From Escherichia coli (GTDB taxonomy: Bacteria; Pseudomonadota; Gammaproteobacteria; Enterobacterales; Enterobacteriaceae): a stretch of DNA of 64,000 nucleotides. Location of the stretch: NCBI RefSeq assembly GCF_030384885.1, contig NZ_CP128615.1; one strand, given 5' to 3'. Shown here one piece after another: positions 1 to 64,000 of this stretch; within the stretch, counting starts at the first letter, position 1; every line of letters starts with the position of its first letter. The notes under the pieces are model-generated. The model did not search any database, had not been told where the DNA came from, and was given only the letters and a program-made list of their open reading frames with translations. Made by a program: the position numbers and the translations under genes.

Positions 1-1149
1 TTTCCCTATGAATACTATTCCGTGCGGTTCAGCACCTTCTCCGGGGGGCATTTTGCCGGCTTCAGACGCTATCTGCGCCATCTGCTGTTAGACAGTGCAC
101 GCATCGATAACGAGCACGCCGCACAGGAATATACGCGCACAGTTTACAGCGTCAATGTGCCGGTAGCCGATCGGTACCGGCTTGAAAACAGTTACCGGCA
201 ACAGAAAATGCACTTCTGCACCCGGCATCTGTCAGCCATAAACGACACGCTGGATACGTATCAGTTTGGCGTGCGTTCCGGTGCTAAATCAGGTCTTGAG
301 GCGAATCTGGACATTACCGAGGACGGTATTTCCATTCGTCACCGTGGAAAAGGAAGGCAGTGCTTCATCAAAACAGAGTTTGCACTGCAGCGGCATCAGC
401 AGCAGGGAGAGCTCCACGCACTGTTGCTTGAGGAGCCGGAGAATCATCTCAGCCATGTCAGTATGAAGAGGCTGGTTAATCAGCTTGCAACTGAACGGCA
501 GACGCAGGTGTTTATTGCCACACACAGCAGCCATATCTCATCCCGCCTCGATCTGCGTAAGGCAATCCTCCTCGGGTCTGCCCGACCGGTACTGATGAAT
601 GAACTTTCCGCTGAGACTGCCGCCTTCTTCATGAAAGCACCGGACAATAATGTGCTGGAATTTGCGCTGGCCAGACGTGTGCTGCTCGTGGAGGGGGATG
701 CTGAGTTTATTCTGATCGAGGCCTTTTATCGCCGCCTGTATGGCAGGTCGCCGGAGGATGACGGGGTTCACATCATCGCTATCGGCGGAACGAGTTTCCG
801 TCGTTATCTTGAACTGGCCCGTCTTCTGGAAAATCGCGTCGCGGCCCTTCGTGATAATGACGGCAACTATCAGCAAAACTGCGATGAACGCTATGCTGAC
901 GTGCTTTGTTCCCGCTCCCGGGTATTTGCTGATCGCGATAACACCCGATCCACATTTGAAATCTGCCTGTATCAGGATAACGCTGGTCTGTGTGATGCGC
1001 TTTTCCGCGGAACACGCCGGACACTCACGGTGCAGGAATACATGCTGGCCAATAAGGCAGAAGCAGCATTCCGGCTGTTACAGCTGCACGCCGAAGAGCT
1101 GACAGTACCTGATTATATTCAGGAGGCACTGGCATGGATAAGAGAGTGA
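1..1149 (+). CDS. OLD-family ATP-dependent nuclease (C-terminal part of ATPase + TOPRIM domain); 5' end outside window
   Basis: Frame is open from nt 1 (listed ORF 22..1149 is just the first in-frame start). Walker-B-like LLLEEPENHLSH, ATHS, TOPRIM-like LLVEGDAEFIL / IIAIGGTSF / LRDNDGN. 16-nt overlap with next gene. Confidence 0.8.
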   Translation, partial: FPYEYYSVRFSTFSGGHFAGFRRYLRHLLLDSARIDNEHAAQEYTRTVYSVNVPVADRYRLENSYRQQKMHFCTRHLSAINDTLDTYQFGVRSGAKSGLEANLDITEDGISIRHRGKGRQCFIKTEFALQRHQQQGELHALLLEEPENHLSHVSMKRLVNQLATERQTQVFIATHSSHISSRLDLRKAILLGSARPVLMNELSAETAAFFMKAPDNNVLEFALARRVLLVEGDAEFILIEAFYRRLYGRSPEDDGVHIIAIGGTSFRRYLELARLLENRVAALRDNDGNYQQNCDERYADVLCSRSRVFADRDNTRSTFEICLYQDNAGLCDALFRGTRRTLTVQEYMLANKAEAAFRLLQLHAEELTVPDYIQEALAWIRE

Positions 1150-2156
1150 TATTTGCGGTTGCCGGCTCGGGCAAGACCACGCTGCTGATACAGCGGTTGA
1201 GTGAGGACCGGCGGACGCTGATCCTGACCTTCACCGTGAATAATGAAGCGCATCTCCGGGCGCAGATTATCAGACGTTTTGGCTTTATCCCGGACGGGAT
1301 CAGGGTGATGACCTGGTTTGAGTTTCTGCACGGTTTTTGCTTCAGGCCTTTCCTGCAGGAGCAGCTGGCATCGCGTGGGCTGAGCTTCGACCAGCCCCCA
1401 CCCAGAATACCGCGCACGAATGCCCGGCATTATCAGGATCCCGCCGGACGGCTGTATCACCGGAGGCTCGCACACTTACTCACAGCCCGGGGGCTGCTGC
1501 CAGATATCCGTACCCGGCTTGCCCGTTACTACGATGAACTGCTTGTCGATGAAGTCCAGGACTTTGCCGGACATGACTTTAATTTTCTGCTGGAGCTCTG
1601 CCGCGCGGAAATCACTGTGCTCTGTTGCGGCGATTTTTATCAACATACCTTTGATACAAGCCATGACGGCAACGTTAATTCAACGCTGCACGATGACATT
1701 ACGCGATATGAGGCCCGCTTCGACGCAGCAGGTTTCACGGTTGACCGGGACACGCTCAACCGGACATGGCGTTGCTCAGCTTCAGTGTGCGAGTTTATCA
1801 CCGGACAACTGAACATCCGTATCGCTGCCCATGGGATACATGCCACCCTGATTGAAACGATCACAGATGCAGAGCGCACAGCCACCCTGCACGCCGATAA
1901 TACGGTGATTAAGCTCTTCTATCGTGAACATCACCGTTACGGCTGCTATTCCATGAACTGGGGCGTCAGTAAAGGGCTCGACCACTTTCAGGATGTCTGC
2001 ATTGTGATGGGATCTTCCCACTGGAAGCTTCTGACCCGTCAGGAACTGGCAGCCCTTCCACCGTCGTCCCGTAACAGGCTGTACGTGGCATGCTCACGGG
2101 CGCGCGGCAACATTTATTTTGTTCCCGAAATTCATCTGCGCCGATTCCGGAACTGA
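1134..2156 (+). CDS. short UvrD/PcrA/Rep-like SF1 helicase (GajB-like partner of the OLD nuclease)
   Basis: Walker A AVAGSGKTTLL, Walker B LLVDEVQDF, GDFYQ, VSKGLDHFQDV, YVACSRARGNIYF (motif VI-like). Overlaps the OLD gene stop. Confidence 0.75.
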   Translation: MDKRVIFAVAGSGKTTLLIQRLSEDRRTLILTFTVNNEAHLRAQIIRRFGFIPDGIRVMTWFEFLHGFCFRPFLQEQLASRGLSFDQPPPRIPRTNARHYQDPAGRLYHRRLAHLLTARGLLPDIRTRLARYYDELLVDEVQDFAGHDFNFLLELCRAEITVLCCGDFYQHTFDTSHDGNVNSTLHDDITRYEARFDAAGFTVDRDTLNRTWRCSASVCEFITGQLNIRIAAHGIHATLIETITDAERTATLHADNTVIKLFYREHHRYGCYSMNWGVSKGLDHFQDVCIVMGSSHWKLLTRQELAALPPSSRNRLYVACSRARGNIYFVPEIHLRRFRN

Positions 2157-2445
2157 GTCAGCTGCTTCTCAGTCGGGCACAATTCAGAAATAAAGCTGTA
2201 TGGCCAACGATGTCACTTCAGGCTGGAAAAGTGCGGATCCGGTTTTGCCTTTTTTCGGATCTGAGCGGGAAAAGTGAGAAACCAACATAGGTGTAACATA
2301 TCCATATGCCGGGCATCTGCATAGGCAAAGCATACGCATATACCTACCATCTGCATATGTAACACCTATACAAGCCGGGCTTGCAGGCATATACTTCACC
2401 TATGCGGGAATACTCCCTGGCACACTCAGCATATGAGGAAAAACC

Positions 2446-2676
2446 ATGCGCACAGTTTCGATATTTAAAAACGGCAATAACCGCGCCATCCGTCTGCCCC
2501 GGGACCTGGATTTTGATGGCGTCAGCGAGCTGGAGATCGTCCGGGAAGGGGACAGCATCATTCTGCGTCCCGTCCGGCCGACCTGGGGCTCGTTCGCGCA
2601 GCTGGACAGGGCCGATCCGGACTTTATGGCGGAGCGTGAGGATGTGGTCAGCGATGAAGGACGCTTTGAGCCATGA
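2446..2676 (+). CDS. vagC: VapB/VagC antitoxin (AbrB/SpoVT-type)
   Basis: 76 aa MRTVSIFKNGNNRAIRLPRDL...; ATGA overlap with downstream PIN gene. Confidence 0.9.
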   Translation: MRTVSIFKNGNNRAIRLPRDLDFDGVSELEIVREGDSIILRPVRPTWGSFAQLDRADPDFMAEREDVVSDEGRFEP

Positions 2677-3089
2677 AGAAAACCTGGATGCTCGACACCA
2701 ACATCTGCTCGTTCATCATGCGCGAGCAGCCGGCAGCGGTGCTGAAGCGCCTGGAGCAGGCGGTGCTGCGCGGTGATCGCATTGTGGTCTCGGCCGTGAC
2801 GTATGCCGAGATGCGCTTCGGCGCCACCGGCCCGAAGGCCTCGCCGCGCCATATTCAGCTGGTCGACGCGTTCTGCGCGCGCCTCGATGCCGTCCTGCCC
2901 TGGGACCGCGCCGCGGTGGACGCCACGACGGACATCCGGGTGGCGCTGCGCCTAGCCGGGACGCCGATCGGCCCGAATGACACGGCCATTGCCGGGCACG
3001 CCATCGCGGCGGGCGCCATCCTGGTGACGAACAATGTGAGAGAGTTTGCGCGGGTCCCGGGCCTGGTGCTGGAAGACTGGGTGAAATAA
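2673..3089 (+). CDS. vagD: VapC/VagD PIN-domain toxin
   Basis: 138 aa, MLDTNICSF... N-terminal PIN acidic motif, ...VTNNVREF; coupled to vagC. Confidence 0.9.
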   Translation: MKKTWMLDTNICSFIMREQPAAVLKRLEQAVLRGDRIVVSAVTYAEMRFGATGPKASPRHIQLVDAFCARLDAVLPWDRAAVDATTDIRVALRLAGTPIGPNDTAIAGHAIAAGAILVTNNVREFARVPGLVLEDWVK

Positions 3090-3130
3090 TCCCGTAATAA
3101 TTTCCGTGACGGAGACGACAGACATGAATG

Positions 3131-3192
3131 GGCTTTGTTGAATAAATCGAACTTTTGCTGAGTTGAAGGATCAGATCACGCATCCTCCCGAC
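3131..3192 (+). mobile_element. IS903-like left-end fragment (62 bp)
   Basis: GGCTTTGTTGAATAAATCGAACTTTTGCTGAGTTGAAGGATCAGATCACGCATCCTCCCGAC is identical to the start of the full copy at 23487; cut at 3192. Confidence 0.85.
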
Positions 3193-3233
3193 TGGATTTG
3201 CCCCTATATTTCCAGACACCTGTTATCACTTAA
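3193..3233. mobile_element. solo IS2-type terminal inverted repeat (41 bp)
   Basis: TGGATTTGCCCCTATATTTCCAGACACCTGTTATCACTTAA closely matches the IS2 right inverted repeat as I recall it; no IS2 body follows. Confidence 0.55.
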
Positions 3234-3292
3234 TGGAGTGACCCCGAGCCCGTAGACAAATCTGCCCTATAGTTTGAGCATAGGAGGAGTCT

Positions 3293-3577
3293 ATGGGCAC
3301 ATCACGTTTTACCCCTGAATTTAAGGAAGAGGCCGTCCGCCAGATCACCGAGCGGGGCTATTCTATTGCTGAAGTATCTGAACGGCTCGGCGTGTCGGCG
3401 CACAGCCTATATAAATGGCTCCGGGCTGTTAAGCCTGACAACAGTGGACAGCAGGCACAGGATTTACTGGATGCCAGAACAGAAATTCTCAGGCTGAAAG
3501 CACAGCTTAAACGCACTGAGGAAGAGCGGGATATTCTGAAAAAGGCAGCGCGGTACTTTGCAAGGGAGCCCGACTGA
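3293..3577 (+). CDS. IS3-family transposase OrfA (HTH)
   Basis: 94 aa MGTSRFTPEFKEEAVRQ...; leucine-zipper-like C-terminus; GAAAAAG run at 3538-3544 as candidate -1 frameshift site. Confidence 0.85.
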   Translation: MGTSRFTPEFKEEAVRQITERGYSIAEVSERLGVSAHSLYKWLRAVKPDNSGQQAQDLLDARTEILRLKAQLKRTEEERDILKKAARYFAREPD

Positions 3578-4149
3578 AGTATCGCTTTATCAACGATCAC
3601 CGTGAAATCTGGTCGATCGTTACAATGTGTCGGGTCCTTAAGGTTGCCCGTGCCGGATTTTATGTCTGGCTCCATAACCCTGTATCTGCCGGAGAAAAGG
3701 ATAACCAGCGACTGCTGGAACTCATCCGCGACTCCTATACGCTGAGTGGTGGAGTTTACGGTTATCGCAGGGTTCATGGCGATCTTCGCGAAATTGGCGA
3801 AGTGTGCAGCAGAAACCGGGTTGCCAAAATCATGAGGAAAAACAGGATTCAGGCTATACATGGTTATAAAGTGCCACGCGGGAGCCGGGGACGACCGTCA
3901 CTGATAGCGCCTAATCACGTGCGGCGTGAATTTACTGTAGTGAAGCCCAATCAGGTGTGGGTCACCGACATCACCTACATCCGCACCTGGCAGGGCTGGC
4001 TGTACCTGGCAGTGGTTATCGATCTTTTTGCCCGTAATGTGGTGGGCTGGTCGATGAAGCCGACACTGTCGCGCGAGCTGGCACTGGATGCGCTGCTGAT
4101 GGCGGTCTGGCGACGTAAACCTGAAGAAAACGTCATTGTGCACAGCGAT
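3540..4149 (+). pseudogene. IS3-family transposase OrfB, 5' part (interrupted after HSD of the DDE motif)
   Basis: RLKYRFINDHREIW...WVTDITYI...VIVHSD, then unrelated sequence from 4150. Confidence 0.8.
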
Positions 4150-4244
4150 AGTAATAATGCCGATGTCAGTCTTTACCACCACTTAGTTTGCCGTTTAACC
4201 AGATTGGTGTGATTACTGATGCAGTGAAGACCTTCCCGCATCCT

Positions 4245-4380
4245 GACTCACACAGCGATCGACCTTTTGTGTCCTGCCCTGGACCCGTCGGTTGCCGGAA
4301 GCGCCTTCATGCGAGGCATCTCCTCACCGATGCGCGTGACTCAAGAAGGGCCTGACGGCTTGTCTCGTTACTGTCCTGTC
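4245..4380 (+). ncRNA. candidate bridge RNA (target- and donor-binding loops) in the IS110 left end
   Basis: 4251-4260 equals the left flank. 4274-4282 is the reverse complement of the right flank. 4344-4351 equals the right end of the IS. 4368-4373 is the reverse complement of the circle junction. Boundaries approximate. Confidence 0.5.
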
Positions 4381-4430
4381 CGGGTTATCTGTCTGGAGAT
4401 TCAACTCTGTTTCCTCACAGGAGCTCTGTC

Positions 4431-5507
4431 ATGGTTGATAAAGTTACCGAAGCTGCCGTTGTGGGTGGCGTGGATACACATAAAGATTTGCACGTTGCCG
4501 CTGTCGTAGATCAGAACAATAAAGTCCTTGGGACTCAGTATTTCTCCACAACACGACAAGGTTACCGGCAGATGCTGGCATGGATGACCTCGTTTGGGAC
4601 ATTAAAGCGAATTGGTGTTGAGTGCACAGGTACCTATGGTTCCGGTTTGCTTCGTTATTTTCAGAACGCCGGGTTAGAAGTTCTTGAGGTGACTGCTCCA
4701 GACCGGATGGAGCGACGCAAACGGGGTAAAAGTGACACAATTGATGCTGAATGTGCCGCTCATGCAGCATTCTCAGGCATCAGGACAGTTACTCCCAAAA
4801 CGCGTGATGGCATGATTGAGTCCCTGCGGGTATTAAAAACTTGCCGAAAAACAGCAATATCAGCCCGCAGAGTCGCTCTCCAGATTATCCATTCAAATAT
4901 TATCTCTGCCCCGGATGAATTACGTGAACAGCTCAGAAATATGACGCGCATGCAGCTCATCAGGACCCTGGGTTCCTGGAGACCTGATGCCAGTGAATAC
5001 CGCAATGTAACCAACGTTTATCGCATTTCATTAAAGTCCCTTGCCCGACGCTATCTCGAGTTACATGACGAAATCGCTGATCTGGATGTCATGATTGCGG
5101 CAATTGTCGACGAGTTGGCACCTGAGCTGATTAAACGTAATGCTATCGGATACGAAAGCGCTTCACAGTTGCTGATCACTGCCGGAGACAATCCTCAACG
5201 GTTAAGATCAGAATCAGGATTTGCGGCACTGTGTGGTGTCAGCCCGGTCCCCGTTTCTTCTGGAAAAACGAACCGTTACCGACTTAATCGTGGTGGAGAT
5301 CGTGCTGCAAATAGTGCACTTCACATCATCGCCATCGGACGCTTACGAACTGACGCAAAAACAAAGGAATATGTCGCCAGGCGTGTAGCCGAAGGACATA
5401 CAAAAATGGAAGCGATACGCTGTCTAAAGCGATATATCTCCCGCGAAGTTTACACGTTACTGCGCAATCAAAACAGGCGGATCAACAGTATCCCGATAAC
5501 AGCTTGA
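4431..5507 (+). CDS. IS110-family DEDD transposase/recombinase
   Basis: 358 aa; N-terminal VVGGVDTHKDLHVAAVVD (RuvC-like DEDD start); C-terminal ...LCGVSPVPVSSGKTNRYRLNRGGDR... Confidence 0.9.
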   Translation: MVDKVTEAAVVGGVDTHKDLHVAAVVDQNNKVLGTQYFSTTRQGYRQMLAWMTSFGTLKRIGVECTGTYGSGLLRYFQNAGLEVLEVTAPDRMERRKRGKSDTIDAECAAHAAFSGIRTVTPKTRDGMIESLRVLKTCRKTAISARRVALQIIHSNIISAPDELREQLRNMTRMQLIRTLGSWRPDASEYRNVTNVYRISLKSLARRYLELHDEIADLDVMIAAIVDELAPELIKRNAIGYESASQLLITAGDNPQRLRSESGFAALCGVSPVPVSSGKTNRYRLNRGGDRAANSALHIIAIGRLRTDAKTKEYVARRVAEGHTKMEAIRCLKRYISREVYTLLRNQNRRINSIPITA

Positions 5508-5523
5508 CTCTTAGAAGGGCGTC

Positions 5524-5802
5524 CAGGGCAGTCAGTATGGCAGTGATGACTGGCAGCGGTTCTGCCGGGCCAATAATCTGGTACCGAGCATGAGCCGTCG
5601 CGGCAACTGCTGGGATAATGCAGTGGCAGAATCGTTCTTCAGTTCACTCAAAAAAGAGCGCATCAGGAAGCGGATATACAAAACCCGGGACATGGCCCGG
5701 GCGGATATTTTCGATTATATTGAAGTGTTCTACAACCGGGCCCGGCGCCACAGTCATCTCGGCGGCGTCAGCCCGGAGGCCTTCGAAAAGGCCTCGCAGT
5801 GA
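5524..5802 (+). pseudogene. IS3-family transposase OrfB, 3' part
   Basis: QGSQYGSDDWQRFCRANNLVPSMSRRGNCWDNAVAESFF...; same frame as 3540-4149 once the IS110 element is removed. Confidence 0.8.
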
Positions 5803-5909
5803 GGACAGAAACTGTCTACCGGAGCGTGGTCACTCCACATTTAAAGAAACGAGCTTTGGTAAACATACCTGTAATGACTCCATAAAATGGCGCGTCAAAC
5901 GACACCTAA

Positions 5910-7985
5910 TCAATTAACCCCAAGCGCCTTAAACACGGCATCGACGGGGTCTGCATAAAAGCTGATCTGGAATTTTGAGAACAACTCAGCAGGAACCGTT
6001 GGAATATCTGAGGCTGAGGCCATTGGGAGCAAAATACGCTTTGCGCCACTGTCCATAGCTAACTGAAGACTGCCTGCAAGATCTTGAACAGGATTGACGA
6101 CACCACCTAAAGTCATCTCACCCAAAACAACCATCTGCTCTTGAATCGGTCGGTTCATCAGAATTGAACAGAACGCAATTAATGCAGCGAGCGATGACTT
6201 TGTACTTGGCCCCGTATTGTGGAGCTCAACAACATGGAGGTGATACTCATGATCAGAAAACTTCGCCGACGCACTGATTCTATTCAGGTTACCTTTGAAA
6301 TAATCAAAGCCAACACGCACAGCTTCTTTCGCTGCGGTATTCGAACCAAGGCCAGACACTGAGTGTTTACCAGAACCAGCCATCATCTGGGTTTCATAGC
6401 GATATAACCCAAGCTGCCCAGTGCTTCCCTGAGTAACCAAGTGCACGACACCAGCGCGAGGTAAGCCCTCAGGAATTAGCTTGCTGCCACCTTGTTCCGG
6501 TACATTGATGAAGAATTCTTCTAATGAATCGTTATCGATGTAGCTAAAGTGCACATCAAAAAATTCCATTCCGCCAAGCTTTTTCAATTGCTCTTTGACT
6601 CTACGTCTAGTTTCCAGCGCATAGGTCAGGCAGGCTCTTACATCATCTTTTGTGTACTGTGCGTCGGGGTGTAGTAGCTTTAACAAGCCCGAAACAGTTC
6701 TGCGTACAGCAATTACATCACGCTGATTAAGGTTATTACCGAGTTTGAAGAACTTATCGATAGCATCCGCAAAACTTCTTTTGCGCATTTCACGCATGTA
6801 TTCAGCAAGATAGTCTGTGATTAATCCGTAACTATTGGTGAAAAACTCAGGACGCATCTTCGGTATTTCCCATCCAGGAATATAGGAATGGAAACGGTCA
6901 AAAAAAGCAGTGTCAATCATGGCTTCAGGAAAAGGTGCCAACAGATGACTGGTCTTCACCAGTGTCTCAACGCTTTGATTGATGTTACCGACGAATACCA
7001 TGGAAGCCTTCGCTTCGATTGAATCACGACCACGGGCAAAAGACCCTGACGCCATATAATCTTTCATTATTTGGACGCCGTCTTTGTCTTTAAAGTTAAT
7101 ACCCGCTACTTCATCAAAGGCGACAACATCCCACATTCCGACCAACCCAACTTGGCGCGAGCTCATGTTATAGAACAAGTTCGCCACAGTTGTTTGTCCG
7201 CCCGAGACAAGCAATGAGTTTGGTGAGCACTCCTTGTAGACATGGCTTTTACCTGTCCCTCTTGGTCCGAGCTCACAAACGTTGTAGTTGTTTTCAACGA
7301 ATGGGATCATACGAGTGATAAGATGCCATTTCACCCGATGCTCTAAGTTGGTTGGCTCCATACCCACGGAACGAAGCAACACATCCATCCACTGATCGGT
7401 ACTAAAATGTCTTCTGGTTGAAAACACCTCATCCATGTTCATGGACGGCATTTGTATCGGTTTTAAACTCATAATGGAGAAAGGTGATGTCTTCTGACCT
7501 TCCTCAAAGAAATACTGGACGGTAATAATGCACCAGATGCCGCCAGTTAATAATTTTTCGTTGTCTTGTACTATTTTGGTCGGTACAAGGGCATCCTTGA
7601 TACCCAGGTTCGACAACGCAGCTTCATAGACGTCTTTTTTCTGGTTGAGCTTAACGCTTACTTTGTCGATGATTTTAAACGTGCCGCGTTCACGGATCAG
7701 TGACTTCACTTTCTCCGCTTCATCTGGTCGGACATAGTTCTCAGCCAAGATTTTTTTTACATTATCAAGGCCTTGCATTACAACTTCGTCGTCATCGGAC
7801 GCACAATACATGCCTAGTAAATACTCAAGCACATAGACAGGGACGTTAGCGCCTTCTTTCAATTGCTTTGTCAGATCTTTTCGAACGACACGGCCTTTAA
7901 AATATTGGTTGAGCAATGCGTCTAAATCGGCGCTTTGCATCTGATTTTTTTCGTCTTTATGATCTTGTGAAAAATCAGTTGTCAT
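5910..7985 (-). CDS. brxL: BrxL (AAA+ / Lon-like protein of type I BREX)
   Basis: 691 aa; Walker A GPRGTGKSH; Lon-protease-like C-terminal domain; last gene of the BREX operon. Confidence 0.9.
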   Translation of the reverse strand: MTTDFSQDHKDEKNQMQSADLDALLNQYFKGRVVRKDLTKQLKEGANVPVYVLEYLLGMYCASDDDEVVMQGLDNVKKILAENYVRPDEAEKVKSLIRERGTFKIIDKVSVKLNQKKDVYEAALSNLGIKDALVPTKIVQDNEKLLTGGIWCIITVQYFFEEGQKTSPFSIMSLKPIQMPSMNMDEVFSTRRHFSTDQWMDVLLRSVGMEPTNLEHRVKWHLITRMIPFVENNYNVCELGPRGTGKSHVYKECSPNSLLVSGGQTTVANLFYNMSSRQVGLVGMWDVVAFDEVAGINFKDKDGVQIMKDYMASGSFARGRDSIEAKASMVFVGNINQSVETLVKTSHLLAPFPEAMIDTAFFDRFHSYIPGWEIPKMRPEFFTNSYGLITDYLAEYMREMRKRSFADAIDKFFKLGNNLNQRDVIAVRRTVSGLLKLLHPDAQYTKDDVRACLTYALETRRRVKEQLKKLGGMEFFDVHFSYIDNDSLEEFFINVPEQGGSKLIPEGLPRAGVVHLVTQGSTGQLGLYRYETQMMAGSGKHSVSGLGSNTAAKEAVRVGFDYFKGNLNRISASAKFSDHEYHLHVVELHNTGPSTKSSLAALIAFCSILMNRPIQEQMVVLGEMTLGGVVNPVQDLAGSLQLAMDSGAKRILLPMASASDIPTVPAELFSKFQISFYADPVDAVFKALGVN

Positions 7986-8001
7986 GTTTCACCTCAGCGC
8001 C

Positions 8002-10674
8002 TTAGAAAAAATCATCTTGGAATGCCAAATCAATGGTTACCGCGTATTGGCTATAACGGGTTCTCATTTCCGCATTCTCAAGAACTAATGTGTATTGAGC
8101 GTTTCTATCGAACTGGGAGCCAATAAGCTTTAACCTAGCTTCGCGAGTACGTTCATCCATCACTTTACTCACGCTATCAAAGTTAATCGTTTCACGACTG
8201 GAGACTTCATTACCTTGTGCATCGACGATATAGACATCCAACAACCGTGCGACGAAACGCTCGCCTACAGGGTCTGTCTGAATAAATCTGACCTTGTCGA
8301 TATTGTTTACTAATTTGATGGGCTGAGTGGCTGCTACAACACCTACCGGTTGTTTCTCATGTTTTGCTGCTTGTTCTTTTTGTAGCTCTCGCACATGTAG
8401 TACCGGTACGCAGACTTCCTGTAGCATCGCTCCGCCATGCACAAACTTAGCACCACCAACGAAGTGGAAGCGTTGAGCCGCTTTTGGAAGCAGGAACTCG
8501 GTATCACTTGAGCCATGAGCCGTATCGTTAATTGAGCCTTTCCAACAGGCTTCATCTGAAGGCAAGTTATTACCAACGATATAACGTTTCTTGGCTTCTA
8601 TCGCTCCAGCAGGTTTGGTTTTCAACGAGGTTTTGTCAGCCGCTACAAGTGCTTTTTGTTGGAAGAGGAAGCCATGGTCAGCAGTGATCACAACTCGGCT
8701 GCCGTTTAGACGGTTGATGACCCGCCCAACGAGGTCTTTTAGCTCTTCAATGGCACTACGACAGGCTTCAAACGTTTTCTCTTCAGTTGCTGCCTTATCA
8801 CCAATCGCATCAATGGTATCGTGATAGATATAAACGACTTCTACGTCTCGAACCTTGTCACGCCCCTCCTGGTTACTCCAGCTCATCAGTTCCTTAGAAC
8901 TCACTGCCATACCACCTACTTTTTGTAGGATGGCGTTGCGGTTGTCTAGACCCTGTGAAGAAATACCATCCACATAAACAGCCGTGCCTTGCTCTGGCTG
9001 GTAACTGAGCGCCTTATGAGGCAATAATGCCGCCATCCCAAGTTGGGTATAACTCGGCAAAACGCCCAACTGCGTAGACACCTCAGCCTTAAATCGCTTC
9101 TCGTTGTTAATGATAGCGCCAAGCTCATTCGCAATTTCAAAACGCAGGGCATCAGAGATGATCACAAACACTCGTTTTGTCTGTTTCAGACTCAGTCGTG
9201 TGCGAACTTCTTTTTCATAGAAGTCATACTGGTGCGGTACGCCAGAAATCTGCCACTTTTCAAGTAATTTTTCATTGGCCAAGTGACGATCCCATGCAAG
9301 GCCAAGCTCATACAAGTACCAGTTGGTATAAATGCTTTCGACTTCGTCGTCGAGCTGACGCAGTATGTCTGCACCTTTACTCAATACAGAGTGCACATGC
9401 TCATTGAACAAACGGTAAGCCTGGTCAAAACGATAAATGTCTGTGGTATAGGCGTCGTACATTGCTTTCGCGTTATCAAAGTGGAACCCATCCACATAGC
9501 GATTTCGCAAGTGCATTAACTCTTCAGCGTTGCGGATAGCTTCATAAATTGCGAAGTATTCTTTGCGTGACAATGTCCAGTGGCTAGAAAGACGTCTTGA
9601 TAAGACCGTATCAAACTGAACCCGGTCTAGCGCTTTACTGCTATCGAGCAAATCACGAACTAAACCACGGATTATGGCCTGTTCCACAGCTTCGAACGTT
9701 TCGCATTCGATAAGCTCAACCGGATGGTACTGCCCAGCACGAGTCGAAATTTCCAACTGTTGGCTAAGCACCTTAGAGATGCTTTCGTAGTAAGCGGCGA
9801 AAGAGCGGCTGTCGCGCCAGCTCACCATAAACGCCAAGGCTGTCGCCCGGCCTGATGCGCTTTTTAGAACATTGTTAAGCAACCAATCGCGTTCAACACC
9901 TTCAATTTGGCTCCAGAATTCAGTACAGAATAATTTCAACACGAAGTCTGAGAAGGTTGGCTCTTCAACTGTATAGCCAAAACCCTCACTCAGATATGCC
10001 CAGAGTGAGGTCTCAAGATCAAACTTTCCTAGCTGGCTCCATAAAGGTTGACCAAGGCTTTCATCTTCGATATAAGCCGCATATTCGCGTAGTAACCCAA
10101 GCAGAATGTCCGACAAAGACGCAGAATCAGCTTTTACAACCACTGCCATCATCTTTCTGTCTAACGACAGTTCGTCTTCGTTCTCAGTCACCCACTTTTT
10201 TAAACCGGCTATGCGCTGTTTATTGGCAAAAAAGCTCTGGCGCTTACGAATGTGCGTGCGAAGCGCCATTTTCGGAATACCCAGCTCATTAAGCAGCATT
10301 GAGCTGTGATCAGCAAAAAACTGCTCGCTATACAAACGCACGTCTAGCAACCAATCGCGGTCAGGCTCTGGCTCAGCGCTTGGAAAATAGATAAGGAATT
10401 TAGCTTCACGCTCATCTACTTCAATGCGTTTTTTCACTGCCAATACAGACTCATTGCCCATATTGAGGATGGTCAAATCATTTGGAAGCACCCGTGCAGT
10501 TTTATCCGCCGATTTATCGTCTGTTTCTTTTGCAAGCCCTTCTTTTGCAATAGAGAGGGCGTTAGCTAAATGCTCAAGCTCTTCAGTAAAGCTTTGCTCT
10601 GGGTCGTACCAAAACACAATGCGGCTTTGTTCAAATTTGGCAGCAACGCCTTGTGCCAGTTCACTAATCTGCAT
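8002..10674 (-). CDS. pglZ: PglZ (alkaline-phosphatase-superfamily BREX protein)
   Basis: 890 aa; VFVIISDALRFE and ITADHGF metal-site-like motifs; 1-nt overlap with pglX. Confidence 0.9.
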   Translation of the reverse strand: MQISELAQGVAAKFEQSRIVFWYDPEQSFTEELEHLANALSIAKEGLAKETDDKSADKTARVLPNDLTILNMGNESVLAVKKRIEVDEREAKFLIYFPSAEPEPDRDWLLDVRLYSEQFFADHSSMLLNELGIPKMALRTHIRKRQSFFANKQRIAGLKKWVTENEDELSLDRKMMAVVVKADSASLSDILLGLLREYAAYIEDESLGQPLWSQLGKFDLETSLWAYLSEGFGYTVEEPTFSDFVLKLFCTEFWSQIEGVERDWLLNNVLKSASGRATALAFMVSWRDSRSFAAYYESISKVLSQQLEISTRAGQYHPVELIECETFEAVEQAIIRGLVRDLLDSSKALDRVQFDTVLSRRLSSHWTLSRKEYFAIYEAIRNAEELMHLRNRYVDGFHFDNAKAMYDAYTTDIYRFDQAYRLFNEHVHSVLSKGADILRQLDDEVESIYTNWYLYELGLAWDRHLANEKLLEKWQISGVPHQYDFYEKEVRTRLSLKQTKRVFVIISDALRFEIANELGAIINNEKRFKAEVSTQLGVLPSYTQLGMAALLPHKALSYQPEQGTAVYVDGISSQGLDNRNAILQKVGGMAVSSKELMSWSNQEGRDKVRDVEVVYIYHDTIDAIGDKAATEEKTFEACRSAIEELKDLVGRVINRLNGSRVVITADHGFLFQQKALVAADKTSLKTKPAGAIEAKKRYIVGNNLPSDEACWKGSINDTAHGSSDTEFLLPKAAQRFHFVGGAKFVHGGAMLQEVCVPVLHVRELQKEQAAKHEKQPVGVVAATQPIKLVNNIDKVRFIQTDPVGERFVARLLDVYIVDAQGNEVSSRETINFDSVSKVMDERTREARLKLIGSQFDRNAQYTLVLENAEMRTRYSQYAVTIDLAFQDDFF

Positions 10675-13600
10675 TAGTTAACCTCCGGGGCCGAACCGGT
10701 AATGGCCTTAACATCAGCCAACAGATCACCAAACTTGCCGTAATTCACTTTCACGCCATCATCCAAATCCAGTGAAATACGCATATCAGCGTAGTGTTTT
10801 AGCTTGTCATCAAACTCGCGTAGTTCAACCTGTTTCTTGATTAAGGCATCCAACTCTTTCTTGAAGCGGTTCGCTTCACTGGTCGAGTCTGCCGTTTCAA
10901 TCTGCTTCTCAAGCTGCTCTGCATAAGCATCGTATTTGCCGAGTAACGGGGTGACATACTCGGTACGCATACGCGAAAGCGTGCCCTCGTTGTAACGGTG
11001 CAGGTAAACCAGGCACTCAAAAGCCTTCTGTTTGCCTGAGCTAAACAACCAATAAATAGGACGTTTTTTGTATGTCTTCAGGTGGTCTTTGTAGAATTGA
11101 GTCGATAAATAGCGGCGGATCGTCTCAAGAGCTGATTCTGATTTTTTGGGCTTTATGGCATTTAAGCACAGAGACTCTGCAACAAAATCGAGATTTTCTT
11201 GTAAGTGTTCTTCACCCCAAACAACTTGGACAAACTCGCGGAAACGATTGGTTGCGTCGTCCTTGAACCATTCTTGGTCGGTTAGGGGAATGATGCCATT
11301 TTCGTCGGCAGCAAAAGATTGATAAGCACCTTCGGCAACGAGTTTATCAAACCCATAATTACAAGCATGAGCGTAGACTAAGCCTTCACGATCAAGAGAG
11401 TAACGCCCCATCATGCAACCAATGGAGTAACTAATGAGTTCACAGGTTGTATCAGATTTTAACTTACTTAAATCAGTAGAATTTTCATATCGAAAAGCAG
11501 GGTTAGCAAATAATGATAGTGTTGAAATATCTATTGAAACCGGCACCGAAATTCCAAAATCATTGCATATTAAAGAATTAACTTCACTTTCCAAATTGGC
11601 TTGTTCATTAACTAGATTTAACTTCACTTCATTTAGAACCTGATAAGATTCAGCAATTTTGGCACGTTTTATTTTACACAGAGGCGAACATTCAAAGTTC
11701 CATGACGTTTCGTACATATCCCAATCAACCTTTGCGTTGGAAATTAAATCGCTCACCTTTTCAAACAATGCTTCTTTGTCAGCCTTATTGAAAATTGCCG
11801 GCAATGAGGCTATTTGACTCGTTTCATAGTTAAGCGTTGGCGAAATGATTTTTAACTGTTCCAGCACTACAGATGAGTTTAACTGAGCCAATAAGGCATA
11901 TTCTTCAATTCGAGAATTAAGAAATACTGATGCACCTGCAACGTCAAATATCGCTCCTTCAGGCTGCCATCTGAACGATGGAATTCCACTCGAAATTTTT
12001 GACCAAGTTACTGAGCTACGAAAATAAAATGCACCATTTTTCACAGTTCTAGTAGGAGACCCATACAAACTTTTAGCGTATGCAAATACCTCTTCACCTG
12101 CATTTTCCCAATTAATTACGTATTCCTGATTGCCATACCATTTTCTATATGAACCGCCTTTATTATATGGAAACCATTTGAATCCTGAGGATTCAGCTTC
12201 ATCTTTAGAACTAGAGTCATACATTGAGGTGTTTACTGGAACTTCATGCCATAGCCTTAAGAATCTATTATTATCACTTGTTTGACACCCAACTCTAGTT
12301 TTAGCAACTGACGATATTGGCGCGTCCATAAATGTATTTAATATTTCCTTGGCAACCCAATAAGCAATCGGACTCCCAGGAATCTTTTTGAAATCATCCT
12401 GAGCTGTCGCTGCAAATTCATTCTCTCTATTGAGCAATGCTTTTTGCTTTTCTTCTTCATTGCCATCTATCAGCCTATAAAAGGTAGGTTGATAATGATT
12501 GATGTGCTTATTTTGAATAATCCAGGCAGTAGTCTGTACAACCTCGCCACTAATCTGACTAAAAGCGCGTGCACCGAGGTGAGCCATAGTAATAAATGTA
12601 TGGTCTTCCAATAAATTGTTTCTTAGTTGCTCATAACTCGACAAGAACATCCACGATTGCATATTGATTTGAGCATTAAATCCATATTGAGAAAGCAATT
12701 TAAATGCTCGCTCCATAAAAATGGCAAACAAGTCTGATTTACTATTTGGGTATTGTTTCTTAGCAAACTCTTTCAAATCTGCATTCATTCCTTTTGCTCC
12801 CATATAGGGAGGATTAGCAATCACAGCATCGTAACGAATAGATAAAACCAAAGCCTGGTGAACAAACTCAATCAATTGCTTCGCTGCCAGCTTCTGCATT
12901 GAGTCGCCTGACTCTTGTAGCTCTACTAGCGTGCTCAGGAGCTCTTTTAGCTGTTCATGGTCATCGCTTGGTACATCAATCAATGAACCAAAGGTCTTGG
13001 CTTGAGTAAATCTTGCCAACGTTCGCTTCAGCAGTTGGTAGCGGTTGTCTGCATTGAACGAGCTTAAATCTTGCTCTTCGTCAGAGAACAGTCCTTGTGA
13101 TGTGCCGCTTTGCCAACTTCCCGATAGGTTGAGTGCTTTCCATAAGGTCGGCAGATCAATATGGTTACTTTCCTGCAATGACAGTACATTGAGTCGCACG
13201 TTACGGGTAAAAATACGCTTGTCGTCATCTCTCGCCATCATCATCAGGGCAAAGCCAGATAGCTGTGCTGCACGATCATCTATGTCCAAGCCGAAGAGGT
13301 TGTTCTCCAGGATCATCTTTGGAATGTCACGAGAGCGGAAACCACGTTCTTCGTAGATGGCTTTTAGTACGTTGTAAGCTTCAATCAGTATGTGGCCCGA
13401 GCCACAAGCGGGATCGAGTACTTTGATGGTTTCAGGTTCAATCGATTCTGGCGTAATAGCCTTTAGCTGTTGGTTAACTTCGTCAGATTGCTGCGCAGGC
13501 TCAATGTAGTATTCCATCTGGCTTTTAATGGCAGAGTCTGGGTAGGTTTGCAGCCATTGACGACCGACTGAGTTTTGTACCAGGTACTTTACAATCCAGT

Positions 13601-14342
13601 TAGGTGTAAATAGCTGAGTAGCGGCAGGAATGTCTTCACTTTTGACTACTTTTCCGATGACCTGATCTTTCTTTTCAGAAATGTAGAATTGGTAAAGCCA
13701 ACCAATCACTTCGACTTGTTGCCAGTCCTCTTCAGGGATGCCGTCTACCAATCCACGCAGAATGGAGTCGGTACGCATTAGGTTGTCTGGTAGCAGAAGC
13801 TCTGTTTCATCGTCCAATGCGTCAAATAAGAAAGGCATCGCTTCATGTAGCTTATGGCACTGGCCTAACAGCAGTTCACGATACAGCTCTTCGTCTTTGT
13901 TGCCCGCAAGCTTGAGTTCAACAATGCGAGCTCTATCTAATCCGAGTTCATCCGCAGCGTCTTGGGCATGGTCGATAATTTCAAAGCCTTTAGGGTTGTC
14001 TGGGTGCGACAAAACACGAAAACCGTGGCCTAGATAGTCATGGATTTCCATATAGCGAATAGCACACAGACGGTTGAACCAGGTATAAGCTACTTGTTCA
14101 ATAAGTTGTGCATACCCAAGTTTCTGGCTTCTGGCTACTATGCGTTTTCTGGGCTCGGCCAGTTTACCGTCAAAACTGTTACCAGCGATTTGAAGCACAG
14201 AACCTTGTAGATTCGCTTCTGCAATTTGTAGCTCGCCCTTTTTATTCGCGGTGATACCAAAGGTATTTAATCGTTTAGCTACCGCATCCATAAATTCGCG
14301 GCGCGCTTTTGGTGCGTATTTTTTAATGTTGTTCGTATTCAT
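10674..14342 (-). CDS. pglX: PglX, BREX N6-adenine DNA methyltransferase/specificity subunit
   Basis: 1222 aa; LDPACGSGHIL (SAM-binding) and VIANPPYMG (NPPY motif IV). Confidence 0.9.
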   Translation of the reverse strand: MNTNNIKKYAPKARREFMDAVAKRLNTFGITANKKGELQIAEANLQGSVLQIAGNSFDGKLAEPRKRIVARSQKLGYAQLIEQVAYTWFNRLCAIRYMEIHDYLGHGFRVLSHPDNPKGFEIIDHAQDAADELGLDRARIVELKLAGNKDEELYRELLLGQCHKLHEAMPFLFDALDDETELLLPDNLMRTDSILRGLVDGIPEEDWQQVEVIGWLYQFYISEKKDQVIGKVVKSEDIPAATQLFTPNWIVKYLVQNSVGRQWLQTYPDSAIKSQMEYYIEPAQQSDEVNQQLKAITPESIEPETIKVLDPACGSGHILIEAYNVLKAIYEERGFRSRDIPKMILENNLFGLDIDDRAAQLSGFALMMMARDDDKRIFTRNVRLNVLSLQESNHIDLPTLWKALNLSGSWQSGTSQGLFSDEEQDLSSFNADNRYQLLKRTLARFTQAKTFGSLIDVPSDDHEQLKELLSTLVELQESGDSMQKLAAKQLIEFVHQALVLSIRYDAVIANPPYMGAKGMNADLKEFAKKQYPNSKSDLFAIFMERAFKLLSQYGFNAQINMQSWMFLSSYEQLRNNLLEDHTFITMAHLGARAFSQISGEVVQTTAWIIQNKHINHYQPTFYRLIDGNEEEKQKALLNRENEFAATAQDDFKKIPGSPIAYWVAKEILNTFMDAPISSVAKTRVGCQTSDNNRFLRLWHEVPVNTSMYDSSSKDEAESSGFKWFPYNKGGSYRKWYGNQEYVINWENAGEEVFAYAKSLYGSPTRTVKNGAFYFRSSVTWSKISSGIPSFRWQPEGAIFDVAGASVFLNSRIEEYALLAQLNSSVVLEQLKIISPTLNYETSQIASLPAIFNKADKEALFEKVSDLISNAKVDWDMYETSWNFECSPLCKIKRAKIAESYQVLNEVKLNLVNEQANLESEVNSLICNDFGISVPVSIDISTLSLFANPAFRYENSTDLSKLKSDTTCELISYSIGCMMGRYSLDREGLVYAHACNYGFDKLVAEGAYQSFAADENGIIPLTDQEWFKDDATNRFREFVQVVWGEEHLQENLDFVAESLCLNAIKPKKSESALETIRRYLSTQFYKDHLKTYKKRPIYWLFSSGKQKAFECLVYLHRYNEGTLSRMRTEYVTPLLGKYDAYAEQLEKQIETADSTSEANRFKKELDALIKKQVELREFDDKLKHYADMRISLDLDDGVKVNYGKFGDLLADVKAITGSAPEVN

Positions 14343-14357
14343 ATGATCTTGCGCCTC

Positions 14358-16121
14358 TTATTCTGTCTCTACGCTGTTTGCGGGTTGTAATGCGGTTCTA
14401 ATGCGGGCAAGCAGTGTTTCCTGACGCTCGCGGTAAAAGTCCATAAACTGGTTTAGTTGTTCAGGTAATGATGTTATGGCTTGCGATTGCAGATGTGCTT
14501 GTCTTGCATTCACATCAGGCCACTGCTGCGCATACCATTCATGGGGCATTTTTTGCCGCTTCTGGTTGTTGATTGTCCCTTCCAACAGTTGAAGGTTTGG
14601 CAGCTTGTTAGATGCCTCGATGAGTTCATCTAGCTGTTCAGCTGGGACACCAACTTTTGCAAGCTTGTTACGCGTAAACAAACCTTTGGGGTAAATGTGG
14701 TCCACATGAAAGTGTCGTGAAAAATCGAATCCTGGGAACAACAAAGTCAACAAGGCAAAGGTACGCGGATTACCATAATCCAACTGCGCTAGTTCACTAA
14801 TTTCCTCTGGGTCAAAGCGCAACGATTTACCACGCTGTTGCATGGTCGCTTCAATTTTCGCTAGCGGGAAACCCGTATCACCCGATTGTTTAATGTCTGA
14901 GCGAAGCATAGTAAGCAGGGTATCCAAACCACTTCCCCAGATGCCTGACGCTTTCAACAACGACCTAATGAGCCAGTTTCTGATGCATTCTCTATCGACC
15001 GCATATTCAACCCTAGAAAGGTAGCTTGCCGTTAACTTTCGGTGGTGCAGGTAATAGGCTAACGGGAGGATGGCACTTGTTGCTCTGAGGTTTTGTGCAT
15101 TAAAACCAAAACTTGCCAGCAACTGCATTGAGAGCAATAACGCATCACGAATTGGCGTCCAGTTCTTTTCGAGAATCGCCATATTTTCCTTGTTAAAGTT
15201 CTCAACCTTAAAGCCCACGCTACCGATGTCAGAGAGCATTAAGCCTGCTTTTAAAACGAGATCTTTTGATACGTTGAATCCATCACCAACACGGTTCATC
15301 TCATCCACTAAGGCATGAATTTCTTCACGGGCATCTAACGAGCTCCACTGCGCTACGGCTATTGAAAGTAGTAAGTCTGAGTAGGACAAAGTAGTGCCGC
15401 CGCTATTCATGCGGATAAAGATATTCAGAACACGTTCAAGGCTCTGATCACTTTCTTCGTAAAACGAAATCTTATCTTTGTCATGGATAGTTCGATACAA
15501 GTGACGAAGAGTTGAGCGAGCCTCTTTGCGTTGCTCCGAGCTCAACCTAGCATCATCAGCAACTTCATCGATAAGTGCATCTTCTTCCTCTTCCATGATC
15601 CGGCCTACACGGAACCAGTATTGTTCAGATGCATCCAAAGAGGCTTTATCGTCGGTTAGGAACTCAAAGTCATACATCGACCCAGTTTCTAAGTCGGGCT
15701 GGCTTAACAGATTTAAGTGAAGCCTGCGCACTGGGAAGGCGTCATCATTGCTCCACCATTTACCTGTCAGCTTCCACGCAAATGAGCCGCGTAGGCCGAT
15801 GTTCAAAGCGGTAATCCGCTGCTGTCCATCTAGGACGGCAATGAACTCACGCTCTGGTAACTGAGTGACATTTTCACAATGGTAGTTATCTCGCTCATGG
15901 TAATGCTGCATGAACTGATAAAACTGATAGCTATGCCGGTTCTCTGGTTTTATCTTCCAGAATAGAAAGGTCCCAAACGGGTAACCTTGCAACAGGCTAT
16001 CAAATAGACGACAGATCTGTTCTGGTCGCCATACAAACTCTCGCTGGATGGCCGGTAACAGGTATTCCTGCTCAGCAACCTTGTCGAGTAATGATCTTAT
16101 TGTTCCACCCGCTTGATACAT
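14358..16121 (-). CDS. DUF262/DUF1524 GmrSD-like (BrxU-like) putative type IV restriction enzyme embedded in the BREX operon
   Basis: 587 aa; N-terminal IQREFVW...LDGQQR (DUF262/ParB-like NTPase); C-terminal HVDHIYPK...LQLLEGTINNQK (His-Me/HNH-like DUF1524). Confidence 0.8.
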   Translation of the reverse strand: MYQAGGTIRSLLDKVAEQEYLLPAIQREFVWRPEQICRLFDSLLQGYPFGTFLFWKIKPENRHSYQFYQFMQHYHERDNYHCENVTQLPEREFIAVLDGQQRITALNIGLRGSFAWKLTGKWWSNDDAFPVRRLHLNLLSQPDLETGSMYDFEFLTDDKASLDASEQYWFRVGRIMEEEEDALIDEVADDARLSSEQRKEARSTLRHLYRTIHDKDKISFYEESDQSLERVLNIFIRMNSGGTTLSYSDLLLSIAVAQWSSLDAREEIHALVDEMNRVGDGFNVSKDLVLKAGLMLSDIGSVGFKVENFNKENMAILEKNWTPIRDALLLSMQLLASFGFNAQNLRATSAILPLAYYLHHRKLTASYLSRVEYAVDRECIRNWLIRSLLKASGIWGSGLDTLLTMLRSDIKQSGDTGFPLAKIEATMQQRGKSLRFDPEEISELAQLDYGNPRTFALLTLLFPGFDFSRHFHVDHIYPKGLFTRNKLAKVGVPAEQLDELIEASNKLPNLQLLEGTINNQKRQKMPHEWYAQQWPDVNARQAHLQSQAITSLPEQLNQFMDFYRERQETLLARIRTALQPANSVETE

Positions 16122-16137
16122 AGTTATCCGTTGCCTC

Positions 16138-19100
16138 TTACTTAATTCTTACTCGGTCGCCAGCTTTGACCGCAGCAATCAGCTGCTCTCTTAAAGCGGC
16201 AAGATAGGCATCAACTTCGGCTTCACTTTCAATGAATCCGGTTGTTACTGACTTAGCCATGGCATCGGTTGAGTTAATCGTTACGGTACGTTTTGCAACC
16301 GGCTGTGGCTGCACTGGTTCAGAGGCTGGCTCAGGTGCTGGAGCTGCTTTACCGGCTTTCGCTGCTTCCTCTTCGCGTGTCTGCTGTTCGAGTTCACGAC
16401 GTCTTTGCTCAGCTTCAGCTTTTTTGCGTTGATCTTCGATAAAGCCATTCAGCAACTCATAGGCTTCGTCCTCGTAACCTTCCGCTTCAGTTTGCTCACT
16501 GATAATTTGTGGTATTGAAGAGGTCGCTTCAATACGCTGTCTGCACATTTGTAACGGGCGCAGTGCTTGGTTCTGTAATTCAGACGGTGCATGAGCTTCA
16601 GCTAGCGCTTCTTTTACACGTCCGATGCGCAGATCAACACGCTCTAAGGCATGAGTGCGTTTTTCTTCAACCAATGTTGAGTTAATTTTTGCCACCTGCT
16701 CGATAAGCGGATTAATGTGGCGCAGCTGCTCATACGGCGAGGGCATATTGTAAATGCGTTCTAATTCAGTGAGCGCTTTTAATGCTTCACTGTCTTTTTC
16801 TAACGCAGGTCTATTGGCCTTAAACTTCTCGTTCAATGCGCCAGCAAGGGCTTGCCAAGTTTGAAATTGGCTATTGTAGAAGTCATCAAGATCCTCAAAG
16901 TCCTCAGCAAACTCTTCAAGGGCATCAGCGTTTTCTAAGAATCGGGTGATAAGAGCGAAGCTTGAAGTTTGCTCAAGAATACCCGCGACCAATGCAAGAC
17001 CATCGTCAATTTGAGATTTACCTGGGAAATGGCCTGTCTGTGACTTGGTTCTGAATGATTTAAGCTCTTCATTCCAAGCCAGTAATTCATCGCGCACTAA
17101 TTCGTAGAGCTCCTTTTCACCAGAGCCGGTAAAGGTTTTTGAAAAGATCTCTTTAACAAGACCAGCAGCCTTTTTGATTTGGCGCTCGTCATGTTGCCTG
17201 ATTTTATGTACACGGATCTCACCGCGTTTACGCACGCTGGTAAACGGCTCGTAAGCTTTTTTCAACGCCAGATCTGTGCCCTGGGTACTAAAAGATAACT
17301 TTCCAGCCAAGCCCAGCCTTGCAGTGAGCAATAAGATTTCATTGTCTGGCCAGCCATACGGGCGCTTGCCGAAGTGGGCAACGATGTCACGTAAGTAAAC
17401 AGGCTCATTACGCTCGACTTTTAGCGTTACGTACTGCTCAACCTCACGCGTAGCTTCTGGGTTACATTCATCCGCTTGAAGATCCAGTCCAATCTGAGCA
17501 ATATCATCAGCAACAAGTACGGCCTGTAGCTCACGCAAAACTTCACCAGGCGTCGCCTTGAGCATGTTCAATTTAGCGAAGGTGTTTTCGATAACGTATT
17601 TGTATGCTTCTTCGACGATGGCACTTGGCGTTGCTGATTTCTTCGGTAGTTTTGTGCCGATAGCGTAAACGTCAGCCTCTGCAAACAAAGCTTCAAAATC
17701 CGTTCTTAAGCGTTTTTCACGCTCAATATTTTCCATCTGCTTTTCGCGGAGAAGGTGTTCTTGCTCTGGTCGCTGTCCTGAATTTTGTTTTAAGAATCGG
17801 TCAGTTTTTATAAAGGTTGTCAGGTCATCCCAAAGACGTTTATGTTCGCCCAGCTTGACGAGCACGCACCCATCAGCCTCAAGCGTATGATTGATGCAGG
17901 CTTGATCGTGGGAGTAATTTTCAAAGTGCGAATCCAAAGGTGAAATGACTTTAATGACTAGATCTTCCAGCGTGGTGCCATCTTTTGGATGACCATTGCA
18001 AAAACGGCTCACCGCAAAGTCTTGCTTATTAATCGGGTATCGATAGGCACGATTACCTTTCAAAATACCGTCAAATACGATTGCTGAAAGCTTGTTAGAG
18101 ACCTCTGACATTTCAACGTCAGTGTGGCGGATCTCGTTTTCAATCTCTTTTTCTTCGTTGGTCAGGAAGATAAATTCATCACCATTACGCGCAATCAGCA
18201 ATTGGCGTTCAAGACGATTCAAGCTCTCTTCAATTTGTTTACGCAGCGCAATTTTATCTGCATCGATTCGATCAATTGACAGCGTCACAAGGTTGTCTAG
18301 TGTGCTTTTGACAACGTCCACATAACGGATCAAGAAAAGAGTTTTTAGAATCTTGCCATCGAATTCTGTTAAGGAATCCAACTCACAGGCTTGGTCAATC
18401 GTTCGCTTAACCGCTGGCTCCAAAAAGCTTTCAATCGGTGCATAGAAACTGTAAAACGGGATTAACACATCAAGGCCAGAGTCCTTCATCTGTTTTGCAG
18501 CTGATTGGAAAGCATCAAGTAATGAACGCTCACCCATGGCTAAGTGCTTACCCGTCGCGCCTTTTGTTCGAATTGACTCAAACACTTTTTGAACCAGCGT
18601 GTAGTGGTAAGGCACAAACGGATAGTTGTCCACGAAAGACGGAGCGTCGGTGTAGCCCTTTAGAGACGCAGTTGTCGTTTTATCAAATGTCAGCTGGTTA
18701 CGAAGAATGTCGCCCTTTTCAGCAAACACATCGATGAGGTGTGTACGAGCTTCTTCCGTTTTGGACAACAAACGCTTTTGAATAACTTCCGAGGTATTCG
18801 AGCTCGACAGCTGCAAGCGGGTACTAAAACGCCCTTGAATTTTAGAGAAGTCCTCGCCATCGCGCTTATCCATACCACCAATGGCAGCATCAATGTCTGC
18901 CTGAGAGGTAACAACGACCCAAGCTCTGCCACCACAATATGTGCCAAGATCTTCAGTAATGGTCTGAAGCTTCAACATCATTTGTGTGTTCTTACCGATA
19001 AACTGACCGACTTCATCGACTAAGAAAAGAAGGTTACGATCTCCAGTTCGATCTAAGTATTCATTAACCCACTTACAGAAGTTTCGGATATCTAGCGGGA

Positions 19101-19815
19101 AATTGTTTTCAACCTGTTCAACCCACGCTTTGGCAGACTCTAATGATTGCTCACTGGCATGAGCGAGTGCTTCTGAAAGTTCGTCTCGATAGAAGTCATA
19201 GGCGTCACGCTCCTTTTCCCAAGTTGATTGAGTCAACTCAGCAAATTTGTCCTTGAAAGACATGTATTGATTACGCTTATCAAGCTCGCGTTCTAAATGC
19301 GCAATGTGAGGAAAATCAGCGCAGTATCCTACACGCTCATTAAAGACTTTGAGGAAGACCTTAAGAATGGCATTTTCTCGGTCATCCGTATTGGCTCGTG
19401 AATCGATGTTAAAAAGAATAACATCAGTGTCTTTGGTAACAGCGTTTTGGATATCGGCCAACAGCATGGCATCGTTGATTTTGTCTTTAAAAAACTCAAA
19501 TGCTTGACGGCCTTGGCCATCCTTTTCGACAGACTTATTTTCGAGGAGGTAAGACAAAATTTTCAGGAAGTGAGACTTACCCGAACCAAAGAAGCCAGAG
19601 ATCCACACACCAATTTTTCCTGACATTGATGCGCCACTTTGCGTCACAGATGGAACGTAAGCCTCAAAGAAAGCGCGAAAATGTCGATCTAGCTCTCGGG
19701 TTACAACATACTCATCAAGTTCGACATACACACTGTCATTGTCTTTCTGTTCCGCTTTAACAACGCCGTTAATATCACGCGTCAACTTCTTGGAAAAAAT
19801 CTGTTCAATTTTCAT
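16138..19815 (-). CDS. brxC: BrxC/PglY large P-loop ATPase
   Basis: 1225 aa; GFFGSGKSHFLK Walker A, LLFLVDEVGQF Walker B; position after brxB. Confidence 0.9.
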   Translation of the reverse strand: MKIEQIFSKKLTRDINGVVKAEQKDNDSVYVELDEYVVTRELDRHFRAFFEAYVPSVTQSGASMSGKIGVWISGFFGSGKSHFLKILSYLLENKSVEKDGQGRQAFEFFKDKINDAMLLADIQNAVTKDTDVILFNIDSRANTDDRENAILKVFLKVFNERVGYCADFPHIAHLERELDKRNQYMSFKDKFAELTQSTWEKERDAYDFYRDELSEALAHASEQSLESAKAWVEQVENNFPLDIRNFCKWVNEYLDRTGDRNLLFLVDEVGQFIGKNTQMMLKLQTITEDLGTYCGGRAWVVVTSQADIDAAIGGMDKRDGEDFSKIQGRFSTRLQLSSSNTSEVIQKRLLSKTEEARTHLIDVFAEKGDILRNQLTFDKTTTASLKGYTDAPSFVDNYPFVPYHYTLVQKVFESIRTKGATGKHLAMGERSLLDAFQSAAKQMKDSGLDVLIPFYSFYAPIESFLEPAVKRTIDQACELDSLTEFDGKILKTLFLIRYVDVVKSTLDNLVTLSIDRIDADKIALRKQIEESLNRLERQLLIARNGDEFIFLTNEEKEIENEIRHTDVEMSEVSNKLSAIVFDGILKGNRAYRYPINKQDFAVSRFCNGHPKDGTTLEDLVIKVISPLDSHFENYSHDQACINHTLEADGCVLVKLGEHKRLWDDLTTFIKTDRFLKQNSGQRPEQEHLLREKQMENIEREKRLRTDFEALFAEADVYAIGTKLPKKSATPSAIVEEAYKYVIENTFAKLNMLKATPGEVLRELQAVLVADDIAQIGLDLQADECNPEATREVEQYVTLKVERNEPVYLRDIVAHFGKRPYGWPDNEILLLTARLGLAGKLSFSTQGTDLALKKAYEPFTSVRKRGEIRVHKIRQHDERQIKKAAGLVKEIFSKTFTGSGEKELYELVRDELLAWNEELKSFRTKSQTGHFPGKSQIDDGLALVAGILEQTSSFALITRFLENADALEEFAEDFEDLDDFYNSQFQTWQALAGALNEKFKANRPALEKDSEALKALTELERIYNMPSPYEQLRHINPLIEQVAKINSTLVEEKRTHALERVDLRIGRVKEALAEAHAPSELQNQALRPLQMCRQRIEATSSIPQIISEQTEAEGYEDEAYELLNGFIEDQRKKAEAEQRRRELEQQTREEEAAKAGKAAPAPEPASEPVQPQPVAKRTVTINSTDAMAKSVTTGFIESEAEVDAYLAALREQLIAAVKAGDRVRIK

Positions 19816-19833
19816 TCGGGAGGCTCCCTGCTC

Positions 19834-20427
19834 TTAATTTTTTTTACCGTCTTCAGGCACAAGCTTGAAGGCGCGATAGTAGTTTTTAGATTCGATCATG
19901 CCGAAAGGATGCAAATCCCTTCCGCTATATTCACCCGGATAGAAAAGCACTAATGGCGTGCTACCCATAACGTCTTGCAGAGCACTAAGTAACTCATGTC
20001 CTCGGATAAGAGGCCACGCACTGCCTAAGCCTGACAGCAACACAAACTCAAGTTCTGATGGCTTATATTTGTCCGCGATATACCTTGCCACTTTCTCTTG
20101 GCTCAGAGGCCCGGCTAGTGTTTTTCGAAGGCCATCAACACCGACTTGCAATTCACGCTGGCAAGCTCGGTCGAAAAGGCCTCGCTCCTCAAGCATATCT
20201 ATCAAGACTTCAAAAATATTGAGATGGACAAAGCGGTAACCACGCTTGTTGAGTTTTTCGTCAACGTGCTTAATGTGCTCTCGTACAAGCAGTTCATACT
20301 TGGCTGGATAGTCAAATACCCAAAATCCAATTTCATTGCCCAAGCCATCGTTTTTCAAAAACTTAGGGCTTTCAATTCGTTCCAGTATCAGATCAAGCCT
20401 GGTCTGAAGAGCCTTCATATTGTGCAC
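19834..20427 (-). CDS. brxB: BrxB (DUF1788-type)
   Basis: 197 aa; canonical size and position; 13-nt overlap with brxA. Confidence 0.8.
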   Translation of the reverse strand: MHNMKALQTRLDLILERIESPKFLKNDGLGNEIGFWVFDYPAKYELLVREHIKHVDEKLNKRGYRFVHLNIFEVLIDMLEERGLFDRACQRELQVGVDGLRKTLAGPLSQEKVARYIADKYKPSELEFVLLSGLGSAWPLIRGHELLSALQDVMGSTPLVLFYPGEYSGRDLHPFGMIESKNYYRAFKLVPEDGKKN

Positions 20428-21014
20428 TCCATTACCTCAATCAAATCTTCCCGGCCCAGACGAACTAACCAGTCTTTAACTTCTGGCATTAGGTAAACAG
20501 GTTGTATTTTCTTTGTCCTGCTATCACTCAGGTAGCCACTATCAACCAGTGCCTTAATTGCGTTGTTACCCATTTTTTTGACAGTTGAGTCAGAAAAACC
20601 GCCAAGCTCAGCATATGCCCGCACTCTCGTGTCATAAAACTCAGACCATGCATCAGCGGTTAAAGAGGGTTTATAGGTGCGACGAGCTTCGGCTAAGGTA
20701 AGTCGCATAAAATAAGCGACAACCGGAGAATGAATGAGTAATGACATCATCAGCATTTGGACATAGGCACGTTCACTCGCGGCTAAAAGATCAGTCATAA
20801 ACTCATCACCCAGGCCTTCAATACGCCAACGGATTGTTCTGGCATAACGAATAGCCGTCTGACCGGATTTTTTCTGAAGAACATTTTGCTCAACGATCAG
20901 CGACTTCCACTCATCTTCTGGAAGTTTTTTCAATAGCGATTCTGCGATTATTCTAGATTCAGTTATCAATAAACTGCCTCCGATAAGATCGCCTAAATAT
21001 TCTTTTATATTCAT
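20415..21014 (-). CDS. brxA: BrxA (DUF1819-type)
   Basis: 199 aa; canonical size and position as first core BREX gene. Confidence 0.75.
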   Translation of the reverse strand: MNIKEYLGDLIGGSLLITESRIIAESLLKKLPEDEWKSLIVEQNVLQKKSGQTAIRYARTIRWRIEGLGDEFMTDLLAASERAYVQMLMMSLLIHSPVVAYFMRLTLAEARRTYKPSLTADAWSEFYDTRVRAYAELGGFSDSTVKKMGNNAIKALVDSGYLSDSRTKKIQPVYLMPEVKDWLVRLGREDLIEVMECTI

Positions 21015-21023
21015 AAATTCATC

Positions 21024-21950
21024 TCACGATTCGCTATATCCAGGAGCGAGTGCAGCATTGTCAACGCCGTATAGTGCTTCTGGATTTTTAAGTGCTAAAT
21101 GGAACTCTCGCCCATTGCTCTTACAATTCTTTGAACAATCGATATTCCATAAACGCAGTAAATATCCAGCGAACGCAGCTCTTATCTCTACACGCAACCT
21201 ATTGTTTTCCATTGCGTAGTCCATCGATACAGCTTCTGGATGTGCTAGTTTTGGATGAGGTATCAGCTCTAGCTCAACGATTCGGTTCCATTGCTTATCC
21301 CACTGAAGAGTCTCAACTTCGTCGTTAACCTCATCCTCTAACAACTCAACTTCACTTATTCTGGTTAAAACAAAATCCCTAAATTCTCTAAGCTTTCTAT
21401 CGAATGCTCGGACATGCCATCTCAAGCCATTGTCAATCAGGGTATGAGGAACTATTTGCCTGCTCCCATGACCACTCGACAATGAGGTGTACTCAATATT
21501 AATCACAGCGCGCTTATGTATGGCTTCACTAATAGCCGCTACAACTTCCAATTTCGGCTTATTGAGATGGAATGGTGCTTCACAAGCCATAGGTGGCCTG
21601 GCCTTGCCAAGAAAGCCATCACCGAACCCTTGGCTTATCGTCGCAAGAGTTCGAACAACGTCATAATCAAACAACGGCTGGAATGCGCTCGTCTTCAAGT
21701 GCACTCTGCGCTTTTCGTCATACATAACGTTGTTAGGAGCCAACTCTTTGTACCGCGCAAAATCTTGTGTTGCCACAGACGGCGCTACGCTAAATCGCTC
21801 GGTTAAATAACTACGCCCAGCTTCACCTTTAAATAACAAAGTGAAATCAATATGAGCGAGTCGTTCTCTCTGTGCTTGGCTAAGCTCTTCAAGTCCAGTG
21901 TTGTCTTGCACTGTCAGCCTCTCAATCCATCTGGGACAAGCCCTAATCAT
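21024..21950 (-). CDS. brxR: BrxR-like WYL-domain transcriptional regulator
   Basis: 308 aa; wHTH-like N-terminus; WYL-like GLRWHVRAFDRKLREFRDFVLTRI; 9 nt upstream of brxA. Confidence 0.75.
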   Translation of the reverse strand: MIRACPRWIERLTVQDNTGLEELSQAQRERLAHIDFTLLFKGEAGRSYLTERFSVAPSVATQDFARYKELAPNNVMYDEKRRVHLKTSAFQPLFDYDVVRTLATISQGFGDGFLGKARPPMACEAPFHLNKPKLEVVAAISEAIHKRAVINIEYTSLSSGHGSRQIVPHTLIDNGLRWHVRAFDRKLREFRDFVLTRISEVELLEDEVNDEVETLQWDKQWNRIVELELIPHPKLAHPEAVSMDYAMENNRLRVEIRAAFAGYLLRLWNIDCSKNCKSNGREFHLALKNPEALYGVDNAALAPGYSES

Positions 21951-22019
21951 TTAAAACTAGGAAGCCATCGATTGAATGCCATCAAGCAACCTACTTTTTT
22001 TCATTAGGTATCATAGTAT

Positions 22020-22037
22020 CAACAAGTCGTCTTGTTG
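22020..22037. promoter_or_regulatory. inverted repeat CAACAAG-N4-CTTGTTG upstream of brxR (candidate operator)
   Basis: Perfect 7-bp arms about 70 nt upstream of the brxR start, in an AT-rich stretch. Confidence 0.3.
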
Positions 22038-22166
22038 GCTATAAAAATTGGCTTGACGTTGTTCGAATGTTTCTTTTCTGGCCTTGATAGAAGCTCACGC
22101 TGGAATGCCAACTGACGCAATTCATTCTCTCGAACACGCCTAGCAACTTCTGCCTGGGCTGGTAGC

Positions 22167-22269
22167 TGATCTTGACCCTCCATCTCCGAACAGCTTTTGT
22201 ATCTTAAGTTAACGATGTCCGCTGCCGCCGGTATTCCCTCGGGGAGTGATATCCCAGCGCGCTGTGCGG
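22167..22269 (-). mobile_element. IS2-like right-end remnant (orfB 3' end + inverted-repeat-like terminus)
   Basis: Minus strand encodes ...[21 protein letters not shown] (IS2 OrfB-like C-terminus), followed by an IR-like ...GGGTCAAGATCA end at 22167. Cut by IS1 at 22270. Confidence 0.55.
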
Positions 22270-22545
22270 GTGGCTTCCATTTCCATCAGATGTCCTTCCT
22301 GCTCCGCTACTGAAGGCGTGGTGCGTAACGGCAAAAGCACTGCCGGACATCAGCGCTATCTCTGCTCTCACTGCCGTAAAACATGGCAACTACAGTTCAC
22401 TTACACCGCCTCTCAGCCCGGTACGCACCAGAAAATCATTGATATGGCCATGAATGGCGTTGGATGCCGGGCAACCGCCCGCATTATGGGCGTTGGCCTC
22501 AACACGATTTTACGTCACTTAAAAAACTCAGACCGCAGTCGGTAA
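22270..22545 (+). CDS. insA: IS1 InsA
   Basis: [43 protein letters not shown]... Confidence 0.85.
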
Positions 22546-22967
22546 CCTCACGCATACAACCGGGCAGTGACGTCATTGTTTGCGCGGAAATGGACGAACA
22601 GTGGGGTTATGTCGGCGCTAAATCACGCCAGCGCTGGTTGTTTTACGCGTATGACAGGATACGGAGGACGGTTGTGGCGCACGTATTCGGTGAACGCACG
22701 TTGTCCACGCTGGAGCGTCTTCTGGGCCTGCTGTCGGCCTTTGAGGTCGTGGTATGGATGACGGATGGCTGGCCGCTTTATGAATCACGCCTGAAGGGAG
22801 AACTGCACGTTATCAGCAAGCGATATAAGCAGCGCATTGAGCGGCATAACCTGAATCTGAGGCAGCATCTGTCAAGGCTGGGCAGGAAGTCACTGTCGTT
22901 CTCAAAATCGGTGGCGCTGCATGACAAAGTCATCGGGCATTATCTGAACATAAAACACTATCAGTAA
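22464..22967 (+). CDS. insB: IS1 InsB frame (expressed as InsAB' by frameshift)
   Basis: 167-aa ORF ...[26 protein letters not shown]... Confidence 0.85.
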
Positions 22968-23174
22968 GTTGGAGTCATTACCTTCTTTGCCGCCGGACAT
23001 TGTCCGGCGCAACACCAAACCGGTCTGGCGGGCTGAGCCAATCCCGCAGGCAAATTCAGCCCTTACCGGATGGCTCAGCCCCCTACTCATTGGAATTGGA
23101 TATTCAACTTTCAGGGGCTACTGCGCCAGACTTCAGTCTTTAAAGTGATTGACTTAGCGCCTGGCACACTCAAT

Positions 23175-23486
23175 TTATTTAGGTAGCGGGCCTAATTGCA
23201 CCCCATCAGGATAATACTTCCAGCCATCGCGAATTTTGACATTTTCATCCCACGGAAGTTTGTATTCGCCATTGGCAAGATCGCGCACCCAGGTCAGGTA
23301 ATTCTCGCGTTCGCCTCCCGGTTTGCCGACATAGCCCCGGCAGCCAAGGTTGAAAATATTGTTTTCCAACGCCCAGTTTTCACGCGCTTTATCCACCAGG
23401 CGCGGGAACAGCTCTGCGGTAACAATTTCCCATGGGTTGCGGTGCCCCTGCTGAATGACGTTACCGTCATAATTGCAGACCGTACC
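23175..23486 (-). pseudogene. 3' remnant of an unidentified gene truncated by IS903
   Basis: Frame stays open from 23396 up to the IS903 boundary (…[38 protein letters not shown]…LGPLPK*). Confidence 0.5.
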
Positions 23487-24543
23487 GGCTTTGTTGAATA
23501 AATCGAACTTTTGCTGAGTTGAAGGATCAGATCACGCATCCTCCCGACAACACAGACCATTCCGTGGCAAAGCAAAAGTTCAGAATCACCAACTGGTCCA
23601 CCTACAACAAAGCTCTCATCAACCGTGGCTCCCTCACTTTCTGGCTGGATGATGGGGCGATTCAGGCCTGGTATGAGTCGGCAACGCCTTCATCACGGGG
23701 AAGGCCCCAGCGCTATTCTGACCTTGCCATCACGACTGTGCTGGTCATTAAACGCGTATTCAGGCTGACCCTGCGCGCTGCGCAGGGCTTTATTGATTCC
23801 ATTTTTACACTGATGAATGTTCCGTTGCGCTGCCCGGATTACAGCTGTGTCAGCAGGCGGGCAAAGTCGGTTAACGTCAGTTTCAAAACGTTCACCCGGG
23901 GTGAAATCGCGCATCTGGTGATTGATTCCACCGGGCTGAAGGTCTTTGGTGAAGGCGAGTGGAAAGTCAAAAAGCATGGCCAGGAACGCCGTCGTATATG
24001 GCGAAAGTTGCATCTGGCAGTTGACAGCAACACACATGAAATCATCTGTGCAGACCTGTCGCTGAACAATGTGACGGACTCAGAAGCCTTCCCGGGTCTT
24101 ATCCGGCAGACTCACAGAAAAATCAGGGCAGCATCGGCAGACGGCGCTTACGACACCCGGCTCTGTCACGATGAACTGCGGCGTAAGAAAATCAGCGCGC
24201 TTATCCCTCCCCGAAAAGGTGCGGGTTACTGGCCCGGTGAATATGCAGACCGTAACCGTGCAGTGGCTAATCAGCGAATGACCGGGAGTAATGCGCGGTG
24301 GAAATGGACAACAGATTACAACCGTCGCTCGATAGCGGAAACGGCGATGTACCGGGTAAAACAGCTGTTCGGGGGTTCACTGACGCTGCGTGACTACGAT
24401 GGTCAGGTTGCGGAGGCTATGGCCCTGGTACGAGCGCTGAACAAAATGACGAAAGCAGGTATGCCTGAAAGCGTGCGTATTGCCTGAAAACACAACCCGC
24501 TACGGGGGAGACTTACCCGAAATCTGATTTATTCAACAAAGCC
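23487..24543 (+). mobile_element. IS903-like element, complete (1057 bp)
   Basis: GGCTTTGTTGAATAAATC inverted repeats at both ends; IS5-family transposase; no 9-bp target duplication. Confidence 0.9.
23519..24487 (+). CDS. IS903/IS5-family DDE transposase (start codon uncertain)
   Basis: ...[30 protein letters not shown]... Confidence 0.9.
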
Positions 24544-24625
24544 AGATGGAATAGCCCCGCTCGGTGATTTGGCGGACAGCTTCTTCCTTAAATTCAGGGG
24601 TAAAACGTGGTGTGCCCATAGACTA
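24544..24625 (-). mobile_element. 5' fragment of a second copy of the IS3-family orfA seen at 3293
   Basis: Minus strand: ATGGGCACACCACGTTTTACCCCTGAATTTAAGGAAGAA... = MGTPRFTPEFKEEAVRQITERGYSI; bounded by IS903 and by another IS. Confidence 0.65.
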
Positions 24626-24696
24626 TGACCTGCTCCCCGTTGATTAGTACACCCCGATGTTAGTAATGTCTTCATAAGCCACATGAGGACATCCCC

Positions 24697-24960
24697 ATGA
24701 AGAAGCGTTTTTCCGACGAACAGATCATCAGTATTCTCCGCGAAGCCGAAGCTGGGGTACCCGCCCGTGAACTCTGCCGCAAGCATGCCATTTCCGATGC
24801 CACGTTTTACACCTGGCGTAAGAAGTATGGCGGTATGGAGGTGCCTGAAGTTAAGCGCCTGAAGTCGCTTGAGGAAGAGAACGCCAGACTCAAGAAGCTG
24901 CTTGCCGAAGCCATGCTGGATAAAGAGGCGCTTCAGGTGGCTCTTGGGCGAAAGTACTGA
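24697..24960 (+). CDS. IS3-family OrfA
   Basis: MKKRFSDEQIISILREAEAGVPARELCRKHAISDATFYTWRKKYGG... Confidence 0.85.
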   Translation: MKKRFSDEQIISILREAEAGVPARELCRKHAISDATFYTWRKKYGGMEVPEVKRLKSLEEENARLKKLLAEAMLDKEALQVALGRKY

Positions 24961-24983
24961 CGACAGACCAGAAGCGGGAAGCC

Positions 24984-25207
24984 GTGATGCTGATGTGTGA
25001 TGCGACCGGTCTGTCGCAACGTCGTGCCTGCAGGCTTACAGGTTTGTCCCTGTCGACCTGCCGCTATGAGGCTCACCGTCCGGCTGCTGATGCGCATTTA
25101 TCAGGGCGCATCACTGAGCTGGCACTGGAGCGCAGGCGTTTTGGCTACCGTCGTATTTGGCAATTGCTGCGCCGTGAAGGGCTTCATGTTAATCATAAGC
25201 GCGTGTA
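24984..25207 (+). pseudogene. IS3-family OrfB, N-terminal fragment only
   Basis: ...ELALERRRFGYRRIWQLLRREGLHVNHKRV, then unrelated sequence. Confidence 0.75.
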
Positions 25208-25208
25208 G

Positions 25209-25320
25209 TGATGCGGACTACGACGTGCGTTTGGTCCAGGACTGCTGCTACGACCCGGATCGGGATGCCCACGAAGCTCTGTTGCGTTCCGGGTTCGGCG
25301 GACGTGTACAGGTCGTGTAA
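25209..25320 (+). pseudogene. C-terminal remnant of an isochorismatase/cysteine-hydrolase-like gene (Tn1721 tet-region remnant)
   Basis: ...DYDVRLVQDCCYDPDRDAHEALLRSGFGGRVQVV*; family assignment tentative. Confidence 0.4.
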
Positions 25321-25457
25321 TTTTCGGGCCTCGCATGATCGCGGCCATAGCCGCAGGTGGATTGGTGCGAGGCAGGGCCAGTCCAAGTCAGGGTGCGGTC
25401 ATCGCGGCGCCTGCAACTCTCAAAAACCCATCGCCGTAGCGGAGGTCTTGTAATCGC

Positions 25458-26342
25458 ATGTCATTACGCACGCCCGATTTATTGTTCACAGCGATAGCAC
25501 CTGCCATTTGGGGCAGCACCTACATTGTCACCACCCAATACCTGCCGAACTTCTCACCGATGACGGTCGCGATGCTGCGGGCGTTGCCGGCGGGTTTATT
25601 GCTCGTGATGATCGTCCGACAGATTCCAACGGGAATCTGGTGGATGCGCATCTTCATCCTCGGCGCACTTAATATTTCGCTATTCTGGAGCTTGTTGTTT
25701 ATTTCGGTCTACCGCCTGCCGGGCGGGGTCGCGGCGACGGTAGGCGCTGTGCAGCCGCTGATGGTCGTGTTCATCTCTGCCGCTCTGCTAGGTAGCCCGA
25801 TACGATTGATGGCGGTCCTGGGGGCTATTTGCGGAACTGCGGGCGTGGCGCTGTTGGTGTTGACACCAAACGCAGCGCTAGATCCTGTCGGCGTCGCAGC
25901 GGGCCTGGCGGGGGCGGTTTCCATGGCGTTCGGAACCGTGCTGACCCGCAAGTGGCAACCTCCCGTGCCTCTGCTCACCTTTACCGCCTGGCAACTGGCG
26001 GCCGGAGGACTTCTGCTCGTTCCAGTAGCTTTAGTGTTTGATCCGCCAATCCCGATGCCTACAGGAACCAATGTTCTCGGCCTGGCGTGGCTCGGCCTGA
26101 TCGGAGCGGGTTTAACCTACTTCCTTTGGTTCCGGGGGATCTCGCGACTCGAACCTACAGTTGTTTCCTTACTGGGCTTTCTCAGCCCGGGGACCGCCGT
26201 GTTGCTAGGATGGTTGTTCTTGGATCAGACGCTGAGTGCGCTTCAAATCATCGGCGTCCTGCTCGTGATCGGGAGTATCTGGCTGGGCCAACGTTCCAAC
26301 CGCACTCCTAGGGCGCGTATAGCTTGCCGGAAGTCGCCTTGA
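25458..26342 (+). CDS. pecM: EamA/DMT-family permease PecM-like (Tn1721 tet region)
   Basis: 294 aa, about 10 TM segments; adjacent to tet(A) as in Tn1721. Confidence 0.85.
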   Translation: MSLRTPDLLFTAIAPAIWGSTYIVTTQYLPNFSPMTVAMLRALPAGLLLVMIVRQIPTGIWWMRIFILGALNISLFWSLLFISVYRLPGGVAATVGAVQPLMVVFISAALLGSPIRLMAVLGAICGTAGVALLVLTPNAALDPVGVAAGLAGAVSMAFGTVLTRKWQPPVPLLTFTAWQLAAGGLLLVPVALVFDPPIPMPTGTNVLGLAWLGLIGAGLTYFLWFRGISRLEPTVVSLLGFLSPGTAVLLGWLFLDQTLSALQIIGVLLVIGSIWLGQRSNRTPRARIACRKSP

Positions 26343-26373
26343 CCCGCATGGCATAGGCCTATCGTTTCCACGA

Positions 26374-27573
26374 TCAGCGATCGGCTCGTTGCCCTGCGCC
26401 GCTCCAAAGCCCGCGACGCAGCGCCGGCAGGCAGAGCAAGTAGAGGGCAGCGCCTGCAATCCATGCCCACCCGTTCCACGTTGTTATAGAAGCCGCATAG
26501 ATCGCCGTGAAGAGGAGGGGTCCGACGATCGAGGTCAGGCTGGTGAGCGCCGCCAGTGAGCCTTGCAGCTGCCCCTGACGTTCCTCATCCACCTGCCTGG
26601 ACAACATTGCTTGCAGCGCCGGCATTCCGATGCCACCCGAAGCAAGCAGGACCATGATCGGGAACGCCATCCATCCCCGTGTCGCGAAGGCAAGCAGGAT
26701 GTAGCCTGTGCCGTCGGCAATCATTCCGAGCATGAGTGCCCGCCTTTCGCCGAGCCGGGCGGCTACAGGGCCGGTGATCATTGCCTGGGCGAGTGAATGC
26801 AGAATGCCAAATGCGGCAAGCGAAATGCCGATCGTGGTCGCGTCCCAGTGAAAGCGATCCTCGCCGAAAATGACCCAAAGCGCGGCCGGCACCTGTCCGA
26901 CAAGTTGCATGATGAAGAAGACCGCCATCAGGGCGGCGACGACGGTCATGCCCCGGGCCCACCGGAACGAAGCGAGCGGGTTGAGAGCCTCCCGGCGTAA
27001 CGGCCGGCGTTCGCCTTTGTGCGACTCCGGCAAAAGGAAACAGCCCGTCAGGAAATTGAGGCCGTTCAAGGCTGCCGCGGCGAAGAACGGAGCGTGGGGG
27101 GAGAAACCGCCCATCAGCCCACCGAGCACAGGTCCCGCGACCATCCCGAACCCGAAACAGGCGCTCATGAAGCCGAAGTGCCGCGCGCGCTCATCGCCAT
27201 CAGTGATATCGGCAATATAAGCGCCGGCTACCGCCCCAGTCGCCCCGGTGATGCCGGCCACGATCCGCCCGATATAGAGAACCCAAAGGAAAGGCGCCGT
27301 CGCCATGATGGCGTAGTCGACAGCAGCGCCGGCCAGCGAGACGAGCAAGACCGGCCGCCGCCCGAAACGATCCGACAGCGCGCCCAGCACAGGTGCGCAG
27401 GCAAATTGCATCAACGCATACAGCGCCAGCAGAATGCCATAGTGGGCGGTGACGTCGTTCGAGTGAACCAGATCGCGCAGGAGGCCCGGCAGCACCGGCA
27501 TAATCAGGCCGATGCCGACAGCGTCGAGCGCGACAGTGCTCAGAATTACGATCAGGGGTCTGTTGGGTTTCAC
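26374..27573 (-). CDS. tetA: tetracycline efflux MFS transporter Tet(A)
   Basis: GTG start giving VKPNRPLIVILSTVALDAVGIGLIMPVLPGLLRD..., 399 aa. The listed ORF start at 27648 is an upstream extension. Confidence 0.95.
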   Translation of the reverse strand: MKPNRPLIVILSTVALDAVGIGLIMPVLPGLLRDLVHSNDVTAHYGILLALYALMQFACAPVLGALSDRFGRRPVLLVSLAGAAVDYAIMATAPFLWVLYIGRIVAGITGATGAVAGAYIADITDGDERARHFGFMSACFGFGMVAGPVLGGLMGGFSPHAPFFAAAALNGLNFLTGCFLLPESHKGERRPLRREALNPLASFRWARGMTVVAALMAVFFIMQLVGQVPAALWVIFGEDRFHWDATTIGISLAAFGILHSLAQAMITGPVAARLGERRALMLGMIADGTGYILLAFATRGWMAFPIMVLLASGGIGMPALQAMLSRQVDEERQGQLQGSLAALTSLTSIVGPLLFTAIYAASITTWNGWAWIAGAALYLLCLPALRRGLWSGAGQRADR

Positions 27574-27619
27574 GTCTGGCCTCCGGACCAGCCTCCGCTG
27601 GTCCGATTGAACGCGCGGA

Positions 27620-27670
27620 TTCTTTATCACTGATAAGTTGGTGGACATATTATGTTTATCAGTGATAAAG
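27620..27670. promoter_or_regulatory. tet operators / divergent tetA-tetR promoters
   Basis: Two palindromes, TTTATCACTGATAA and TTTATCAGTGATAAA, between the divergent genes. Confidence 0.8.
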
Positions 27671-27678
27671 TGTCAAGC

Positions 27679-28329
27679 ATGACAAAGTTGCAGCCGAATA
27701 CAGTGATCCGTGCCGCCCTGGACCTGTTGAACGAGGTCGGCGTAGACGGTCTGACGACACGCAAACTGGCGGAACGGTTGGGGGTTCAGCAGCCGGCGCT
27801 TTACTGGCACTTCAGGAACAAGCGGGCGCTGCTCGACGCACTGGCCGAAGCCATGCTGGCGGAGAATCATACGCATTCGGTGCCGAGAGCCGACGACGAC
27901 TGGCGCTCATTTCTGATCGGGAATGCCCGCAGCTTCAGGCAGGCGCTGCTCGCCTACCGCGATGGCGCGCGCATCCATGCCGGCACGCGACCGGGCGCAC
28001 CGCAGATGGAAACGGCCGACGCGCAGCTTCGCTTCCTCTGCGAGGCGGGTTTTTCGGCCGGGGACGCCGTCAATGCGCTGATGACAATCAGCTACTTCAC
28101 TGTTGGGGCCGTGCTTGAGGAGCAGGCCGGCGACAGCGATGCCGGCGAGCGCGGCGGCACCGTTGAACAGGCTCCGCTCTCGCCGCTGTTGCGGGCCGCG
28201 ATAGACGCCTTCGACGAAGCCGGTCCGGACGCAGCGTTCGAGCAGGGACTCGCGGTGATTGTCGATGGATTGGCGAAAAGGAGGCTCGTTGTCAGGAACG
28301 TTGAAGGACCGAGAAAGGGTGACGATTGA
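27679..28329 (+). CDS. tetR: TetR(A) repressor
   Basis: MTKLQPNTVIRAALDLLNEVGVDGLTTRKLAERLGVQQPALYWHF..., 216 aa. Confidence 0.95.
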   Translation: MTKLQPNTVIRAALDLLNEVGVDGLTTRKLAERLGVQQPALYWHFRNKRALLDALAEAMLAENHTHSVPRADDDWRSFLIGNARSFRQALLAYRDGARIHAGTRPGAPQMETADAQLRFLCEAGFSAGDAVNALMTISYFTVGAVLEEQAGDSDAGERGGTVEQAPLSPLLRAAIDAFDEAGPDAAFEQGLAVIVDGLAKRRLVVRNVEGPRKGDD

Positions 28330-28660
28330 TCAGGACCGCTGCCGGAGCGCAACCCACTCACTACAGCAGAGCCATGTAGACAACATCCCCTCCCCCTTTC
28401 CACCGCGTCAGACGCCCGTAGCAGCCCGCTACGGGCTTTTTCATGCCCTGCCCTAGCGTCCAAGCCTCACGGCCGCGCTCGGCCTCTCTGGCGGCCTTCT
28501 GGCGCTCCTGCTGCGGCGTCCGCTCGTGGGCCGTGGCGCGGGTCCGCGCGCCGGCCTCGTGCGCCTGGCGCTCGCGGGCGAGGTCCAGGGCGGCCGTCTT
28601 CACGTTCTGCCTTGCGCAGATGAGATAGGGGAGCCCGCAGAATTCGGAAAAAATCGTACG

Positions 28661-31627
28661 CTAAGGTTTTCCGGGCATCCGTAAGGGCCGAAACTTCCCG
28701 TCTTCCAGTCTGCGGCTCTGCCGCCAGACGTAATCGCCGGTTAGGTTGATGTGCTCCCAGCCCAGCGGCGACAGGAATTGCAGCAGCTCGCCGTCCACCG
28801 GCTTGCCGGCCTCGACCAACCCCTGGGTGGCGCGTTCCAGGTACACCGTGTTCCACAGCACGATAGCCGCCGTCACCAGGTTGAGGCCGCTGGCCCGGTA
28901 GCGCTGCTGCTCGAAGCTCCGATCCCTGATTTCCCCAAGGCGGTTGAAGAACACCGCCCTGGCCAGCGAGTTGCGCGCCTCACCTTTGTTCAGGCCGGCA
29001 TGCACGCGGCGGCGCAGTTCAACACTTTGCAGCCAGTCCAGGATGAACAGCGTGCGCTCGATCCGGCCCAGCTCGCGCAGGGCCACGGCCAGTCCGTTCT
29101 GGCGCGGGTAGCTGCCGAGCTTGCGCAGCATCAGCGAGGCGGTGACGGTGCCCTGCTTGATCGAGCTGGCCAGGCGCAGGATGTCGTCCCAGTGGGCACG
29201 CACGTGCTTGATGTTCAGGGTGCCGCCGATCAGCGGGCGCAACGTCGGGTAGGCTTGCACGCCCTGCGGCACGTACAGCTTGGTTTCGCCGAGGTCGCGG
29301 ATGCGCGGCGCGAAGCGGAAGCCTAGCAGGTGCATCAGGGCAAAGACGTGATCGGTGAAGCCGGCCGTGTCGGTGTAGTGCTCCTCGATCCGCAGGTCGG
29401 ACTCGTGGTACAGCAGGCCGTCGAGCACATAGGTGGAATCGCGGACGCCGACATTCACCACGCGGGTGCTGAACGGCGCGTACTGGTCGGAGATATGGGT
29501 ATAGAACAGCCGTCCCGGCTCGCTACCGTACTTCGGGTTGACGTGCCCGGTGCTCTCGCCCCGGCCACCCGCGCGGAAGCGCTGGCCATCGGAGGATGAG
29601 GTCGTGCCGTCGCCCCAGTGGGCGGCAAAGGCGTGGCGATACTGGTGGTTGACCAGCTCGGCCAAGGCCGCCGAATAGGTTTCGTCGCGGATGTGCCAGG
29701 CTTGCAGCCAGGACAGCTTGGCGTAGGTCAGGCCGGGGCTCGACTCGGCCATCTTGGTCAGCCCGAGGTTGATCGCATCACCGAGGATTGCGGACAGCAG
29801 CAACGTCCTGTCTTTGGCCTCGGCCCCGTCCTTCAAGTGGGTGAAGTGGCGGCTGAAGCCCGTCCAGTCGTCCACGTCCATCAGCAGTTCGGTGATCTTG
29901 ATGCGCGGCAGTAACTGGCTGGTTTGGTCGATCAGCGCCTGCGCCCGATCCGGCACCGCCGCATCCAGCGGGGTGATTTTCAGCCCTGACTCGGTGAGGA
30001 TGGCATCGGGCAGCTCGTTGTCCTTGGCCAGGCGGGTGACGGTGGCCAACTGCTCGTCCAGCAGCTGCAAACGCTCTTCCAGGTACTGGTCGCTGTTCGG
30101 GTTGATCGCCAGGGGCAGGGCCTGCTCGCGCTTGAGTGCGGCGAACTTCTCGGCCGGCAGCAGGTAGTCGTCGAAGTCGCGGAACTGCCGCGAGCCCTTG
30201 ACCCAGATGTCGCCGGAGCGCAGGGCGTTCTTCAGCTCGGACAGGGCGCAGATTTCGTAGAATTTCCGGTCGAGGCCTTCCGGGGTGATCACCAGCGGCT
30301 TCCAGCGCGGCTTGATGAAGGCCGTGGGTGCATCGGCCGGCACCTTGCGCAGGTTGTCGGCGTTCATCTCACGCAGGGTCTGCACGGCTGCCAGCACGCC
30401 TTGCGCGGCCGGCGCGGCGCGCAGTTCCAGCACCTCCAGCAAGGCCGGCGTGTAACGGCGCAGGGTGGCGAAGTTCTCGCCGACCAGGTGCAGGTGGTCG
30501 AAGCCTTCCGGCCGGGCCAGCAGCTCGGCCTCGCTGACGCTCTCGGTGAACTCGTCCCAGGGAATCACCGCCTCGATGGCGGCATAGGGGTCGCTGCCGC
30601 TTTCCTTCGCTTCCAGCAGCGCCTGGCCGATCCTGGAGTACAGGCGCACCTTGTCGTTGATCGCCTTGCCCTGCTTCTGGAACTGCTGCTGATGCTTGTG
30701 CTTCGCGCCGCTGAACAGCTTGACCAGGATGCGGTCATGCAGATCGACCAGCTCATCGATCACGGTCGCGGTGCTCTCCAGCACCACGGCGGCCAGGGTC
30801 GCGTAGCGGCGCTGCGGCTCGAACTTACCGAGGTCTTTGGGCGTCATCTGCCCACCCTCGCGGGCCAGCTTGAGCAGGCGGTTCTGGTGGATGTGCCGGC
30901 CCAGGCCTTCGGGCAAGTCCACCAACTGAAATGTCTTCAGCCGCTCGATGTGTTCCAGCATGTGCCGAGAGTTGGGTTTCAGCGGTGCCTGGCGCAGCCA
31001 GGTCAACCAGGTGATGCTGCTGCCGGCCTTGAGCTTCAACAGCTCGTCCAGCTTGGCCCGATGCGAGTCCGTGAGTGGTTCGACCAGGGCGCGGTAGACC
31101 CGCCGATTGGCTCGCGCAATGGCTTCCGAGCAGGCCCGGTCAATCACGCTCAGCGCCGGCAGGATGCGTCGTTTCTGCCGTAGGCTCTCCAGGGCCTGAC
31201 CGGCCAGCAGCAAGCCTTTGTCGGTCTGCTGGGCCAGCTCGGTTAGCTCGCGCACCAGGGCGCGGAAGTCGGACAGGCCGAACGGGGCCAGTTGCAGGTA
31301 GGTGCGCAGTTCCTGGGCATGCTCGCGACGGGTCACGTCGCGCTCGCCGTACTTTGCCCAGCTCGCCGGCTCGGCCTGGACTTGCTTCGCCACCCACAGG
31401 ATGACCGGCTCGGGCAGCTCGCTGTCGGTTCCCAGCGCGTAACCGGGGTAGCGCAGCAGGCAGAGCTGCACGGCGAAGCCGAGGCGGTTGGCGTCGCCGC
31501 GTCGCTGGCGGATCAGCGACAGGTCGGAGTCGTTGAAGGTGTAGTAGCGGATCAGGTCATCCTGGCTTTCCGGCAGCGCAAGCAGGGTGTCCCGCTCCGT
31601 GGCCGAGAGGATCAAGCGACGCGGCAT
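28661..31627 (-). CDS. tnpA: Tn3-family (Tn21/Tn501 subgroup) transposase
   Basis: 988 aa; ...[16 protein letters not shown]... C-terminus. Confidence 0.9.
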
Positions 31628-31630
31628 GTG

Positions 31631-32191
31631 TCAGTCGTCCGTGCGGAGGTACTGGTAGAGGGTTTCCCGGCTGATGTTGAACTCGCGGGCAAGCTGCGCC
31701 TTGGGCTCGCCGGCCGTCGCTCGCTGCCGCAGGGTAGCAGCCTGCTCATCGGACAGGGCTTTCTTGCGGCCCCGGTACGCGCCACGCTGCTTGGCCAAGG
31801 CGATGCCCTCACGCTGCCGCTCGCGGATCAGGGCGCGCTCGAACTCAGCGAAGGCCCCCATCACCGACAGCATCAGGTTGGCCATCGGCGAGTCCTCGCC
31901 AGTGAACACCAGGCCCTCCTTCAGGAACTCGATGCGCACGCCGCGCTGAGTCAGCTTCTGTACCAAGCGACGCAGGTCATCGAGGTTGCGGGCCAGCCGA
32001 TCCATGCTGTGCACCACCACTGTATCGCCTTCGCGGACGAAGCTCAGCAGCGCTTCGAGCTGGGGGCGCTGGGTGTCCTTGCCCGATGCCTTGTCGGTGA
32101 ACACCTTGCTCACCTGGGTTTGTTCCAGCTGGCGTTCCGGGTTCTGGTCAAAGCTGCTGACCCGGACGTAGCCGATGCGGTGCCCCTGCAC
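31631..32191 (-). CDS. tnpR: serine resolvase
   Basis: 186 aa; IGYVRVSSFDQN catalytic Ser motif; C-terminal HTH. Confidence 0.9.
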   Translation of the reverse strand: MQGHRIGYVRVSSFDQNPERQLEQTQVSKVFTDKASGKDTQRPQLEALLSFVREGDTVVVHSMDRLARNLDDLRRLVQKLTQRGVRIEFLKEGLVFTGEDSPMANLMLSVMGAFAEFERALIRERQREGIALAKQRGAYRGRKKALSDEQAATLRQRATAGEPKAQLAREFNISRETLYQYLRTDD

Positions 32192-32330
32192 GATGTCTCC
32201 TTGGTTGAAGGCGGCTTAAGTGCACTTTCTGTTCCGTTGTGCCTCAAAGCCCATTTCTGTCAGGCTGAAATCTATAACCTTCGCGGGCATGTGTCAAAAA
32301 ATGGGAAAGCAGACTCTATTCTGACGAAGC
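32192..32330. promoter_or_regulatory. probable res site / tnpR promoter of Tn1721
   Basis: Position directly upstream of tnpR; subsites not resolved by eye. Confidence 0.4.
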
Positions 32331-32499
32331 GGCGCGCCCTGCCTGACATCAAGTTAGGGTATAGCCTAGATTGACATGCGCGATGCAACCCTTAACTTGC
32401 TTGCACCTATCGTTTCCATGCTAGCTTTATCGTAACGCTCAAGAAATTGGGCTTAATGCCGAAAACAATAAAATAAAACAGCCAACCCTTGAGGTTCTT

Positions 32500-34077
32500 A
32501 TGCGCCAGAATTTACCAGTGACGGGTCGAAACTTAGAACTCCCAAAAGATGCCAATATTCTTTCGACTACCTCCCCTCAAAGCCATATCACGTACGTTAA
32601 TCCTGACTTCATTAAAATCAGTGGTTTCACTGAGGAAGAACTATTAGGCCAGCCTCACAACATCGTAAGACACCCAGATATGCCGCCTGCTGCATTTGAG
32701 CATATGTGGAGTACATTAAAATCTGGCCGCTCATGGATGGGGCTAGTAAAAAATCGCTGTAAAAATGGCGACCACTATTGGGTAAGTGCTTATGTAACGC
32801 CAATAGCTAAGAATGGTTCGATTGTTGAATACCAGTCTGTAAGGACCAAGCCTGAACCTGAGCAGGTTTTGGCTGCGGAAAAATTATATGCTCAATTGAG
32901 AAGCGGGAAGGCCGCGAGGCCGAAATTGGCTGCTAGCTTTTCCGTGAAAATACTCTTGCTCATATGGGGTAGTATTATATCAAGCGCAATGGCTGCCGGC
33001 ATGCTTACTGATACATCAATAAGCAGCTTATTGTTAGCCACTTTAATGTCAGGAAGCTTAAGCTCTGTTAGTGTTTTGGCTATTCTCTCTCCTCTTGGAA
33101 GACTGGTTGAAAGAGCCAGGAATATTTCCAATAACCCATTAAGTCAATCCCTCTACACTGGGCGCACCGATGAGTTTGGCCAAATAGAGTTTGCTTTACG
33201 AATGATGCAAGCTGAAACAGGCGCCATAGTAGGTCGCATAGGTGATGCATCAAATCGGCTTAGCGAACACACCCGAGGCCTACTAAAGGATATTGAGTCA
33301 AGCAATGTACTTACAGTTGAGCAGCAGGCAGAGACAGATCAAATAGCAACGGCAGTAAACCAAATGGTGGCAAGCATTCAAGAGGTTGCGAGCAATGCAC
33401 AGCATGCTGCAGATGCGGCCGGAAGAGCAGACACTGAGACGGCATCTGGCCAGCGTCTGGTAGCCCACACAAGCCAGTCAATCACTGCCCTTGAAGGTGA
33501 AATTAGGCAAGCCACTCAGGTTATTCATGAGCTTGAAGGTCAAAGTAACGAGATATCAAAAGTTCTTGACGTTATACGAGGGATCGCCGAGCAAACGAAT
33601 TTGTTGGCACTCAACGCAGCAATTGAGGCCGCGCGTGCTGGTGAGCAGGGGCGTGGTTTTGCTGTTGTCGCCGATGAGGTTCGCAGTCTTGCTGCTCGCA
33701 CACAGCAATCGACAACGGATATTCAAAGCATGATCAGCGCTCTACAAGAGCGAGCGCAATCCGCTGTTACAGTCATGGAGCAAAGTAGTCGGCAAGCGCA
33801 CACGAGTGTAGCTCACGCAGAGGAAGCAGCTACAGCTCTTGATGGAATTGGCCAACGCGTTAACGAAATTACCGACATGAACGCGCAAATAGCGACTGCG
33901 GTCGAGCAGCAGGGAGCAGTAAGTGAAGACATAAACCGCAGTATTATCAATATACGCGATGCTGCTGATACCAATGTACAGACCGGGCAGAATAATTTGC
34001 AAAGTGCGAAATCTGTCGCTCAGTTAACTAGCGCTCTGAGCGAACTGGCAAAACAGTTTTGGGAAAAACGAGGATAA
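32500..34077 (+). CDS. PAS-domain methyl-accepting chemotaxis-like protein (Tn1721 orfI)
   Basis: 525 aa; N-terminal PAS ([14 protein letters not shown]...HYWV), TM region, conserved MCP signalling hairpin [32 protein letters not shown]. Confidence 0.85.
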
Positions 34078-34300
34078 CGCTTTTCAGTATCTCGACAGGG
34101 ATAACTTACTTTACCATCGGTTATCCCTTTTAGCCGCACAAATTTTAGCCATGGCTTTTCAGGAAGTCAGGGCTATCAGAATGGCCTTAGAAAGCCTAGT
34201 CAAAGAGCTGTCACGAGAACACCGTTAGCTTAGCGTACGATTTTTTCCGAATTCTGCGGTTCCCCCTTAATTTCAGTATCTGTTATTACAGTTGGGTATC

Positions 34301-34372
34301 GGTGATGCTGCCAACTTACTGATTTAGTGTATGATGGTGTTTTTGAGGTGCTCCAGTGGCTTCTGTTTCTAT
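34301..34372 (+). mobile_element. IS1 left-end fragment (72 bp)
   Basis: GGTGATGCTGCCAACTTACTGATTTAGTGTATGATGGTG...CTTCTGTTTCTAT, then a Tn3-type inverted repeat. Confidence 0.85.
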
Positions 34373-34745
34373 GGGGTCAGTTTGGATATCGAAAATTATT
34401 GTACGTTAAGGTCGTTTTTTGACCTTTCTACTTTAGCTGGCCTCAGCCGACGAAACTTACCGGAGGCCGGTATTCTGTTGTTTTTCCAGATGTAATCGCC
34501 TGTCAGATTGATATGCTCCCAGCCTAACGGCGACAAATGTGACAGCAGTTGCTCGTTGATCTTCACCCCTTTACGCTTCAGGGCATCGACCGCTCTTTCC
34601 ATATACACTGTATTCCACAGCGAGATAGTTGCTGTCAGCAGCGTCAGTCCACTGGCGCGGTAGCTCTGATTTTCCGGTTTACGATCCCTGATTTCACCCA
34701 GACGGTGCAGGAATACCGCGCGCGCTAGAGAGAGCTCCCATCGCT
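34373..34745 (-). mobile_element. Tn3-family transposon end: 38-bp inverted repeat plus the last ~115 codons of tnpA
   Basis: GGGGTCAGTTTGGATATCGAAAATTATTGTACGTTAAG. Minus-strand ORF ...[16 protein letters not shown]...[16 protein letters not shown]...; homology lost upstream of about 34745. Confidence 0.75.
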
Positions 34746-35250
34746 GCGCGACGGGCCCCAACCGGAGAACCAAGTTAGTTACAGCATTCAGATGAAAATT
34801 CATCATAAAACCGGCGCCGGTTTGCCAGCCAGGAGCCCCTCCCCACCACTGAAAAGCGCCGCCGCCCCCGGCCGAAGGCCGGGAGTAGTGTCGCTTTTAA
34901 TGATGGGTGTTGTAACTACTCTTCGTCATCTCTGTGAGTAGTGTCGCGGTAAGTTCTGGGATACACGCTCGTAAGCGGCCCTAACGGCCCGCTAACGCGG
35001 AGATACGCCCCGACTGCGGCTGTCGCCTTGCCGGGACCACTCCGACCGCGTACAGAGGCATCTGAGCCGTTTTTAGCGGGTATAGCTTTGCAGGGAAGGG
35101 GGTGGGTGAGGCAGAACCTGTCAAAACAGCAGCCGGCTGCGCCGGGCGACGGCGCCATTTACCCGCAGTACTCCATTCAACTTCAGCTGGCGCCTCCATG
35201 CCGCTGACGCGGCATTATCTATACTTTAAGTCTGGCCACTGGAGGTAACC

Positions 35251-35335
35251 ATGTGCGGACGTTTTTCTCAGTCTATGACGCGGGAAGAGTATCTTTCTCT
35301 CCTCGCCAATGAAGCCGATCGAAATATTGCCTACG
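35251..35335 (+). pseudogene. N-terminal 28 codons of an SRAP (YedK-like, MCGRF...) gene cut by IS903
   Basis: GGAGG RBS, then MCGRFSQSMTREEYLSLLANEADRNIAY, then the IS903 inverted repeat at 35336. Confidence 0.6.
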
Positions 35336-35496
35336 GGCTTTGTTGAATAAATCAGATTTCGGGTAAGTCTCCCCCGTAGCGGGTTGTGTTTTCAGGCAAT
35401 ACGCACGCTTTCAGGCATACCTGCTTTCGTCATTTTGTTCAGCGCTCGTACCAGGGCCATAGCGGGGTCGTTTGCGGGAGGGGGCGGAATCCTACG

Positions 35497-38382
35497 CTAA
35501 GGCTTTGGCCAGCGATATTCTCCGGTGAGATTGATGTGTTCCCATCCGAGCGGCGAAACATGGGCCAAGAGATCGGGCGATAGCAGCTTTCCATCGCGTT
35601 TCTGGTTTGCAACGACCTCGCCGAGCTTCATGGTGTTCCAGAAGATGATGATGGCGGCGAGCAGATTCATGCCGGCGATGCGGTAATGCTGGCCTTCGGC
35701 GGAACGGTCGCGGATTTCACCGCGGCGGTGGAAGCTGATTGCCCGCTTCAGCGCATGATGAGCTTCGCCTTTGTTGAGCCCGATCTGGGCACGCCGTTGG
35801 AGTTCGGCATCCAGAATCCAGTCGATCATGAACAGGGTGCGCTCGACGCGACCGACTTCCCGCAGGGCTGTCGCGAGCTCGTTCTGCCGCGGATAGGAGG
35901 CGAGTTTCCGCAGAATCTGGCTTGGCGCGACGGTCCCGGCAGCAATGGTGGCGGCGATGCGCAGGATGTCGGGCCAATTGCGCTCGATCATGGCTTGGTT
36001 GACCTTTCCGCCGATCAACGCTCGCAGGTGCGCCGGGGCGGCCGACGGATTGAACGCGTAGAGCCGTTTGGATGGCAGGTCGCGGATGCGCGGAGCGAAC
36101 CGGTAGCCGAGAATGGCACATGCGGCAAAGACGTGATCGGTGAAGCCGCCCGTGTCGGTGAACTGCTCGCGGATATGGCGTCCAGCATCGTTCATCAGCA
36201 GGCCATCGAGGATGTAAGGCGCTTCGCTTGCCGTTGCAGGAATCACCTGGGTTGCGAACGGCGCATATTGGTCGGAGACGTGGCTATAGGCTTTCAGGCC
36301 CGGGGTATTGCCATATTTCGCGTTGACCAGGTTCATGGCCTCACCTTGCTCTGTAGCGACGAAGAACTGTCCGTCGCTCGAAGCCGACGTGCCCATGCCC
36401 CAGAACCGGGCCATGGGTAACGCTGCCTGTGCCTCGACCACCATGGCCAGCGCCCGGTCATAGGCTTCGCCCTCGACATGCCACCGTCCAATGCGGATCA
36501 ATTCCCAGAAGGTGTGGGTGTTTGTCGCATCCGCCATTTTGCGCAAGCCGAGGTTGATCCCTTCCGCCAAGATAACGTTCATTAGCCCGATCCGGTCAGC
36601 GCAGGGTGCTCCTGTGCGCAGATGGGTGAACGCTTCGGTGAAGCCGGTCGCCGCATCCACCTCCAGCAGGAGATCGGTGATGCGCGTGGGCGGGATCTGC
36701 TTGTAGAGATCGAGCACCAGATCTTCGGCGCCTGTCGGCGCGGCGGCTTCGAGTTTCTCGATATGCAGAACGCCGTTTTCAATCGACCCGCCCGGGATCG
36801 TGCCTGCGCGAGCGGCACGGCCAAGCTCGCGCAACCGCATGTCGAGGCGAGCTTGCCGGTCTGCCAGCCATTCCTCCGGCCGCAATGGCACAGCGAGACG
36901 ACCGCCTTCCGCGATGGATTGTGCCGGAACGAGTGCGTGTTTCAGATCGCCATAGCGCCGGGACCTAGTAAGCCAGACATCTCCGGAGCGGAACGCATCG
37001 CGCAGATGGAACAGCACCGCGATCTCCCATAGGCGAGCGTCGCCAGCCCTCTGGGCCCGAAGGTGGCGATGCCATTTCGAGCTGGGCCGCAAGAAGCTGG
37101 TCATCGCGGCATCGTTCAAACCGGTACGAAGGGCCGTCACCGCTTCCAGAAGCGGCAGTGCAACGGGCGCAGCTCGCAGATCGAGCAGGCGCAACATGCG
37201 TGGAGCGTATCGGCGGAAGCGGTGATAACCGTCGAGCACATGATTGAGCGGATCGTCGGCCATGGTGGCGGTCAGCCTGGTTGCCATTGCAACAAGGGTT
37301 TTTAAGCCGTCCCACCCTGACCCACTCGCGATGACATCGCCCAGCGGCTGGCCATCATCCTGTGCATCGACCAGGGCGCCCCCGATCTCGGCGAAGGATT
37401 TCAGGGTGTCACGCACCACCCCCGCTTCGTCTGCGACCTTTGCATGGCAAATACGCTCCGAAGCACGGTAGAGACGGCCGACGATCCGGTCGTGGGTTTC
37501 GACCACTGCGTCGGCCAACATCGCCTGCCATTCCGAGACGCAAACAGCCAAGATCGCAAGCCGCCTGTCCTCCGGGAGATCGCGCATGCCGTCGGCATAA
37601 TACCGTTCACCCTGCCTGCGCAGACGAGTCACCCGATGGGCAGGAACGCCGGCAAGCAGATCCTCGGGGAGATCGATGCGTTGCAGATATTCGAGCCGGT
37701 CGAGCAGCCGGTTGGCCGACGAAGAGTTCGAGCCAGGCTCGAACTGGCGCAGCCACACAAAACGGGTCACCCGATCATCAGCCGTCTCCTCGAGCAATGC
37801 CAGCAACTGTTCTCGGATCGACATAGGCAGCCGACTGGCGATCCTCGTCTCGATGCGTCGCTCGGCATCGACGAGAGCCGCGGCACAAAGCCGCTCGATC
37901 GTGGATGTCGCGGGAAGGACAGTGCGGGTGCGTCGGCACTCGGCTACGAAGCGACGGGCGATATCCTCGTTCGACACCGCCATCTCGGCTTCTCGGAACA
38001 ACCATTCCTTCAGCTCGCTCGCACCACGTCCGGAGAAGGTGCGGAAGCCGTAGAGCCCCCGTAACTCGGCAAGATGCTCGTGCCGTGTTTCCTCGCGGGC
38101 AGCATAGTCTACGAGATCGTCGGCACCCAGGCCAAGCTGCGCTCCGATAAATTCGATGACCTCTGCAGGGATCAGTTCGCCTGGAGCCAGCACCCGGCCG
38201 GGATAGCGCAGGACACACAATTGCAGGGCGAAGCCGAACCTGTTGTGAGCGCGCCGACGCAGCCTGATATGCCCAAGGTCTTCATCACTCAGCGTATAGT
38301 GCTTGAGCAAATCCGTCTGTGAAGTCGGCAAGCGCAACAGCGCGTCTTTCTGCCGATCGGTTAGAGTGACGCGACGCGGCAT
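35497..38382 (-). CDS. tnpA: Tn5393 Tn3-family transposase
   Basis: 961 aa; C-terminal ...[19 protein letters not shown]. Confidence 0.9.
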   Translation of the reverse strand: MPRRVTLTDRQKDALLRLPTSQTDLLKHYTLSDEDLGHIRLRRRAHNRFGFALQLCVLRYPGRVLAPGELIPAEVIEFIGAQLGLGADDLVDYAAREETRHEHLAELRGLYGFRTFSGRGASELKEWLFREAEMAVSNEDIARRFVAECRRTRTVLPATSTIERLCAAALVDAERRIETRIASRLPMSIREQLLALLEETADDRVTRFVWLRQFEPGSNSSSANRLLDRLEYLQRIDLPEDLLAGVPAHRVTRLRRQGERYYADGMRDLPEDRRLAILAVCVSEWQAMLADAVVETHDRIVGRLYRASERICHAKVADEAGVVRDTLKSFAEIGGALVDAQDDGQPLGDVIASGSGWDGLKTLVAMATRLTATMADDPLNHVLDGYHRFRRYAPRMLRLLDLRAAPVALPLLEAVTALRTGLNDAAMTSFLRPSSKWHRHLRAQRAGDARLWEIAVLFHLRDAFRSGDVWLTRSRRYGDLKHALVPAQSIAEGGRLAVPLRPEEWLADRQARLDMRLRELGRAARAGTIPGGSIENGVLHIEKLEAAAPTGAEDLVLDLYKQIPPTRITDLLLEVDAATGFTEAFTHLRTGAPCADRIGLMNVILAEGINLGLRKMADATNTHTFWELIRIGRWHVEGEAYDRALAMVVEAQAALPMARFWGMGTSASSDGQFFVATEQGEAMNLVNAKYGNTPGLKAYSHVSDQYAPFATQVIPATASEAPYILDGLLMNDAGRHIREQFTDTGGFTDHVFAACAILGYRFAPRIRDLPSKRLYAFNPSAAPAHLRALIGGKVNQAMIERNWPDILRIAATIAAGTVAPSQILRKLASYPRQNELATALREVGRVERTLFMIDWILDAELQRRAQIGLNKGEAHHALKRAISFHRRGEIRDRSAEGQHYRIAGMNLLAAIIIFWNTMKLGEVVANQKRDGKLLSPDLLAHVSPLGWEHINLTGEYRWPKP

Positions 38383-38507
38383 ACATGTTCCTTTTTCAAA
38401 ATCTGATAGCGTTCAAGACGCTTTGTTTATGAAGCTGGTTGAGATACATTTCCAGAGGTCAATGCAATCGTGGCCGAAGCGCCGCCTCAAACCAACGTTT
38501 GTGATAC
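38383..38507. promoter_or_regulatory. probable res site between divergent tnpA and tnpR
   Basis: Position only. Confidence 0.45.
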
Positions 38508-39122
38508 ATGCTGATCGGATATGCCCGCGTCTCCAAAGCCGATGGCTCGCAGTCTCTCGACCTGCAGCACGACGCCTTGCGCGCCGCAGGTGTCGAACGG
38601 GACAATATCTATGATGATCTTGCTTCCGGCGGTCGTGATGATCGCCCTGGCTTGACTGCCTGCCTCAAGTCATTGCGTGACGGCGATGTGCTGGTGGTCT
38701 GGAAGCTCGATCGCCTCGGACGATCGCTTGCCCATCTGGTCAACACGGTGAAGGAGCTGTCAGACCGCAAGATCGGCCTGCGGGTTCTGACTGGAAAGGG
38801 CGCTCAGATCGACACCACGACTGCGTCCGGTCGCATGGTGTTCGGAATCTTCGCCACCTTGGCCGAGTTCGAGCGGGATCTGATCCGAGAGCGCACCATG
38901 GCGGGTCTCGCCTCCGCGAGAGCGCGCGGTCGCAAGGGCGGACGAAAATTCGCGCTCACCAAAGCTCAGGTGCGTCTCGCGCAAGCCGCCATGGCCCAGC
39001 GCGATACTTCAGTTTCCGATCTCTGCAAGGAACTCGGCATCGAGCGCGTCACTCTCTACCGATATGTCGGTCCCAAAGGCGAGCTCAGAGACCATGGAAA
39101 GCATGTTCTCGGACTTACGTAG
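38508..39122 (+). CDS. tnpR: Tn5393 resolvase
   Basis: MLIGYARVSKADGSQSLDLQ...; its TAG stop is also the 3-bp duplication flanking IS1133. Confidence 0.9.
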   Translation: MLIGYARVSKADGSQSLDLQHDALRAAGVERDNIYDDLASGGRDDRPGLTACLKSLRDGDVLVVWKLDRLGRSLAHLVNTVKELSDRKIGLRVLTGKGAQIDTTTASGRMVFGIFATLAEFERDLIRERTMAGLASARARGRKGGRKFALTKAQVRLAQAAMAQRDTSVSDLCKELGIERVTLYRYVGPKGELRDHGKHVLGLT

Positions 39123-39186
39123 TGGACTTGCCTCGGTTTCGTTCCGGTCTTTTTGAGAGCATTATTTGTTATCAAGGAGACCATAT

Positions 39187-39462
39187 ATGTCATTAAAGCA
39201 TAGTGATGAATTTAAGCGTGATGCAGTTCGCATAGCACTCACTAGTGGCTTAACACGCCGTCAAGTTGCGTCAGATTTAAGTATTGGGCTTTCCACGCTT
39301 GGGAAATGGATCGCATCAATTTCCGATGAAACTAAAATTCCTACCCAAGACACTGATCTTCTGCGTGAGAATGAACGTTTACGCAAAGAGAACCGTATCC
39401 TTCGGGAGGAGAGGGAGATATTAAAAAAGGCAGCAATATTTTTCGCAGTACAAAAGCTGTGA
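39187..39462 (+). CDS. IS1133 OrfA
   Basis: MSLKHSDEFKRDAVRIALTSGLTRRQVASDL... Confidence 0.85.
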   Translation: MSLKHSDEFKRDAVRIALTSGLTRRQVASDLSIGLSTLGKWIASISDETKIPTQDTDLLRENERLRKENRILREEREILKKAAIFFAVQKL

Positions 39463-40316
39463 GATTTCAGTTTATTACGGATTACCGTGGCTCTCTCTCA
39501 CGTTCACGCATATGTCGTTTGATGGGCGTAACAGATCGTGGTTTACGTGCATGGAAACGCCGTCCTCCATCACTGCGCCAGCGTCGTGATCTTATACTTC
39601 TAGCGCATATACGTGAGCAGCATCGGTTGTGTTTGGGGAGCTATGGTAGGCCGCGTATGACAGAAGAGTTGAAAGCGCTGGGCCTGCAGGTTGGGCAGCG
39701 TCGGGTTGGACGTTTGATGCGCCAGAATAACATTACAGTTGTTCGAACGCGTAAATTCAAACGGACAACGGATAGTCATCATACCTTCAACATTGCACCG
39801 AACCTATTAAAACAAGACTTTAGCGCAAGCGCACCCAACCAGAAATGGGCAGGCGATATCACTTATGTTTGGACCAGAGAAGGATGGGTCTATCTTGCTG
39901 TTATCCTTGACCTGTATTCCCGTCGCGTGATTGGCTGGGCAACAGGTGATCGATTAAAGCAGGATCTTGCATTAAGGGCACTGAATATGGCGTTGGCTTT
40001 ACGCAAACCACCACCGGGTTGTATTCAACACACAGACCGTGGGAGCCAATATTGCGCTCATGAATATCAAAAGCTACTGCTCAAACATCAATTGCTGCCG
40101 TCCATGAGCGGGAAAGGCAATTGTTTTGATAACTCCGCAGTAGAAAGCTTCTTTAAATCATTAAAGGCTGAGTTGATTTGGCGCAGACACTGGCAAACAA
40201 GGCGAGATATTGAGATTGCAATCTTCGAATATATAAATGGCTTTTATAATCCACGCCGAAGACATTCAACACTCGGCTGGAAATCGCCGGTGGCATTTGA
40301 GAAAAAAGCCGCTTAA
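39459..40316 (+). CDS. IS1133 OrfB (DDE integrase core)
   Basis: ...WAGDITYVWT...HTDRGSQYCAHEY...GNCFDNSAVESFF... Confidence 0.85.
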   Translation: MRFQFITDYRGSLSRSRICRLMGVTDRGLRAWKRRPPSLRQRRDLILLAHIREQHRLCLGSYGRPRMTEELKALGLQVGQRRVGRLMRQNNITVVRTRKFKRTTDSHHTFNIAPNLLKQDFSASAPNQKWAGDITYVWTREGWVYLAVILDLYSRRVIGWATGDRLKQDLALRALNMALALRKPPPGCIQHTDRGSQYCAHEYQKLLLKHQLLPSMSGKGNCFDNSAVESFFKSLKAELIWRRHWQTRRDIEIAIFEYINGFYNPRRRHSTLGWKSPVAFEKKAA

Positions 40317-40422
40317 AATGAGAGATAGACCGGAACACAACCGGTGCAAGTCCATAGCAACTCGTTTCTTTTCGCAGGTTGAGCCACCTCCGCGCTTCAT
40401 CAGAAAACTGAAGGAACCTCCA

Positions 40423-41226
40423 TTGAATCGAACTAATATTTTTTTTGGTGAATCGCATTCTGACTGGTTGCCTGTCAGAGGCGGAGAATCTGGTGATTTT
40501 GTTTTTCGACGTGGTGACGGGCATGCCTTCGCGAAAATCGCACCTGCTTCCCGCCGCGGTGAGCTCGCTGGAGAGCGTGACCGCCTCATTTGGCTCAAAG
40601 GTCGAGGTGTGGCTTGCCCCGAGGTGATCAACTGGCAGGAGGAACAGGAGGGTGCATGCTTGGTGATAACGGCAATTCCGGGAGTACCGGCGGCTGATCT
40701 GTCTGGAGCGGATTTGCTCAAAGCGTGGCCGTCAATGGGGCAGCAACTTGGCGCTGTTCACAGCCTATCGGTTGATCAATGTCCGTTTGAGCGCAGGCTG
40801 TCGCGAATGTTCGGACGCGCCGTTGATGTGGTGTCCCGCAATGCCGTCAATCCCGACTTCTTACCGGACGAGGACAAGAGTACGCCGCAGCTCGATCTTT
40901 TGGCTCGTGTCGAACGAGAGCTACCGGTGCGGCTCGACCAAGAGCGCACCGATATGGTTGTTTGCCATGGTGATCCCTGCATGCCGAACTTCATGGTGGA
41001 CCCTAAAACTCTTCAATGCACGGGTCTGATCGACCTTGGGCGGCTCGGAACAGCAGATCGCTATGCCGATTTGGCACTCATGATTGCTAACGCCGAAGAG
41101 AACTGGGCAGCGCCAGATGAAGCAGAGCGCGCCTTCGCTGTCCTATTCAATGTATTGGGGATCGAAGCCCCCGACCGCGAACGCCTTGCCTTCTATCTGC
41201 GATTGGACCCTCTGACTTGGGGTTGA
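40423..41226 (+). CDS. strA: aminoglycoside 3''-phosphotransferase APH(3'')-Ib
   Basis: TTG start giving (M)NRTNIFFGESHSDWLPVRGGESGDFVFRRGDGHAFAKIAP..., 267 aa. The listed ORF start at 40237 is an upstream extension. Confidence 0.95.
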   Translation: MNRTNIFFGESHSDWLPVRGGESGDFVFRRGDGHAFAKIAPASRRGELAGERDRLIWLKGRGVACPEVINWQEEQEGACLVITAIPGVPAADLSGADLLKAWPSMGQQLGAVHSLSVDQCPFERRLSRMFGRAVDVVSRNAVNPDFLPDEDKSTPQLDLLARVERELPVRLDQERTDMVVCHGDPCMPNFMVDPKTLQCTGLIDLGRLGTADRYADLALMIANAEENWAAPDEAERAFAVLFNVLGIEAPDRERLAFYLRLDPLTWG

Positions 41227-42062
41227 TGTTCATGCCGCCTGTTTTTCCTGCTCATTGGCACGTTTCGCAACCTGTTCTCATTGCGGACACCTTTTCCAGC
41301 CTCGTTTGGAAAGTTTCATTGCCAGACGGGACTCCTGCAATCGTCAAGGGATTGAAACCTATAGAAGACATTGCTGATGAACTGCGCGGGGCCGACTATC
41401 TGGTATGGCGCAATGGGAGGGGAGCAGTCCGGTTGCTCGGTCGTGAGAACAATCTGATGTTGCTCGAATATGCCGGGGAGCGAATGCTCTCTCACATCGT
41501 TGCCGAGCACGGCGACTACCAGGCGACCGAAATTGCAGCGGAACTAATGGCGAAGCTGTATGCCGCATCTGAGGAACCCCTGCCTTCTGCCCTTCTCCCG
41601 ATCCGGGATCGCTTTGCAGCTTTGTTTCAGCGGGCGCGCGATGATCAAAACGCAGGTTGTCAAACTGACTACGTCCACGCGGCGATTATAGCCGATCAAA
41701 TGATGAGCAATGCCTCGGAACTGCGTGGGCTACATGGCGATCTGCATCATGAAAACATCATGTTCTCCAGTCGCGGCTGGCTGGTGATAGATCCCGTCGG
41801 TCTGGTCGGTGAAGTGGGCTTTGGCGCCGCCAATATGTTCTACGATCCGGCTGACAGAGACGACCTTTGTCTCGATCCTAGACGCATTGCACAGATGGCG
41901 GACGCATTCTCTCGTGCGCTGGACGTCGATCCGCGTCGCCTGCTCGACCAGGCGTACGCTTATGGGTGCCTTTCCGCAGCTTGGAACGCGGATGGAGAAG
42001 AGGAGCAACGCGATCTAGCTATCGCGGCCGCGATCAAGCAGGTGCGACAGACGTCATACTAG
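41226..42062 (+). CDS. strB: aminoglycoside 6-phosphotransferase APH(6)-Id
   Basis: MFMPPVFPAHWHVSQPVLIADTFSSLVWKV..., 278 aa; overlaps the strA stop. Confidence 0.95.
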   Translation: MFMPPVFPAHWHVSQPVLIADTFSSLVWKVSLPDGTPAIVKGLKPIEDIADELRGADYLVWRNGRGAVRLLGRENNLMLLEYAGERMLSHIVAEHGDYQATEIAAELMAKLYAASEEPLPSALLPIRDRFAALFQRARDDQNAGCQTDYVHAAIIADQMMSNASELRGLHGDLHHENIMFSSRGWLVIDPVGLVGEVGFGAANMFYDPADRDDLCLDPRRIAQMADAFSRALDVDPRRLLDQAYAYGCLSAAWNADGEEEQRDLAIAAAIKQVRQTSY

Positions 42063-42168
42063 ATATCAAGCGACTTCTCCTATCCCCTGGGAACACATCA
42101 ATCTTACCGGAGAATATCGTTGGCCAAAGCCTTAGCGTAGGATTTCGCCCTCTCCCGCAAACGACCCC

Positions 42169-43070
42169 ATAGCCTCCGCAACCTGACCATCGTAGTCACG
42201 CAGCGTCAGTGAACCCCCGAACAGCTGTTTTACCCGGTACATCGCCGTTTCCGCTATCGAGCGACGGTTGTAATCTGTTGTCCATTTCCACCGCGCATTA
42301 CTCCCGGTCATTCGCTGATTAGCCACTGCACGGTTACGGTCTGCATATTCACCGGGCCAGTAACCCGCACCTTTTCGGGGAGGGATAAGCGCGCTGATTT
42401 TCTTACGCCGCAGTTCATCGTGACAGAGCCGGGTGTCGTAAGCGCCGTCTGCCGATGCTGCCCTGATTTTTCTGTGAGTCTGCCGGATAAGACCCGGGAA
42501 GGCTTCTGAGTCCGTCACATTGTTCAGCGACAGGTCTGCACAGATGATTTCATGTGTGTTGCTGTCAACTGCCAGATGCAACTTTCGCCATATACGACGG
42601 CGTTCCTGGCCATGCTTTTTGACTTTCCACTCGCCTTCACCAAAGACCTTCAGCCCGGTGGAATCAATCACCAGATGCGCGATTTCACCCCGGGTGAACG
42701 TTTTGAAACTGACGTTAACCGACTTTGCCCGCCTGCTGACACAGCTGTAATCCGGGCAGCGTAGCGGAACGTTCATCAGAGAAAAAATGGAATCAATAAA
42801 GCCCTGCGCAGCGCGCAGGGTCAGCCTGAATACGCGTTTAATGACCAGCACAGTCGTGATGGCAAGGTCAGAATAGCGCTGAGGTCTGCCTCGTGAAGAA
42901 GGTGTTGCTGACTCATACCAGGCCTGAATAGCTTCATCATCCAGCCAGAAAGTTATGGAGCCACGGTTGATGAGGGCTTTATTGTAGGTGGGCCAGTTGG
43001 TTATTTTGAACTTTTGCTTTGCCACGGAACGGTCTGCGTTGTCGGGAAGATGCGTGATCTGATCCTTCAA
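42169..43070 (-). pseudogene. IS903 transposase gene disrupted by Tn5393 (last ~22 codons displaced to 35392-35463)
   Basis: ORF identical in type to 44181..45149 until ...DGQVAEAM, then runs into the Tn5393 inverted repeat. Confidence 0.85.
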
Positions 43071-43406
43071 CTCAGCAAAAGTTCGATTTATTCAACAAAG
43101 CCCATTCAGTCCTCAATTTGTGCATTTTTTAAACGAAAAAAGGGTGTCTAATACGGTGAAATCATAGTATTACCAAAGTAATAAATAAAAAGTTATTTAA
43201 ATCAGTAATTTAGATTTGATTTGTAATACCTGGGTAATACCGCAGCATGGCTAAATTTTGTTTTTTTTCTTTTAAATCAGTGCGATAGCGTGATTTATCA
43301 CGCTGCGTTAGGTGTATAGCAGGTTAAGGGATAAAAAATCATCTTTTTTTGGTAGGGCGATCTCCGTAGGTTAAGGGGCATTTGGCTAAAAAGCGTCCTA
43401 TTCTTT

Positions 43407-43430
43407 GATGGTCATGCTTGCATGACCATC
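43407..43430. repeat. perfect 24-bp palindrome GATGGTCATGC-TT-GCATGACCATC
   Basis: 11-bp perfect arms immediately upstream of the 11-bp repeat clusters. Confidence 0.8.
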
Positions 43431-43440
43431 TGAGCAACCA

Positions 43441-43592
43441 AAAACTACAGATAAACTACAGATAAACTACAAAAAACGTTTTGCCTTAGTGTTGTAAGAC
43501 TACAAATAGACTACAATAAAACTACAAATAAACTACAAAAAACGTGACAGACTACAAATAGACTACAATAAAACTACAGATAAACTACAAAA
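43441..43592 (+). repeat. eleven 11-bp-phased direct repeats (A/G)ACTACA(A/G)AT(A), in clusters of 3+4+4; centromere/operator-like
   Basis: AAACTACAGAT AAACTACAGAT AAACTACAAAA ... AGACTACAAAT AGACTACAATA AAACTACAAAT AAACTACAAAA ... (repeated). Confidence 0.8.
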
Positions 43593-43597
43593 CTCGA

Positions 43598-43626
43598 TTG
43601 ACCCCTTCTTACGAGTGTTGTAGAGT
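43598..43626 (+). promoter_or_regulatory. sigma70-like promoter TTGACC-17-TAGAGT
   Basis: Directly follows the last repeat cluster, 25 nt before the GGAGGGGG RBS of the small ORF. Confidence 0.5.
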
Positions 43627-43650
43627 CATTTTCATACAACGGAGGGGGTT

Positions 43651-43830
43651 ATGAATAAACCAGCAGATCTGAAACCCCGCAACTTATCGGCTGCTGTCAG
43701 ATTGCGCCTAAATGAAATCGAGAACTGGCTGGACAGAGGGCTAACGCGGCATGAAATTGCTGAAATCCTCGACAGCGAATACAGCTTTTCGGTAACAGCC
43801 AAAGGGCTTGAGATGGATGGCACTGTATAG
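43651..43830 (+). CDS. small (59 aa) putative DNA-binding protein (StbA/ParR-like role suspected)
   Basis: Strong RBS; MNKPADLKPRNLSAAVRLRLNEIENWLDRGLTRHEIAEILD... (HTH-like). Not in the ORF track (<60 aa). Confidence 0.5.
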   Translation: MNKPADLKPRNLSAAVRLRLNEIENWLDRGLTRHEIAEILDSEYSFSVTAKGLEMDGTV

Positions 43831-44041
43831 AACGCGGCAAAACCGAAAAAATGTATTGCACAATACGCATGATAAGAGTAGCGCGAAGGGTGCAGCGGAA
43901 AGTGTATTGCACAATACACAACCGTCTGAGCCTGAAGTGCAGGAAAGTAAAAAAGCAGAGAGTCCCGGCATTATTGATAAAGAATTCTTCAAGAAAATCG
44001 GTGAGAATTTCGACCCTAAGAAGTTCAACAAAAAATTCTGA
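43817..44041 (+). CDS. small Lys-rich ORF overlapping the previous one (or its frameshifted C-terminal half)
   Basis: Ends 8 nt before the next ATG, whose GAGGTG RBS overlaps this ORF's stop. Contains two copies of GTATTG-CA-CAATAC. Confidence 0.35.
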   Translation: MALYRTRQNRKNVLHNTHDKSSAKGAAESVLHNTQPSEPEVQESKKAESPGIIDKEFFKKIGENFDPKKFNKKF

Positions 44042-44049
44042 GGTGATTT

Positions 44050-44124
44050 ATGAAAGTAGCGGTAATTAATTACAGTGGCAGTGTTCGTAAAACCTTAATT
44101 TCATCTTACCTGTTAGCCCCGCGC
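44050..44124 (+). pseudogene. first 25 codons of a ParA/StbB-like P-loop ATPase, cut by IS903
   Basis: MKVAVINYSGSVRKTLISSYLLAPR (deviant Walker-A-like position), then the IS903 inverted repeat. Confidence 0.45.
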
Positions 44125-45181
44125 GGCTTTGTTGAATAAATCAGATTTCGGGTAAGTCTCCCCCGTAGCGGGTTGTGTTTTCAGGCAATACGCACGCTTT
44201 CAGGCATACCTGCTTTCGTCATTTTGTTCAGCGCTCGTACCAGGGCCATAGCCTCTGCAACCTGACCATCGTAGTCACGCAGTGTCAGTGAACCTCCGAA
44301 CAGCTGTTTTACCCGGTACATCGCCGTTTCCGCTATCGAGCGACGGTTGTAATCTGTTGTCCATTTCCACCGCGCATTACTCCCGGTCAGCCGCTGATTC
44401 GCAACAGCACGGTTACGGTCTGCATATTCACCGGGCCAGTAACCCGCGCCTTTTCGGGGCGGGATAAGCGCGCTGATTTTCTTACGCCGCAGTTCATCGT
44501 GACAGAGTTGGGTGTCGTAAGCGCCGTCTGCCGATGCTGCCCTGATTTTTCTGTGAGTCTGCCGGATAAGACCCGGGAAGGCTTCTGAGTCCGTCACATT
44601 GTTCAGCGACAGGTTTGCACAGATGATTTCATGTGTGTTGCTGTCAACTGCCAGATGCAACTTTCGCCATATACGACGGCGTTCCTGGCCATGCTTTTTG
44701 ACTTTCCATTCGCCTTCACCAAAGACCTTCAGCCCGGTGGAATCAATCACCAGATGCGCGATTTCACCCCGGGTGAACGTTTTGAAACTGACATTAACCG
44801 ACTTTGCGCGCTTGCTGACACTGGTGTAATCCGGGCAGCGCAACGGAACATTCATCAGTGTAAAAATGGAATCAATAAAACCCTGTGCAGCCCGCAGGGT
44901 CAACCTGAACACGCGTTTAATGACCAGAACGGTGGTGATGGCGAGATCAGAATAGCGCTGAGGTCTTCCCCGTGATGAAGGCGTTGCCGACTCATACCAG
45001 GCCTGAATAGCTTCATCATCCAGCCAGAAAGTTATGGAGCCACGGTTGATGAGGGCTTTATTGTAGGTGGGCCAGTTGGTTATTTTGAACTTTTGCTTTG
45101 CCACGGAATGGTCTGCGTTGTCGGGAAGATGCGTGATCTGATCCTTCAACTCAGCAAAAGTTCGATTTATTCAACAAAGCC
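44125..45181 (-). mobile_element. IS903-like element, complete (1057 bp)
   Basis: Both inverted repeats present; same orientation as the split copy; no target duplication. Confidence 0.9.
44181..45149 (-). CDS. IS903/IS5-family transposase
   Basis: 322-aa ORF, near-identical to 23519..24487. Confidence 0.9.
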   Translation of the reverse strand: MKDQITHLPDNADHSVAKQKFKITNWPTYNKALINRGSITFWLDDEAIQAWYESATPSSRGRPQRYSDLAITTVLVIKRVFRLTLRAAQGFIDSIFTLMNVPLRCPDYTSVSKRAKSVNVSFKTFTRGEIAHLVIDSTGLKVFGEGEWKVKKHGQERRRIWRKLHLAVDSNTHEIICANLSLNNVTDSEAFPGLIRQTHRKIRAASADGAYDTQLCHDELRRKKISALIPPRKGAGYWPGEYADRNRAVANQRLTGSNARWKWTTDYNRRSIAETAMYRVKQLFGGSLTLRDYDGQVAEAMALVRALNKMTKAGMPESVRIA

Positions 45182-45672
45182 GTCTGTGTTGTAAAATGGC
45201 GCCGAAAGCCCGGCGTAGCCGGTTGCCGGGCTATAAATTCTGCCACCCTACCCCCTGCCCTGATTAGCCTTAACTCGCGAACAGCAATGAAGAAGTCAAA
45301 GTAATCCCTTTTAACCCCGGTGAGCGGGCTTTACGGCGTTTACGACGTAAAGGGCGTGATTTCCGGGGCCTAAGCGGCGGCAGCTTGCTGCTGACGCTTA
45401 GGGGGATGTTCATCAACTATTTCAGCGACACCAGGGAACTTAACACGGTAGCTGCAAAGCCCTAATCCCGCTCACCGCCACGCAGCTGCCGTACGTCCCC
45501 CACGGGGGTGCGCAGTGCTGCGCGCGGGAACGGCGGCCCGTCTGCGGGACGCGGCGCCGTACTGCGCGTTAGCGGCCGCACGCGGCCGGTTACGGGGGAC
45601 ACTCCGCCATACGACCAGCGACCCGCTGAGCTGCACAATCCACAGATAACACAAGCTACATACATGTCGATA

Positions 45673-46246
45673 TGGGAATCGGCCCACCTTGCCGGGCGCC
45701 GGTGCCGTGTGGAAATCCGCCCACCTTGCCGCGCGCCGGTGCCGTGTGGGAATCCGCCCACCTTGCCGCGCGCCGGTGCCGTGTGGGAATCCGCCCACCT
45801 TGCCGGGCGCCGGTGCTGTGTGGAAATCCGCCCACCTTACCGGGCGCCGGTGCTGTGTGGAAATCCGCCCATCTTGCCGGGCGCCGGTGCCGTGTGGGAA
45901 TCCGCCCACCTTACCGGGCGCCGGTGCCGTGTGGGAATCCGCCCACCTTACCGGGCGCCGGTGCCGTGTGGGAATCCGCCCACCTTACCGGGCGCCGGTG
46001 CTGTGTGGAAATCCGCCCACCTTGCCGCGCGCCGGTGCCGTGTGGGAATCCGCCCACCTTGCCGCGCGCCGGTGCCGTGTGGGAATCCGCCCACCTTGCC
46101 GGGCGCCGGTGCTGTGTGGAAATCCGCCCACCTTACCGGGCGCCGGTGCTGTGTGGAAATCCGCCCATCTTGCCGGGCGCCGGTGCCGTGTGGGAATCCG
46201 CCCACCTTACCGGGCGCCGGTGCTGTGTGGAAATCCGCCCATCTTC
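45673..46246 (+). repeat. 15 full + 1 partial tandem 37-bp iterons TGG(G/A)AATCCGCCCACCTT(G/A)CCG(C/G)GCGCCGGTGC(C/T)GTG
   Basis: Units start every 37 bp from 45673 to 46228. Units 2-6 are repeated as units 10-14 (296-bp higher-order duplication). Confidence 0.9.
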
Positions 46247-46292
46247 ATGACAAAAATTTGTCAAATGACAGGCTCATGTGTGCTGATTTATG

Positions 46293-46595
46293 TCAGACGG
46301 GATTTTGCTTATCAATTATTGAGAACAGAAATTTTCCTGAATCATCAATACTATACTTAGCAAGTAAAGGTGTTTTCTCATTTATCTGCTTGAGTGCAGG
46401 ATCAAGGAAAGATCGTTTCAACTCTGCCAAGTTCTTCTGCTGGGATTCCGGTAAGACGAAACGGTCATTTAACCAAGCATGAGTAGTAACCCATAAGCCT
46501 GAAGATTTGAATTGAGCAAGACTTTCATAAAGGCGGATCGTCCGGGGATTTCGAAGACTGCCACAATCGCGGAGCGAGTAGGTGGTGAACTGGTT
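46293..46595 (-). pseudogene. 3' third of a second Rep_3/RepE-like initiator gene, truncated by IS1
   Basis: Minus-strand NQFTTYSLRDCGSLRNPRTIRLYESLAQFKSSGLWVTTHAWLNDRFVLPESQQKNLAELKRSFLDPALKQINEKTPL... aligns with the C-terminus of the Rep at 54177-54899. Confidence 0.8.
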
Positions 46596-46610
46596 GGTAA
46601 TGACTCCAAC

Positions 46611-47114
46611 TTACTGATAGTGTTTTATGTTCAGATAATGCCCGATGACTTTGTCATGCAGCGCCACCGATTTTGAGAACGACAGTGACTTCCTGCCCAG
46701 CCTTGCCAGATGCTGCCTCAGATTCTGGTTATGCCGCTCAATTCGCTGCGTATATCGCTTGCTGATAACGTGCAGTTCTCCCTTCAGGCGGGATTCATAA
46801 AGCGGCCAGCCATCCGTCATCCATACCACGACCTCAAAGGCCGACAGCAGGCCCGGAAGACGCTCCAGCGTGGCCAGAGTACGCTCACCAAAGACGCGTG
46901 CCACCACCGTCCTGCACATCCTGCCATAGGCGTAAAATAACCAGCGCTGACGTGATTTAGCCCCGACGTAGCCCCACTGTTCGTCCATTTCCGCGCAGAC
47001 AATGACGTCACTGCCCGGTTGTATGCGTGAGGTTACCGACTGCGGTCTGAGTTTTTTAAGTGACGTAAAATCGTGTTGAGGCCAACGCCCATAATGCGGG
47101 CGGTTGCCCGGCAT
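46611..47114 (-). CDS. insB: IS1 InsB frame
   Basis: 167-aa ORF. Confidence 0.85.
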
Positions 47115-47308
47115 CCAACGCCATTCATGGCCATATCAATGATTTTCTGGTGCGTACCGGGCTGAGAGGCGGTGTAAGTGAACTGTAGCTGCCATGTTTT
47201 ACGGCAGTGAGAGCAGAGATAGCGCTGATGTCCGGCAGTACTTTTACCGTTACGCACCACGCCTTCAGTAGCTGAGCAGGAGGGACAACTGATGGAGATG
47301 GAAGCCAC
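47033..47308 (-). CDS. insA: IS1 InsA
   Basis: [37 protein letters not shown]... Confidence 0.85.
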
Positions 47309-47363
47309 TGGAGCACCTCAAAGACACCATCGTACACTAAATCAGTAAGTTGGCACCATTATC

Positions 47364-49311
47364 CGGCAGGCGATCTGGATTATCGTCACGCTGTTAAATA
47401 TGTCGCGGTAGGGATACCCGTTACCGGATACCCCCCGCACAGATCCCGGCGTGCGCGATTTACGCACCGGGCTCCTGCCTCGGGTGTCTGGCGGTGAACC
47501 GCTCCACAGGCCATGGATGAAGAACCCGAACCCTTGGTAGCCATGCGGCTGCCAGTTTGTTTGCTTTCGTCCAGGTCGTATCATCCTTCTGGCTCCTGCG
47601 CCTGAGCGCCCGGCGCCAGAGGTTTGTTACGTGTGTCCTGAACTTCTGCATGGTGGGGAAGTTGCCCGGTACCGAGTGATAGTTCAGGTATCCCTGAACC
47701 ACTCTCCTGAGCCATTTTCCCTGTTCGGGGATTGAGTAATGCCAGCGCCTTCGCAGACCGTCTTTGATGGCTTTCAGAGTTGCCGTCATCCGATCCCGGC
47801 GGGTCTTTCGTATCAGCATGAACCTGCCGTTGCGATCTTTCCCGCTGATGTGCGTGAACCCGAGGAAGTTGAACGTTTCTGGTTTGCCTTTTCCCCTGAT
47901 GGCACGGTTTTCGGCAGCGAAGCGGCCGAACTCCATCAGACGGGTTTTCTCCGGGTGAACCGTGAGTCCGAACTCCCTCAGTCTGCGCTGCATGGCTATA
48001 CGGAAGCGCCGGGCATCGTATCGTTTGTCGAACCCGATGACGATGTCATCGGCGTATCTGACCATTACCACATTGCCTGTGGCATAGCGACGTCGCCACT
48101 GATGCGCCCACAGATCGAAGACGTAGTGGAGGTATATGTTTGCCAGCAGCGGTGAGATGACCGCACCCTGTGGGGTGCCTTCCTCCGTTGCTCGCCATTG
48201 ACCCTCCTCCAACGTCCCGGCTGTGAGCCACTTACGTATGAGCCTGATTACGCTCCGGTCGCCGATCCGATGCTCTGTGAACCTGATCAGCCATTCGTGG
48301 CTCACCCTGTCGAAGAACTGACTGATGTCGGCATCCAGTACCCAGTTTACGTTAGTGCGTACCAGCCCTGTGGCCAGTGCGTCCAGTGCATCGTGCTGGC
48401 TTCGCCCGGGTCTGAACCCGTATGAGAACCCCATAAAGTCGTTTTCATAGACTGCGTTCAGGATTTTCACCAGCGCATACTGGACGATCTTGTCCTCCAG
48501 CGAGGCGATGCCGAGCGGGCGTTGTTTTCCATCCGCTTTTGGGATGTAGTGACGCCTGCCGGGCTGCGCCCTGTAGCTGCCCTAATGTAGCCTCCGGTGC
48601 AGATCTGTTATGTTGTTCTTCATGTTTCCGGCGTAGTCCATCCACCTGATGCCATCCACTCCGGCGGCCGCTTTCCTGCTCAGGGAGAGGAATGCGGCTT
48701 CCAGTGCTTCGACTGTCAGCAGGTGGAACAATGCTGTAAACCGTTCTTTCTTCCGCTGCTTCGCAGCTTCCCGCACGCGTGACAGCCTCTGTGACATGCT
48801 TTCCCGGCTCTGTGTCCGGCGCATGTGTGGCTGTTCCGCGTTCCCCTTGGCCCCGCTCCTTCGCTCCACTGACTCCGCTCCTTTCGGGTTGTTCGCCTGC
48901 TTCGCCGCTACTATGAGCGAGTCCGACTTCTCCTCTCCGTACATCACCGGCTATGACTCCTCGTCTTCCCGGTGCGGGCCGTCTCCGACACTGGCAGATG
49001 GTCAGAGGGGAGATCTCCCGGTTCCCGCGTAGAGATCGTATTGACATGCCAGGGTCTCAGACCCCGCCGGGTCCATGTGGCACTCGCAGTATCGCACCCT
49101 ATGATGTTGCCTTCCGTTAACAGTACAACGTCGGCACCCGGTAATTTAATATACATTTCGTGGCTCAATGGCTGGCCTGTCAACACCCCTGTCAACGCTT
49201 CGCCCCATACCTCGCGGTATGCAACGCATGACTCGGGGACCTTGTGGATTGCTGGTCCTTCAATGGTCGGGGACTTTCACCCCTTGATCTCTACCGGTCT
49301 CCCGGTGAACA
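47364..49311 (-). mobile_element. bacterial group II intron (ends not resolved; 3' side abuts IS1)
   Basis: RT/maturase ORF in domain IV. Domain V-like 34-nt hairpin with GUAA tetraloop and 2-nt bulge at 47405-47438. About 360 nt of structured 5' RNA (GGTGAAAGTCC etc.). Confidence 0.7.
47460..48947 (-). pseudogene. group II intron reverse transcriptase/maturase with one in-frame TAG (codon 122 of 496)
   Basis: ORFs 48582..48947 and 47460..48470 are in the same frame (1488 nt), joined as ...DLHRRLH*GSYRAQPGRRHYIPKADGKQRPLG...; YADD motif; no endonuclease domain. Confidence 0.8.
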
Positions 49312-49327
49312 CTGTATGTATAACCAG
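49312..49327. promoter_or_regulatory. LexA (SOS) box CTGTATGTATAACCAG
   Basis: CTG-N10-CAG 25 nt upstream of the umuD-like start; candidate -10 TAAAAT follows. Confidence 0.7.
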
Positions 49328-49352
49328 TAAAATTAGAGTGTCAGGAGGAAAG

Positions 49353-49784
49353 ATGAAACTACAACTTTTCAGCACCGGGAAAGAACTCCCGCCACAGGCC
49401 CATCCATTGTTTGCCGATCTGGCCAGCTGCGGTTTTCCCAGCCCTGCTGCTGACTATGTCGAGTCCGATCTGGATCTCCATGATTACTGCATACGGCATC
49501 CGAGCGCGACGTACTACCTGCGTGCCAGCGGAGACAGCATGGCCGACGGCAGTCTGTACAATGGCGATCTGCTGGTTGTGGACAGTGCTGAAAAGCCGCG
49601 GCACGGCGATATCGTTGTCGCCAGCATGCAGGGGGAGTTTACGGTGAAACGGCTTCTGCTGACGCCGCGACTGACGCTGCAGCCCATGAATGCCTCCTGG
49701 TCGCCGATTTATCCTGATCCCGACGAGCTGGATATCTTTGGCGTCGTCACGCATATCATCCACCGCCCGAGGGAGATGTACTGA
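49353..49784 (+). CDS. umuD: UmuD/MucA-like S24 peptidase (Pol V accessory subunit)
   Basis: AGGAGG RBS; 143 aa; cleavage site ...[12 protein letters not shown], Ser (ASGDSM) and Lys (VKRL). The listed 270-aa ORF is an upstream extension. Confidence 0.9.
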
Positions 49785-51055
49785 TGTTTGCCCTGGCCGA
49801 TGTGAACAGCTTCTATGCCAGCTGTGAACGTGTTTTCCGCCCGGATTTGAAAGGAAAGCCGATAGTCGTCCTGAGCAACAACGACGGGAATGTAATCGCT
49901 CGCAGTGCCGAGGCGAAGCCCTGGATCAAAATGGAAACTCCGTGGTTTCAGATAAAAAACGAAAGATACCCGGAAAAAATATATGCGTTTTCAAGTAACT
50001 ATGAACTTTATGCCTCGATGTTGGCGCGCGTGATGAACAGCCTGGAGGAACTGGCCCCCAGAGTGGAACAGTATTCAATTGATGAGATGTTCCTCGATTT
50101 GACCGGCGTGGAGCACTGTATGGAGCTTGAGGACTTCGGCCGGCAGCTGCGTCAGCACGTGTATGACTGTACCCACCTGACCATTGGCGTGGGCGCCGGA
50201 CCAACGAAGACCCTCGCAAAATCAGCCCAGTGGGCCTCAAAAGAGTGGAAACAGTTTCGTGGCGTACTTGCTCTGACCAGGGGAAATCCGCAGAGAACGC
50301 GGAAACTGCTTTCACTGCAGCCGGTTGAAGAAATCTGGGGGGTGGGTAACCGTATTGCACGCAAGCTGAATGTACTGGGCATTAAGACCGCGCTCGATCT
50401 CGCCCTGACGAACCCGGCCTTCATCCGCAAAAATTTTTCTGTGGTCCTTGAGCGAACGGTACGGGAACTGAACGGGGAAAGCTGCCTTTCGCTTGAGGAA
50501 GCCCCTCCGACGAAACAGCAAATTGTCTGCAGCCGCAGTTTTGGCGTGAAGATCACGGAGTACGAGTCACTCCGTCAGGCTATCTGTCAGCACGCAGAGC
50601 GGGCCTCTGAAAAACTGCGTAAAGAGCACCAGTATTGCCGGCATATTTCCGTTTTCATCAAAACGTCTCCGTTCGCCATTAAAGAGCCTTACTACGGCAA
50701 CGTGGCTACGGAAAAACTTCTTACACCCACTCAGGACACCAGGGACATCATTGCAGCCGCTACAACGGCTCTGGAGCGTATCTGGAGGGATGGGCACCGG
50801 TATGCCAAAGCCGGAGTTATGCTGAATGACTTCACCGGCTCCGGCGTTTCGCAGCTGCAGCTGTTCGACGAACGCCCGCCACGCCCTTACAGTGCTGAGC
50901 TGATGAAGGTTCTGGACGGGATCAACAACTCAGGGCTGGGTAAAGTATGGTTTGCGGGGCGGGGTATTGCCCCGGAATGGCAGATGAAACGGGAGATGCT
51001 TTCTCCTGCTTATACGACACGATGGTCAGATATTCCTTCAGCGAAACTGGCGTAA
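49784..51055 (+). CDS. umuC: UmuC/MucB-like Y-family DNA polymerase
   Basis: 423 aa [35 protein letters not shown]...; ATGA-type overlap with umuD. Confidence 0.9.
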
Positions 51056-51060
51056 AACTT

Positions 51061-51140
51061 TGGCGATTTCACCTTGAAATTCTCAGCCTAAACTGCCTAA
51101 TTACAATAAGTTAGATGTGAAATCGCCATGGCGAAATTAT
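51061..51140 (-). promoter_or_regulatory. P1-type parS centromere (box A ATTTCAC / box B TCGCCA flanking an IHF-like core)
   Basis: Reverse complement reads TCGCCATGGCGATTTCACATCTAACTTA...GAATTTCAAGGTGAAATCGCCA, very close to P1 parS as I recall it; directly downstream of parB. Confidence 0.8.
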
Positions 51141-52114
51141 TGACTCAAATTTCTGTCAAGGACCTCGTTGATAGCCTTGTCCAGTTCATCCTGAATCACT
51201 TTTGACATACGGCTAAACTCATAAGTCAGCGTACGCCCTTTCACACGCTTACGCGCGAACTTGTCCTTTTCTTCAAAAGACCAGAGTGGGGAAACCACTG
51301 ACTTTTCCTTGGGAGATGGATCTATCAATGCCTGAGATGCCTGAGAAATCAGCTTCAGTATACTGGCTTTCTGTTCGTCTTCTGGTCGCTCGCCTTCACT
51401 CAAAATTGCATCGAGCTGAGCTGATACAGACTGAATGAGTTCTTCAGGCGTTAATCCCTTTTCACTGAGTTTTTCATTAACTTCTAAAAGAAGTTTATAG
51501 TCACTAAACGATAGCTCCGACTGAACCGGGAACAGAGAAATCAAGTCTTGCGGTACGGCCGCCGCCTGCAGCGCCCTGGTAACTTTAGCTTGAGATAACC
51601 CCTCCAGTTCAGCAATTTCCTTTTGATTAAATCCGGACTCTTTAAGAGCGATCAATCTCAGGCCAATCTCCCGAAGATTATGTTCTTTAGCTGTCTGGAT
51701 ATCTTTAGCCAGTTGGCGAGCTTCATCAGCTGATAAATGCTCTTCGGTAACCATTACATCAAGGCCTGTACGGACAAAAATTGCTGAGGCTCGCCGTCTT
51801 GAACCATCCAGTATCTCAATCCTTTCACTTTGCTTAATACCAATACAGGGAAAGAACTGCTGAAACTTAATCGTCTGGATAATGGATTTCAGGGATTCCC
51901 TGGTCAGTGCAAGTTGATCTCTTCCGTTGTTTTCCTGGTTTACGAAGGTCTTACTTTCAACTTCAGATGCAGGCACCCGAACAAACCTGAACGTTACCTT
52001 CCTGCCGGTTTTTAAGGTAAATACCTGGCTTCTACCGGTGTCCGTCATTTCCGCAATTGACGCCTGGGTATTTAACTGTCTGCCGATGGTTTTTCTTTTC
52101 TCATTCGACATCAC
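51137..52114 (-). CDS. parB: ParB (type Ia, P1/F-like centromere-binding protein)
   Basis: 325 aa; ParB-box-like ILDGSRRR; HTH QKEIAELEGLSQAKVTRAL; overlaps the parA stop. Confidence 0.85.
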   Translation of the reverse strand: MMSNEKRKTIGRQLNTQASIAEMTDTGRSQVFTLKTGRKVTFRFVRVPASEVESKTFVNQENNGRDQLALTRESLKSIIQTIKFQQFFPCIGIKQSERIEILDGSRRRASAIFVRTGLDVMVTEEHLSADEARQLAKDIQTAKEHNLREIGLRLIALKESGFNQKEIAELEGLSQAKVTRALQAAAVPQDLISLFPVQSELSFSDYKLLLEVNEKLSEKGLTPEELIQSVSAQLDAILSEGERPEDEQKASILKLISQASQALIDPSPKEKSVVSPLWSFEEKDKFARKRVKGRTLTYEFSRMSKVIQDELDKAINEVLDRNLSQ

Positions 52115-53316
52115 ATACCTCCGTTAGTACGAATGAACTCGATGCGATCAAAGACTGCCTTCGCAAAGTCTTCCGCTGCTGATTTTGCGCTTTTTAGTGC
52201 CTCTGTACTTCCATCATAGGTTGCTGGATTTGCTGAAATAACTGTGTCAAAAGTCTCCCCACAACGTTCGAAACCATCCAGTCTTGGCAGAACCATGTCT
52301 AGCATATCGGCACCGAAAACCTCTTTGGCCTGACTATGGCAAATTTTGTGATCAGACTTGTTCAGGATCTTGGACATGAAGCCGACATTACCGATGAGAT
52401 TGCAGGTGTGCCCATCCATTTCGATGGAATCTATGAGGGCAGGGAGGCTGGCCACAAACTTCAGGGAAGAATGAAAATCAACCGTCGCCGGTGGAAGAGG
52501 GGTCAACATCAGGTCTGCCGCCCCAATGCAGTTTTTCAGGAACGCATCAAGGTGAGGACCACTATCAAGGAAAATAAAGTCGTAGTCATGCTGGAGCTTG
52601 TCGATAATGTTCTCTTTAAGCACCGCATGAATATTTTTCCCTGGCAGATGTTCTTCACACAATCCCTTCCAGCCTTCAGCAAGGAATGCATCGTCAATGG
52701 AAGCGGGGATTACATCAACACCAGGGATAATAGACGGTACTATAAAATCGGAAAGTAATTCTTCACGAGACACGTTCTGGAGCATGGCCTGAGCAGCCGT
52801 ATTTTCAACCAAGCCCACTGAATTCTCATGGCTCAGGAACATTGTCAGAGATGCCTGCGGATCGAAATCGATGGCCAGAATACGCAGGTCTTCGAACAGA
52901 AGCTGAGGATGAGCTCGAAAAGCATGTGATAATGAAGCGGTAGAAACTGTCTTGGAACCACCACCTTTAAGATTACATACAAAAATCGTAAAGGCTTTAT
53001 CGAAGCGATCCCTGTACTTCGGTACTTTACGATGGTTATACAGATCGATGACATTCTGAATCGTCATCGCGTATTTCATCGTATTACCAGAAGGTTTCTT
53101 TTTAAAAATGTAGCCACCGGCTTCCATTTCGGACACAGCATACTCAACACTGCCTTTACTGAGCTTAGGCAGCTTATACAGAGCGGCTTTGCTGTATTCC
53201 TGATAGAACTCGGTAAGCTTCAATTCCTCTTTTTGCTGTCGGATACTTTCGCTCAAAGATGTCAGAAGCTTACCTGCACGTGTAGCGACTTTCCGTAACT
53301 GCTCAATATTGTCCAT
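52111..53316 (-). CDS. parA: ParA (type Ia Walker ATPase with N-terminal HTH extension)
   Basis: 401 aa; deviant Walker A CNLKGGGSKTVST; size typical of P1 ParA / F SopA. Confidence 0.9.
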   Translation of the reverse strand: MDNIEQLRKVATRAGKLLTSLSESIRQQKEELKLTEFYQEYSKAALYKLPKLSKGSVEYAVSEMEAGGYIFKKKPSGNTMKYAMTIQNVIDLYNHRKVPKYRDRFDKAFTIFVCNLKGGGSKTVSTASLSHAFRAHPQLLFEDLRILAIDFDPQASLTMFLSHENSVGLVENTAAQAMLQNVSREELLSDFIVPSIIPGVDVIPASIDDAFLAEGWKGLCEEHLPGKNIHAVLKENIIDKLQHDYDFIFLDSGPHLDAFLKNCIGAADLMLTPLPPATVDFHSSLKFVASLPALIDSIEMDGHTCNLIGNVGFMSKILNKSDHKICHSQAKEVFGADMLDMVLPRLDGFERCGETFDTVISANPATYDGSTEALKSAKSAAEDFAKAVFDRIEFIRTNGGM

Positions 53317-53325
53317 TTATCACCT

Positions 53326-53363
53326 CATGACGTTTTTTGTCATTTTGAACAAAAAGTGTCATG
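53326..53363. promoter_or_regulatory. imperfect 38-bp palindrome upstream of parA (candidate par operator)
   Basis: CATGACGTTTTTTGTCATTTTGAACAAAAAGTGTCATG. Confidence 0.5.
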
Positions 53364-53593
53364 TTGCAAGAAAAAAATCATATTGTTTTGATTTCGCTCT
53401 CAACAGAAGGGGGATGAAGCTCGACGGGCGTGCTACTAAATCACACTGCAGCAACACGCAGACGCACTTTTGACCATCAACAGCAACTCATACAAAAGGG
53501 CTTTGAGAAAGGTATTCAACTTGCAAGACAGGAGAGTCATTCAGAAGGATTCTGATTTTAGTTACGACCAGTGCAATGCTGAGCCTTATGTAT

Positions 53594-53648
53594 CAGCGCT
53601 CGCCGCAGCCATGTAACCGAGCGTAGCGAGCGAACTGGCGAGGAAGCG
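53594..53648 (-). other. ColE1 n'-type primosome-assembly-site-like element (ssi/pas)
   Basis: Reverse complement CGCTTCCTCGCCAGTTCGCTCGCTACGCTCGGTTACATGGCTGCGGCGAGCGCTG resembles pBR322 CGCTTCCTCGCTCACTGACTCGCTGCGCTCGGTCGTTCGGCTGCGGCGAGCGG (from memory). Confidence 0.45.
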
Positions 53649-53710
53649 AAGAGGAACCGTTCCGGCAGATAGCTCTTACGCTCAGCACAAGAAGAGTTTT
53701 CCATCCTCTG

Positions 53711-54120
53711 TGGGAAACAGGTCAACTTTAATGGACGCTCCGGACTATGGGAAACAGGTCAACTTCGCGGACGGCCCGGACTATGGGAAACAGGTCAACT
53801 TCACGGGCGGCCGGGAGTGTGGGGAACAGGTCAACTTCGCGGACGGCCCGGATTATGGGAAACAGGTCAACTTCGCGGGCGGCCGGGACTGTGGGAAACA
53901 GGTCAACTTTGCAGACGGCCCGGACTGTGGGAAACAGGTCAACTTCGCGGGCGGCCGGGAGTGTGGGGAACAGGTCAACTTCGCGGACGGCCCGGACTAA
54001 GGGAAACAGGTCAGCTTCTCGGACGGCCCGGACTATGGGAAACAGGTCAACTTCTCGGACGGTCGGGAGTGTGGGAAACAGGTCAAGTTAGGCAAGCACT
54101 ATGGGAAACACAGCAAGTTC
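53711..54120 (+). repeat. 11 + 1 degenerate iterons TATGGGAAACAGGTCAACTT at 36-bp spacing (copy-control array downstream of rep)
   Basis: TGGG starts at 53711, 53748, 53784 and then every 36 bp to 54072, plus a degenerate unit at 54102. GC-rich spacers alternate between two versions (72-bp super-period). Confidence 0.9.
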
Positions 54121-54176
54121 AGTATCCCCCCATATGTCAGCAACAAACTAAGGGGGGAGGAAATAAAAATTACAGA

Positions 54177-54899
54177 CTATTGTTTTTTATCAAGAAAATT
54201 AAACAGCAAGCGACCATCTTCTTCAGTGGTATATGTTACCTTTAATGGCGTCTTCTCATTAATTTTCTTCAGAGCAGGTTCCAGGAAGGTACGCTTCATT
54301 TCAGCAATATTGTTTTTCTGCGAGGCAGGGAGCATAAACCTTTCACATAACCAGTCATGTGTGGTGATCCAGACACCAGTGCTCCGGAACTGACACAGGC
54401 TTTCATAAAGCCGGATGACACGAACACTATTAAGCTGGCCACAGTCATAGAGAGAATAGGTAGTGAACTGGGAGGTTAAGCCGACCAGGAATGGCATGAC
54501 CTTGTAGTTAAATTCAATCTGCCAGGAACCCCGGCCTCGCTTCATTCCTGCTTCAGCCAGCCACGGACGTTTAACTTCTTCAAACTCACCTTCTTTTGGA
54601 TAAAAGGTAACCGTTGATTCGCCCAGAGCATTTACCCCAGCCTTCACATCACGACTGGCGACAGACGTAGCGACATTGAAGTATTTGACGTAATCGGAAA
54701 CGCTGATTTTGAAGAGCGGCAATACGTCAGAGTCATCTTCCTGGCTGTCATTAAAATAGGCCTGCATGAGGCATAACCACAGCACACGTTTTGCCTGAAG
54801 AGGCAGGTAATATGCAGCTTCGGTCAATTCGTTAGATTGCTTTATACTGGCGCGTTTTTTAAACGTTTTAGTAGCTGGCAAGAGTGCTTGAGTATCCAT
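54177..54899 (-). CDS. Rep_3/RepE-like iteron-binding replication initiator
   Basis: MDTQALLPATKTFKKRASIKQSNELTEAAYYLPLQAKRVLWLCL...RLYESLCQFRSTG... aligns with F RepE. The upstream ATG at 55043 lies inside an ori iteron and past DnaA boxes, so 54899 is preferred. Confidence 0.85.
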   Translation of the reverse strand: MDTQALLPATKTFKKRASIKQSNELTEAAYYLPLQAKRVLWLCLMQAYFNDSQEDDSDVLPLFKISVSDYVKYFNVATSVASRDVKAGVNALGESTVTFYPKEGEFEEVKRPWLAEAGMKRGRGSWQIEFNYKVMPFLVGLTSQFTTYSLYDCGQLNSVRVIRLYESLCQFRSTGVWITTHDWLCERFMLPASQKNNIAEMKRTFLEPALKKINEKTPLKVTYTTEEDGRLLFNFLDKKQ

Positions 54900-54972
54900 T
54901 TCAATGCCTATGGGTAAATTTTTACCCACCCATAATGACAGTGAAAACAGAAATTGCAAGCTATCGCGATAC

Positions 54973-55250
54973 TTATCCACCGGAAAAATCTGCACTTTAT
55001 CCACAAGTGGATAATTGAGAACTGAACTTGACCTCTTTCCCATAGCTTGTTGATGCGTATCCCATAGCTTGTTGACACAAAACCCACTGATACGTGATTA
55101 ATTTCCCATATTATGTTTACCAGTTGCCCATACAGGCCCCCTCTCAGGCCGCACTGTACGCGGCTTTCAGGCTCCCTAAAAGATGTAAAATAAAGAAAAA
55201 GAATAAAAAAGTACTTTATAAAAATATGCCCGTGGATAAGTGGATAACCC
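54973..55250. promoter_or_regulatory. oriV region: DnaA boxes, iterons, AT-rich stretch
   Basis: TTATCCACC (54973), perfect TTATCCACA (54997-55005), inverted GTGGATAAT (55007), five iterons, AT-rich 55175-55225, and GTGGATAAGTGGATAA (two boxes, about 55231-55246). Confidence 0.75.
55023..55132 (-). repeat. five origin iterons at exact 22-bp spacing (inverted relative to the 36-bp array)
   Basis: CCCA(T/C)(A/T) cores at 55039, 55061, 55083, 55105 and 55127. The first unit, AACTTGACCTCTTTCCCATA, matches the reverse complement of the array iteron at 17 of 20 positions. Confidence 0.8.
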
Positions 55251-55313
55251 CGAGGGGAGGTGATTTTTCAGGCATTGAGCGTAAGCAGAATTTATAAGTT
55301 TTGTTCCCTGGTG

Positions 55314-55366
55314 CTTCCTCGCTCACTCGGGGCTTCGCCCTGTCGCTCGACTGCGGCGAGCACTGC
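55314..55366 (+). other. second ColE1 n'-pas-like element
   Basis: GCTTCCTCGCTCACTCGGGGCTTCGCCCTGTCGCTCGACTGCGGCGAGCACTG. Confidence 0.45.
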
Positions 55367-55590
55367 TGGCTCGATCATATCCGTGGCCGGAAGATACTAC
55401 TCCTCCCCCGAGTCGCTCTCCAGAGCCGGCTACAGCGAGACAACCCGCACGAAGATTTCTATCGTCCCTGCAGACATATTCGAATCGTTTTTATTAACCC
55501 TGGCTTCCGTCGTGACAGAACACTACGTCCTGTAAAAGGGGGACTAAGGCCCCTGAATCACACACCTGAATAATGCGGAGTTTTACGATA

Positions 55591-55677
55591 ATGTCATTGC
55601 TGGAAACTTTCCTGACCGCTTCTCAGGGGGCAACAATCCTGTTCCTTGCCATGCTGATCTACTGGCAAAAGCGATAA
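55591..55677 (+). CDS. 28-aa hydrophobic peptide ORF (speculative)
   Basis: GGAG 10 nt upstream; MSLLETFLTASQGATILFLAMLIYWQKR (one TM-like helix). Confidence 0.25.
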   Translation: MSLLETFLTASQGATILFLAMLIYWQKR

Positions 55678-55805
55678 ATCCAAGCGGGCTGGCCTTTGGC
55701 CAGCTTCGCTGTATAAGGGGAAAAATGCGGCATATCCAGACATTTCACTAGGCAATTTGAATTCAGATATCTATGCTTGGGATCCGGTCAACAGGAGGTA
55801 ACAAG

Positions 55806-56063
55806 ATGAAACTTGAAACTATACAGATAGATAATACCGTAAGGAGTGGTCTTAATTCTTTCACTGACGGGGTGATTATTCGTGATACAAAGGTATTGAT
55901 CACGCTCAATCTCCCGGATGGACAGAAAACCACTATTGAGGGGGAATGGCGGCATATGTCGGACGCCAACAGGTTGTCAGAACGTATTACGATGCTTCAG
56001 CATGCGATCTATGAGCAGTATGAGGAATACAGAGCAGATATTCCCGTCAGCTGGTCCAGATAA
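55806..56063 (+). CDS. hypothetical protein (85 aa)
   Basis: CAGGAGG RBS 6 nt upstream of the ATG; no recognisable motif. Confidence 0.5.
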   Translation: MKLETIQIDNTVRSGLNSFTDGVIIRDTKVLITLNLPDGQKTTIEGEWRHMSDANRLSERITMLQHAIYEQYEEYRADIPVSWSR

Positions 56064-56120
56064 CGTCTGACAGACCTCCCCGGCGAGCAGGACGTTCGCC
56101 AGCATCATTCTCCTAAGTAC

Positions 56121-56899
56121 TTAAATATTCCCTTTCAGCATGGCTACCGCATCCGCTTCGGGCATCTGAAACTGAACTCGATGCCGCGCAGCAACATCAA
56201 GTGCGAACACCTTCGTATAGACTTCCGTCGAGCTAATCGATTTGTGGCCCATCAGGCTCTGCAAAACCTTCAGTGGTATGCCGGCATACAGCACATATGC
56301 ATCGCGTAGGAGTGGCGGAACGTATGCGGGGTGACCGGCACCGAGAATGTCACCCCGTCGACGGCGGCCGCTTCAACCGCTTCGCCAATCCAGGTCCGTA
56401 CTGTCCGGTCGGTGATGTCCCAGATGCGGGCTTTCTCTGTTCTGCCGGTACGCTTGTTGCGTCTTTCCAGCGGAATTTTCAGGGTGGCCACCATCATCTG
56501 CAGCTGGCTGACGTAGTGGTGATCGGAAAGCGGAACCAGACGATGAGCCTGGCTACCGGCGGGAGCTCGGCCGGCTGTCCTGGCCGCTTTTTCGGTGCGC
56601 TGCTTAAGCGTGGCCAGCTGCACGAACGGATACGGTGGCACCAGCGAAAAATCCCCCCGGGTCAGCGCCAGCGCCTCGTTGATACGTGCGCCGGTGTTCC
56701 AGAGGGTTGCCAGCAGCATCTTGCGGTGCAAATCGGGCACATAATGGAGCAGGGCGCTGACTTCCGGTGCCAGCAGGTATTTCGGTAGTTCATCTTGAAC
56801 GAGCGCCATCTGGCGCAGGGCCAGCGCGGCGGGATAGTCAATGGCCACCGGCATTTGCGCCGGCTGCTGCGGGTGAGAATATGATAAGAGGCCGCTCAT
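56121..56899 (-). pseudogene. tyrosine site-specific recombinase (ResD/XerD-like) with a 2-nt frameshift before the catalytic Tyr region
   Basis: Frame 1: ...TGARINEAL...HTFRHSYAMHM, then a stop. The +2 frame continues LYAGIPLKVLQSLMGHKSISSTEVYTKVFALD...GNI*. Extra TG near 56291-56294 (CATATGTGCTGTATGCC). Confidence 0.75.
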
Positions 56900-57639
56900 T
56901 GGTTTGACATTCCATCAGGTATCACTAATTGATTCCACTCCCTGTTGCGGGTAGCTTCAGCAGCGCGCAGGGCTCTTTCGCGCCTCCAGACTTTACGAAA
57001 CACGGAAACTGCAGACCATTCATCATGACCTGTAAGACGTGTTTCGGGCATCCCGGTTGCCTTGCGCAGACGGACGGCAAGAATGACAGCGTTGATGCCC
57101 AAGCGCGTGAACTGATACTGCCGTTCCCTGAAATAGTCCTTATGCCAAGGAGGGTCGGAGTATTCGGCGGCATATGCAATTGCCCTGTGGGCCTCATCCT
57201 GGAGCACCGGCAGTTCACGGATGCGATACATAAGACGTGGCTCTAAAGTCCGCCAGTCACCGGAGACATCGATCAGATTCAGTTCAGGGTAATTCGTGAC
57301 AGCTTTTCTCTCAGGCTGGGGGGCATCATCATCCTGGCCGTCATCCGTCACAACCCGGAAACAACCCTCAGCATACCGTTCAAGCATGAATACCAACTCG
57401 GTGGCAATGTAATGCAGTTCCTTTTTCATTTTATCTTCTGACGCCTGTCTCTCACGCTTAAGCGTGAAATAATGTGTCAGCCAGATGCCAGTGAGTGTTA
57501 TACCCCCAGTAAGCAGGCCAGTGATAAGCCCGGTTGCCACGTTTCCCCAGATCCCCGCCCCTTGATTAATCAGCTGTACGGAAACCGGATGGGATGTCGC
57601 AGCAACTATACTCTCAGTTGCGGCCTGTATATCAGTCAT
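56896..57639 (-). CDS. hypothetical membrane-anchored protein (247 aa)
   Basis: N-terminal Gly-rich TM segment GIWGNVATGLITGLLTGGITLTGIWL; ATGA overlap with the recombinase start. Confidence 0.6.
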   Translation of the reverse strand: MTDIQAATESIVAATSHPVSVQLINQGAGIWGNVATGLITGLLTGGITLTGIWLTHYFTLKRERQASEDKMKKELHYIATELVFMLERYAEGCFRVVTDDGQDDDAPQPERKAVTNYPELNLIDVSGDWRTLEPRLMYRIRELPVLQDEAHRAIAYAAEYSDPPWHKDYFRERQYQFTRLGINAVILAVRLRKATGMPETRLTGHDEWSAVSVFRKVWRRERALRAAEATRNREWNQLVIPDGMSNQ

Positions 57640-57689
57640 TGATCATTTACCCCTTTATATTCCTGAGAAATCCCGCCCTCTGTCCGTAG

Positions 57690-58040
57690 TCAGCGGCCGG
57701 CAGCCAGCTCTTCAGCCAGTTTCACAAACCTTTTGTGCTCAGTCTGCAGGTAATGGCTGTAAATCCGGGCATCACGTTCTGTCAGTCCGGATGGATTGCC
57801 GGTGAAGTAACGTTGCAGCACCGCAATACAGTGATTGTAGGTATCGAGATCATATTCCCAGTTTCCCAGCTCACCGGCCGCATCCAGTTCCTGGCGAAAC
57901 TGCTCGTATTTACGGAGCAGAATGCCAAGACCTAATTCTGTTGCAGCATAAAGATTATTTTCTCCTGGCGCGGAAATCGCATTACGGATTTTTTCAAAAG
58001 CATAACTGAAATCATTTCTCTCATTGAATGCAGTAAACAT
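57690..58040 (-). CDS. hypothetical protein (116 aa)
   Basis: GAGGAAAGGAC RBS region; candidate extended -10 TGGTAAAAT and two GTGA-N3-TCAC palindromes upstream (58110-58150). Confidence 0.55.
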   Translation of the reverse strand: MFTAFNERNDFSYAFEKIRNAISAPGENNLYAATELGLGILLRKYEQFRQELDAAGELGNWEYDLDTYNHCIAVLQRYFTGNPSGLTERDARIYSHYLQTEHKRFVKLAEELAAGR

Positions 58041-58610
58041 GTCCTTTCCTCAGTTGAATAGTTAGCCGTGCAATTTTACCACACCTCAATCATCGTCAGA
58101 TGAGTGCCACTCTGTCGCGACAGTGACTTTCACGAGAGTGATTTTCACATACTAAAATAATAAGCAGCCATATAACAACGTAATTAAATTACCTGACGGC
58201 CGCTCTGGCCGGATCCGACTTTTATGTTATTCCACAGTTTCCGGAAGTGTACCACGCACACGGAATAACCACAGCGCCCTTTCAGGGTGGTGAGCGGCCG
58301 GTCACGGGGCAGGGGAGGGGCACAACATATATGGTCACTGACAGCTGGAAACACCGCTACATCTTGTGTTTCCGGGCCGCTGCGCGCCGGCGGGGCTGAA
58401 TCAGATCCGGAACTGGTGGTTTTCGGATCTGCGGTGGAGAAATGAGAAAACAGGATATGCGCAGCATATCCACATGCCACGCATCTGCATAGGGCAGACA
58501 TACGCATATGTCAGTCATCTGCATATGTTACACCTATACAGACCAGTCCGGCAGGCATATACTGCACATATGTACTCACACATCATGCATGATCAGCCGG
58601 AGGAACATCC

Positions 58611-58841
58611 ATGCGCACAGTTTCGATATTTAAAAACGGCAATAACCGCGCCATCCGTCTGCCCCGGGACCTGGATTTTGACGGCGTCAGCGAGCTGGAG
58701 ATCGTCCGGGAAGGGGACAGCATCATTCTGCGTCCCGTCCGGCCGACCTGGGGCTCGTTCGCGCAGCTGGACAGGGCCGATCCGGACTTTATGGCGGAGC
58801 GTGAGGATGTGGTCAGCGATGAAGGACGCTTTGAGCCATGA
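58611..58841 (+). CDS. vagC: second copy of the VagC antitoxin
   Basis: Protein identical to 2446..2676; at least one synonymous DNA difference (GAT to GAC). Confidence 0.9.
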   Translation: MRTVSIFKNGNNRAIRLPRDLDFDGVSELEIVREGDSIILRPVRPTWGSFAQLDRADPDFMAEREDVVSDEGRFEP

Positions 58842-58933
58842 AGAAAACCTGGATGCTCGACACTAACATCTGCTCGTTCATCATGCGCGAGCAGCCGGCA
58901 GCGGTGCTGAAGCGCCTGGAGCAGGCGGTGCTG
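58838..58933 (+). pseudogene. vagD: vagD truncated after 32 codons by the IS21-family remnant
   Basis: MKKTWMLDTNICSFIMREQPAAVLKRLEQAVL, then unrelated sequence. Confidence 0.85.
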
Positions 58934-58991
58934 TCAACGCCACGATGTTTGACCGTTATTTGCCATTTTCATGCCCGCTAAGATACTTTCG

Positions 58992-59775
<784 letters not shown>

Positions 59776-59779
<4 letters not shown>

Positions 59780-60417
59780 AACAGCTCCTCATAGGCACTC
59801 AGTGGTCGATGTTCCACCTGACTGACCTGCTGCCAGAGCGGGGCGTGATGCTCCGGCACTGTCTGCCAGCCAGACGATGCCGGACAGAGGCGATGTGAGG
59901 CCACCAGTTTCTCATTACTGTAGATCCGCAACTCGTCATCCAGCGATATTCGTATCGATACTGGCTGACCACACAGCGCTTCGGGAACGCTGTAACGATT
60001 ACCACCAACCTCGATATAGCTGTCCCAGGACACATGGCGGATGTCGAAGTAACTGGTATCGAAGTCCGTATCCGGTAACGGCTGCAGATGTTCCTGCTCC
60101 AGCGCGAAGCGCTGTTCCGGCGTTTCTTTGAACTGGCGAAGCTCCCGTTTGTCAGCCACATCGGCTATCCATTGCTCCAGTTGTTGATTAACATGAGTGA
60201 AGCTGTCGAACCTGCGGTACCGGACGAAGAAGTTCTCCTTGAGGTATTTCACCATCCGCTCAACCTTACCTTTTGTTCTGGCCCTGCGTGGACGGCATGC
60301 CCGTGGCAGGAAGTTATAGTGGTCGGCCAGCAACAGGAATCCGGAGTTGAACACGACTTTCCCGTTGTTATTCTTCAGCACCGCAGCCTTCTGGTTATCA
60401 ACCAGCACCGTTTTCAC
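59776..60417 (-). pseudogene. istA: IstA transposase, C-terminal ~215 codons only
   Basis: ...[23 protein letters not shown]...RPRRARTKGKVERMVKYLKENFF... Confidence 0.8.
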
Positions 60418-60604
60418 ACAACCACCGAATTTGATCCCTGAAAACTGTCAGCGCTGCGAGGACGAAGAAAGTATTACGGCTAAAGCCGTAATACCTCCCC
60501 ATCCAGCTTCAAGCTATGTAGAAACTTATGTGGGTAGAGCAGTCCCGACAGGGCAGTACCGCATTGACAGGCCGTCAGGGCCACTTACGAGCTTGTATGA
60601 CAAG

Positions 60605-60642
60605 GGGGGCCGTCTGGATATAGCGAATTATTGTACGGTAAG
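60605..60642 (+). mobile_element. solo 38-bp Tn3-family inverted repeat
   Basis: GGGGGCCGTCTGGATATAGCGAATTATTGTACGGTAAG matches the inverted repeat at 34373 at 31 of 38 positions, same orientation; no tnpA adjacent. Confidence 0.7.
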
Positions 60643-60978
60643 CCTTTTTTGAACAGCCTTACCTATTGCTATAGAGGGGAACTCCTACGTTATACGCCGC
60701 TTTCAGGGGATTCGACCTTAATGAGACAACTCAAATATGATCGACAACTTAAACGCGATAGTTGCTGATAAAATCAATCCATTACGCGTTTCAATTGATT
60801 AAATAATGCACTTAATGTACAAAAATTCCCGATCTCAAAACTGAACCCTAAAGATACCAGGCATCTCCCCCAGGAAGCGCCCTCATGCGTTTTCCTGTTC
60901 CGCCCCTGCCACCTACCTTCTGTTTCATACTTGTTGTATTATTGTTTTTGTTTTCAATCCCCAAGGAGACGTCGCTAT

Positions 60979-61146
60979 ATGACTGTGCGGGAGACAGAGG
61001 AAAACATTGAACAAATCTTCCCTGAGCTTTCGAACTTAATTGATATTATTAATAAATGGCTTTCCCATGGAAACATTGATCCTGAACTGGCACACTTCAT
61101 CATTTATCTTCTTGATTACCTAACCACCACACACAAAAGCATATAA
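60979..61146 (+). CDS. 55-aa ORF (doubtful)
   Basis: AAGGAG 10 nt upstream; MTVRETEENIEQIFPELSNLIDIINKWLSHGNIDPELAHF...; lies where a primer-RNA-like transcript would run antisense. Confidence 0.25.
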   Translation: MTVRETEENIEQIFPELSNLIDIINKWLSHGNIDPELAHFIIYLLDYLTTTHKSI

Positions 61147-61190
61147 AAATTTTCCTTGCACATCCATTTTTTTGCGAATATTATTATTCC

Positions 61191-61289
61191 TGCTGAATAT
61201 GATTCAATATCGCACGCTACTCATCCATCCCAGGATAATGAGTACATAGGTTGAAGTTTCAACACCCCCATTACGGGGGTGTTTTTTTT
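61191..61289 (+). ncRNA. candidate ~100-nt sRNA (RNA I-like antisense RNA?)
   Basis: Promoter TTGCAC (61156-61161) -17- TATTAT (61179-61184). Four stem-loops. Intrinsic terminator ACACCCCC-ATTAC-GGGGGTGT + T7 (61262-61289). Confidence 0.5.
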
Positions 61290-61405
61290 ACCAATAAACA
61301 CAAATCACACCATCGCCATACTCTGTTTGCCAGACATCGATTGGTAAATATGCGTAACTCGCTATAATACAAAAAGAAAAATCAGAACCAGAAACCAGTT
61401 TCCAG

Positions 61406-61501
61406 ATAAAAAACACCCTCCCGAAGGAGGGGACAGACACATTCATATTTCCCAAAACAGGAATTTTTATTTTTATGACGCATTAATGAAGTTACTTCAT
61501 C
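61406..61501 (-). ncRNA. candidate ~96-nt sRNA, convergent with the previous one
   Basis: Minus-strand promoter TTGATC (61531-61536) -17- TAATCT (61508-61513). Terminator CCCTCC-TTCG-GGAGGG + T6 (61406-61431). Confidence 0.4.
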
Positions 61502-61703
61502 TCCAGTAGATTAACTTCATTTAAAGTGGCGATCAATCATATTTATTACGACTCTAAACTATTACAACAACCACAATAAGATATCACCTCAAATATAAAA
61601 GATAACTCTTACAAAAACGTTCCGAAAACAAAAAATACAGATAAACACCAATAAAAAACAGAAAACTCTTACACATTTAAAGATGGTAAAATAATATAGA
61701 ACT

Positions 61704-61803
61704 GTTAGTCTAATGGAGAAGGCGCATCTGATTCAGAGCAATCTATTGCGAAGAATCAGAGTAACAGGGCCCCATGATATAATCATGGGGCCCTGTTGCT
61801 TTT
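61704..61803 (+). ncRNA. candidate ~100-nt sRNA or leaderless small transcript
   Basis: Promoter TTACAC (61669-61674) -17- TAATAT (61692-61697). 15-bp perfect hairpin AACAGGGCCCCATGA-TATAA-TCATGGGGCCCTGTT (61763-61797) followed by GCTTTT. Confidence 0.4.
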
Positions 61804-62021
61804 ACAGATGTAAAAACGACCAATCATTTAACATCTGTTATCGGCACCGCCCCGGACGGGTTCGGCGCAAATATGGTATGGTACCAGCCCGGCAATTCAC
61901 CTGCCGTGCAATCTGACGAAGCAGTACCGGCGTATGCAGATATATCGTCCAGACATATCTGCCGCATTCAGGCGGTGAGTAAAGCCTTCTCTCTCAAAAG
62001 AGGAGCAACAGTTATCCACAG

Positions 62022-62030
62022 ATTCTGGGG
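62022..62030 (+). promoter_or_regulatory. consensus DnaA box TTATCCACA
   Basis: Perfect 9-mer followed by GGGGATAAC, as in the pMB1 DnaA-box region. Confidence 0.5.
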
Positions 62031-62184
62031 ATAACTGCGAAAAGAATATGTGCCAGGAAAGTCGGCTCCCGGGAAAAAGACCGCTGGCGGCGCAGCTGCT
62101 GGATACGAAAGCTGAGCTGAAAGGATCCCGGGAGGACGTCCGTAAACTTCAGTCCCTGGCCCGTCATGACGGGAAGGTGAAAAA

Positions 62185-62826
62185 GTGAATGCGGATACCT
62201 GGACCCGCCTGCAGGCCTTCCGACATGCTCTGGAGCTGACTTCCTGTGAGGCTTCTCTCACCGCCGGGTATGATCACCTGAAGGATTTCCCGGCCGGTTG
62301 CAGCGAGCTGGCCAGCCAGACGCTGACTGATTATCTGACGGAAGACGGCAGCAACCTGTACTCCTGTATTGTCGGTATGCAGTGGGATAATGGTCCTGGC
62401 AGATACGGCCACGTCATTGCCGCCCCTGCCAGGGACTATATCGACCTGACCCTTGATCAGTTTCCAGGCTATCATAACCGGATTGTGGCAGAGCCCGTTG
62501 AGTCCGGCGGACAGCTCGCGGCAGACCTCAACAGGGAGCCTGCCATCAGTACAGCTGATGGAATAGTGGCCAGCGCATCAGATAAGGTTAATTACATTAC
62601 TGAACAGAAAAATCGCCAGCCAATGGTGATCATTACAGAATGTTACAAGCTGATCAGAATAACGGCAAGATTTATACCAATGTGCCAGTCATCTCAACTC
62701 TTCCAGCACCAGGTATTCCCTCGCTTATTTATCATTTCAGACGTTGGCTCCTGCAGTTTGTCCAGGAACACCTTAGATCGTTTAGCTACTGACTGGAAGG
62801 TGACACTGTCCATCCTGTCGCTATAG
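62185..62826 (+). CDS. hypothetical protein (213 aa) with possible Cys-His-Asp papain/transglutaminase-like triad
   Basis: GTG start with AAGGTG RBS; FPAGCSELAS ... YGHVIAAP ... DYIDLTLDQF. The C-terminal ~45 codons look non-protein-like and overlap a convergent ORF. Confidence 0.45.
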   Translation: MNADTWTRLQAFRHALELTSCEASLTAGYDHLKDFPAGCSELASQTLTDYLTEDGSNLYSCIVGMQWDNGPGRYGHVIAAPARDYIDLTLDQFPGYHNRIVAEPVESGGQLAADLNREPAISTADGIVASASDKVNYITEQKNRQPMVIITECYKLIRITARFIPMCQSSQLFQHQVFPRLFIISDVGSCSLSRNTLDRLATDWKVTLSILSL

Positions 62827-63014
62827 GGCTTGATATAAACCTGGCAGGCAAGGGATCTGGTTAACTCCTTTCCTTCCATAAAGTGTTTGAAGATCCAGAG
62901 ATACGTATCCACAAGCTCCAGCCCTGTACTCTGTGTCCCCGACTGGAAGACCTGCGGTTCAGCTGGTATTTCCGTTACATCCATGACCGGTGTCTGCGCA
63001 GCAGTGCCTGTCAT
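62694..63014 (-). CDS. hypothetical ORF (106 aa)
   Basis: Open frame only; weak RBS; overlaps the previous ORF by 133 nt. Confidence 0.3.
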   Translation of the reverse strand: MTGTAAQTPVMDVTEIPAEPQVFQSGTQSTGLELVDTYLWIFKHFMEGKELTRSLACQVYIKPYSDRMDSVTFQSVAKRSKVFLDKLQEPTSEMINKRGNTWCWKS

Positions 63015-63489
63015 CAGGATCCTGTCACTCTTTCGACCGACAGCTTATGGCATACAGTTGGGCTCGTAAGATCCAGAGTCAATAACTGACAGGGTTTATT
63101 CTGTCATCCTCCGGCAACAAAGGCATATACGATATTCACTTATTTTGTCGGCCCAACGGCTTTTTACAGTAGCTCGTTTTGCCCAACTGATGCTACAGCT
63201 CTTTGGTTTGCTTCATCACGGATATCAGCTCCGACACAGGCACAGCTGACTGGTTGCAACGTCTGCACTTCTCTGGACCTGAAACGTCAATTATCAGGAT
63301 TCTGACGATTAGTCTTAAGACTGTCGGTAAATTAAGTGATGCCAGTTGTCAGGATATTCATGGAGCCAGTCTGCATGCGCCTCTGGCGTTGAGACAAACA
63401 TATGAAGTGTATTTCGGATATGACTGTACGCTCAGGAAGTACGGCAGATTCCGTCAAAAATTACCTGTAAAGACAGACTTCAGAAAAAA

Positions 63490-63543
63490 CAGTGCTCGCC
63501 GCAGACCGGTGACCGGGCGAAGCCCGCGAACCGGCGAGGAAGC
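63490..63543 (-). other. third ColE1 n'-pas-like element
   Basis: Reverse complement GCTTCCTCGCCGGTTCGCGGGCTTCGCCCGGTCACCGGTCTGCGGCGAGCACTG is about 75% identical to 55314-55366. Confidence 0.45.
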
Positions 63544-64000
63544 GCAATATATCTGTAGTTACAGTGAGCAGGTACGCCCTGAAGCCTTCATAATCGGTAG
63601 TGTATGCTGTTTTTCCGGAATGATTTATCCACATATCCAGAGGCCCGATCCAGTAAATAGATCCATGAATGATCAATAAAGGATCCATTAAAGATCCCCA
63701 TATCGCTACAAACCTTGTTACTCATGGGCCGGGACCACGATCACATAAGCTGTGGCATGTTACTGATAAACTGTAATATGCTAATGATAAGCTGTATTCA
63801 GTAATGCATATACTGAAGTAAGCTAATGACATAAACTATGGTCAGTACGCCAGACTCTGTTGTTAAATACAGACTGCAGGTTTTTCTTCAGTCAGTTAGC
63901 GGGGCTCTGACACACGATTTGCTGTTTATTCTTTTACTGTCCACAGGCAGGAGGCTTTCTGGAAAACGAAAATTCAGACATCAAAAAACTGTTCGGCGAG

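Follow-up and report, generated by a model that had tools for sequence, protein, structure and literature searches.

The stretch considered here, 64,000 nucleotides of Escherichia coli DNA (NZ_CP128615.1; the window), carries, besides an intact replicon, the truncated end of a second rep gene followed by a long array of 37-bp repeats. This raises the question of whether the piece is a decayed sister of the live replicon or came from elsewhere, and whether it still acts on any replicon. The preliminary description saw in it a dead Rep_3/iteron replicon fragment laid out, rep then array, like the live replicon, and this much was borne out. Very probably, 45182/45452-46595 is a non-replicating IncN1 remnant, the 'region N' of IncR plasmids, which was left by insertion sequences beside an IncR replicon and which, with no origin of its own, travels as a neutral passenger of IncR. 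The features are collected in Table 1.

Table 1. Remnant, boundaries and live IncR replicon in the window (window coordinates; an empty strand cell means no strand assigned)
Feature	Position	Strand	Remarks
IS903B (IS5 family), left remnant boundary	44125..45181	-	18-bp terminal inverted repeats 44125-44142 and 45164-45181; transposase ORF 44181-45149
Non-coding stretch	45182..45451		In a divergent IncN plasmid, continuous with the IncN flank; common to IncFII(K) plasmids
GC-rich IncN backbone distal to the array	45452..45672		Aligns with pKC394 1502-1717 at 79-81%
Orphan IncN array	45673..46245	+	15.5 x 37-bp units; 16 18-bp cores; 8-unit internal duplication
Spacer, array to repA stop codon	46246..46292		47 bp, as in intact IncN plasmids
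ΔrepA(IncN1)	46293..46595	-	Codons 140-239 plus stop; WH2 plus the last WH1 residues
IS1X3, truncates repA	46596..47363	-	768 bp; terminal repeats 46596-46613 and 47346-47361; insA/insB ORFs
Live IncR distal array	53711..54089	+	10.4 units x 36 bp; 11 cores TGGGAAACAGGTCAACTT
IncR repB	54177..55043	-	Pfam Rep3_N + Rep3_C; annotated as 288 aa
Probable IncR origin	55025..55247	-	DnaA boxes, AT-rich stretch, five iteron-like cores

ΔrepA encodes 100 amino acids and a stop codon. It lacks a start codon, a promoter and the N-terminal 139 codons, with IS1X3 abutting codon 140. That it is the 3' fragment of a Rep_3 gene, alignable to the C-terminus of the intact Rep, had been claimed and was confirmed: the product matched the Pfam Rep3_C profile above its gathering score (E=6e-10) and was identical at 59/97 positions to the C-terminal end of the intact Rep in the window (E=6e-46). 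Only the end of Rep3_N is left, namely the last 25 WH1 residues, which scored 20.0 bits against a cutoff of 22.4 (PF01051 / PF21205), as fits a C-terminal fragment. The gene was also said to be cut by IS1, and the element indeed starts exactly at 46596, opening with GGTAATGACTCCAACTTA. In other records, the PGAP label for ΔrepA is a 'replication initiation protein' pseudogene, marked as incomplete.

The closest relatives of the fragment are IncN plasmids. ΔrepA and the 47-bp spacer (346 bp) are 98.6% identical at the DNA level to the repA of IncN plasmid pKC394 (NC_014231), and to many other records in which the gene is called 'replication initiation protein', and 99/100 residues of the encoded protein are identical to residues 140-239 of the pKC394 RepA. 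Plasmid pKC394 was typed as IncN, MOBF and MPF_T. The colinearity extends through the array: 46246-46595 corresponds to pKC394 767-418 at 98.6%, and the whole of 45673-46598 to pKC394 415-1338 at 96.3%. The 37-bp consensus of the array, TGGGAATCCGCCCACCTTGCCGGGCGCCGGTGCCGTG, is identical in the IncN plasmids p4171-1 and pCUVET19-1426.1 and occurs as its reverse complement in the pKC394 array. The remnant thus carries two IncN1 markers, an IncN1-type repA sequence and the consensus 37-bp array directly downstream of repA, and shares with the intact IncN1 replicon (pCU1/R46 type; pKC394) the repA 3' end, the spacer, the unit consensus and the orientation of the array. The backbone flank distal to the array aligns to pKC394 as well, although only at 79-81%.

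These comparisons divide the earlier view that the remnant and the live replicon are diverged paralogues. The homology stands. IncN RepA and IncR RepB are 56% identical overall and 61% identical over the C-terminal 97 aa, and the two consensus cores match at 13/18 positions, a value recovered as claimed and reached by 9/500 shuffles. The IncN and IncR replicon families are homologous. Divergence within the molecule does not stand, since today's IncN1 plasmids carry a nearly identical sequence and the live replicon is IncR. To judge from its sequence, the fragment is a recent horizontal import from an IncN1 plasmid, acquired by recombination or by an IS-mediated rearrangement.

Tandem Repeats Finder reported the array at 45673-46245 with a period of 37, 15.5 copies, 93% matches and a score of 957, returning the consensus given above. 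In register, it consists of 15 full 37-bp units followed by a terminal 18-bp core, in agreement with the 15.5 repeats counted previously. The core reads TGG(G/A)AATCCGCCCA(C/T)CTT. Allowing up to three mismatches, 16 copies were found in the array, compared with 0.07 expected by chance in the whole window, and a single chance-level site was found outside it, at 14758. A higher-order duplication of 296 bp had also been noticed and is present: units 2-6 equal units 10-14 base for base, and self-identity reaches 97.8% at a shift of eight units (296 bp), compared with 91.5-94.1% at the other tested shifts. The variants GCTGTG-TGGAAA and GCCGTG-TGGGAA, described before as covarying, are indeed linked at 14/15 unit junctions (counted from the unit table). 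Their linkage fails, however, in the intact IncN array of pKC394, and it is therefore a trace of the duplication history; a constraint on the variants was rejected. Nor did the label 'decayed' hold for the array. Its units are 93% identical, close to the 95-96% of live IncN arrays, so that what is missing is repA and the origin side only.

The number of repeats varies. Arrays of the IncN 37-bp type range from 8.5 to 45.5 copies across plasmids, live or orphan. A coding function of the repeats was considered, given that ORFs of 192-324 aa run across the array (45672-46250, 45508-46482 and others) and that records of the OW849432 type annotate a 'hypothetical protein' over it. This reading has next to no probability and was rejected. 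The period, 37, cannot be divided by 3, the lack of stop codons in the GC-rich unit suffices to explain why several frames stay open on both strands, RefSeq/PGAP places no annotation on the array, and repeat number varies freely among plasmids. Identical units are, moreover, given as the RepA-binding sites of IncN in the passage of PMC9412624 that cites Papp and Iyer 1995. The long ORFs in the GC-rich repeats, which extend over 45462-46482 on both strands ('hypothetical protein', e.g. in OW849432), are artefacts of the stop-free unit.

Both edges of the remnant are insertion sequences. The flanks of IS1X3, as matching records annotate the element, differ (GAACTGGTT versus CGGCAGGCG), with no target-site duplication, so the joint stems from an IS1-mediated rearrangement rather than from a simple insertion. 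The element on the other side, named IS903B in pEFER, likewise has unlike flanks and no 9-bp target-site duplication. As neither element is bordered by target-site duplications, the joints are attributed to IS-mediated rearrangement or deletion and not to insertion into an intact gene. We propose that rearrangements involving IS1X3 and IS903B left the IncN1 piece beside the retA end of the IncR backbone.

Between IS903B and the array, the sequence at 45452-45672 is ~91% identical to many IncN records. The longer interval 45183-45672 has 90% identity to IncN plasmid p4171-1, where it lies directly beside a 45.5-copy array, and 45182-45451 therefore probably belongs to the captured IncN-derived segment, to judge by this contiguity. 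The ~290 bp at 45182-45474 are 95.6% identical to a stretch of pCMC309MPCH_P1 located ~760 bp downstream of an IncFII(K) repA, an arrangement of large Klebsiella plasmids; 45182-45474 is a short module common to three replicon neighbourhoods. An Rfam scan of 45100-46700 with a permissive E-value retrieved no RNA family.

The live replicon fits IncR in its repB, its 10.4-copy array of 36-bp units and the presence of parAB, umuDC and retA, in agreement with PMC9412624. In 1,555 PLSDB records, its repB is matched with at least 99% identity, and one record names the product 'Replication initiation protein IncR'. The near-identical relatives pEFER, OW849432 and p101EVA-1 were typed as IncR, and the IncR-typed relatives share the order IS903B, array, Δrep, IS1X3, (retA), umuDC, parAB, repB. 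IncR backbone and region N together span ~42167-58933 in the window. The live array was called by Tandem Repeats Finder at 53711-54086 (period 36, 10.4 copies) and also has 10.4 copies in pCUVET19-1426.1 and pST1023 (PMC9412624). Its cores are conserved while its spacers have diverged (86% matches), and the diverged spacers may stabilise the length of the array.

The annotated start of repB (55043) falls inside the last of the five 22-bp-spaced origin iterons, an inverted pair of DnaA boxes (54997-55014) lies after it, and homology to IncN RepA begins only at residue 59. Probably, the true start is M49 at 54899, giving a protein of 240 aa, and the propagated annotation is 48 codons too long.

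The remnant has been described before. Oliva et al. (2022) defined 'region N' as IS903B, IS1X3, an IncN repA remnant and 37-bp iterons, with 24.3 copies in pST1023, and counted 74 sequences in which it is joined to the IncR backbone (PMC9412624). The same structure was reported in pLSP plasmids (PMC11047700). The structure is thus already known, and it is common. A probe of 400 bp across the IS1X3/ΔrepA joint was matched in full by 676 of the 72,556 PLSDB plasmids; among 5,426 complete E. coli genomes, 157 gave such a match. IncR repB is present in 1,573 PLSDB records, so that the remnant occurs in at most ~43% of them, assuming that every junction record also bears repB (which was checked on samples). 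Considering that the same junction recurs in all these records and that neither IS of the window has a target-site duplication, a single origin followed by spread is indicated. Every copy of the remnant would have been inherited from one ancestral event, after which the repeat number would drift by recombination or slippage.

Region N of pST1023, the pLSP plasmids and pEFER has the same elements in the same order as the window, with an identical IS1X3/ΔrepA junction followed by retA, and the order is also the same in OW849432, pTA7-1 and pCUVET19-1426.1. Differences are confined to the number of repeats (15.5 here, 24.3 in pST1023 and 17.5 in pCUVET19-1426.1) and to whatever lies beyond IS903B. 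In all, orphan arrays of 8.5, 9.5, 10.5, 15.5, 17.5 or 24.3 copies were found in IncR plasmids, those of PMC9412624 included. No second copy of an IncN rep was found in the first 50 kb of pTA7-1, where the remnant stands alone. Analogous segments in IncF33 and IncHI2 plasmids (PMC6052338, PMC6288184) likewise combine a truncated IncN repA with 37-bp iterons as a passenger under another replicon. These differ in that IS26 cuts elsewhere, the repeats number 5 or 30-31 and the flanks are gshB and CUP6-resP, which marks them as independent events.

Among the matches listed, one junction lies in a chromosome record of 4.8 Mb (NZ_CP010143.1, strain D4, position 4742163). Strains 2017-19-1CC and 15.03CC carry the junction on two plasmids each (NZ_AP027856.1/NZ_AP027857.1 and NZ_AP027472.1/NZ_AP027473.1), also among the matches listed.

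Whether the remnant could replicate depends on what an intact replicon of this kind contains. In pKC394, five copies of the 18-bp core also found in the array lie 85-190 bp upstream of repA, spaced at exactly 22 bp, with a DnaA-like box before them. This origin module occupies 52910-53123, its cores being on the plus strand (53018-53123) and those of the array on the minus strand (804-1482). In the probable IncR origin of the window, the DnaA boxes number two (55231-55247) and the AT-rich stretch (84% AT) covers 55175-55225; five iteron-like cores are set exactly 22 bp apart, with minus-strand starts at 55130, 55108, 55086, 55064 and 55042. In both plasmids, the origin cores are inverted relative to the distal array. 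IncN and IncR therefore follow a common plan: a DnaA box, an AT-rich stretch, five 22-bp-spaced iterons, rep and a long array of 36/37-bp units. The same arrangement is found in P1 (oriR-repA-incA) and F (incB-repE-incC). The distal array would accordingly be an auxiliary control locus rather than an origin, corresponding in position to P1 incA or F incC.

With these loci it shares initiator-binding repeats that lie downstream of rep, apart from and inverted to the origin iterons. In P1 and F, incA and incC are dispensable for initiation, lower the copy number and cause incompatibility in trans. The IncN and IncR arrays differ from them in their longer units, 36-37 bp against ~19-22 bp, each composed of an 18-bp core and a GC-rich spacer, and in having many more copies. 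In the orphan array, unlike in P1 incA or F incC, the cognate initiator is in addition absent from the molecule.

Plasmid pKC394 has repA codons 1-139, the promoter and an upstream module made up of five iterons and a DnaA-like box, all of them missing from the remnant, which thus cannot be expected to initiate replication by itself. The complete 239-aa repA with its promoter is reduced to codons 140-239, and since the promoter and the first 139 codons are missing, the remnant has no initiator-coding capacity and, as read from its sequence, makes no initiator. In the window, the five 22-bp-spaced iterons with a DnaA box are absent from the remnant, IncN cores being confined to the 37-bp array apart from the site at 14758. 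Because the remnant kept no more than the distal array and the final 100 codons, we infer that it has no origin of its own, on the strength of this architecture and of the analogy with P1 and F, the IncN positions being taken from our analysis of the pKC394 sequence. Plasmid pCU1 is reported, in work cited by PMC7826253, to have three clustered origins (oriB, oriS and oriV), and given these, an origin within or beside the array stays formally conceivable.

The array may nevertheless be more than inert DNA for another plasmid. If an IncN replicon were present in the cell, its RepA would be expected to bind the 16 intact cores, and the bound array would then add to the titration or handcuffing of that replicon. 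Krishnan and Iyer, in 1990, are said to have found the 37-bp repeats of pCU1 dispensable for replication, their deletion raising the copy number, and to have seen incompatibility in trans. The predicted binding follows from the literature, as far as it is summarised in PMC9412624 and PMC6052338, in which the repeats are RepA-binding and copy-control sites; the latter, with reference to Krishnan and Iyer 1990 and Papp and Iyer 1995, ties the IncN iterons to 'replication and copy number control'. Thus, the array probably binds IncN RepA in trans, and an effect on IncN RepA, and hence on IncN incompatibility, is plausible.

For the resident IncR replicon, the remnant is most likely a neutral passenger. 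The contrary proposal, that the orphan array cross-binds IncR RepB and, by titrating it or by handcuffing to the origin or array of IncR, adjusts copy number or incompatibility in its own plasmid, would build on the homology of the two initiators, on the agreement of the cores at both ends (TGGGAA...CTT) and on the same position of both arrays relative to rep. We consider it very unlikely. The five mismatches between the cores are central in the site, and at none of its positions has the orphan core come closer to that of IncR. More than half of the plasmids bearing IncR repB lack the remnant, whose copy number varies about threefold on near-identical IncR backbones, whereas the IncR array has 10.4 copies in the three plasmids examined. 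IncR and IncN are, furthermore, separate incompatibility groups that occur together on one molecule (PMC6353027). In pCUVET19-1426.1, an intact IncN repA with 30.5 repeats, a 17.5-copy orphan array and an IncR replicon coexist on one conjugative molecule. Taken together, the mismatches, the absence from most IncR plasmids, the variable copies, the separate groups and this coexistence make an effect on IncR RepB unlikely.

Retention of the remnant in up to ~43% of IncR-bearing records could be due to selection rather than hitch-hiking. The array would then be kept as a 'fossil' incompatibility determinant that acts in trans on IncN RepA, destabilising and displacing single-replicon IncN plasmids and, in IncN-IncR cointegrates, holding down or silencing the IncN replicon while IncR controls. 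The 16 orphan cores are all intact, with the same sequence as live IncN cores, and the remnant is widespread. When cloned, auxiliary iteron arrays of P1, F and related plasmids cause incompatibility. This precedent speaks for the proposal, as does the copy control by IncN iterons mentioned in PMC6052338. Even so, we regard it as unlikely that the remnant was selected in this way. The live IncN replicon of pCUVET19-1426.1, with 30.5 repeats, coexists with the 17.5-copy orphan array (PMC12403796), and in several E. coli strains two separate plasmids both bear an uninterrupted IncN repA (among the matches listed), so that additional arrays are evidently tolerated. The array has no conserved length, the remnant is missing from many IncR plasmids, and neutral linkage to the backbone predicts the same pattern of retention. 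An uninterrupted IncN repA is present in 294/5,426 E. coli genomes and the junction in 157, from which ~8.5 joint occurrences are expected under independence. One confirmed joint case in cis, with the remnant and an intact IncN repA, is pCUVET19-1426.1.

A benefit through recombination can also be imagined, in which the ~1.1-1.4 kb of IncN sequence serve as a homology patch for RecA-dependent cointegrates with conjugative IncN plasmids and so allow transfer of the non-conjugative IncR plasmid. IncR plasmids have no relaxase or transfer genes (PMC9412624), identity between the remnant and IncN plasmids reaches 96-98.6% across ~0.9 kb, and IncN-IncR cointegrates are on record (PMC12403796, PMC10446048, PMC6353027). 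In the one cointegrate examined, however, both IncN arrays are kept in separate places, although recombination between the arrays would merge them; its authors ascribed the fusion to IS26, and no junction of an array-mediated fusion was seen in it. This role is extremely unlikely.

There is no hint of a new mechanism in this locus, and its practical value is modest. The 303 bp of IncN repA can yield partial matches in IncN typing, by which an IncR plasmid may be mis-scored as IncN or as IncN+IncR. The 37-bp array is a recombination-prone marker of variable length and hampers short-read assembly. The IS1X3/ΔrepA junction marks the common descent of a large IncR lineage with clinically important resistance genes. 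If the orphan array does destabilise IncN plasmids, it would be a small case of plasmid interference via left-over control sites.

Elsewhere in the window, 14001-39000 contains a BREX-1 defence system (pglX, brxC, pglZ and brxL), tet(A) and Tn3-family elements, according to the annotation of near-identical plasmids. A stbA-like gene at 43651-44041 has its frame shifted by a duplicated GATG (4 bp, 43812-43815) when compared with the copy annotated as StbA, still intact, in pTA7-1 and pCUVET19-1426.1. Just upstream of it are about nine 11-bp repeats (43442-43591), which may be binding sites for the stbA-like product.

Follow-up and report, generated by a model that had tools for sequence, protein, structure and literature searches.

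Among the regions of the F plasmid that have escaped description is a 1.7-kb stretch between pif and RepFIB, for which the RefSeq annotation offers only 'hypothetical protein', and which raises the question of how DNA resembling the surroundings of a ColE1-type origin came to reside there. ColE1/pMB1 theta replicons employ an RNA II primer, an antisense RNA I, and an origin (ori) processed by RNase H. The locus was analyzed within a window of 64,000 nucleotides from Escherichia coli (contig NZ_CP128615.1); the whole block is found in the F plasmid itself at 99.6% identity, and 372 of the 5,426 complete E. coli genomes (about 7%) carry it. Replicon typing of F (MOB-suite typing as given by PLSDB) reports IncFIA, IncFIB, and IncFIC only, and literature searches did not turn up any earlier report of ColE1 remains in F. 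The original prediction held that a ColE1-type mini-replicon of ~1.3 kb, or a replication intermediate, had been captured at this site in circularly permuted form, opened at the RNA-to-DNA switch. The observation behind it was partly confirmed and its interpretation partly supported: positions 60605-62089 probably represent the decayed, circularly permuted relic of a mobilizable ColE1-type plasmid, and not a replicon, the host of the captured plasmid being an ancestral F-like, IncFIB-bearing plasmid. The features on which this reading is based are collected in Table 1.

Table 1. Features of the ColE1-type relic and its immediate surroundings (window coordinates; a dot denotes no strand).
Feature	Coordinates	Strand	Description
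MITESen1-family element, 244 bp	60605..60848	+	Tn3-derived inverted-repeat miniature element (TIME); IRL 60605-60642, IRR 60811-60848
Segment A	60849..60917	-	Relic of ColE1-type primer (RNA II) coding DNA from upstream of ori (equivalent to about -81 to -150); the minus strand would be RNA II sense
AT-rich interior	60918..61828	.	35% GC, unrelated to any ColE1-type plasmid; holds ORF55, uptR, and a ~470-bp uncharacterised AT-rich stretch
ORF55	60979..61146	+	55-aa hypothetical protein (WP_000218294.1 in F); AAGGAG ribosome-binding site upstream
uptR	61192..61283	+	Small RNA gene, Rfam RF02568
mob 3' end	61829..61872	+	Remnant of a ColE1-type mob operon region (its 3' end); positions 855-898 of ColRNAI plasmid NC_021843 (L008) are 88.6% identical, E 6e-11
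MobC fragment	61880..61979	-	MobC/MbeC-family relaxosome-protein pseudogene fragment, residues ~23-73; in-frame stop and frameshift
Segment B	61986..62089	+	Relic of DNA just downstream of a ColE1-type ori, leading-strand DNA side
CTGGCG microhomology	62084..62089	.	Junction of ColE1 relic and truncated host-plasmid gene, from three-way sequence comparison
Gene remnant	62084..62188	+	What is left, at the 3' end, of a gene for a 199-aa 'DNA-binding protein'; forms the tail of chimeric ORF 62048-62188

Homology was detected to the DNA on both sides of ColE1-type origins. Segment A, 69 bp in length, matches ColE1, pEA26_4, pSCU-105-2, and plasmid p1 of E. coli J-8 (L005) with 83-87% identity (E 3e-15 to 5e-19), and segment B (61986-62052, extending to 62084-62089) matches the ColE1-type plasmids L002-L005 with 73-84% identity (E 1e-8 to 1e-11). 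Both matches lie on the same strand, and neither score was reached by any of 500 shuffles; the 69-bp match recurs among small mobilizable plasmids in a plasmid collection whose search gave 4,981 records overall. The limits of the two segments are narrower than had been proposed. DNA to the right of ori had been assigned to 60786-60917, of which 60849-60917 stands, while 60786-60848 belongs to the MITESen1-family element and forms its right end; the alignment of 'GCGTTT...ACAAAAAT' in that part is at chance level (its score is equalled or exceeded by 48-367 of 500 shuffles), and 'ACAAAAAT' is located within the terminal repeat of the element. Similarly, of the DNA assigned to the left of ori (61850-62089), only 61986-62089 is retained, since 61850-61985 is composed of the mob 3'-end patch and the MobC fragment and is not pas-like. 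Segment B corresponds to the stretch between pas and ori, and not to pas itself; it contains a conserved hairpin (62009-62037), and it ends at the equivalent of the RNA-DNA switch. In real ColE1-type plasmids, B is followed by ori, then after 80-81 bp by A, and after a further 273-298 bp by RNA I; A precedes B in the window, and the order is therefore genuinely permuted. The homology of A begins exactly at the outer end of the miniature element (60849) and ends abruptly at 60917, where real ColE1-type plasmids stay almost identical to one another, and where GC content steps from 59% in A to 34% in the next 62 bp.

Two further fragments precede segment B. The mob 3'-end patch, at whose border GC content rises from 29% to 59% (61828/61829), is present in many mobilizable plasmids of 4-10 kb, and positions 882-989 of L008 correspond to ColE1 3796-3902. 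The MobC fragment was recognized both by blastn, which places it on L008 2664-2800 inside the MobC CDS (E 6e-5 and 0.003), and by tblastn, which yields two collinear HSPs, short and weak, of 54.5% and 64.3% identity (E 0.001 each). A reading of CAGGCGGTGAGTA (61968-61980) as the ColE1 motif 'AAAGGCGGTAATAC' was rejected in favor of the MobC fragment, given a 35-bp DNA alignment and the support at the protein level. The survivors thus comprise four patches from three ColE1-type modules (primer region, mob operon, and ori-downstream region), and the primer fragment, the mob 3' end, the MobC fragment, and the ori-downstream fragment follow one strand and one circular order in comparison with L005 and L008, collinear with a circular permutation of a ColE1-type plasmid. 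The notion of circularly permuted ColE1-type DNA consequently survives on stronger grounds than were first available, although its extension to a ~1.3-kb mini-replicon does not. By our own estimate, four randomly placed fragments would agree in strand and circular order in approximately 1 of 48 cases. In the related IncFIB plasmid L007, identity to the window is 91.3% for A, 92.0% for the MobC fragment, and 89.4% for B, versus 98.2% for ORF55 and 97.8% for uptR; the greater divergence of the relic pieces counts for the relic reading.

The element that abuts segment A is short and non-coding, carries terminal inverted repeats of the Tn3 family (38 nt, 71% complementary), and aligns over its full length with ISFinder MITESen1 (198/242 positions, 81.8% identity; reference sequence from Table S2 of PMC13367494). 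The Tn3-type repeat previously described as 'solo' is one of a pair, and full-length copies of the element with 70-77% identity are present in a wide range of unrelated plasmid settings. TIME244, IS101, and IMU align with it over short stretches only (38, 108, and 54 positions, with 55-74% identity): TIME244, which has the same 244-bp length, was rejected as its identity at 55% over 38 positions, and IS101 was rejected since nothing in pSC101, the plasmid that carries IS101, matches the element. The flanking pentamers are unequal (ACAAG versus TAAAG), and the element is thus without a 5-bp target-site duplication, which is consistent with a cointegrate, rearrangement, or deletion junction and not with simple insertion. 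For the left flank (60428-60604), the searches yielded only partial matches elsewhere, and no clean empty site. TIMEs are known to transpose via cointegrates, and some MITESen1 copies without direct repeats have been ascribed to deletions (PMC13367494, Fig. S4 legend). Directly repeated copies at both junctions were not observed; the single MITESen1-family copy is at the A junction, a second copy downstream of ori is absent from the related IncFIB plasmids L006 and L007, and none is present near the relic in the window. A MITESen1-type inverted repeat at 34373-34422 was considered as the missing second junction and rejected, as no ColE1 sequence adjoins it.

Independent evidence comes from an IncFIB plasmid of Citrobacter freundii (L012), which carries the complementary half-junction: pas, ori, and 80 bp ending in ...GACAGGACTATAAG are followed directly by a MITESen1-type inverted repeat, within 2 bp of the TAAAG site of the window. 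The A-side half was absent elsewhere in the first 48 kb of this 53.5-kb plasmid. The start of A at the tip of the inverted repeat and the reciprocal junction in L012 fit direct transposition into the TAAAG site, and the two independent junctions within 2 bp of each other hint that MITESen1-type elements may repeatedly insert at the TAAAG located 81 bp upstream of ColE1-type origins. Insertion at such a target would generate fusions with low-copy plasmids that are inactivated at ori, and hence tolerable. Since a sole copy is present at the relic and its predicted direct-repeat partner was not found, the transposition mechanism is deduced indirectly, and the specific route of a MITESen1-mediated cointegrate is proposed tentatively, with a confidence that falls just short of even.

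The right junction has a different history. Comparison of the window (CCGCTGGCGGCGCAGCTGCTGG), the intact gene of the pO157-type plasmid L009 (CACCTGGCGGCGCAGCTGCAGG), and ColE1-type plasmids (GCCGCTGGCG/TTTTTCC) identifies CTGGCG as the sequence common to the two fused partners. In L009 this gene is complete and lies between ccdA and RepFIB, neither the miniature element nor the ColE1 relic being present, and the remnant in the window is 76% identical to L009 3001-3117; the chimeric ORF overlaps the start of a 213-aa ORF (62185-62826). In L006 and L007 the B homologue continues as ...GCTGGCG/TTTTATATGGGCTCTGCCCTCTGACGAGTATCACAAAAAAGAACGC, that is, through ori and a further 46-47 bp, retaining TTTTATATGGG...CTGCCCTCTG in degraded form before being cut; the C-run at -20 is degraded in L007, about 34 bp of the full circle are unaccounted for in both plasmids (the ori-to-A distance being 80-81 bp), and IS3-family fragments are found at the other end. 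L006 additionally bears a deletion of 61768-62002. Position 62089 is therefore not the site at which the circle was broken, as had been supposed, but a secondary microhomology deletion into a host gene; the ancestral opening is TAAAG, where A abuts the end of the MITESen1-family element. Nor does joining 62089 to 60786 restore the switch region, as it generates CTGGCG/GCGTTTC and not the CTGGCG/TTTTTCC of ColE1.

Between the primer and mob fragments, the interior is of a different nature. Blastn detected no small-plasmid homologues for it, the sole small-plasmid match being the 44-bp mob patch, and in matching plasmid records it is always linked to A (313 records cover at least 80% of the interior). 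ORF55 was detected by tblastn only in the same ~361 F-like plasmids, and differs in L007 by two non-synonymous changes and one synonymous change; Pfam gave nothing on ORF55, the chimeric 46-aa ORF, or the 213-aa ORF. The ~470-bp AT-rich stretch ends in a hairpin with a 19-bp stem (61760-61800). The small RNA gene is that of UptR (Guigueno et al. 2001, J Bacteriol 183:1147); the covariance model is matched at positions 1-92 of 92 with 123.3 bits, against a gathering score of 100 (E 2e-20), and the gene has a promoter-like site (TGCACA-16-TATTAT, 61157-61184) and an intrinsic terminator (61261-61283) followed by a T-run. It is also present in L006 and L007 (123-125 bits). A degenerate UptR pattern gave 0 matches in one genome per species, and neither uptR nor ORF55 was found on an extant small plasmid by blastn, tblastn, or pattern search. 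uptR begins 274 bp from A and occupies the strand of RNA I, which in L002-L005 lies 273-298 bp from A. The interior could have come in as cargo with the captured plasmid or have replaced other sequence later, and the relic account leaves the agreement in spacing as a coincidence.

Could the unit nevertheless have been a replicon? The mini-replicon model, in which a circle opened at the switch carries UptR as its RNA I-type regulator with a minus-strand primer promoter beyond, draws on the permuted order, which is real, on the termination of B at the switch-equivalent position, and on the position and strand of uptR, whose product, like RNA I, ends in a terminator stem-loop. The sRNA taken as RNA I-like is, however, UptR, and the RNAI model (RF00106) finds no match in 60300-62600 even at E<=10, as opposed to 66-105 bits in all five real ColE1-type plasmids (L002, L003, L004, L005, and L008). 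The proposed minus-strand primer promoters fare no better, as no promoter-like site is present at 61290-61405, a minus-strand terminator lies at 61431-61416, and the would-be primer region is filled by a plus-strand ORF with a good ribosome-binding site. RNA II body homology is limited to the 69 bp of A and halts where real ColE1-type plasmids continue, A is contiguous with no ori, and the sequence on the other side reaches CTGGCG and then a host gene. In addition, the supposed ori-proximal DNA at 60786-60848 is MITESen1, and the relatives are unbroken at ori. RNA I, the promoter and 5' ~400 nt of RNA II, oriT, pas, and most of mob are all missing, and capture of a replication intermediate is without support. 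The model is thus largely refuted, and we regard it as very improbable. A bolder variant, in which the interior is the control region of a very divergent, unrecognised branch of ColE1-like RNA-primed plasmids, UptR a descendant or analogue of RNA I, and the unit a minimal replicon before its capture, is suggested by the RNA I-like distance and strand of uptR, and is equally a long shot. No part of 60605-62089 would be expected to serve as a replicon of the ColE1 type; activity is likely only for uptR and, perhaps, for ORF55.

Two other accounts accept the homologies but explain them differently. The same ColE1 fossil could have arisen from a monomer or dimer that was integrated by illegitimate or homologous recombination, or by IS-mediated fusion, the miniature element having come or rearranged later and trimmed the relic by adjacent deletion. 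The single copy without target duplication, the IS3-family fragments in L006 and L007, the microhomology junction of the F lineage, which shows that illegitimate recombination acted at the locus, and the attribution of MITESen1 copies lacking direct repeats to deletions (PMC13367494) all speak for such a route. It has to contend, however, with the exact start of A at the repeat tip, where the AT-rich pentamer is of the kind typically targeted by Tn3-family elements, and with the reciprocal junction in an independent plasmid; moreover, adjacent deletion by intramolecular transposition alone would not yield the permuted order. This alternative is considered unlikely, though it retains appreciable weight. 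Far less credible is the proposal that A and B stem from separate sources, either acquired independently or representing conserved motifs such as priming or ssi-type signals common to F and ColE1, and lie 1 kb apart by chance. Several sequences that resemble the ColE1 pas (n'-type) do occur at other places in F-like plasmids (window 53594-53653, 55313-55372, and 63491-63543), but B is the pas-to-ori stretch, A is primer-coding DNA and the MobC fragment a broken gene, neither having a plausible role in F, four patches agree in strand and circular order, and divergence is faster in the relic pieces than in uptR or ORF55.

The relic reading suggests the following course of events. The circle of the small plasmid is opened within RNA II primer-coding DNA, at an AT-rich pentamer (TAAAG) that lies 81 bp upstream of ori, such that A, a 0.9-kb AT-rich stretch (ORF55 and uptR) in the place expected for RNA II/RNA I and cargo, the mob 3' end, the MobC pseudogene, and B follow in this order rightward from the miniature element. 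Fusion most likely occurred by replicative transposition of this element, with a Tn3-family transposase presumably supplied in trans, leading to an unresolved cointegrate. Later internal deletions probably took out RNA I, oriT, and pas, together with the bulk of RNA II and of mob. In the F lineage, an extra deletion via the 6-bp CTGGCG microhomology fused ori-downstream DNA to the 3' end of the host DNA-binding-protein gene, eliminating ori-proximal primer DNA that is still kept by the relatives. The splitting of primer DNA from ori may be the reason for which the fusion was tolerated in a low-copy plasmid, and the F relic and the reciprocal Citrobacter junction together suggest that surviving fusions are those that cut the ColE1 primer from ori.

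The relic reading accounts for an unannotated region in about 7% of complete E. coli genomes, and provides a decayed example of the capture of small plasmids by conjugative ones that current replicon typing misses; it refines annotation and history without overturning current understanding. It also places the orphan sRNA gene uptR within captured small-plasmid DNA, and suggests where its origin and natural target should be sought. With respect to the known UptR family (RF02568), the RNA itself, a full-length match with its own promoter and terminator, shows no difference; its setting, a ColE1-plasmid relic on F-like plasmids, is new. The miniature element resembles MITESen1 in being plasmid-borne, in its 38-bp Tn3-family repeats, and in lacking direct repeats, as do several copies in PMC13367494, but it is about 18% diverged from the reference and 12 bp shorter; it marks a plasmid-fusion junction, and does not border a resistance-gene composite (TIME-COMP). 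The likeness to ColE1/pMB1-type theta replicons resides in 69 bp of primer-coding and ~104 bp of ori-downstream DNA (73-87% identity), in a CTGGCG/TTTT switch region that is recognisable in L006 and L007, and in fragments of the associated MOBP/HEN-type mobilization module. In contrast to such replicons, the relic lacks RNA I, the RNA II promoter and 5' body, oriT, and pas, its primer DNA and ori are separated and permuted, and in the window the ori-proximal primer DNA is deleted. The closest precedent is the group of 64 large plasmids that carry ColE1 origins, including a ColE1/IncF clade, and which arose 'mostly via transposases' (Ares-Arroyo et al. 2021, PMC8683028). The relic in F, neither a working nor a new replicon, is a fresh instance of this already known kind of event, with which it shares ColE1-type DNA in an IncF-type plasmid and a transposable element at the junction. 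Those co-integrates, however, were detected via an intact ColE1 ori, whereas the F relic is too decayed for replicon typing, and, unlike them, it resides in the archetypal F plasmid itself.

Sequence flanking the origin was compared with ColE1 (L002), three small ColE1-type RNAI-bearing plasmids (L003-L005), and the ColRNAI plasmid NC_021843 (L008), all five of which carry the Rfam RNAI gene. Two segments match this set on a single strand: segment A, a relic of the primer (RNA II) DNA upstream of ori, and segment B, a relic of the DNA downstream of it, the scores of which were equaled in 0 of 500 shuffles each. Real ColE1-type plasmids have B, then ori, 80-81 bp, A, a further 273-298 bp, and RNA I; in the window A comes first, and B follows 1.07 kb further on. 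Homology, shuffles, and order thus confirm the core of the original prediction, namely that ColE1 ori-flanking DNA from both sides is present in permuted order. The proposed leftward extension of A (60786-60848, 'GCGTTT...ACAAAAAT') aligns to the ori-to-A interval at chance level, being matched by 48-367 of 500 shuffles, and is the right end of a 244-bp miniature element (MITE). RNA II similarity ends abruptly at 60917, where GC content drops from 59% to 34%, and the would-be primer region beyond is taken up by a plus-strand 55-aa ORF (ORF55) with a good ribosome-binding site; real ColE1-types are near-identical to one another for the next several hundred bases.

Features of the captured region and its borders (window coordinates)
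Feature	Position	Strand	Details
MITE, 244 bp	60605-60848		38-nt inverted repeats 60605-60642 / 60811-60848
Segment A	60849-60917		69 bp; 83-87% identity to ColE1-types; E down to 5e-19
UptR sRNA	61192-61283		RF02568, 123 bits, full length
mob region 3' end relic	61829-61872		88.6% to ColRNAI plasmids; E 6e-11
MobC/MbeC-family fragment	61880-61979	minus	residues ~23-73; stop codon and frameshift
Segment B	61986-62052, reaching 62084-62089		73-84% identity to ColE1-types; E 1e-8 to 1e-11
DNA-binding-protein gene remnant	62084-62188		final ~100 bp; from comparison with the intact L009 gene

The MobC fragment is supported by blastn (E 6e-5 and 0.003) and by two collinear tblastn HSPs (54.5% and 64.3% identity). 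Read from A, a ColE1-type circle comprises RNA II/RNA I, cargo, mob 3' end, mob 5' end, oriT, pas, B, and ori, and the window displays, on one strand, A, an AT-rich interior, the mob 3' end, the MobC fragment, and B; such agreement in strand and circular order between four randomly placed fragments has a chance of ~1 in 48, by our own estimate. This shared arrangement supports the circularly permuted ColE1-type plasmid of the original prediction, its source being a mobilizable plasmid of several kb instead of a 1.3-kb mini-replicon. The captured plasmid has since lost RNA I, oriT, pas, and the greater part of both RNA II and mob.

The unit had also been thought to be broken at its origin. Two diverged IncFIB relatives, L006 (CP057886) and L007, the latter 92.4% identical to the window over 60750-62089, retain sequence through ori: B runs past the equivalent of 62089 (...GCTGGCG/TTTTATATGGGCTCTGCCCTCTGACGAGTATCACAAAAAAGAACGC) into a recognisable, degraded ColE1 ori and 46-47 bp of primer-proximal DNA, followed by an IS3-family fragment. 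Since the switch and the TAAAG at the start of A are 80-81 bp apart in ColE1-types, only ~34 bp of the full circle is missing in these relatives, which places the ancestral opening at TAAAG (-81), beside the MITE, and not at the origin. In the pO157-type plasmid L009, ccdBA, a complete 199-aa DNA-binding-protein gene, the homologue of the window's 213-aa ORF, and RepFIB follow in uninterrupted order, and the MITE, pif, and the ColE1 relic are all absent. The right-hand junction reads ...CACCTGGCGGCGCAGCTG... in the intact gene, ...GCCGCTGGCG/TTTTT in ColE1-types, and ...CCGCTGGCGGCGCAGCTG... in the window; CTGGCG, common to all three, thus represents a 6-bp microhomology at a deletion junction (62089). 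The shared hexamer explains why this junction falls at the RNA-DNA switch; the coincidence is hence no evidence for the suggested capture of a replication intermediate.

The sRNA of the interior, predicted to be RNA I-like, is identified by Rfam as UptR, and the RNAI model yields no match on the region, even at E<=10. On the strand that RNA I would take, uptR starts at a distance of 274 bp from the A end, the distance from RNA I start to A being 273 bp in L003, L004, and L005 and 298 bp in ColE1 (chance of the coincidence ~2%, our own estimate); this is the sole point in favor of the RNA I analogy, which we consider very improbable. No promoter-like site occurs on the minus strand of 61290-61405, where primer promoters had been proposed (near 61304-61332 or 61345-61372), and a minus-strand terminator is present at 61431-61416 (GC-rich hairpin 61416-61431). 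uptR itself is preceded by a promoter-like site and ends in an intrinsic terminator. Between the window and L007, uptR (97.8%) and ORF55 (98.2%) are the best-conserved parts, the ColE1-derived pieces reaching 89-92% with the exception of the 44-bp mob patch (95.3%); this pattern fits live genes in dead DNA, in a small sample where two of the three ORF55 differences are amino-acid changes. Searches detected uptR and ORF55 in this plasmid lineage alone; the AT-rich interior may have been cargo of the captured plasmid or have arrived later as a replacement. The interior also holds a near-consensus plus-strand promoter (TTGGTA-16-TATAAT, 61341-61368), with a 4-bp deletion in its -35 region in L007, and a 19-bp-stem hairpin followed by TTTT (61760-61800); with hairpin 61416-61431, these suggest a putative, unannotated plus-strand transcript of ~430 nt downstream of uptR. 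In L006, 61768-62002 is lost.

The repeat described as solo and Tn3-type in the original prediction is one of the two MITE repeats, and the homology of A starts precisely at the outer tip of the other (60848/60849). Along its entire length the MITE shares 81.8% identity with MITESen1, a TIME (Tn3-derived inverted-repeat miniature element) in ISFinder (reference sequence from Table S2, PMC13367494), and its full-length relatives are found in many unrelated plasmid settings. TIMEs transpose by Tn3-family paste-and-copy via a cointegrate (PMC13367494), and ColE1 replicons have been fused into large plasmids, IncF included, 'mostly via transposases' (PMC8683028). A MITESen1 copy on an F-like plasmid could have used the TAAAG in a resident ColE1-type plasmid as its transposition target, which would be predicted to leave an inverted-repeat (IR) tip adjoining TAAAG-A, a remaining MITE copy without target duplication, and the small plasmid laid out permuted; the MITE flanks do differ (ACAAG vs TAAAG). 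A search for the reciprocal junction with the synthetic query '...GACTATAAAG + IRL' (IRL, left repeat) matched a C. freundii IncFIB plasmid (L012), which contains pas, ori, 80 bp, and ...GACAGGACTATAAG / GAGTCAGTTTGGATAT... (a MITESen1-type IR), the reciprocal junction lying <=2 bp from the same site. The ColE1 part of L012 is 92-95% identical to ordinary ColE1-types and about 70% to the F-lineage relic (our own estimate, from comparison of printed sequences), and L012 hence represents an independent event. Its partner half was not found in the 48 kb scanned. In the F-lineage relic, a second MITE copy would be expected at the far end, and none was found there; this absence leaves MITESen1-mediated cointegration about as likely as the other integration routes taken together. 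By separating primer from ori, an insertion would shut down a high-copy origin residing in a low-copy plasmid, and the stability problem of such an origin in co-integrates has been raised in a paper on ColE1 evolution (PMC8683028); this separation could plausibly explain why the relics seen are those opened near ori.

Two Tn3-family terminal repeats lie ~100 bp apart at 34228-34266 and 34373-34422: one matches the Tn5403/IMU-type IR (GGGGGAACCGCAGAATTCGGAAAAAATCGTACGCTAAG, minus strand), and the other is a solo MITESen1-type IR (GGGGTCAGTTTGGATATCGAAAATTATTGTACGTTAAGG) near-identical to the L012 junction IR; ColE1 sequence adjoins neither. The 4.5-kb ColE1-type plasmid L005 (NZ_CP047008) carries two partial MITESen1-like copies (1192-1377 and 1969-2104), inverted around a 117-aa ORF, a TIME-COMP-like structure indicating that such elements also reside on small ColE1-type plasmids. 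Three ~55-60-bp pas-like copies, at 53594-53653 (minus), 55313-55372 (plus), and 63491-63543, are distinct from the ColE1 relic, which is without pas, and presumably represent n'-type primosome assembly (ssi) sites; they show 77-82% identity to the ColE1-type pas (CGCTTCCTCGCTCAC...GCTGCGGCGAGCGG), a region found 110-170 bp downstream of ColE1 origins. F shares the third copy, immediately upstream of RepFIB, and in L009 one is located near resD.

Region 60428-63020 and the F plasmid (NC_002483) share 99.4% identity, the counterpart in F having the pif genes on one side and the gene for the RepFIB initiator on the other. To the left, F sequence is replaced by an IS21-family fragment (transposase and helper fragments, 58992-60417, minus strand), which abuts a PIN/VapC-like ORF, apparently truncated at ~58981, that follows an AbrB/VapB-like antitoxin ORF (58611-58841). 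To the right, ~320 bp (63021-63339), edged by imperfect 19-nt inverted repeats (63025-63043 / 63321-63339), are missing in F, where 8406-8421 is common to both flanking alignments; the difference may reflect either a further small mobile insertion or loss from F. L006 (IncFIB/FIC) precisely lacks the 4.8-kb pif block of F (766-5580; pifC, pifA, and adjoining genes), the two boundaries sharing ~17 bp at a GATCCGTAAC...CGGATC hairpin, which looks like a module boundary since F, L006, and L009 all diverge directly after it. Elsewhere, a group II intron (domains D1-D4, 49052-49277, minus; RF02005, 186.6 bits) and an IS1222/IS3-family programmed frameshift element (24927-25044, plus; RF00383, 152 bits), marking an IS3-family insertion sequence, are present.

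The 1.6 kb of 60600-62200 occur in 365 PLSDB plasmids, the vast majority of them IncF, conjugative, and from E. coli, as well as in 372 of the 5,426 complete genomes of this species, 'hypothetical protein' being their sole annotation in any record. The original prediction is thus partly confirmed as an observation and partly supported as an interpretation: the permuted ColE1 DNA stands, and the relic is neither a replicon nor broken at its origin, its sRNA being UptR and not RNA I. The region is a heavily decayed case in which a large conjugative plasmid has captured one of ColE1 type at a transposon junction, and stands unannotated in the archetypal F plasmid; this type of event is already known, and the example is new.

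Follow-up and report, generated by a model that had tools for sequence, protein, structure and literature searches.

The AT-rich spacer between uptR and the RepFIB replicon of F-type plasmids raises the question of how many small RNA genes it lies among. Three short units, each with a pair of promoter-like hexamers followed about 100 nt later by a hairpin, occur close together in the window, by which we mean the whole 64-kb stretch of Escherichia coli DNA that was analysed. The original prediction had taken all three for antisense or trans-acting small RNAs, or for type I toxin-antitoxin-like modules. We found that the claim of a small RNA gene holds for unit 1, which is a known gene, uptR, and does not carry over to units 2 and 3, for which the promoters are at chance level, no RNA family was matched and the hairpins alone stand. 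The reading that we consider probable is that of one known small RNA gene beside an AT-rich spacer with two more terminator-type hairpins, which are not self-contained small RNA genes.

The locus and its carriers

All of the sequence elements claimed for the three units could be read in place from the DNA, as could the 17-nt spacers of all three hexamer pairs in their original registers, and they are collected with the neighbouring features in Table 1. The stretch is AT-rich, with a GC content of 0.30-0.39 compared to 0.5-0.6 in the flanks, and it is also poor in open reading frames (ORFs) as had been proposed, with none led by a ribosome-binding site inside the units. Iterons and repeats were sought in the AT-rich spacer, where we observed only short two-copy matches of doubtful meaning.

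Table 1 Features of the uptR locus, in window coordinates
Feature	Coordinates	Strand	Description	Basis
Flanking 55-aa ORF	60979..61146	+	AAGGAG ribosome-binding site	annotated as WP_000218294.1 on F
uptR promoter	61156..61184	+	TTGCAC (61156-61161), 17-nt spacer, TATTAT (61179-61184)	sequence and consensus scan
UptR small RNA	61192..61289	+	Rfam model 61192-61283, U-tail to 61289	RF02568, terminator scan and fold
Candidate promoter, additional to the original prediction	61341..61368	+	TTGGTA-16-TATAAT, 10/12	consensus scan
Unit 2 terminator	61408..61431	-	CCCTCC-TTCG-GGAGGG (61431..61416), then TGTTTTTT	terminator scan and fold
Unit 2 candidate transcript body	61503..61432	-		sequence
Unit 2 weak candidate promoter	61536..61508	-	TTGATC (61536..61531)-17-TAATCT (61513..61508)	sequence
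Unit 3 candidate promoter	61668..61697	+	original register TTACAC (61669-61674)-17-TAATAT (61692-61697)	sequence
Unit 3 candidate transcript	61703..61803	+	7-bp hairpin 61727-61760, palindrome 61760-61800, GCTTTT	fold
Downstream two-gene unit	62048..62826	+	46-aa ORF overlapping the start of a 213-aa ORF	ORF list

A search of 72,556 plasmid records placed positions 60800-62200 of the window in 365, 307 of them at an identity of at least 99%, and the carriers are almost all conjugative E. coli IncF plasmids. Among complete E. coli genomes the locus is present in 365 of 5426 assemblies, mainly on plasmids. On the classical F plasmid (NC_002483, 39086-40486) the corresponding DNA is 99.5% identical and sits between the pif genes and the repB gene of RepFIB. 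The order of the module is 55-aa ORF, uptR, spacer, two-gene operon and RepFIB; it is restricted to F-type, E. coli-type IncFIB plasmids and is at least 94% identical wherever it was found.

The 55-aa ORF belongs to the same lineage-restricted module as uptR. Its stop codon lies 10 nt before the uptR -35 hexamer, its homologs come from E. coli only, and even where its variants diverge most the contigs are at least 94% identical in their DNA. On the other side, the two-gene unit sits between unit 3 and repB, and relatives of its 213-aa protein, at 35-70% identity, are plasmid-encoded in many members of the Enterobacterales. Of the DNA upstream of the 213-aa gene, 11 loci from other genera share only the segment equivalent to 62084-62199 of the window, and this segment is the 46-aa ORF fused to the start of that gene. 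UptR is absent from these 11 loci, which also have no hairpin analogous to that of unit 3 upstream of the homologous operon, and a search through both flanking proteins returned no distant homologs of the module of uptR and units 2 and 3.

Unit 1 is the F-plasmid small RNA gene uptR

A full-length, above-threshold match to RF02568 identifies unit 1 (61192-61289, plus strand) as the already described F-plasmid small RNA gene uptR. In an Rfam scan of 58000-64000 the UptR model scored 123.3 bits, compared to a gathering score of 100 (E=2e-21), and the plus-strand alignment, at 61192-61283, covers the whole model (positions 1-92 of 92). A single base departs from the consensus, in the loop of the terminator, and none of the pairs is non-canonical. 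UptR is one of only three Rfam families that reach their gathering threshold within the window. Membership of the family is borne out by the score over the full model, by the three-hairpin fold and by the location on an F plasmid. We observed no material difference from the family, as unit 1 has its own promoter and intrinsic terminator and occupies the same site as on F. The UptR model was also called above threshold on F itself and on pECSF1, ZYB62 and C311.

The Rfam consensus structure contains three hairpins, rather than the four stem-loops that had been proposed, and the last of these is the intrinsic terminator AACACCCCC/GGGGGTGTT, with a GC-rich stem and a U tail. In the window it takes the form AACACCCCC-ATTAC-GGGGGTGTT, with Ts as far as 61289; it has a folding energy of -16.0 kcal/mol and passes the terminator scan, and the fold of the RNA has a z-score of -3.3. 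Upstream, the end of the -10 hexamer lies 7 nt from the first base of the UptR model, which is the distance expected for a start site, and an alternative register of the promoter, TGCACA-16-TATTAT, has 9/12 matches. The sigma-70 promoter at 61156-61184 would start an RNA of ~92-98 nt at 61192, and this RNA is predicted to form the three hairpins and to end at the intrinsic terminator with its long U tail. Taken together, these sequence elements show uptR to be a self-contained small RNA gene, in which a predicted promoter of its own precedes a structured RNA of 92 nt that ends in an intrinsic terminator.

The pattern of variation is consistent with this fold. Across ten plasmid copies all five of the variable sites in UptR, at model positions 40, 41, 53, 67 and 80, are unpaired (P=0.058), and the two differences that separate the window copy from the F copy, at 61231 and 61271, are unpaired as well. 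With respect to function, periplasmic DsbA'-PhoA proteins that cannot fold are toxic on export, and overproduction of UptR is reported to suppress this toxicity (Guigueno, Dassa, Belin and Boquet 2001, J Bacteriol 183:1147).

Units 2 and 3 have distinctive hairpins and chance-level promoters

The hairpins of units 1-3 exceed chance. In the unit 2 terminator a GC stem of 6 bp closes a TTCG loop and is followed by six Ts; its folding energy is -11.7 kcal/mol, and it passes the terminator scan. It resembles intrinsic terminators in its GC stem, UUCG loop and U6 tract, and it faces the uptR terminator as the members of convergent pairs do, the two 3' ends being ~117-119 bp apart, which agrees with the 117 bp first given. 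Unlike a typical intrinsic terminator, however, it has no evident gene upstream. On the plus strand the stem is not followed by a T-run, and the terminator would therefore work on the minus strand only. The fold z-score for unit 2 is only -2.3.

The palindrome of unit 3 is of a different kind. It was described as a hairpin of 15 bp and proved to be slightly longer, with 16 perfect base pairs around a 3-nt loop, or 19 bp with one mismatch (95% complementarity), and a folding energy of -37.7 kcal/mol; the z-score for the unit 3 fold is -7.7. No other perfect hairpin in the 64-kb window has arms of at least 12 bp, and among plasmids the palindrome was found at this locus only. In contrast to the usual intrinsic terminators its stem is unusually long, at 16-19 bp, the U tract has a length of only four and the DNA upstream holds no evident gene. 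The T-run of 4 is below the criterion of at least 5, and the hairpin fails the terminator scan.

The promoters were compared with simulated DNA of local composition, in which a promoter-like site had to be placed so as to give a transcript of 55-135 nt. The unit 2 promoter has 7/12 matches to the consensus and was missed by the consensus scan, and the chance of a site as good as this one 55-135 nt upstream of a fixed point is 59%. For unit 3 the TTACAC hexamer has 2/6 matches to TTGACA; the best register is CTTACA-16-AATAAT, with 9/12 matches, for which the equivalent chance is 17%. The promoters of units 2 and 3 are thus indistinguishable from chance in AT-rich DNA. Across 59500-64000 we counted 9 promoter-like sites, compared to 6.5 +/- 2.8 in shuffles, and 5 terminator-like sites, compared to 3.9 +/- 2.0. 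A weak consensus score can neither rule a promoter in nor rule it out, since the genuine uptR promoter scores no better, with just 8-9/12 matches.

The scan also revealed a further candidate promoter, TTGGTA-16-TATAAT, and no other site in the region matches the sigma-70 consensus as well. Neither hexamer varies among the copies compared, and within a target zone of 80 nt a match of 10/12 is expected by chance with a probability of ~0.03. This promoter would read antisense through unit 2 toward the unit 3 hairpin.

Variation and deletions among plasmid copies

We compared ten plasmid copies for substitutions and indels. In the 55-aa ORF 0.6% of sites vary, and the deletions seen in some copies, of 39 and 27 nt, are in-frame only; the values for UptR and for the spacers are 5.4% and 7-9% respectively. 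Among the non-coding segments of the ten copies unit 2 varies least. All 24 nt of its terminator are invariant in the copies compared, and the body and terminator together have 2 in 96, compared to 36 in 460 for the other non-coding sites, a difference that is weak and was tested post hoc (Fisher p=0.044). This is more conservation than a bare terminator would need and counts against a reading of unit 2 as a terminator and nothing else.

For unit 3 the picture is different. Its promoter region has 12% variable sites, and in the ZYB62 and C311 plasmids 5-6 substitutions fall in the -35 hexamer, the most variable spot of the region. A deletion of ~76 bp of the type seen in pECSF1 (61653/6 to 61728/30) removes the -35 and -10 hexamers, the start site and the first ~25 nt of the unit, leaving the hairpin. 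Among records sampled at even spacing, 35 of 60 from plasmids and 13 of 20 from E. coli are of this type, or ~60% of carriers. In ZYB62 and C311 a 235-bp deletion (61768-62002), bounded by 9-bp direct repeats AG(T/C)AACAG, takes the hairpin instead. Unit 3 is therefore intact from promoter to terminator only in an F-type minority and is not kept as a unit, since ~60% of carriers lack the promoter and another lineage lacks the hairpin. Unit 2 is intact in every full-length copy compared. As a check on the expectation that promoter and terminator would be retained together in homologous regions, the comparison has little power, as the copies are all at least 94% identical. We also considered unit 3 as a mobile or repeated element and rejected this, the palindrome being confined to a single locus and the 235-bp indel having no terminal inverted repeats.

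Searches for families, targets and transcripts

Several IncF plasmid RNAs, such as FinP, CopA and Sok, are short and highly structured, of ~80-100 nt, with strong terminal hairpins, and each is antisense to a defined target, namely traJ, the repA leader and hok/mok. As candidate RNAs, units 2 and 3 are like these in being short, structured, ~80-100 nt long and plasmid-encoded. In contrast to them, however, they overlap no annotated gene and are conserved within one narrow plasmid lineage only. Neither unit matches FinP, CopA, Sok or any other Rfam family, and lowering the threshold to E<=1 gave only spurious hairpin matches.

Target prediction, which had been suggested as a check, gave nothing above background. 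Duplex energies between the three RNAs and the 41/55-aa mRNA, the leader of the downstream operon and the repB leader had z-scores of -0.9 to +0.9, equal to those of shuffled controls, and no complementarity to the units above chance was found anywhere in the window.

A search of the literature on UptR, on the small RNAs of pUTI89 and on those of the F plasmid returned no published transcript data for the locus. The plasmid pAA, which was the subject of a dRNA-seq study (PMC5066232), does not carry the module, and its homology with the window begins only at 62910. A conjugation RNA-seq paper (NAR 2025) covers leading-region genes only.

A known gene and two hairpins

Under the reading that we prefer, the two hairpins would act as terminators within the spacer. 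The unit 2 hairpin would halt minus-strand transcription before it collides with that of uptR, and the unit 3 palindrome would halt plus-strand read-through from uptR, or transcripts from the 61341 promoter, before they enter the downstream operon and RepFIB. For unit 3 this terminator role is one that we infer, because the hairpin is followed by only four Ts and failed the terminator scan. The conserved two-gene operon (62048..62826) is 245 bp downstream of the palindrome and would be the likely beneficiary of any insulation by the hairpin.

A second explanation is that units 2 and 3 are independent small RNA genes of ~100 nt, forming with uptR a cluster of three trans-acting or antisense RNAs beside RepFIB. 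Each hairpin does have a hexamer pair with a 17-nt spacer ~100 nt upstream, the genuine promoter of uptR scores no higher against the consensus, unit 2 varies less than the surrounding spacer and remains intact in full-length copies, and an RNA from unit 3 would fold very stably. We nevertheless regard this explanation as unlikely, given that the promoters are at chance level (P ~0.59 and ~0.17, with that of unit 2 missed by the scan), that unit 3 has lost its promoter or its hairpin in most carriers or in another lineage, and that we observed neither a family match, nor homologs beyond a group of near-identical plasmids, nor complementarity above controls to the neighbouring mRNAs or the rest of the window. 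It is possible, though doubtful, that units 2 and 3 still give rise to short RNAs, and of the two unit 2 is the better candidate.

The 61341 promoter suggests a third explanation, in which a plus-strand non-coding transcript of ~430 nt runs from 61341-61368 to the unit 3 hairpin and the unit 2 RNA is its antisense partner. The quality of the promoter, with its invariant hexamers and low chance probability, argues for such a transcript, as does the structure of the unit 2 hairpin, which has no T-run on the plus strand and so would not stop it. A perfect TATAAT, however, is not rare at 30-39% GC, the transcript would carry no ORF or known RNA family, and in most carriers it is shortened by the 76-bp deletion with no obvious consequence. 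We consider this explanation decidedly improbable.

It is also conceivable that the unit 3 palindrome acts as DNA where the uptR module meets the RepFIB-linked operon, by binding a protein, by forming a cruciform or as a site prone to recombination. Its 16 perfect base pairs are far beyond what a terminator needs, only four Ts follow, and homology with ZYB62 and C311 breaks exactly at the foot of the hairpin. The break is, however, accounted for by deletion between the direct repeats, and the palindrome is found nowhere else, with no counterpart in the 11 loci from other genera. We know of no protein that binds it, and we give this explanation a very small chance of being correct.

The proposal of a type I toxin-antitoxin-like module, with an mRNA for a small toxic peptide and an antisense RNA, could draw on the convergence of units 1 and 2 and on two hydrophobic minus-strand ORFs, of 26 aa (61442..61362) and 30 aa (61676..61584), but it is extremely improbable, as a Shine-Dalgarno sequence is lacking from both ORFs, the shorter of them (26 aa) reads across the unit 2 terminator and has its three variable sites (61382, 61394 and 61396) at codon positions 1 or 2, units 1 and 2 do not overlap, with their 3' ends 117 bp apart, no family such as hok/sok, ldr, ibs or tisB was matched, and the duplex energies equal those of shuffled controls. 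The Phe/Leu-rich peptides of both ORFs follow from the T-rich composition of the strand alone, and we rejected the toxin reading of these small ORFs on composition, on the lack of a ribosome-binding site and on the pattern of substitutions.

Implications for F-type plasmids

The finding is for the most part an ordinary one, because unit 1 was already known and units 2 and 3 are hairpins with chance-level promoters in a spacer. It matters little beyond annotation and, if units 2 or 3 are expressed, they would be of modest specialist interest and would introduce no new kind of mechanism. That one or two further, undescribed small RNAs are encoded in the uptR-to-RepFIB spacer of F-type plasmids seems to us an outside chance. 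One candidate is unit 2 (61503 to 61408, minus strand), perhaps with a transcript from the 61341 promoter as its antisense partner, and another is the highly stable RNA of unit 3, which may be made by F-type but not by pECSF1-type plasmids. If this were true, uptR and the further RNAs would make up a lineage-specific cluster acting on host or plasmid targets, and expression of either unit would add plasmid-specific small RNAs to classical F beside RepFIB. In that event the natural deletion variants, of the pECSF1 and ZYB62 types, would serve as ready-made controls.

For annotation the consequence is more immediate. No feature is annotated at the locus in any of the E. coli records listed, so that uptR and units 2 and 3 are all unmarked, and the record of p14EC033d, which is identical to the window, has 1.75 kb here without any annotation. 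The uptR gene has been in the literature since 2001 and is in Rfam, yet it is unannotated by RefSeq in the 366 complete E. coli records that were matched, and flagging it would be a useful clean-up of the annotation of F-type plasmid records.

A candidate promoter between units 1 and 2

The strongest sigma-70-like match of the region lies on the plus strand between the uptR sRNA gene (unit 1) and the minus-strand unit 2, and matches the consensus at 10 of 12 hexamer positions. The original prediction had left this site out of its list of promoters. Both hexamers are invariant in every copy compared. A transcript started here would run antisense to unit 2 and head towards the unit 3 hairpin.

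Features in and around the uptR module and elsewhere in the window (window coordinates)
Feature	Position	Strand	Remarks
IS1222-type frameshift element	24927-25044		
Group II intron	49052-49277	-	
vapB and truncated vapC, then frameshifted IS21 istB and istA remnants	58611-60417		
41-aa hydrophobic ORF (MRFPVPPLPPTFCFILVVLLFLFSIPKE...)	60885-61010	+	AGGAAG 7 nt before ATG
55-aa ORF	60979-61146	+	stop 10 nt before uptR promoter
Candidate promoter	61341-61368	+	TTGGTA-16-TATAAT
235-bp segment	61768-62002		bordered by direct repeat AG(T/C)AACAG
14-nt inverted repeat CAGTTATCCACAGA / TCTGGGGATAACTG	62009-62037		11 nt upstream of 46-aa ORF start
46-aa ORF overlapping start of 213-aa ORF	62048-62826	+	
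Perfect DnaA box	63625-63633		immediately upstream of repB

The 235-bp segment and the downstream operon

Comparison with the corresponding loci of plasmids ZYB62 and C311 revealed that the 235-bp segment is present in F-type plasmids and missing from these two. A search for terminal inverted repeats at the segment found none, which argues against a mobile element, and with a direct repeat at its borders the difference looks like a repeat-mediated deletion. On ZYB62 we also observed an STnc490 Hfq-binding RNA (RF01405, 141 bits; positions 3061-3184 of locus L003, minus strand), approximately 1.1 kb downstream of that plasmid's truncated copy of the module.

The inverted repeat upstream of the conserved two-gene operon may be its operator. 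Within the repeat lies a perfect match to the DnaA-box consensus, TTATCCACA, and another perfect box precedes repB; with 3 such boxes observed in the window vs 1.5 expected, their number alone is not significant. The 213-aa protein had no match in a Pfam search, and its homologues, of around 268 aa, are common beside plasmid replicons across the Enterobacterales. Only about 76% of the length of the E. coli F-type protein aligns to many of these, which may point to a diverged or truncated C-terminal region.

The left side of the module

To the left of uptR, the 41-aa ORF runs into the 5' end of the 55-aa ORF. Neither returned a match in a Pfam search, and neither is annotated in the p14EC033d plasmid record, which is identical to the window. 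Variation in the 55-aa ORF is low; deletions of 39 and 27 nt occur in some copies and preserve the reading frame.

Homology with the F plasmid begins at 60428, and the vapB/vapC/IS21 stretch directly adjoins the module on its left, the IS21 remnant taking the place of DNA found on F. There, left of the module and absent from the window, the F plasmid (positions 4092-5271 of locus L001) encodes a TIR-domain protein (PF10137, CAP12-PCTIR_TIR) together with a YuaX-family protein, adjoining pifA. These two genes may form a defence gene pair.
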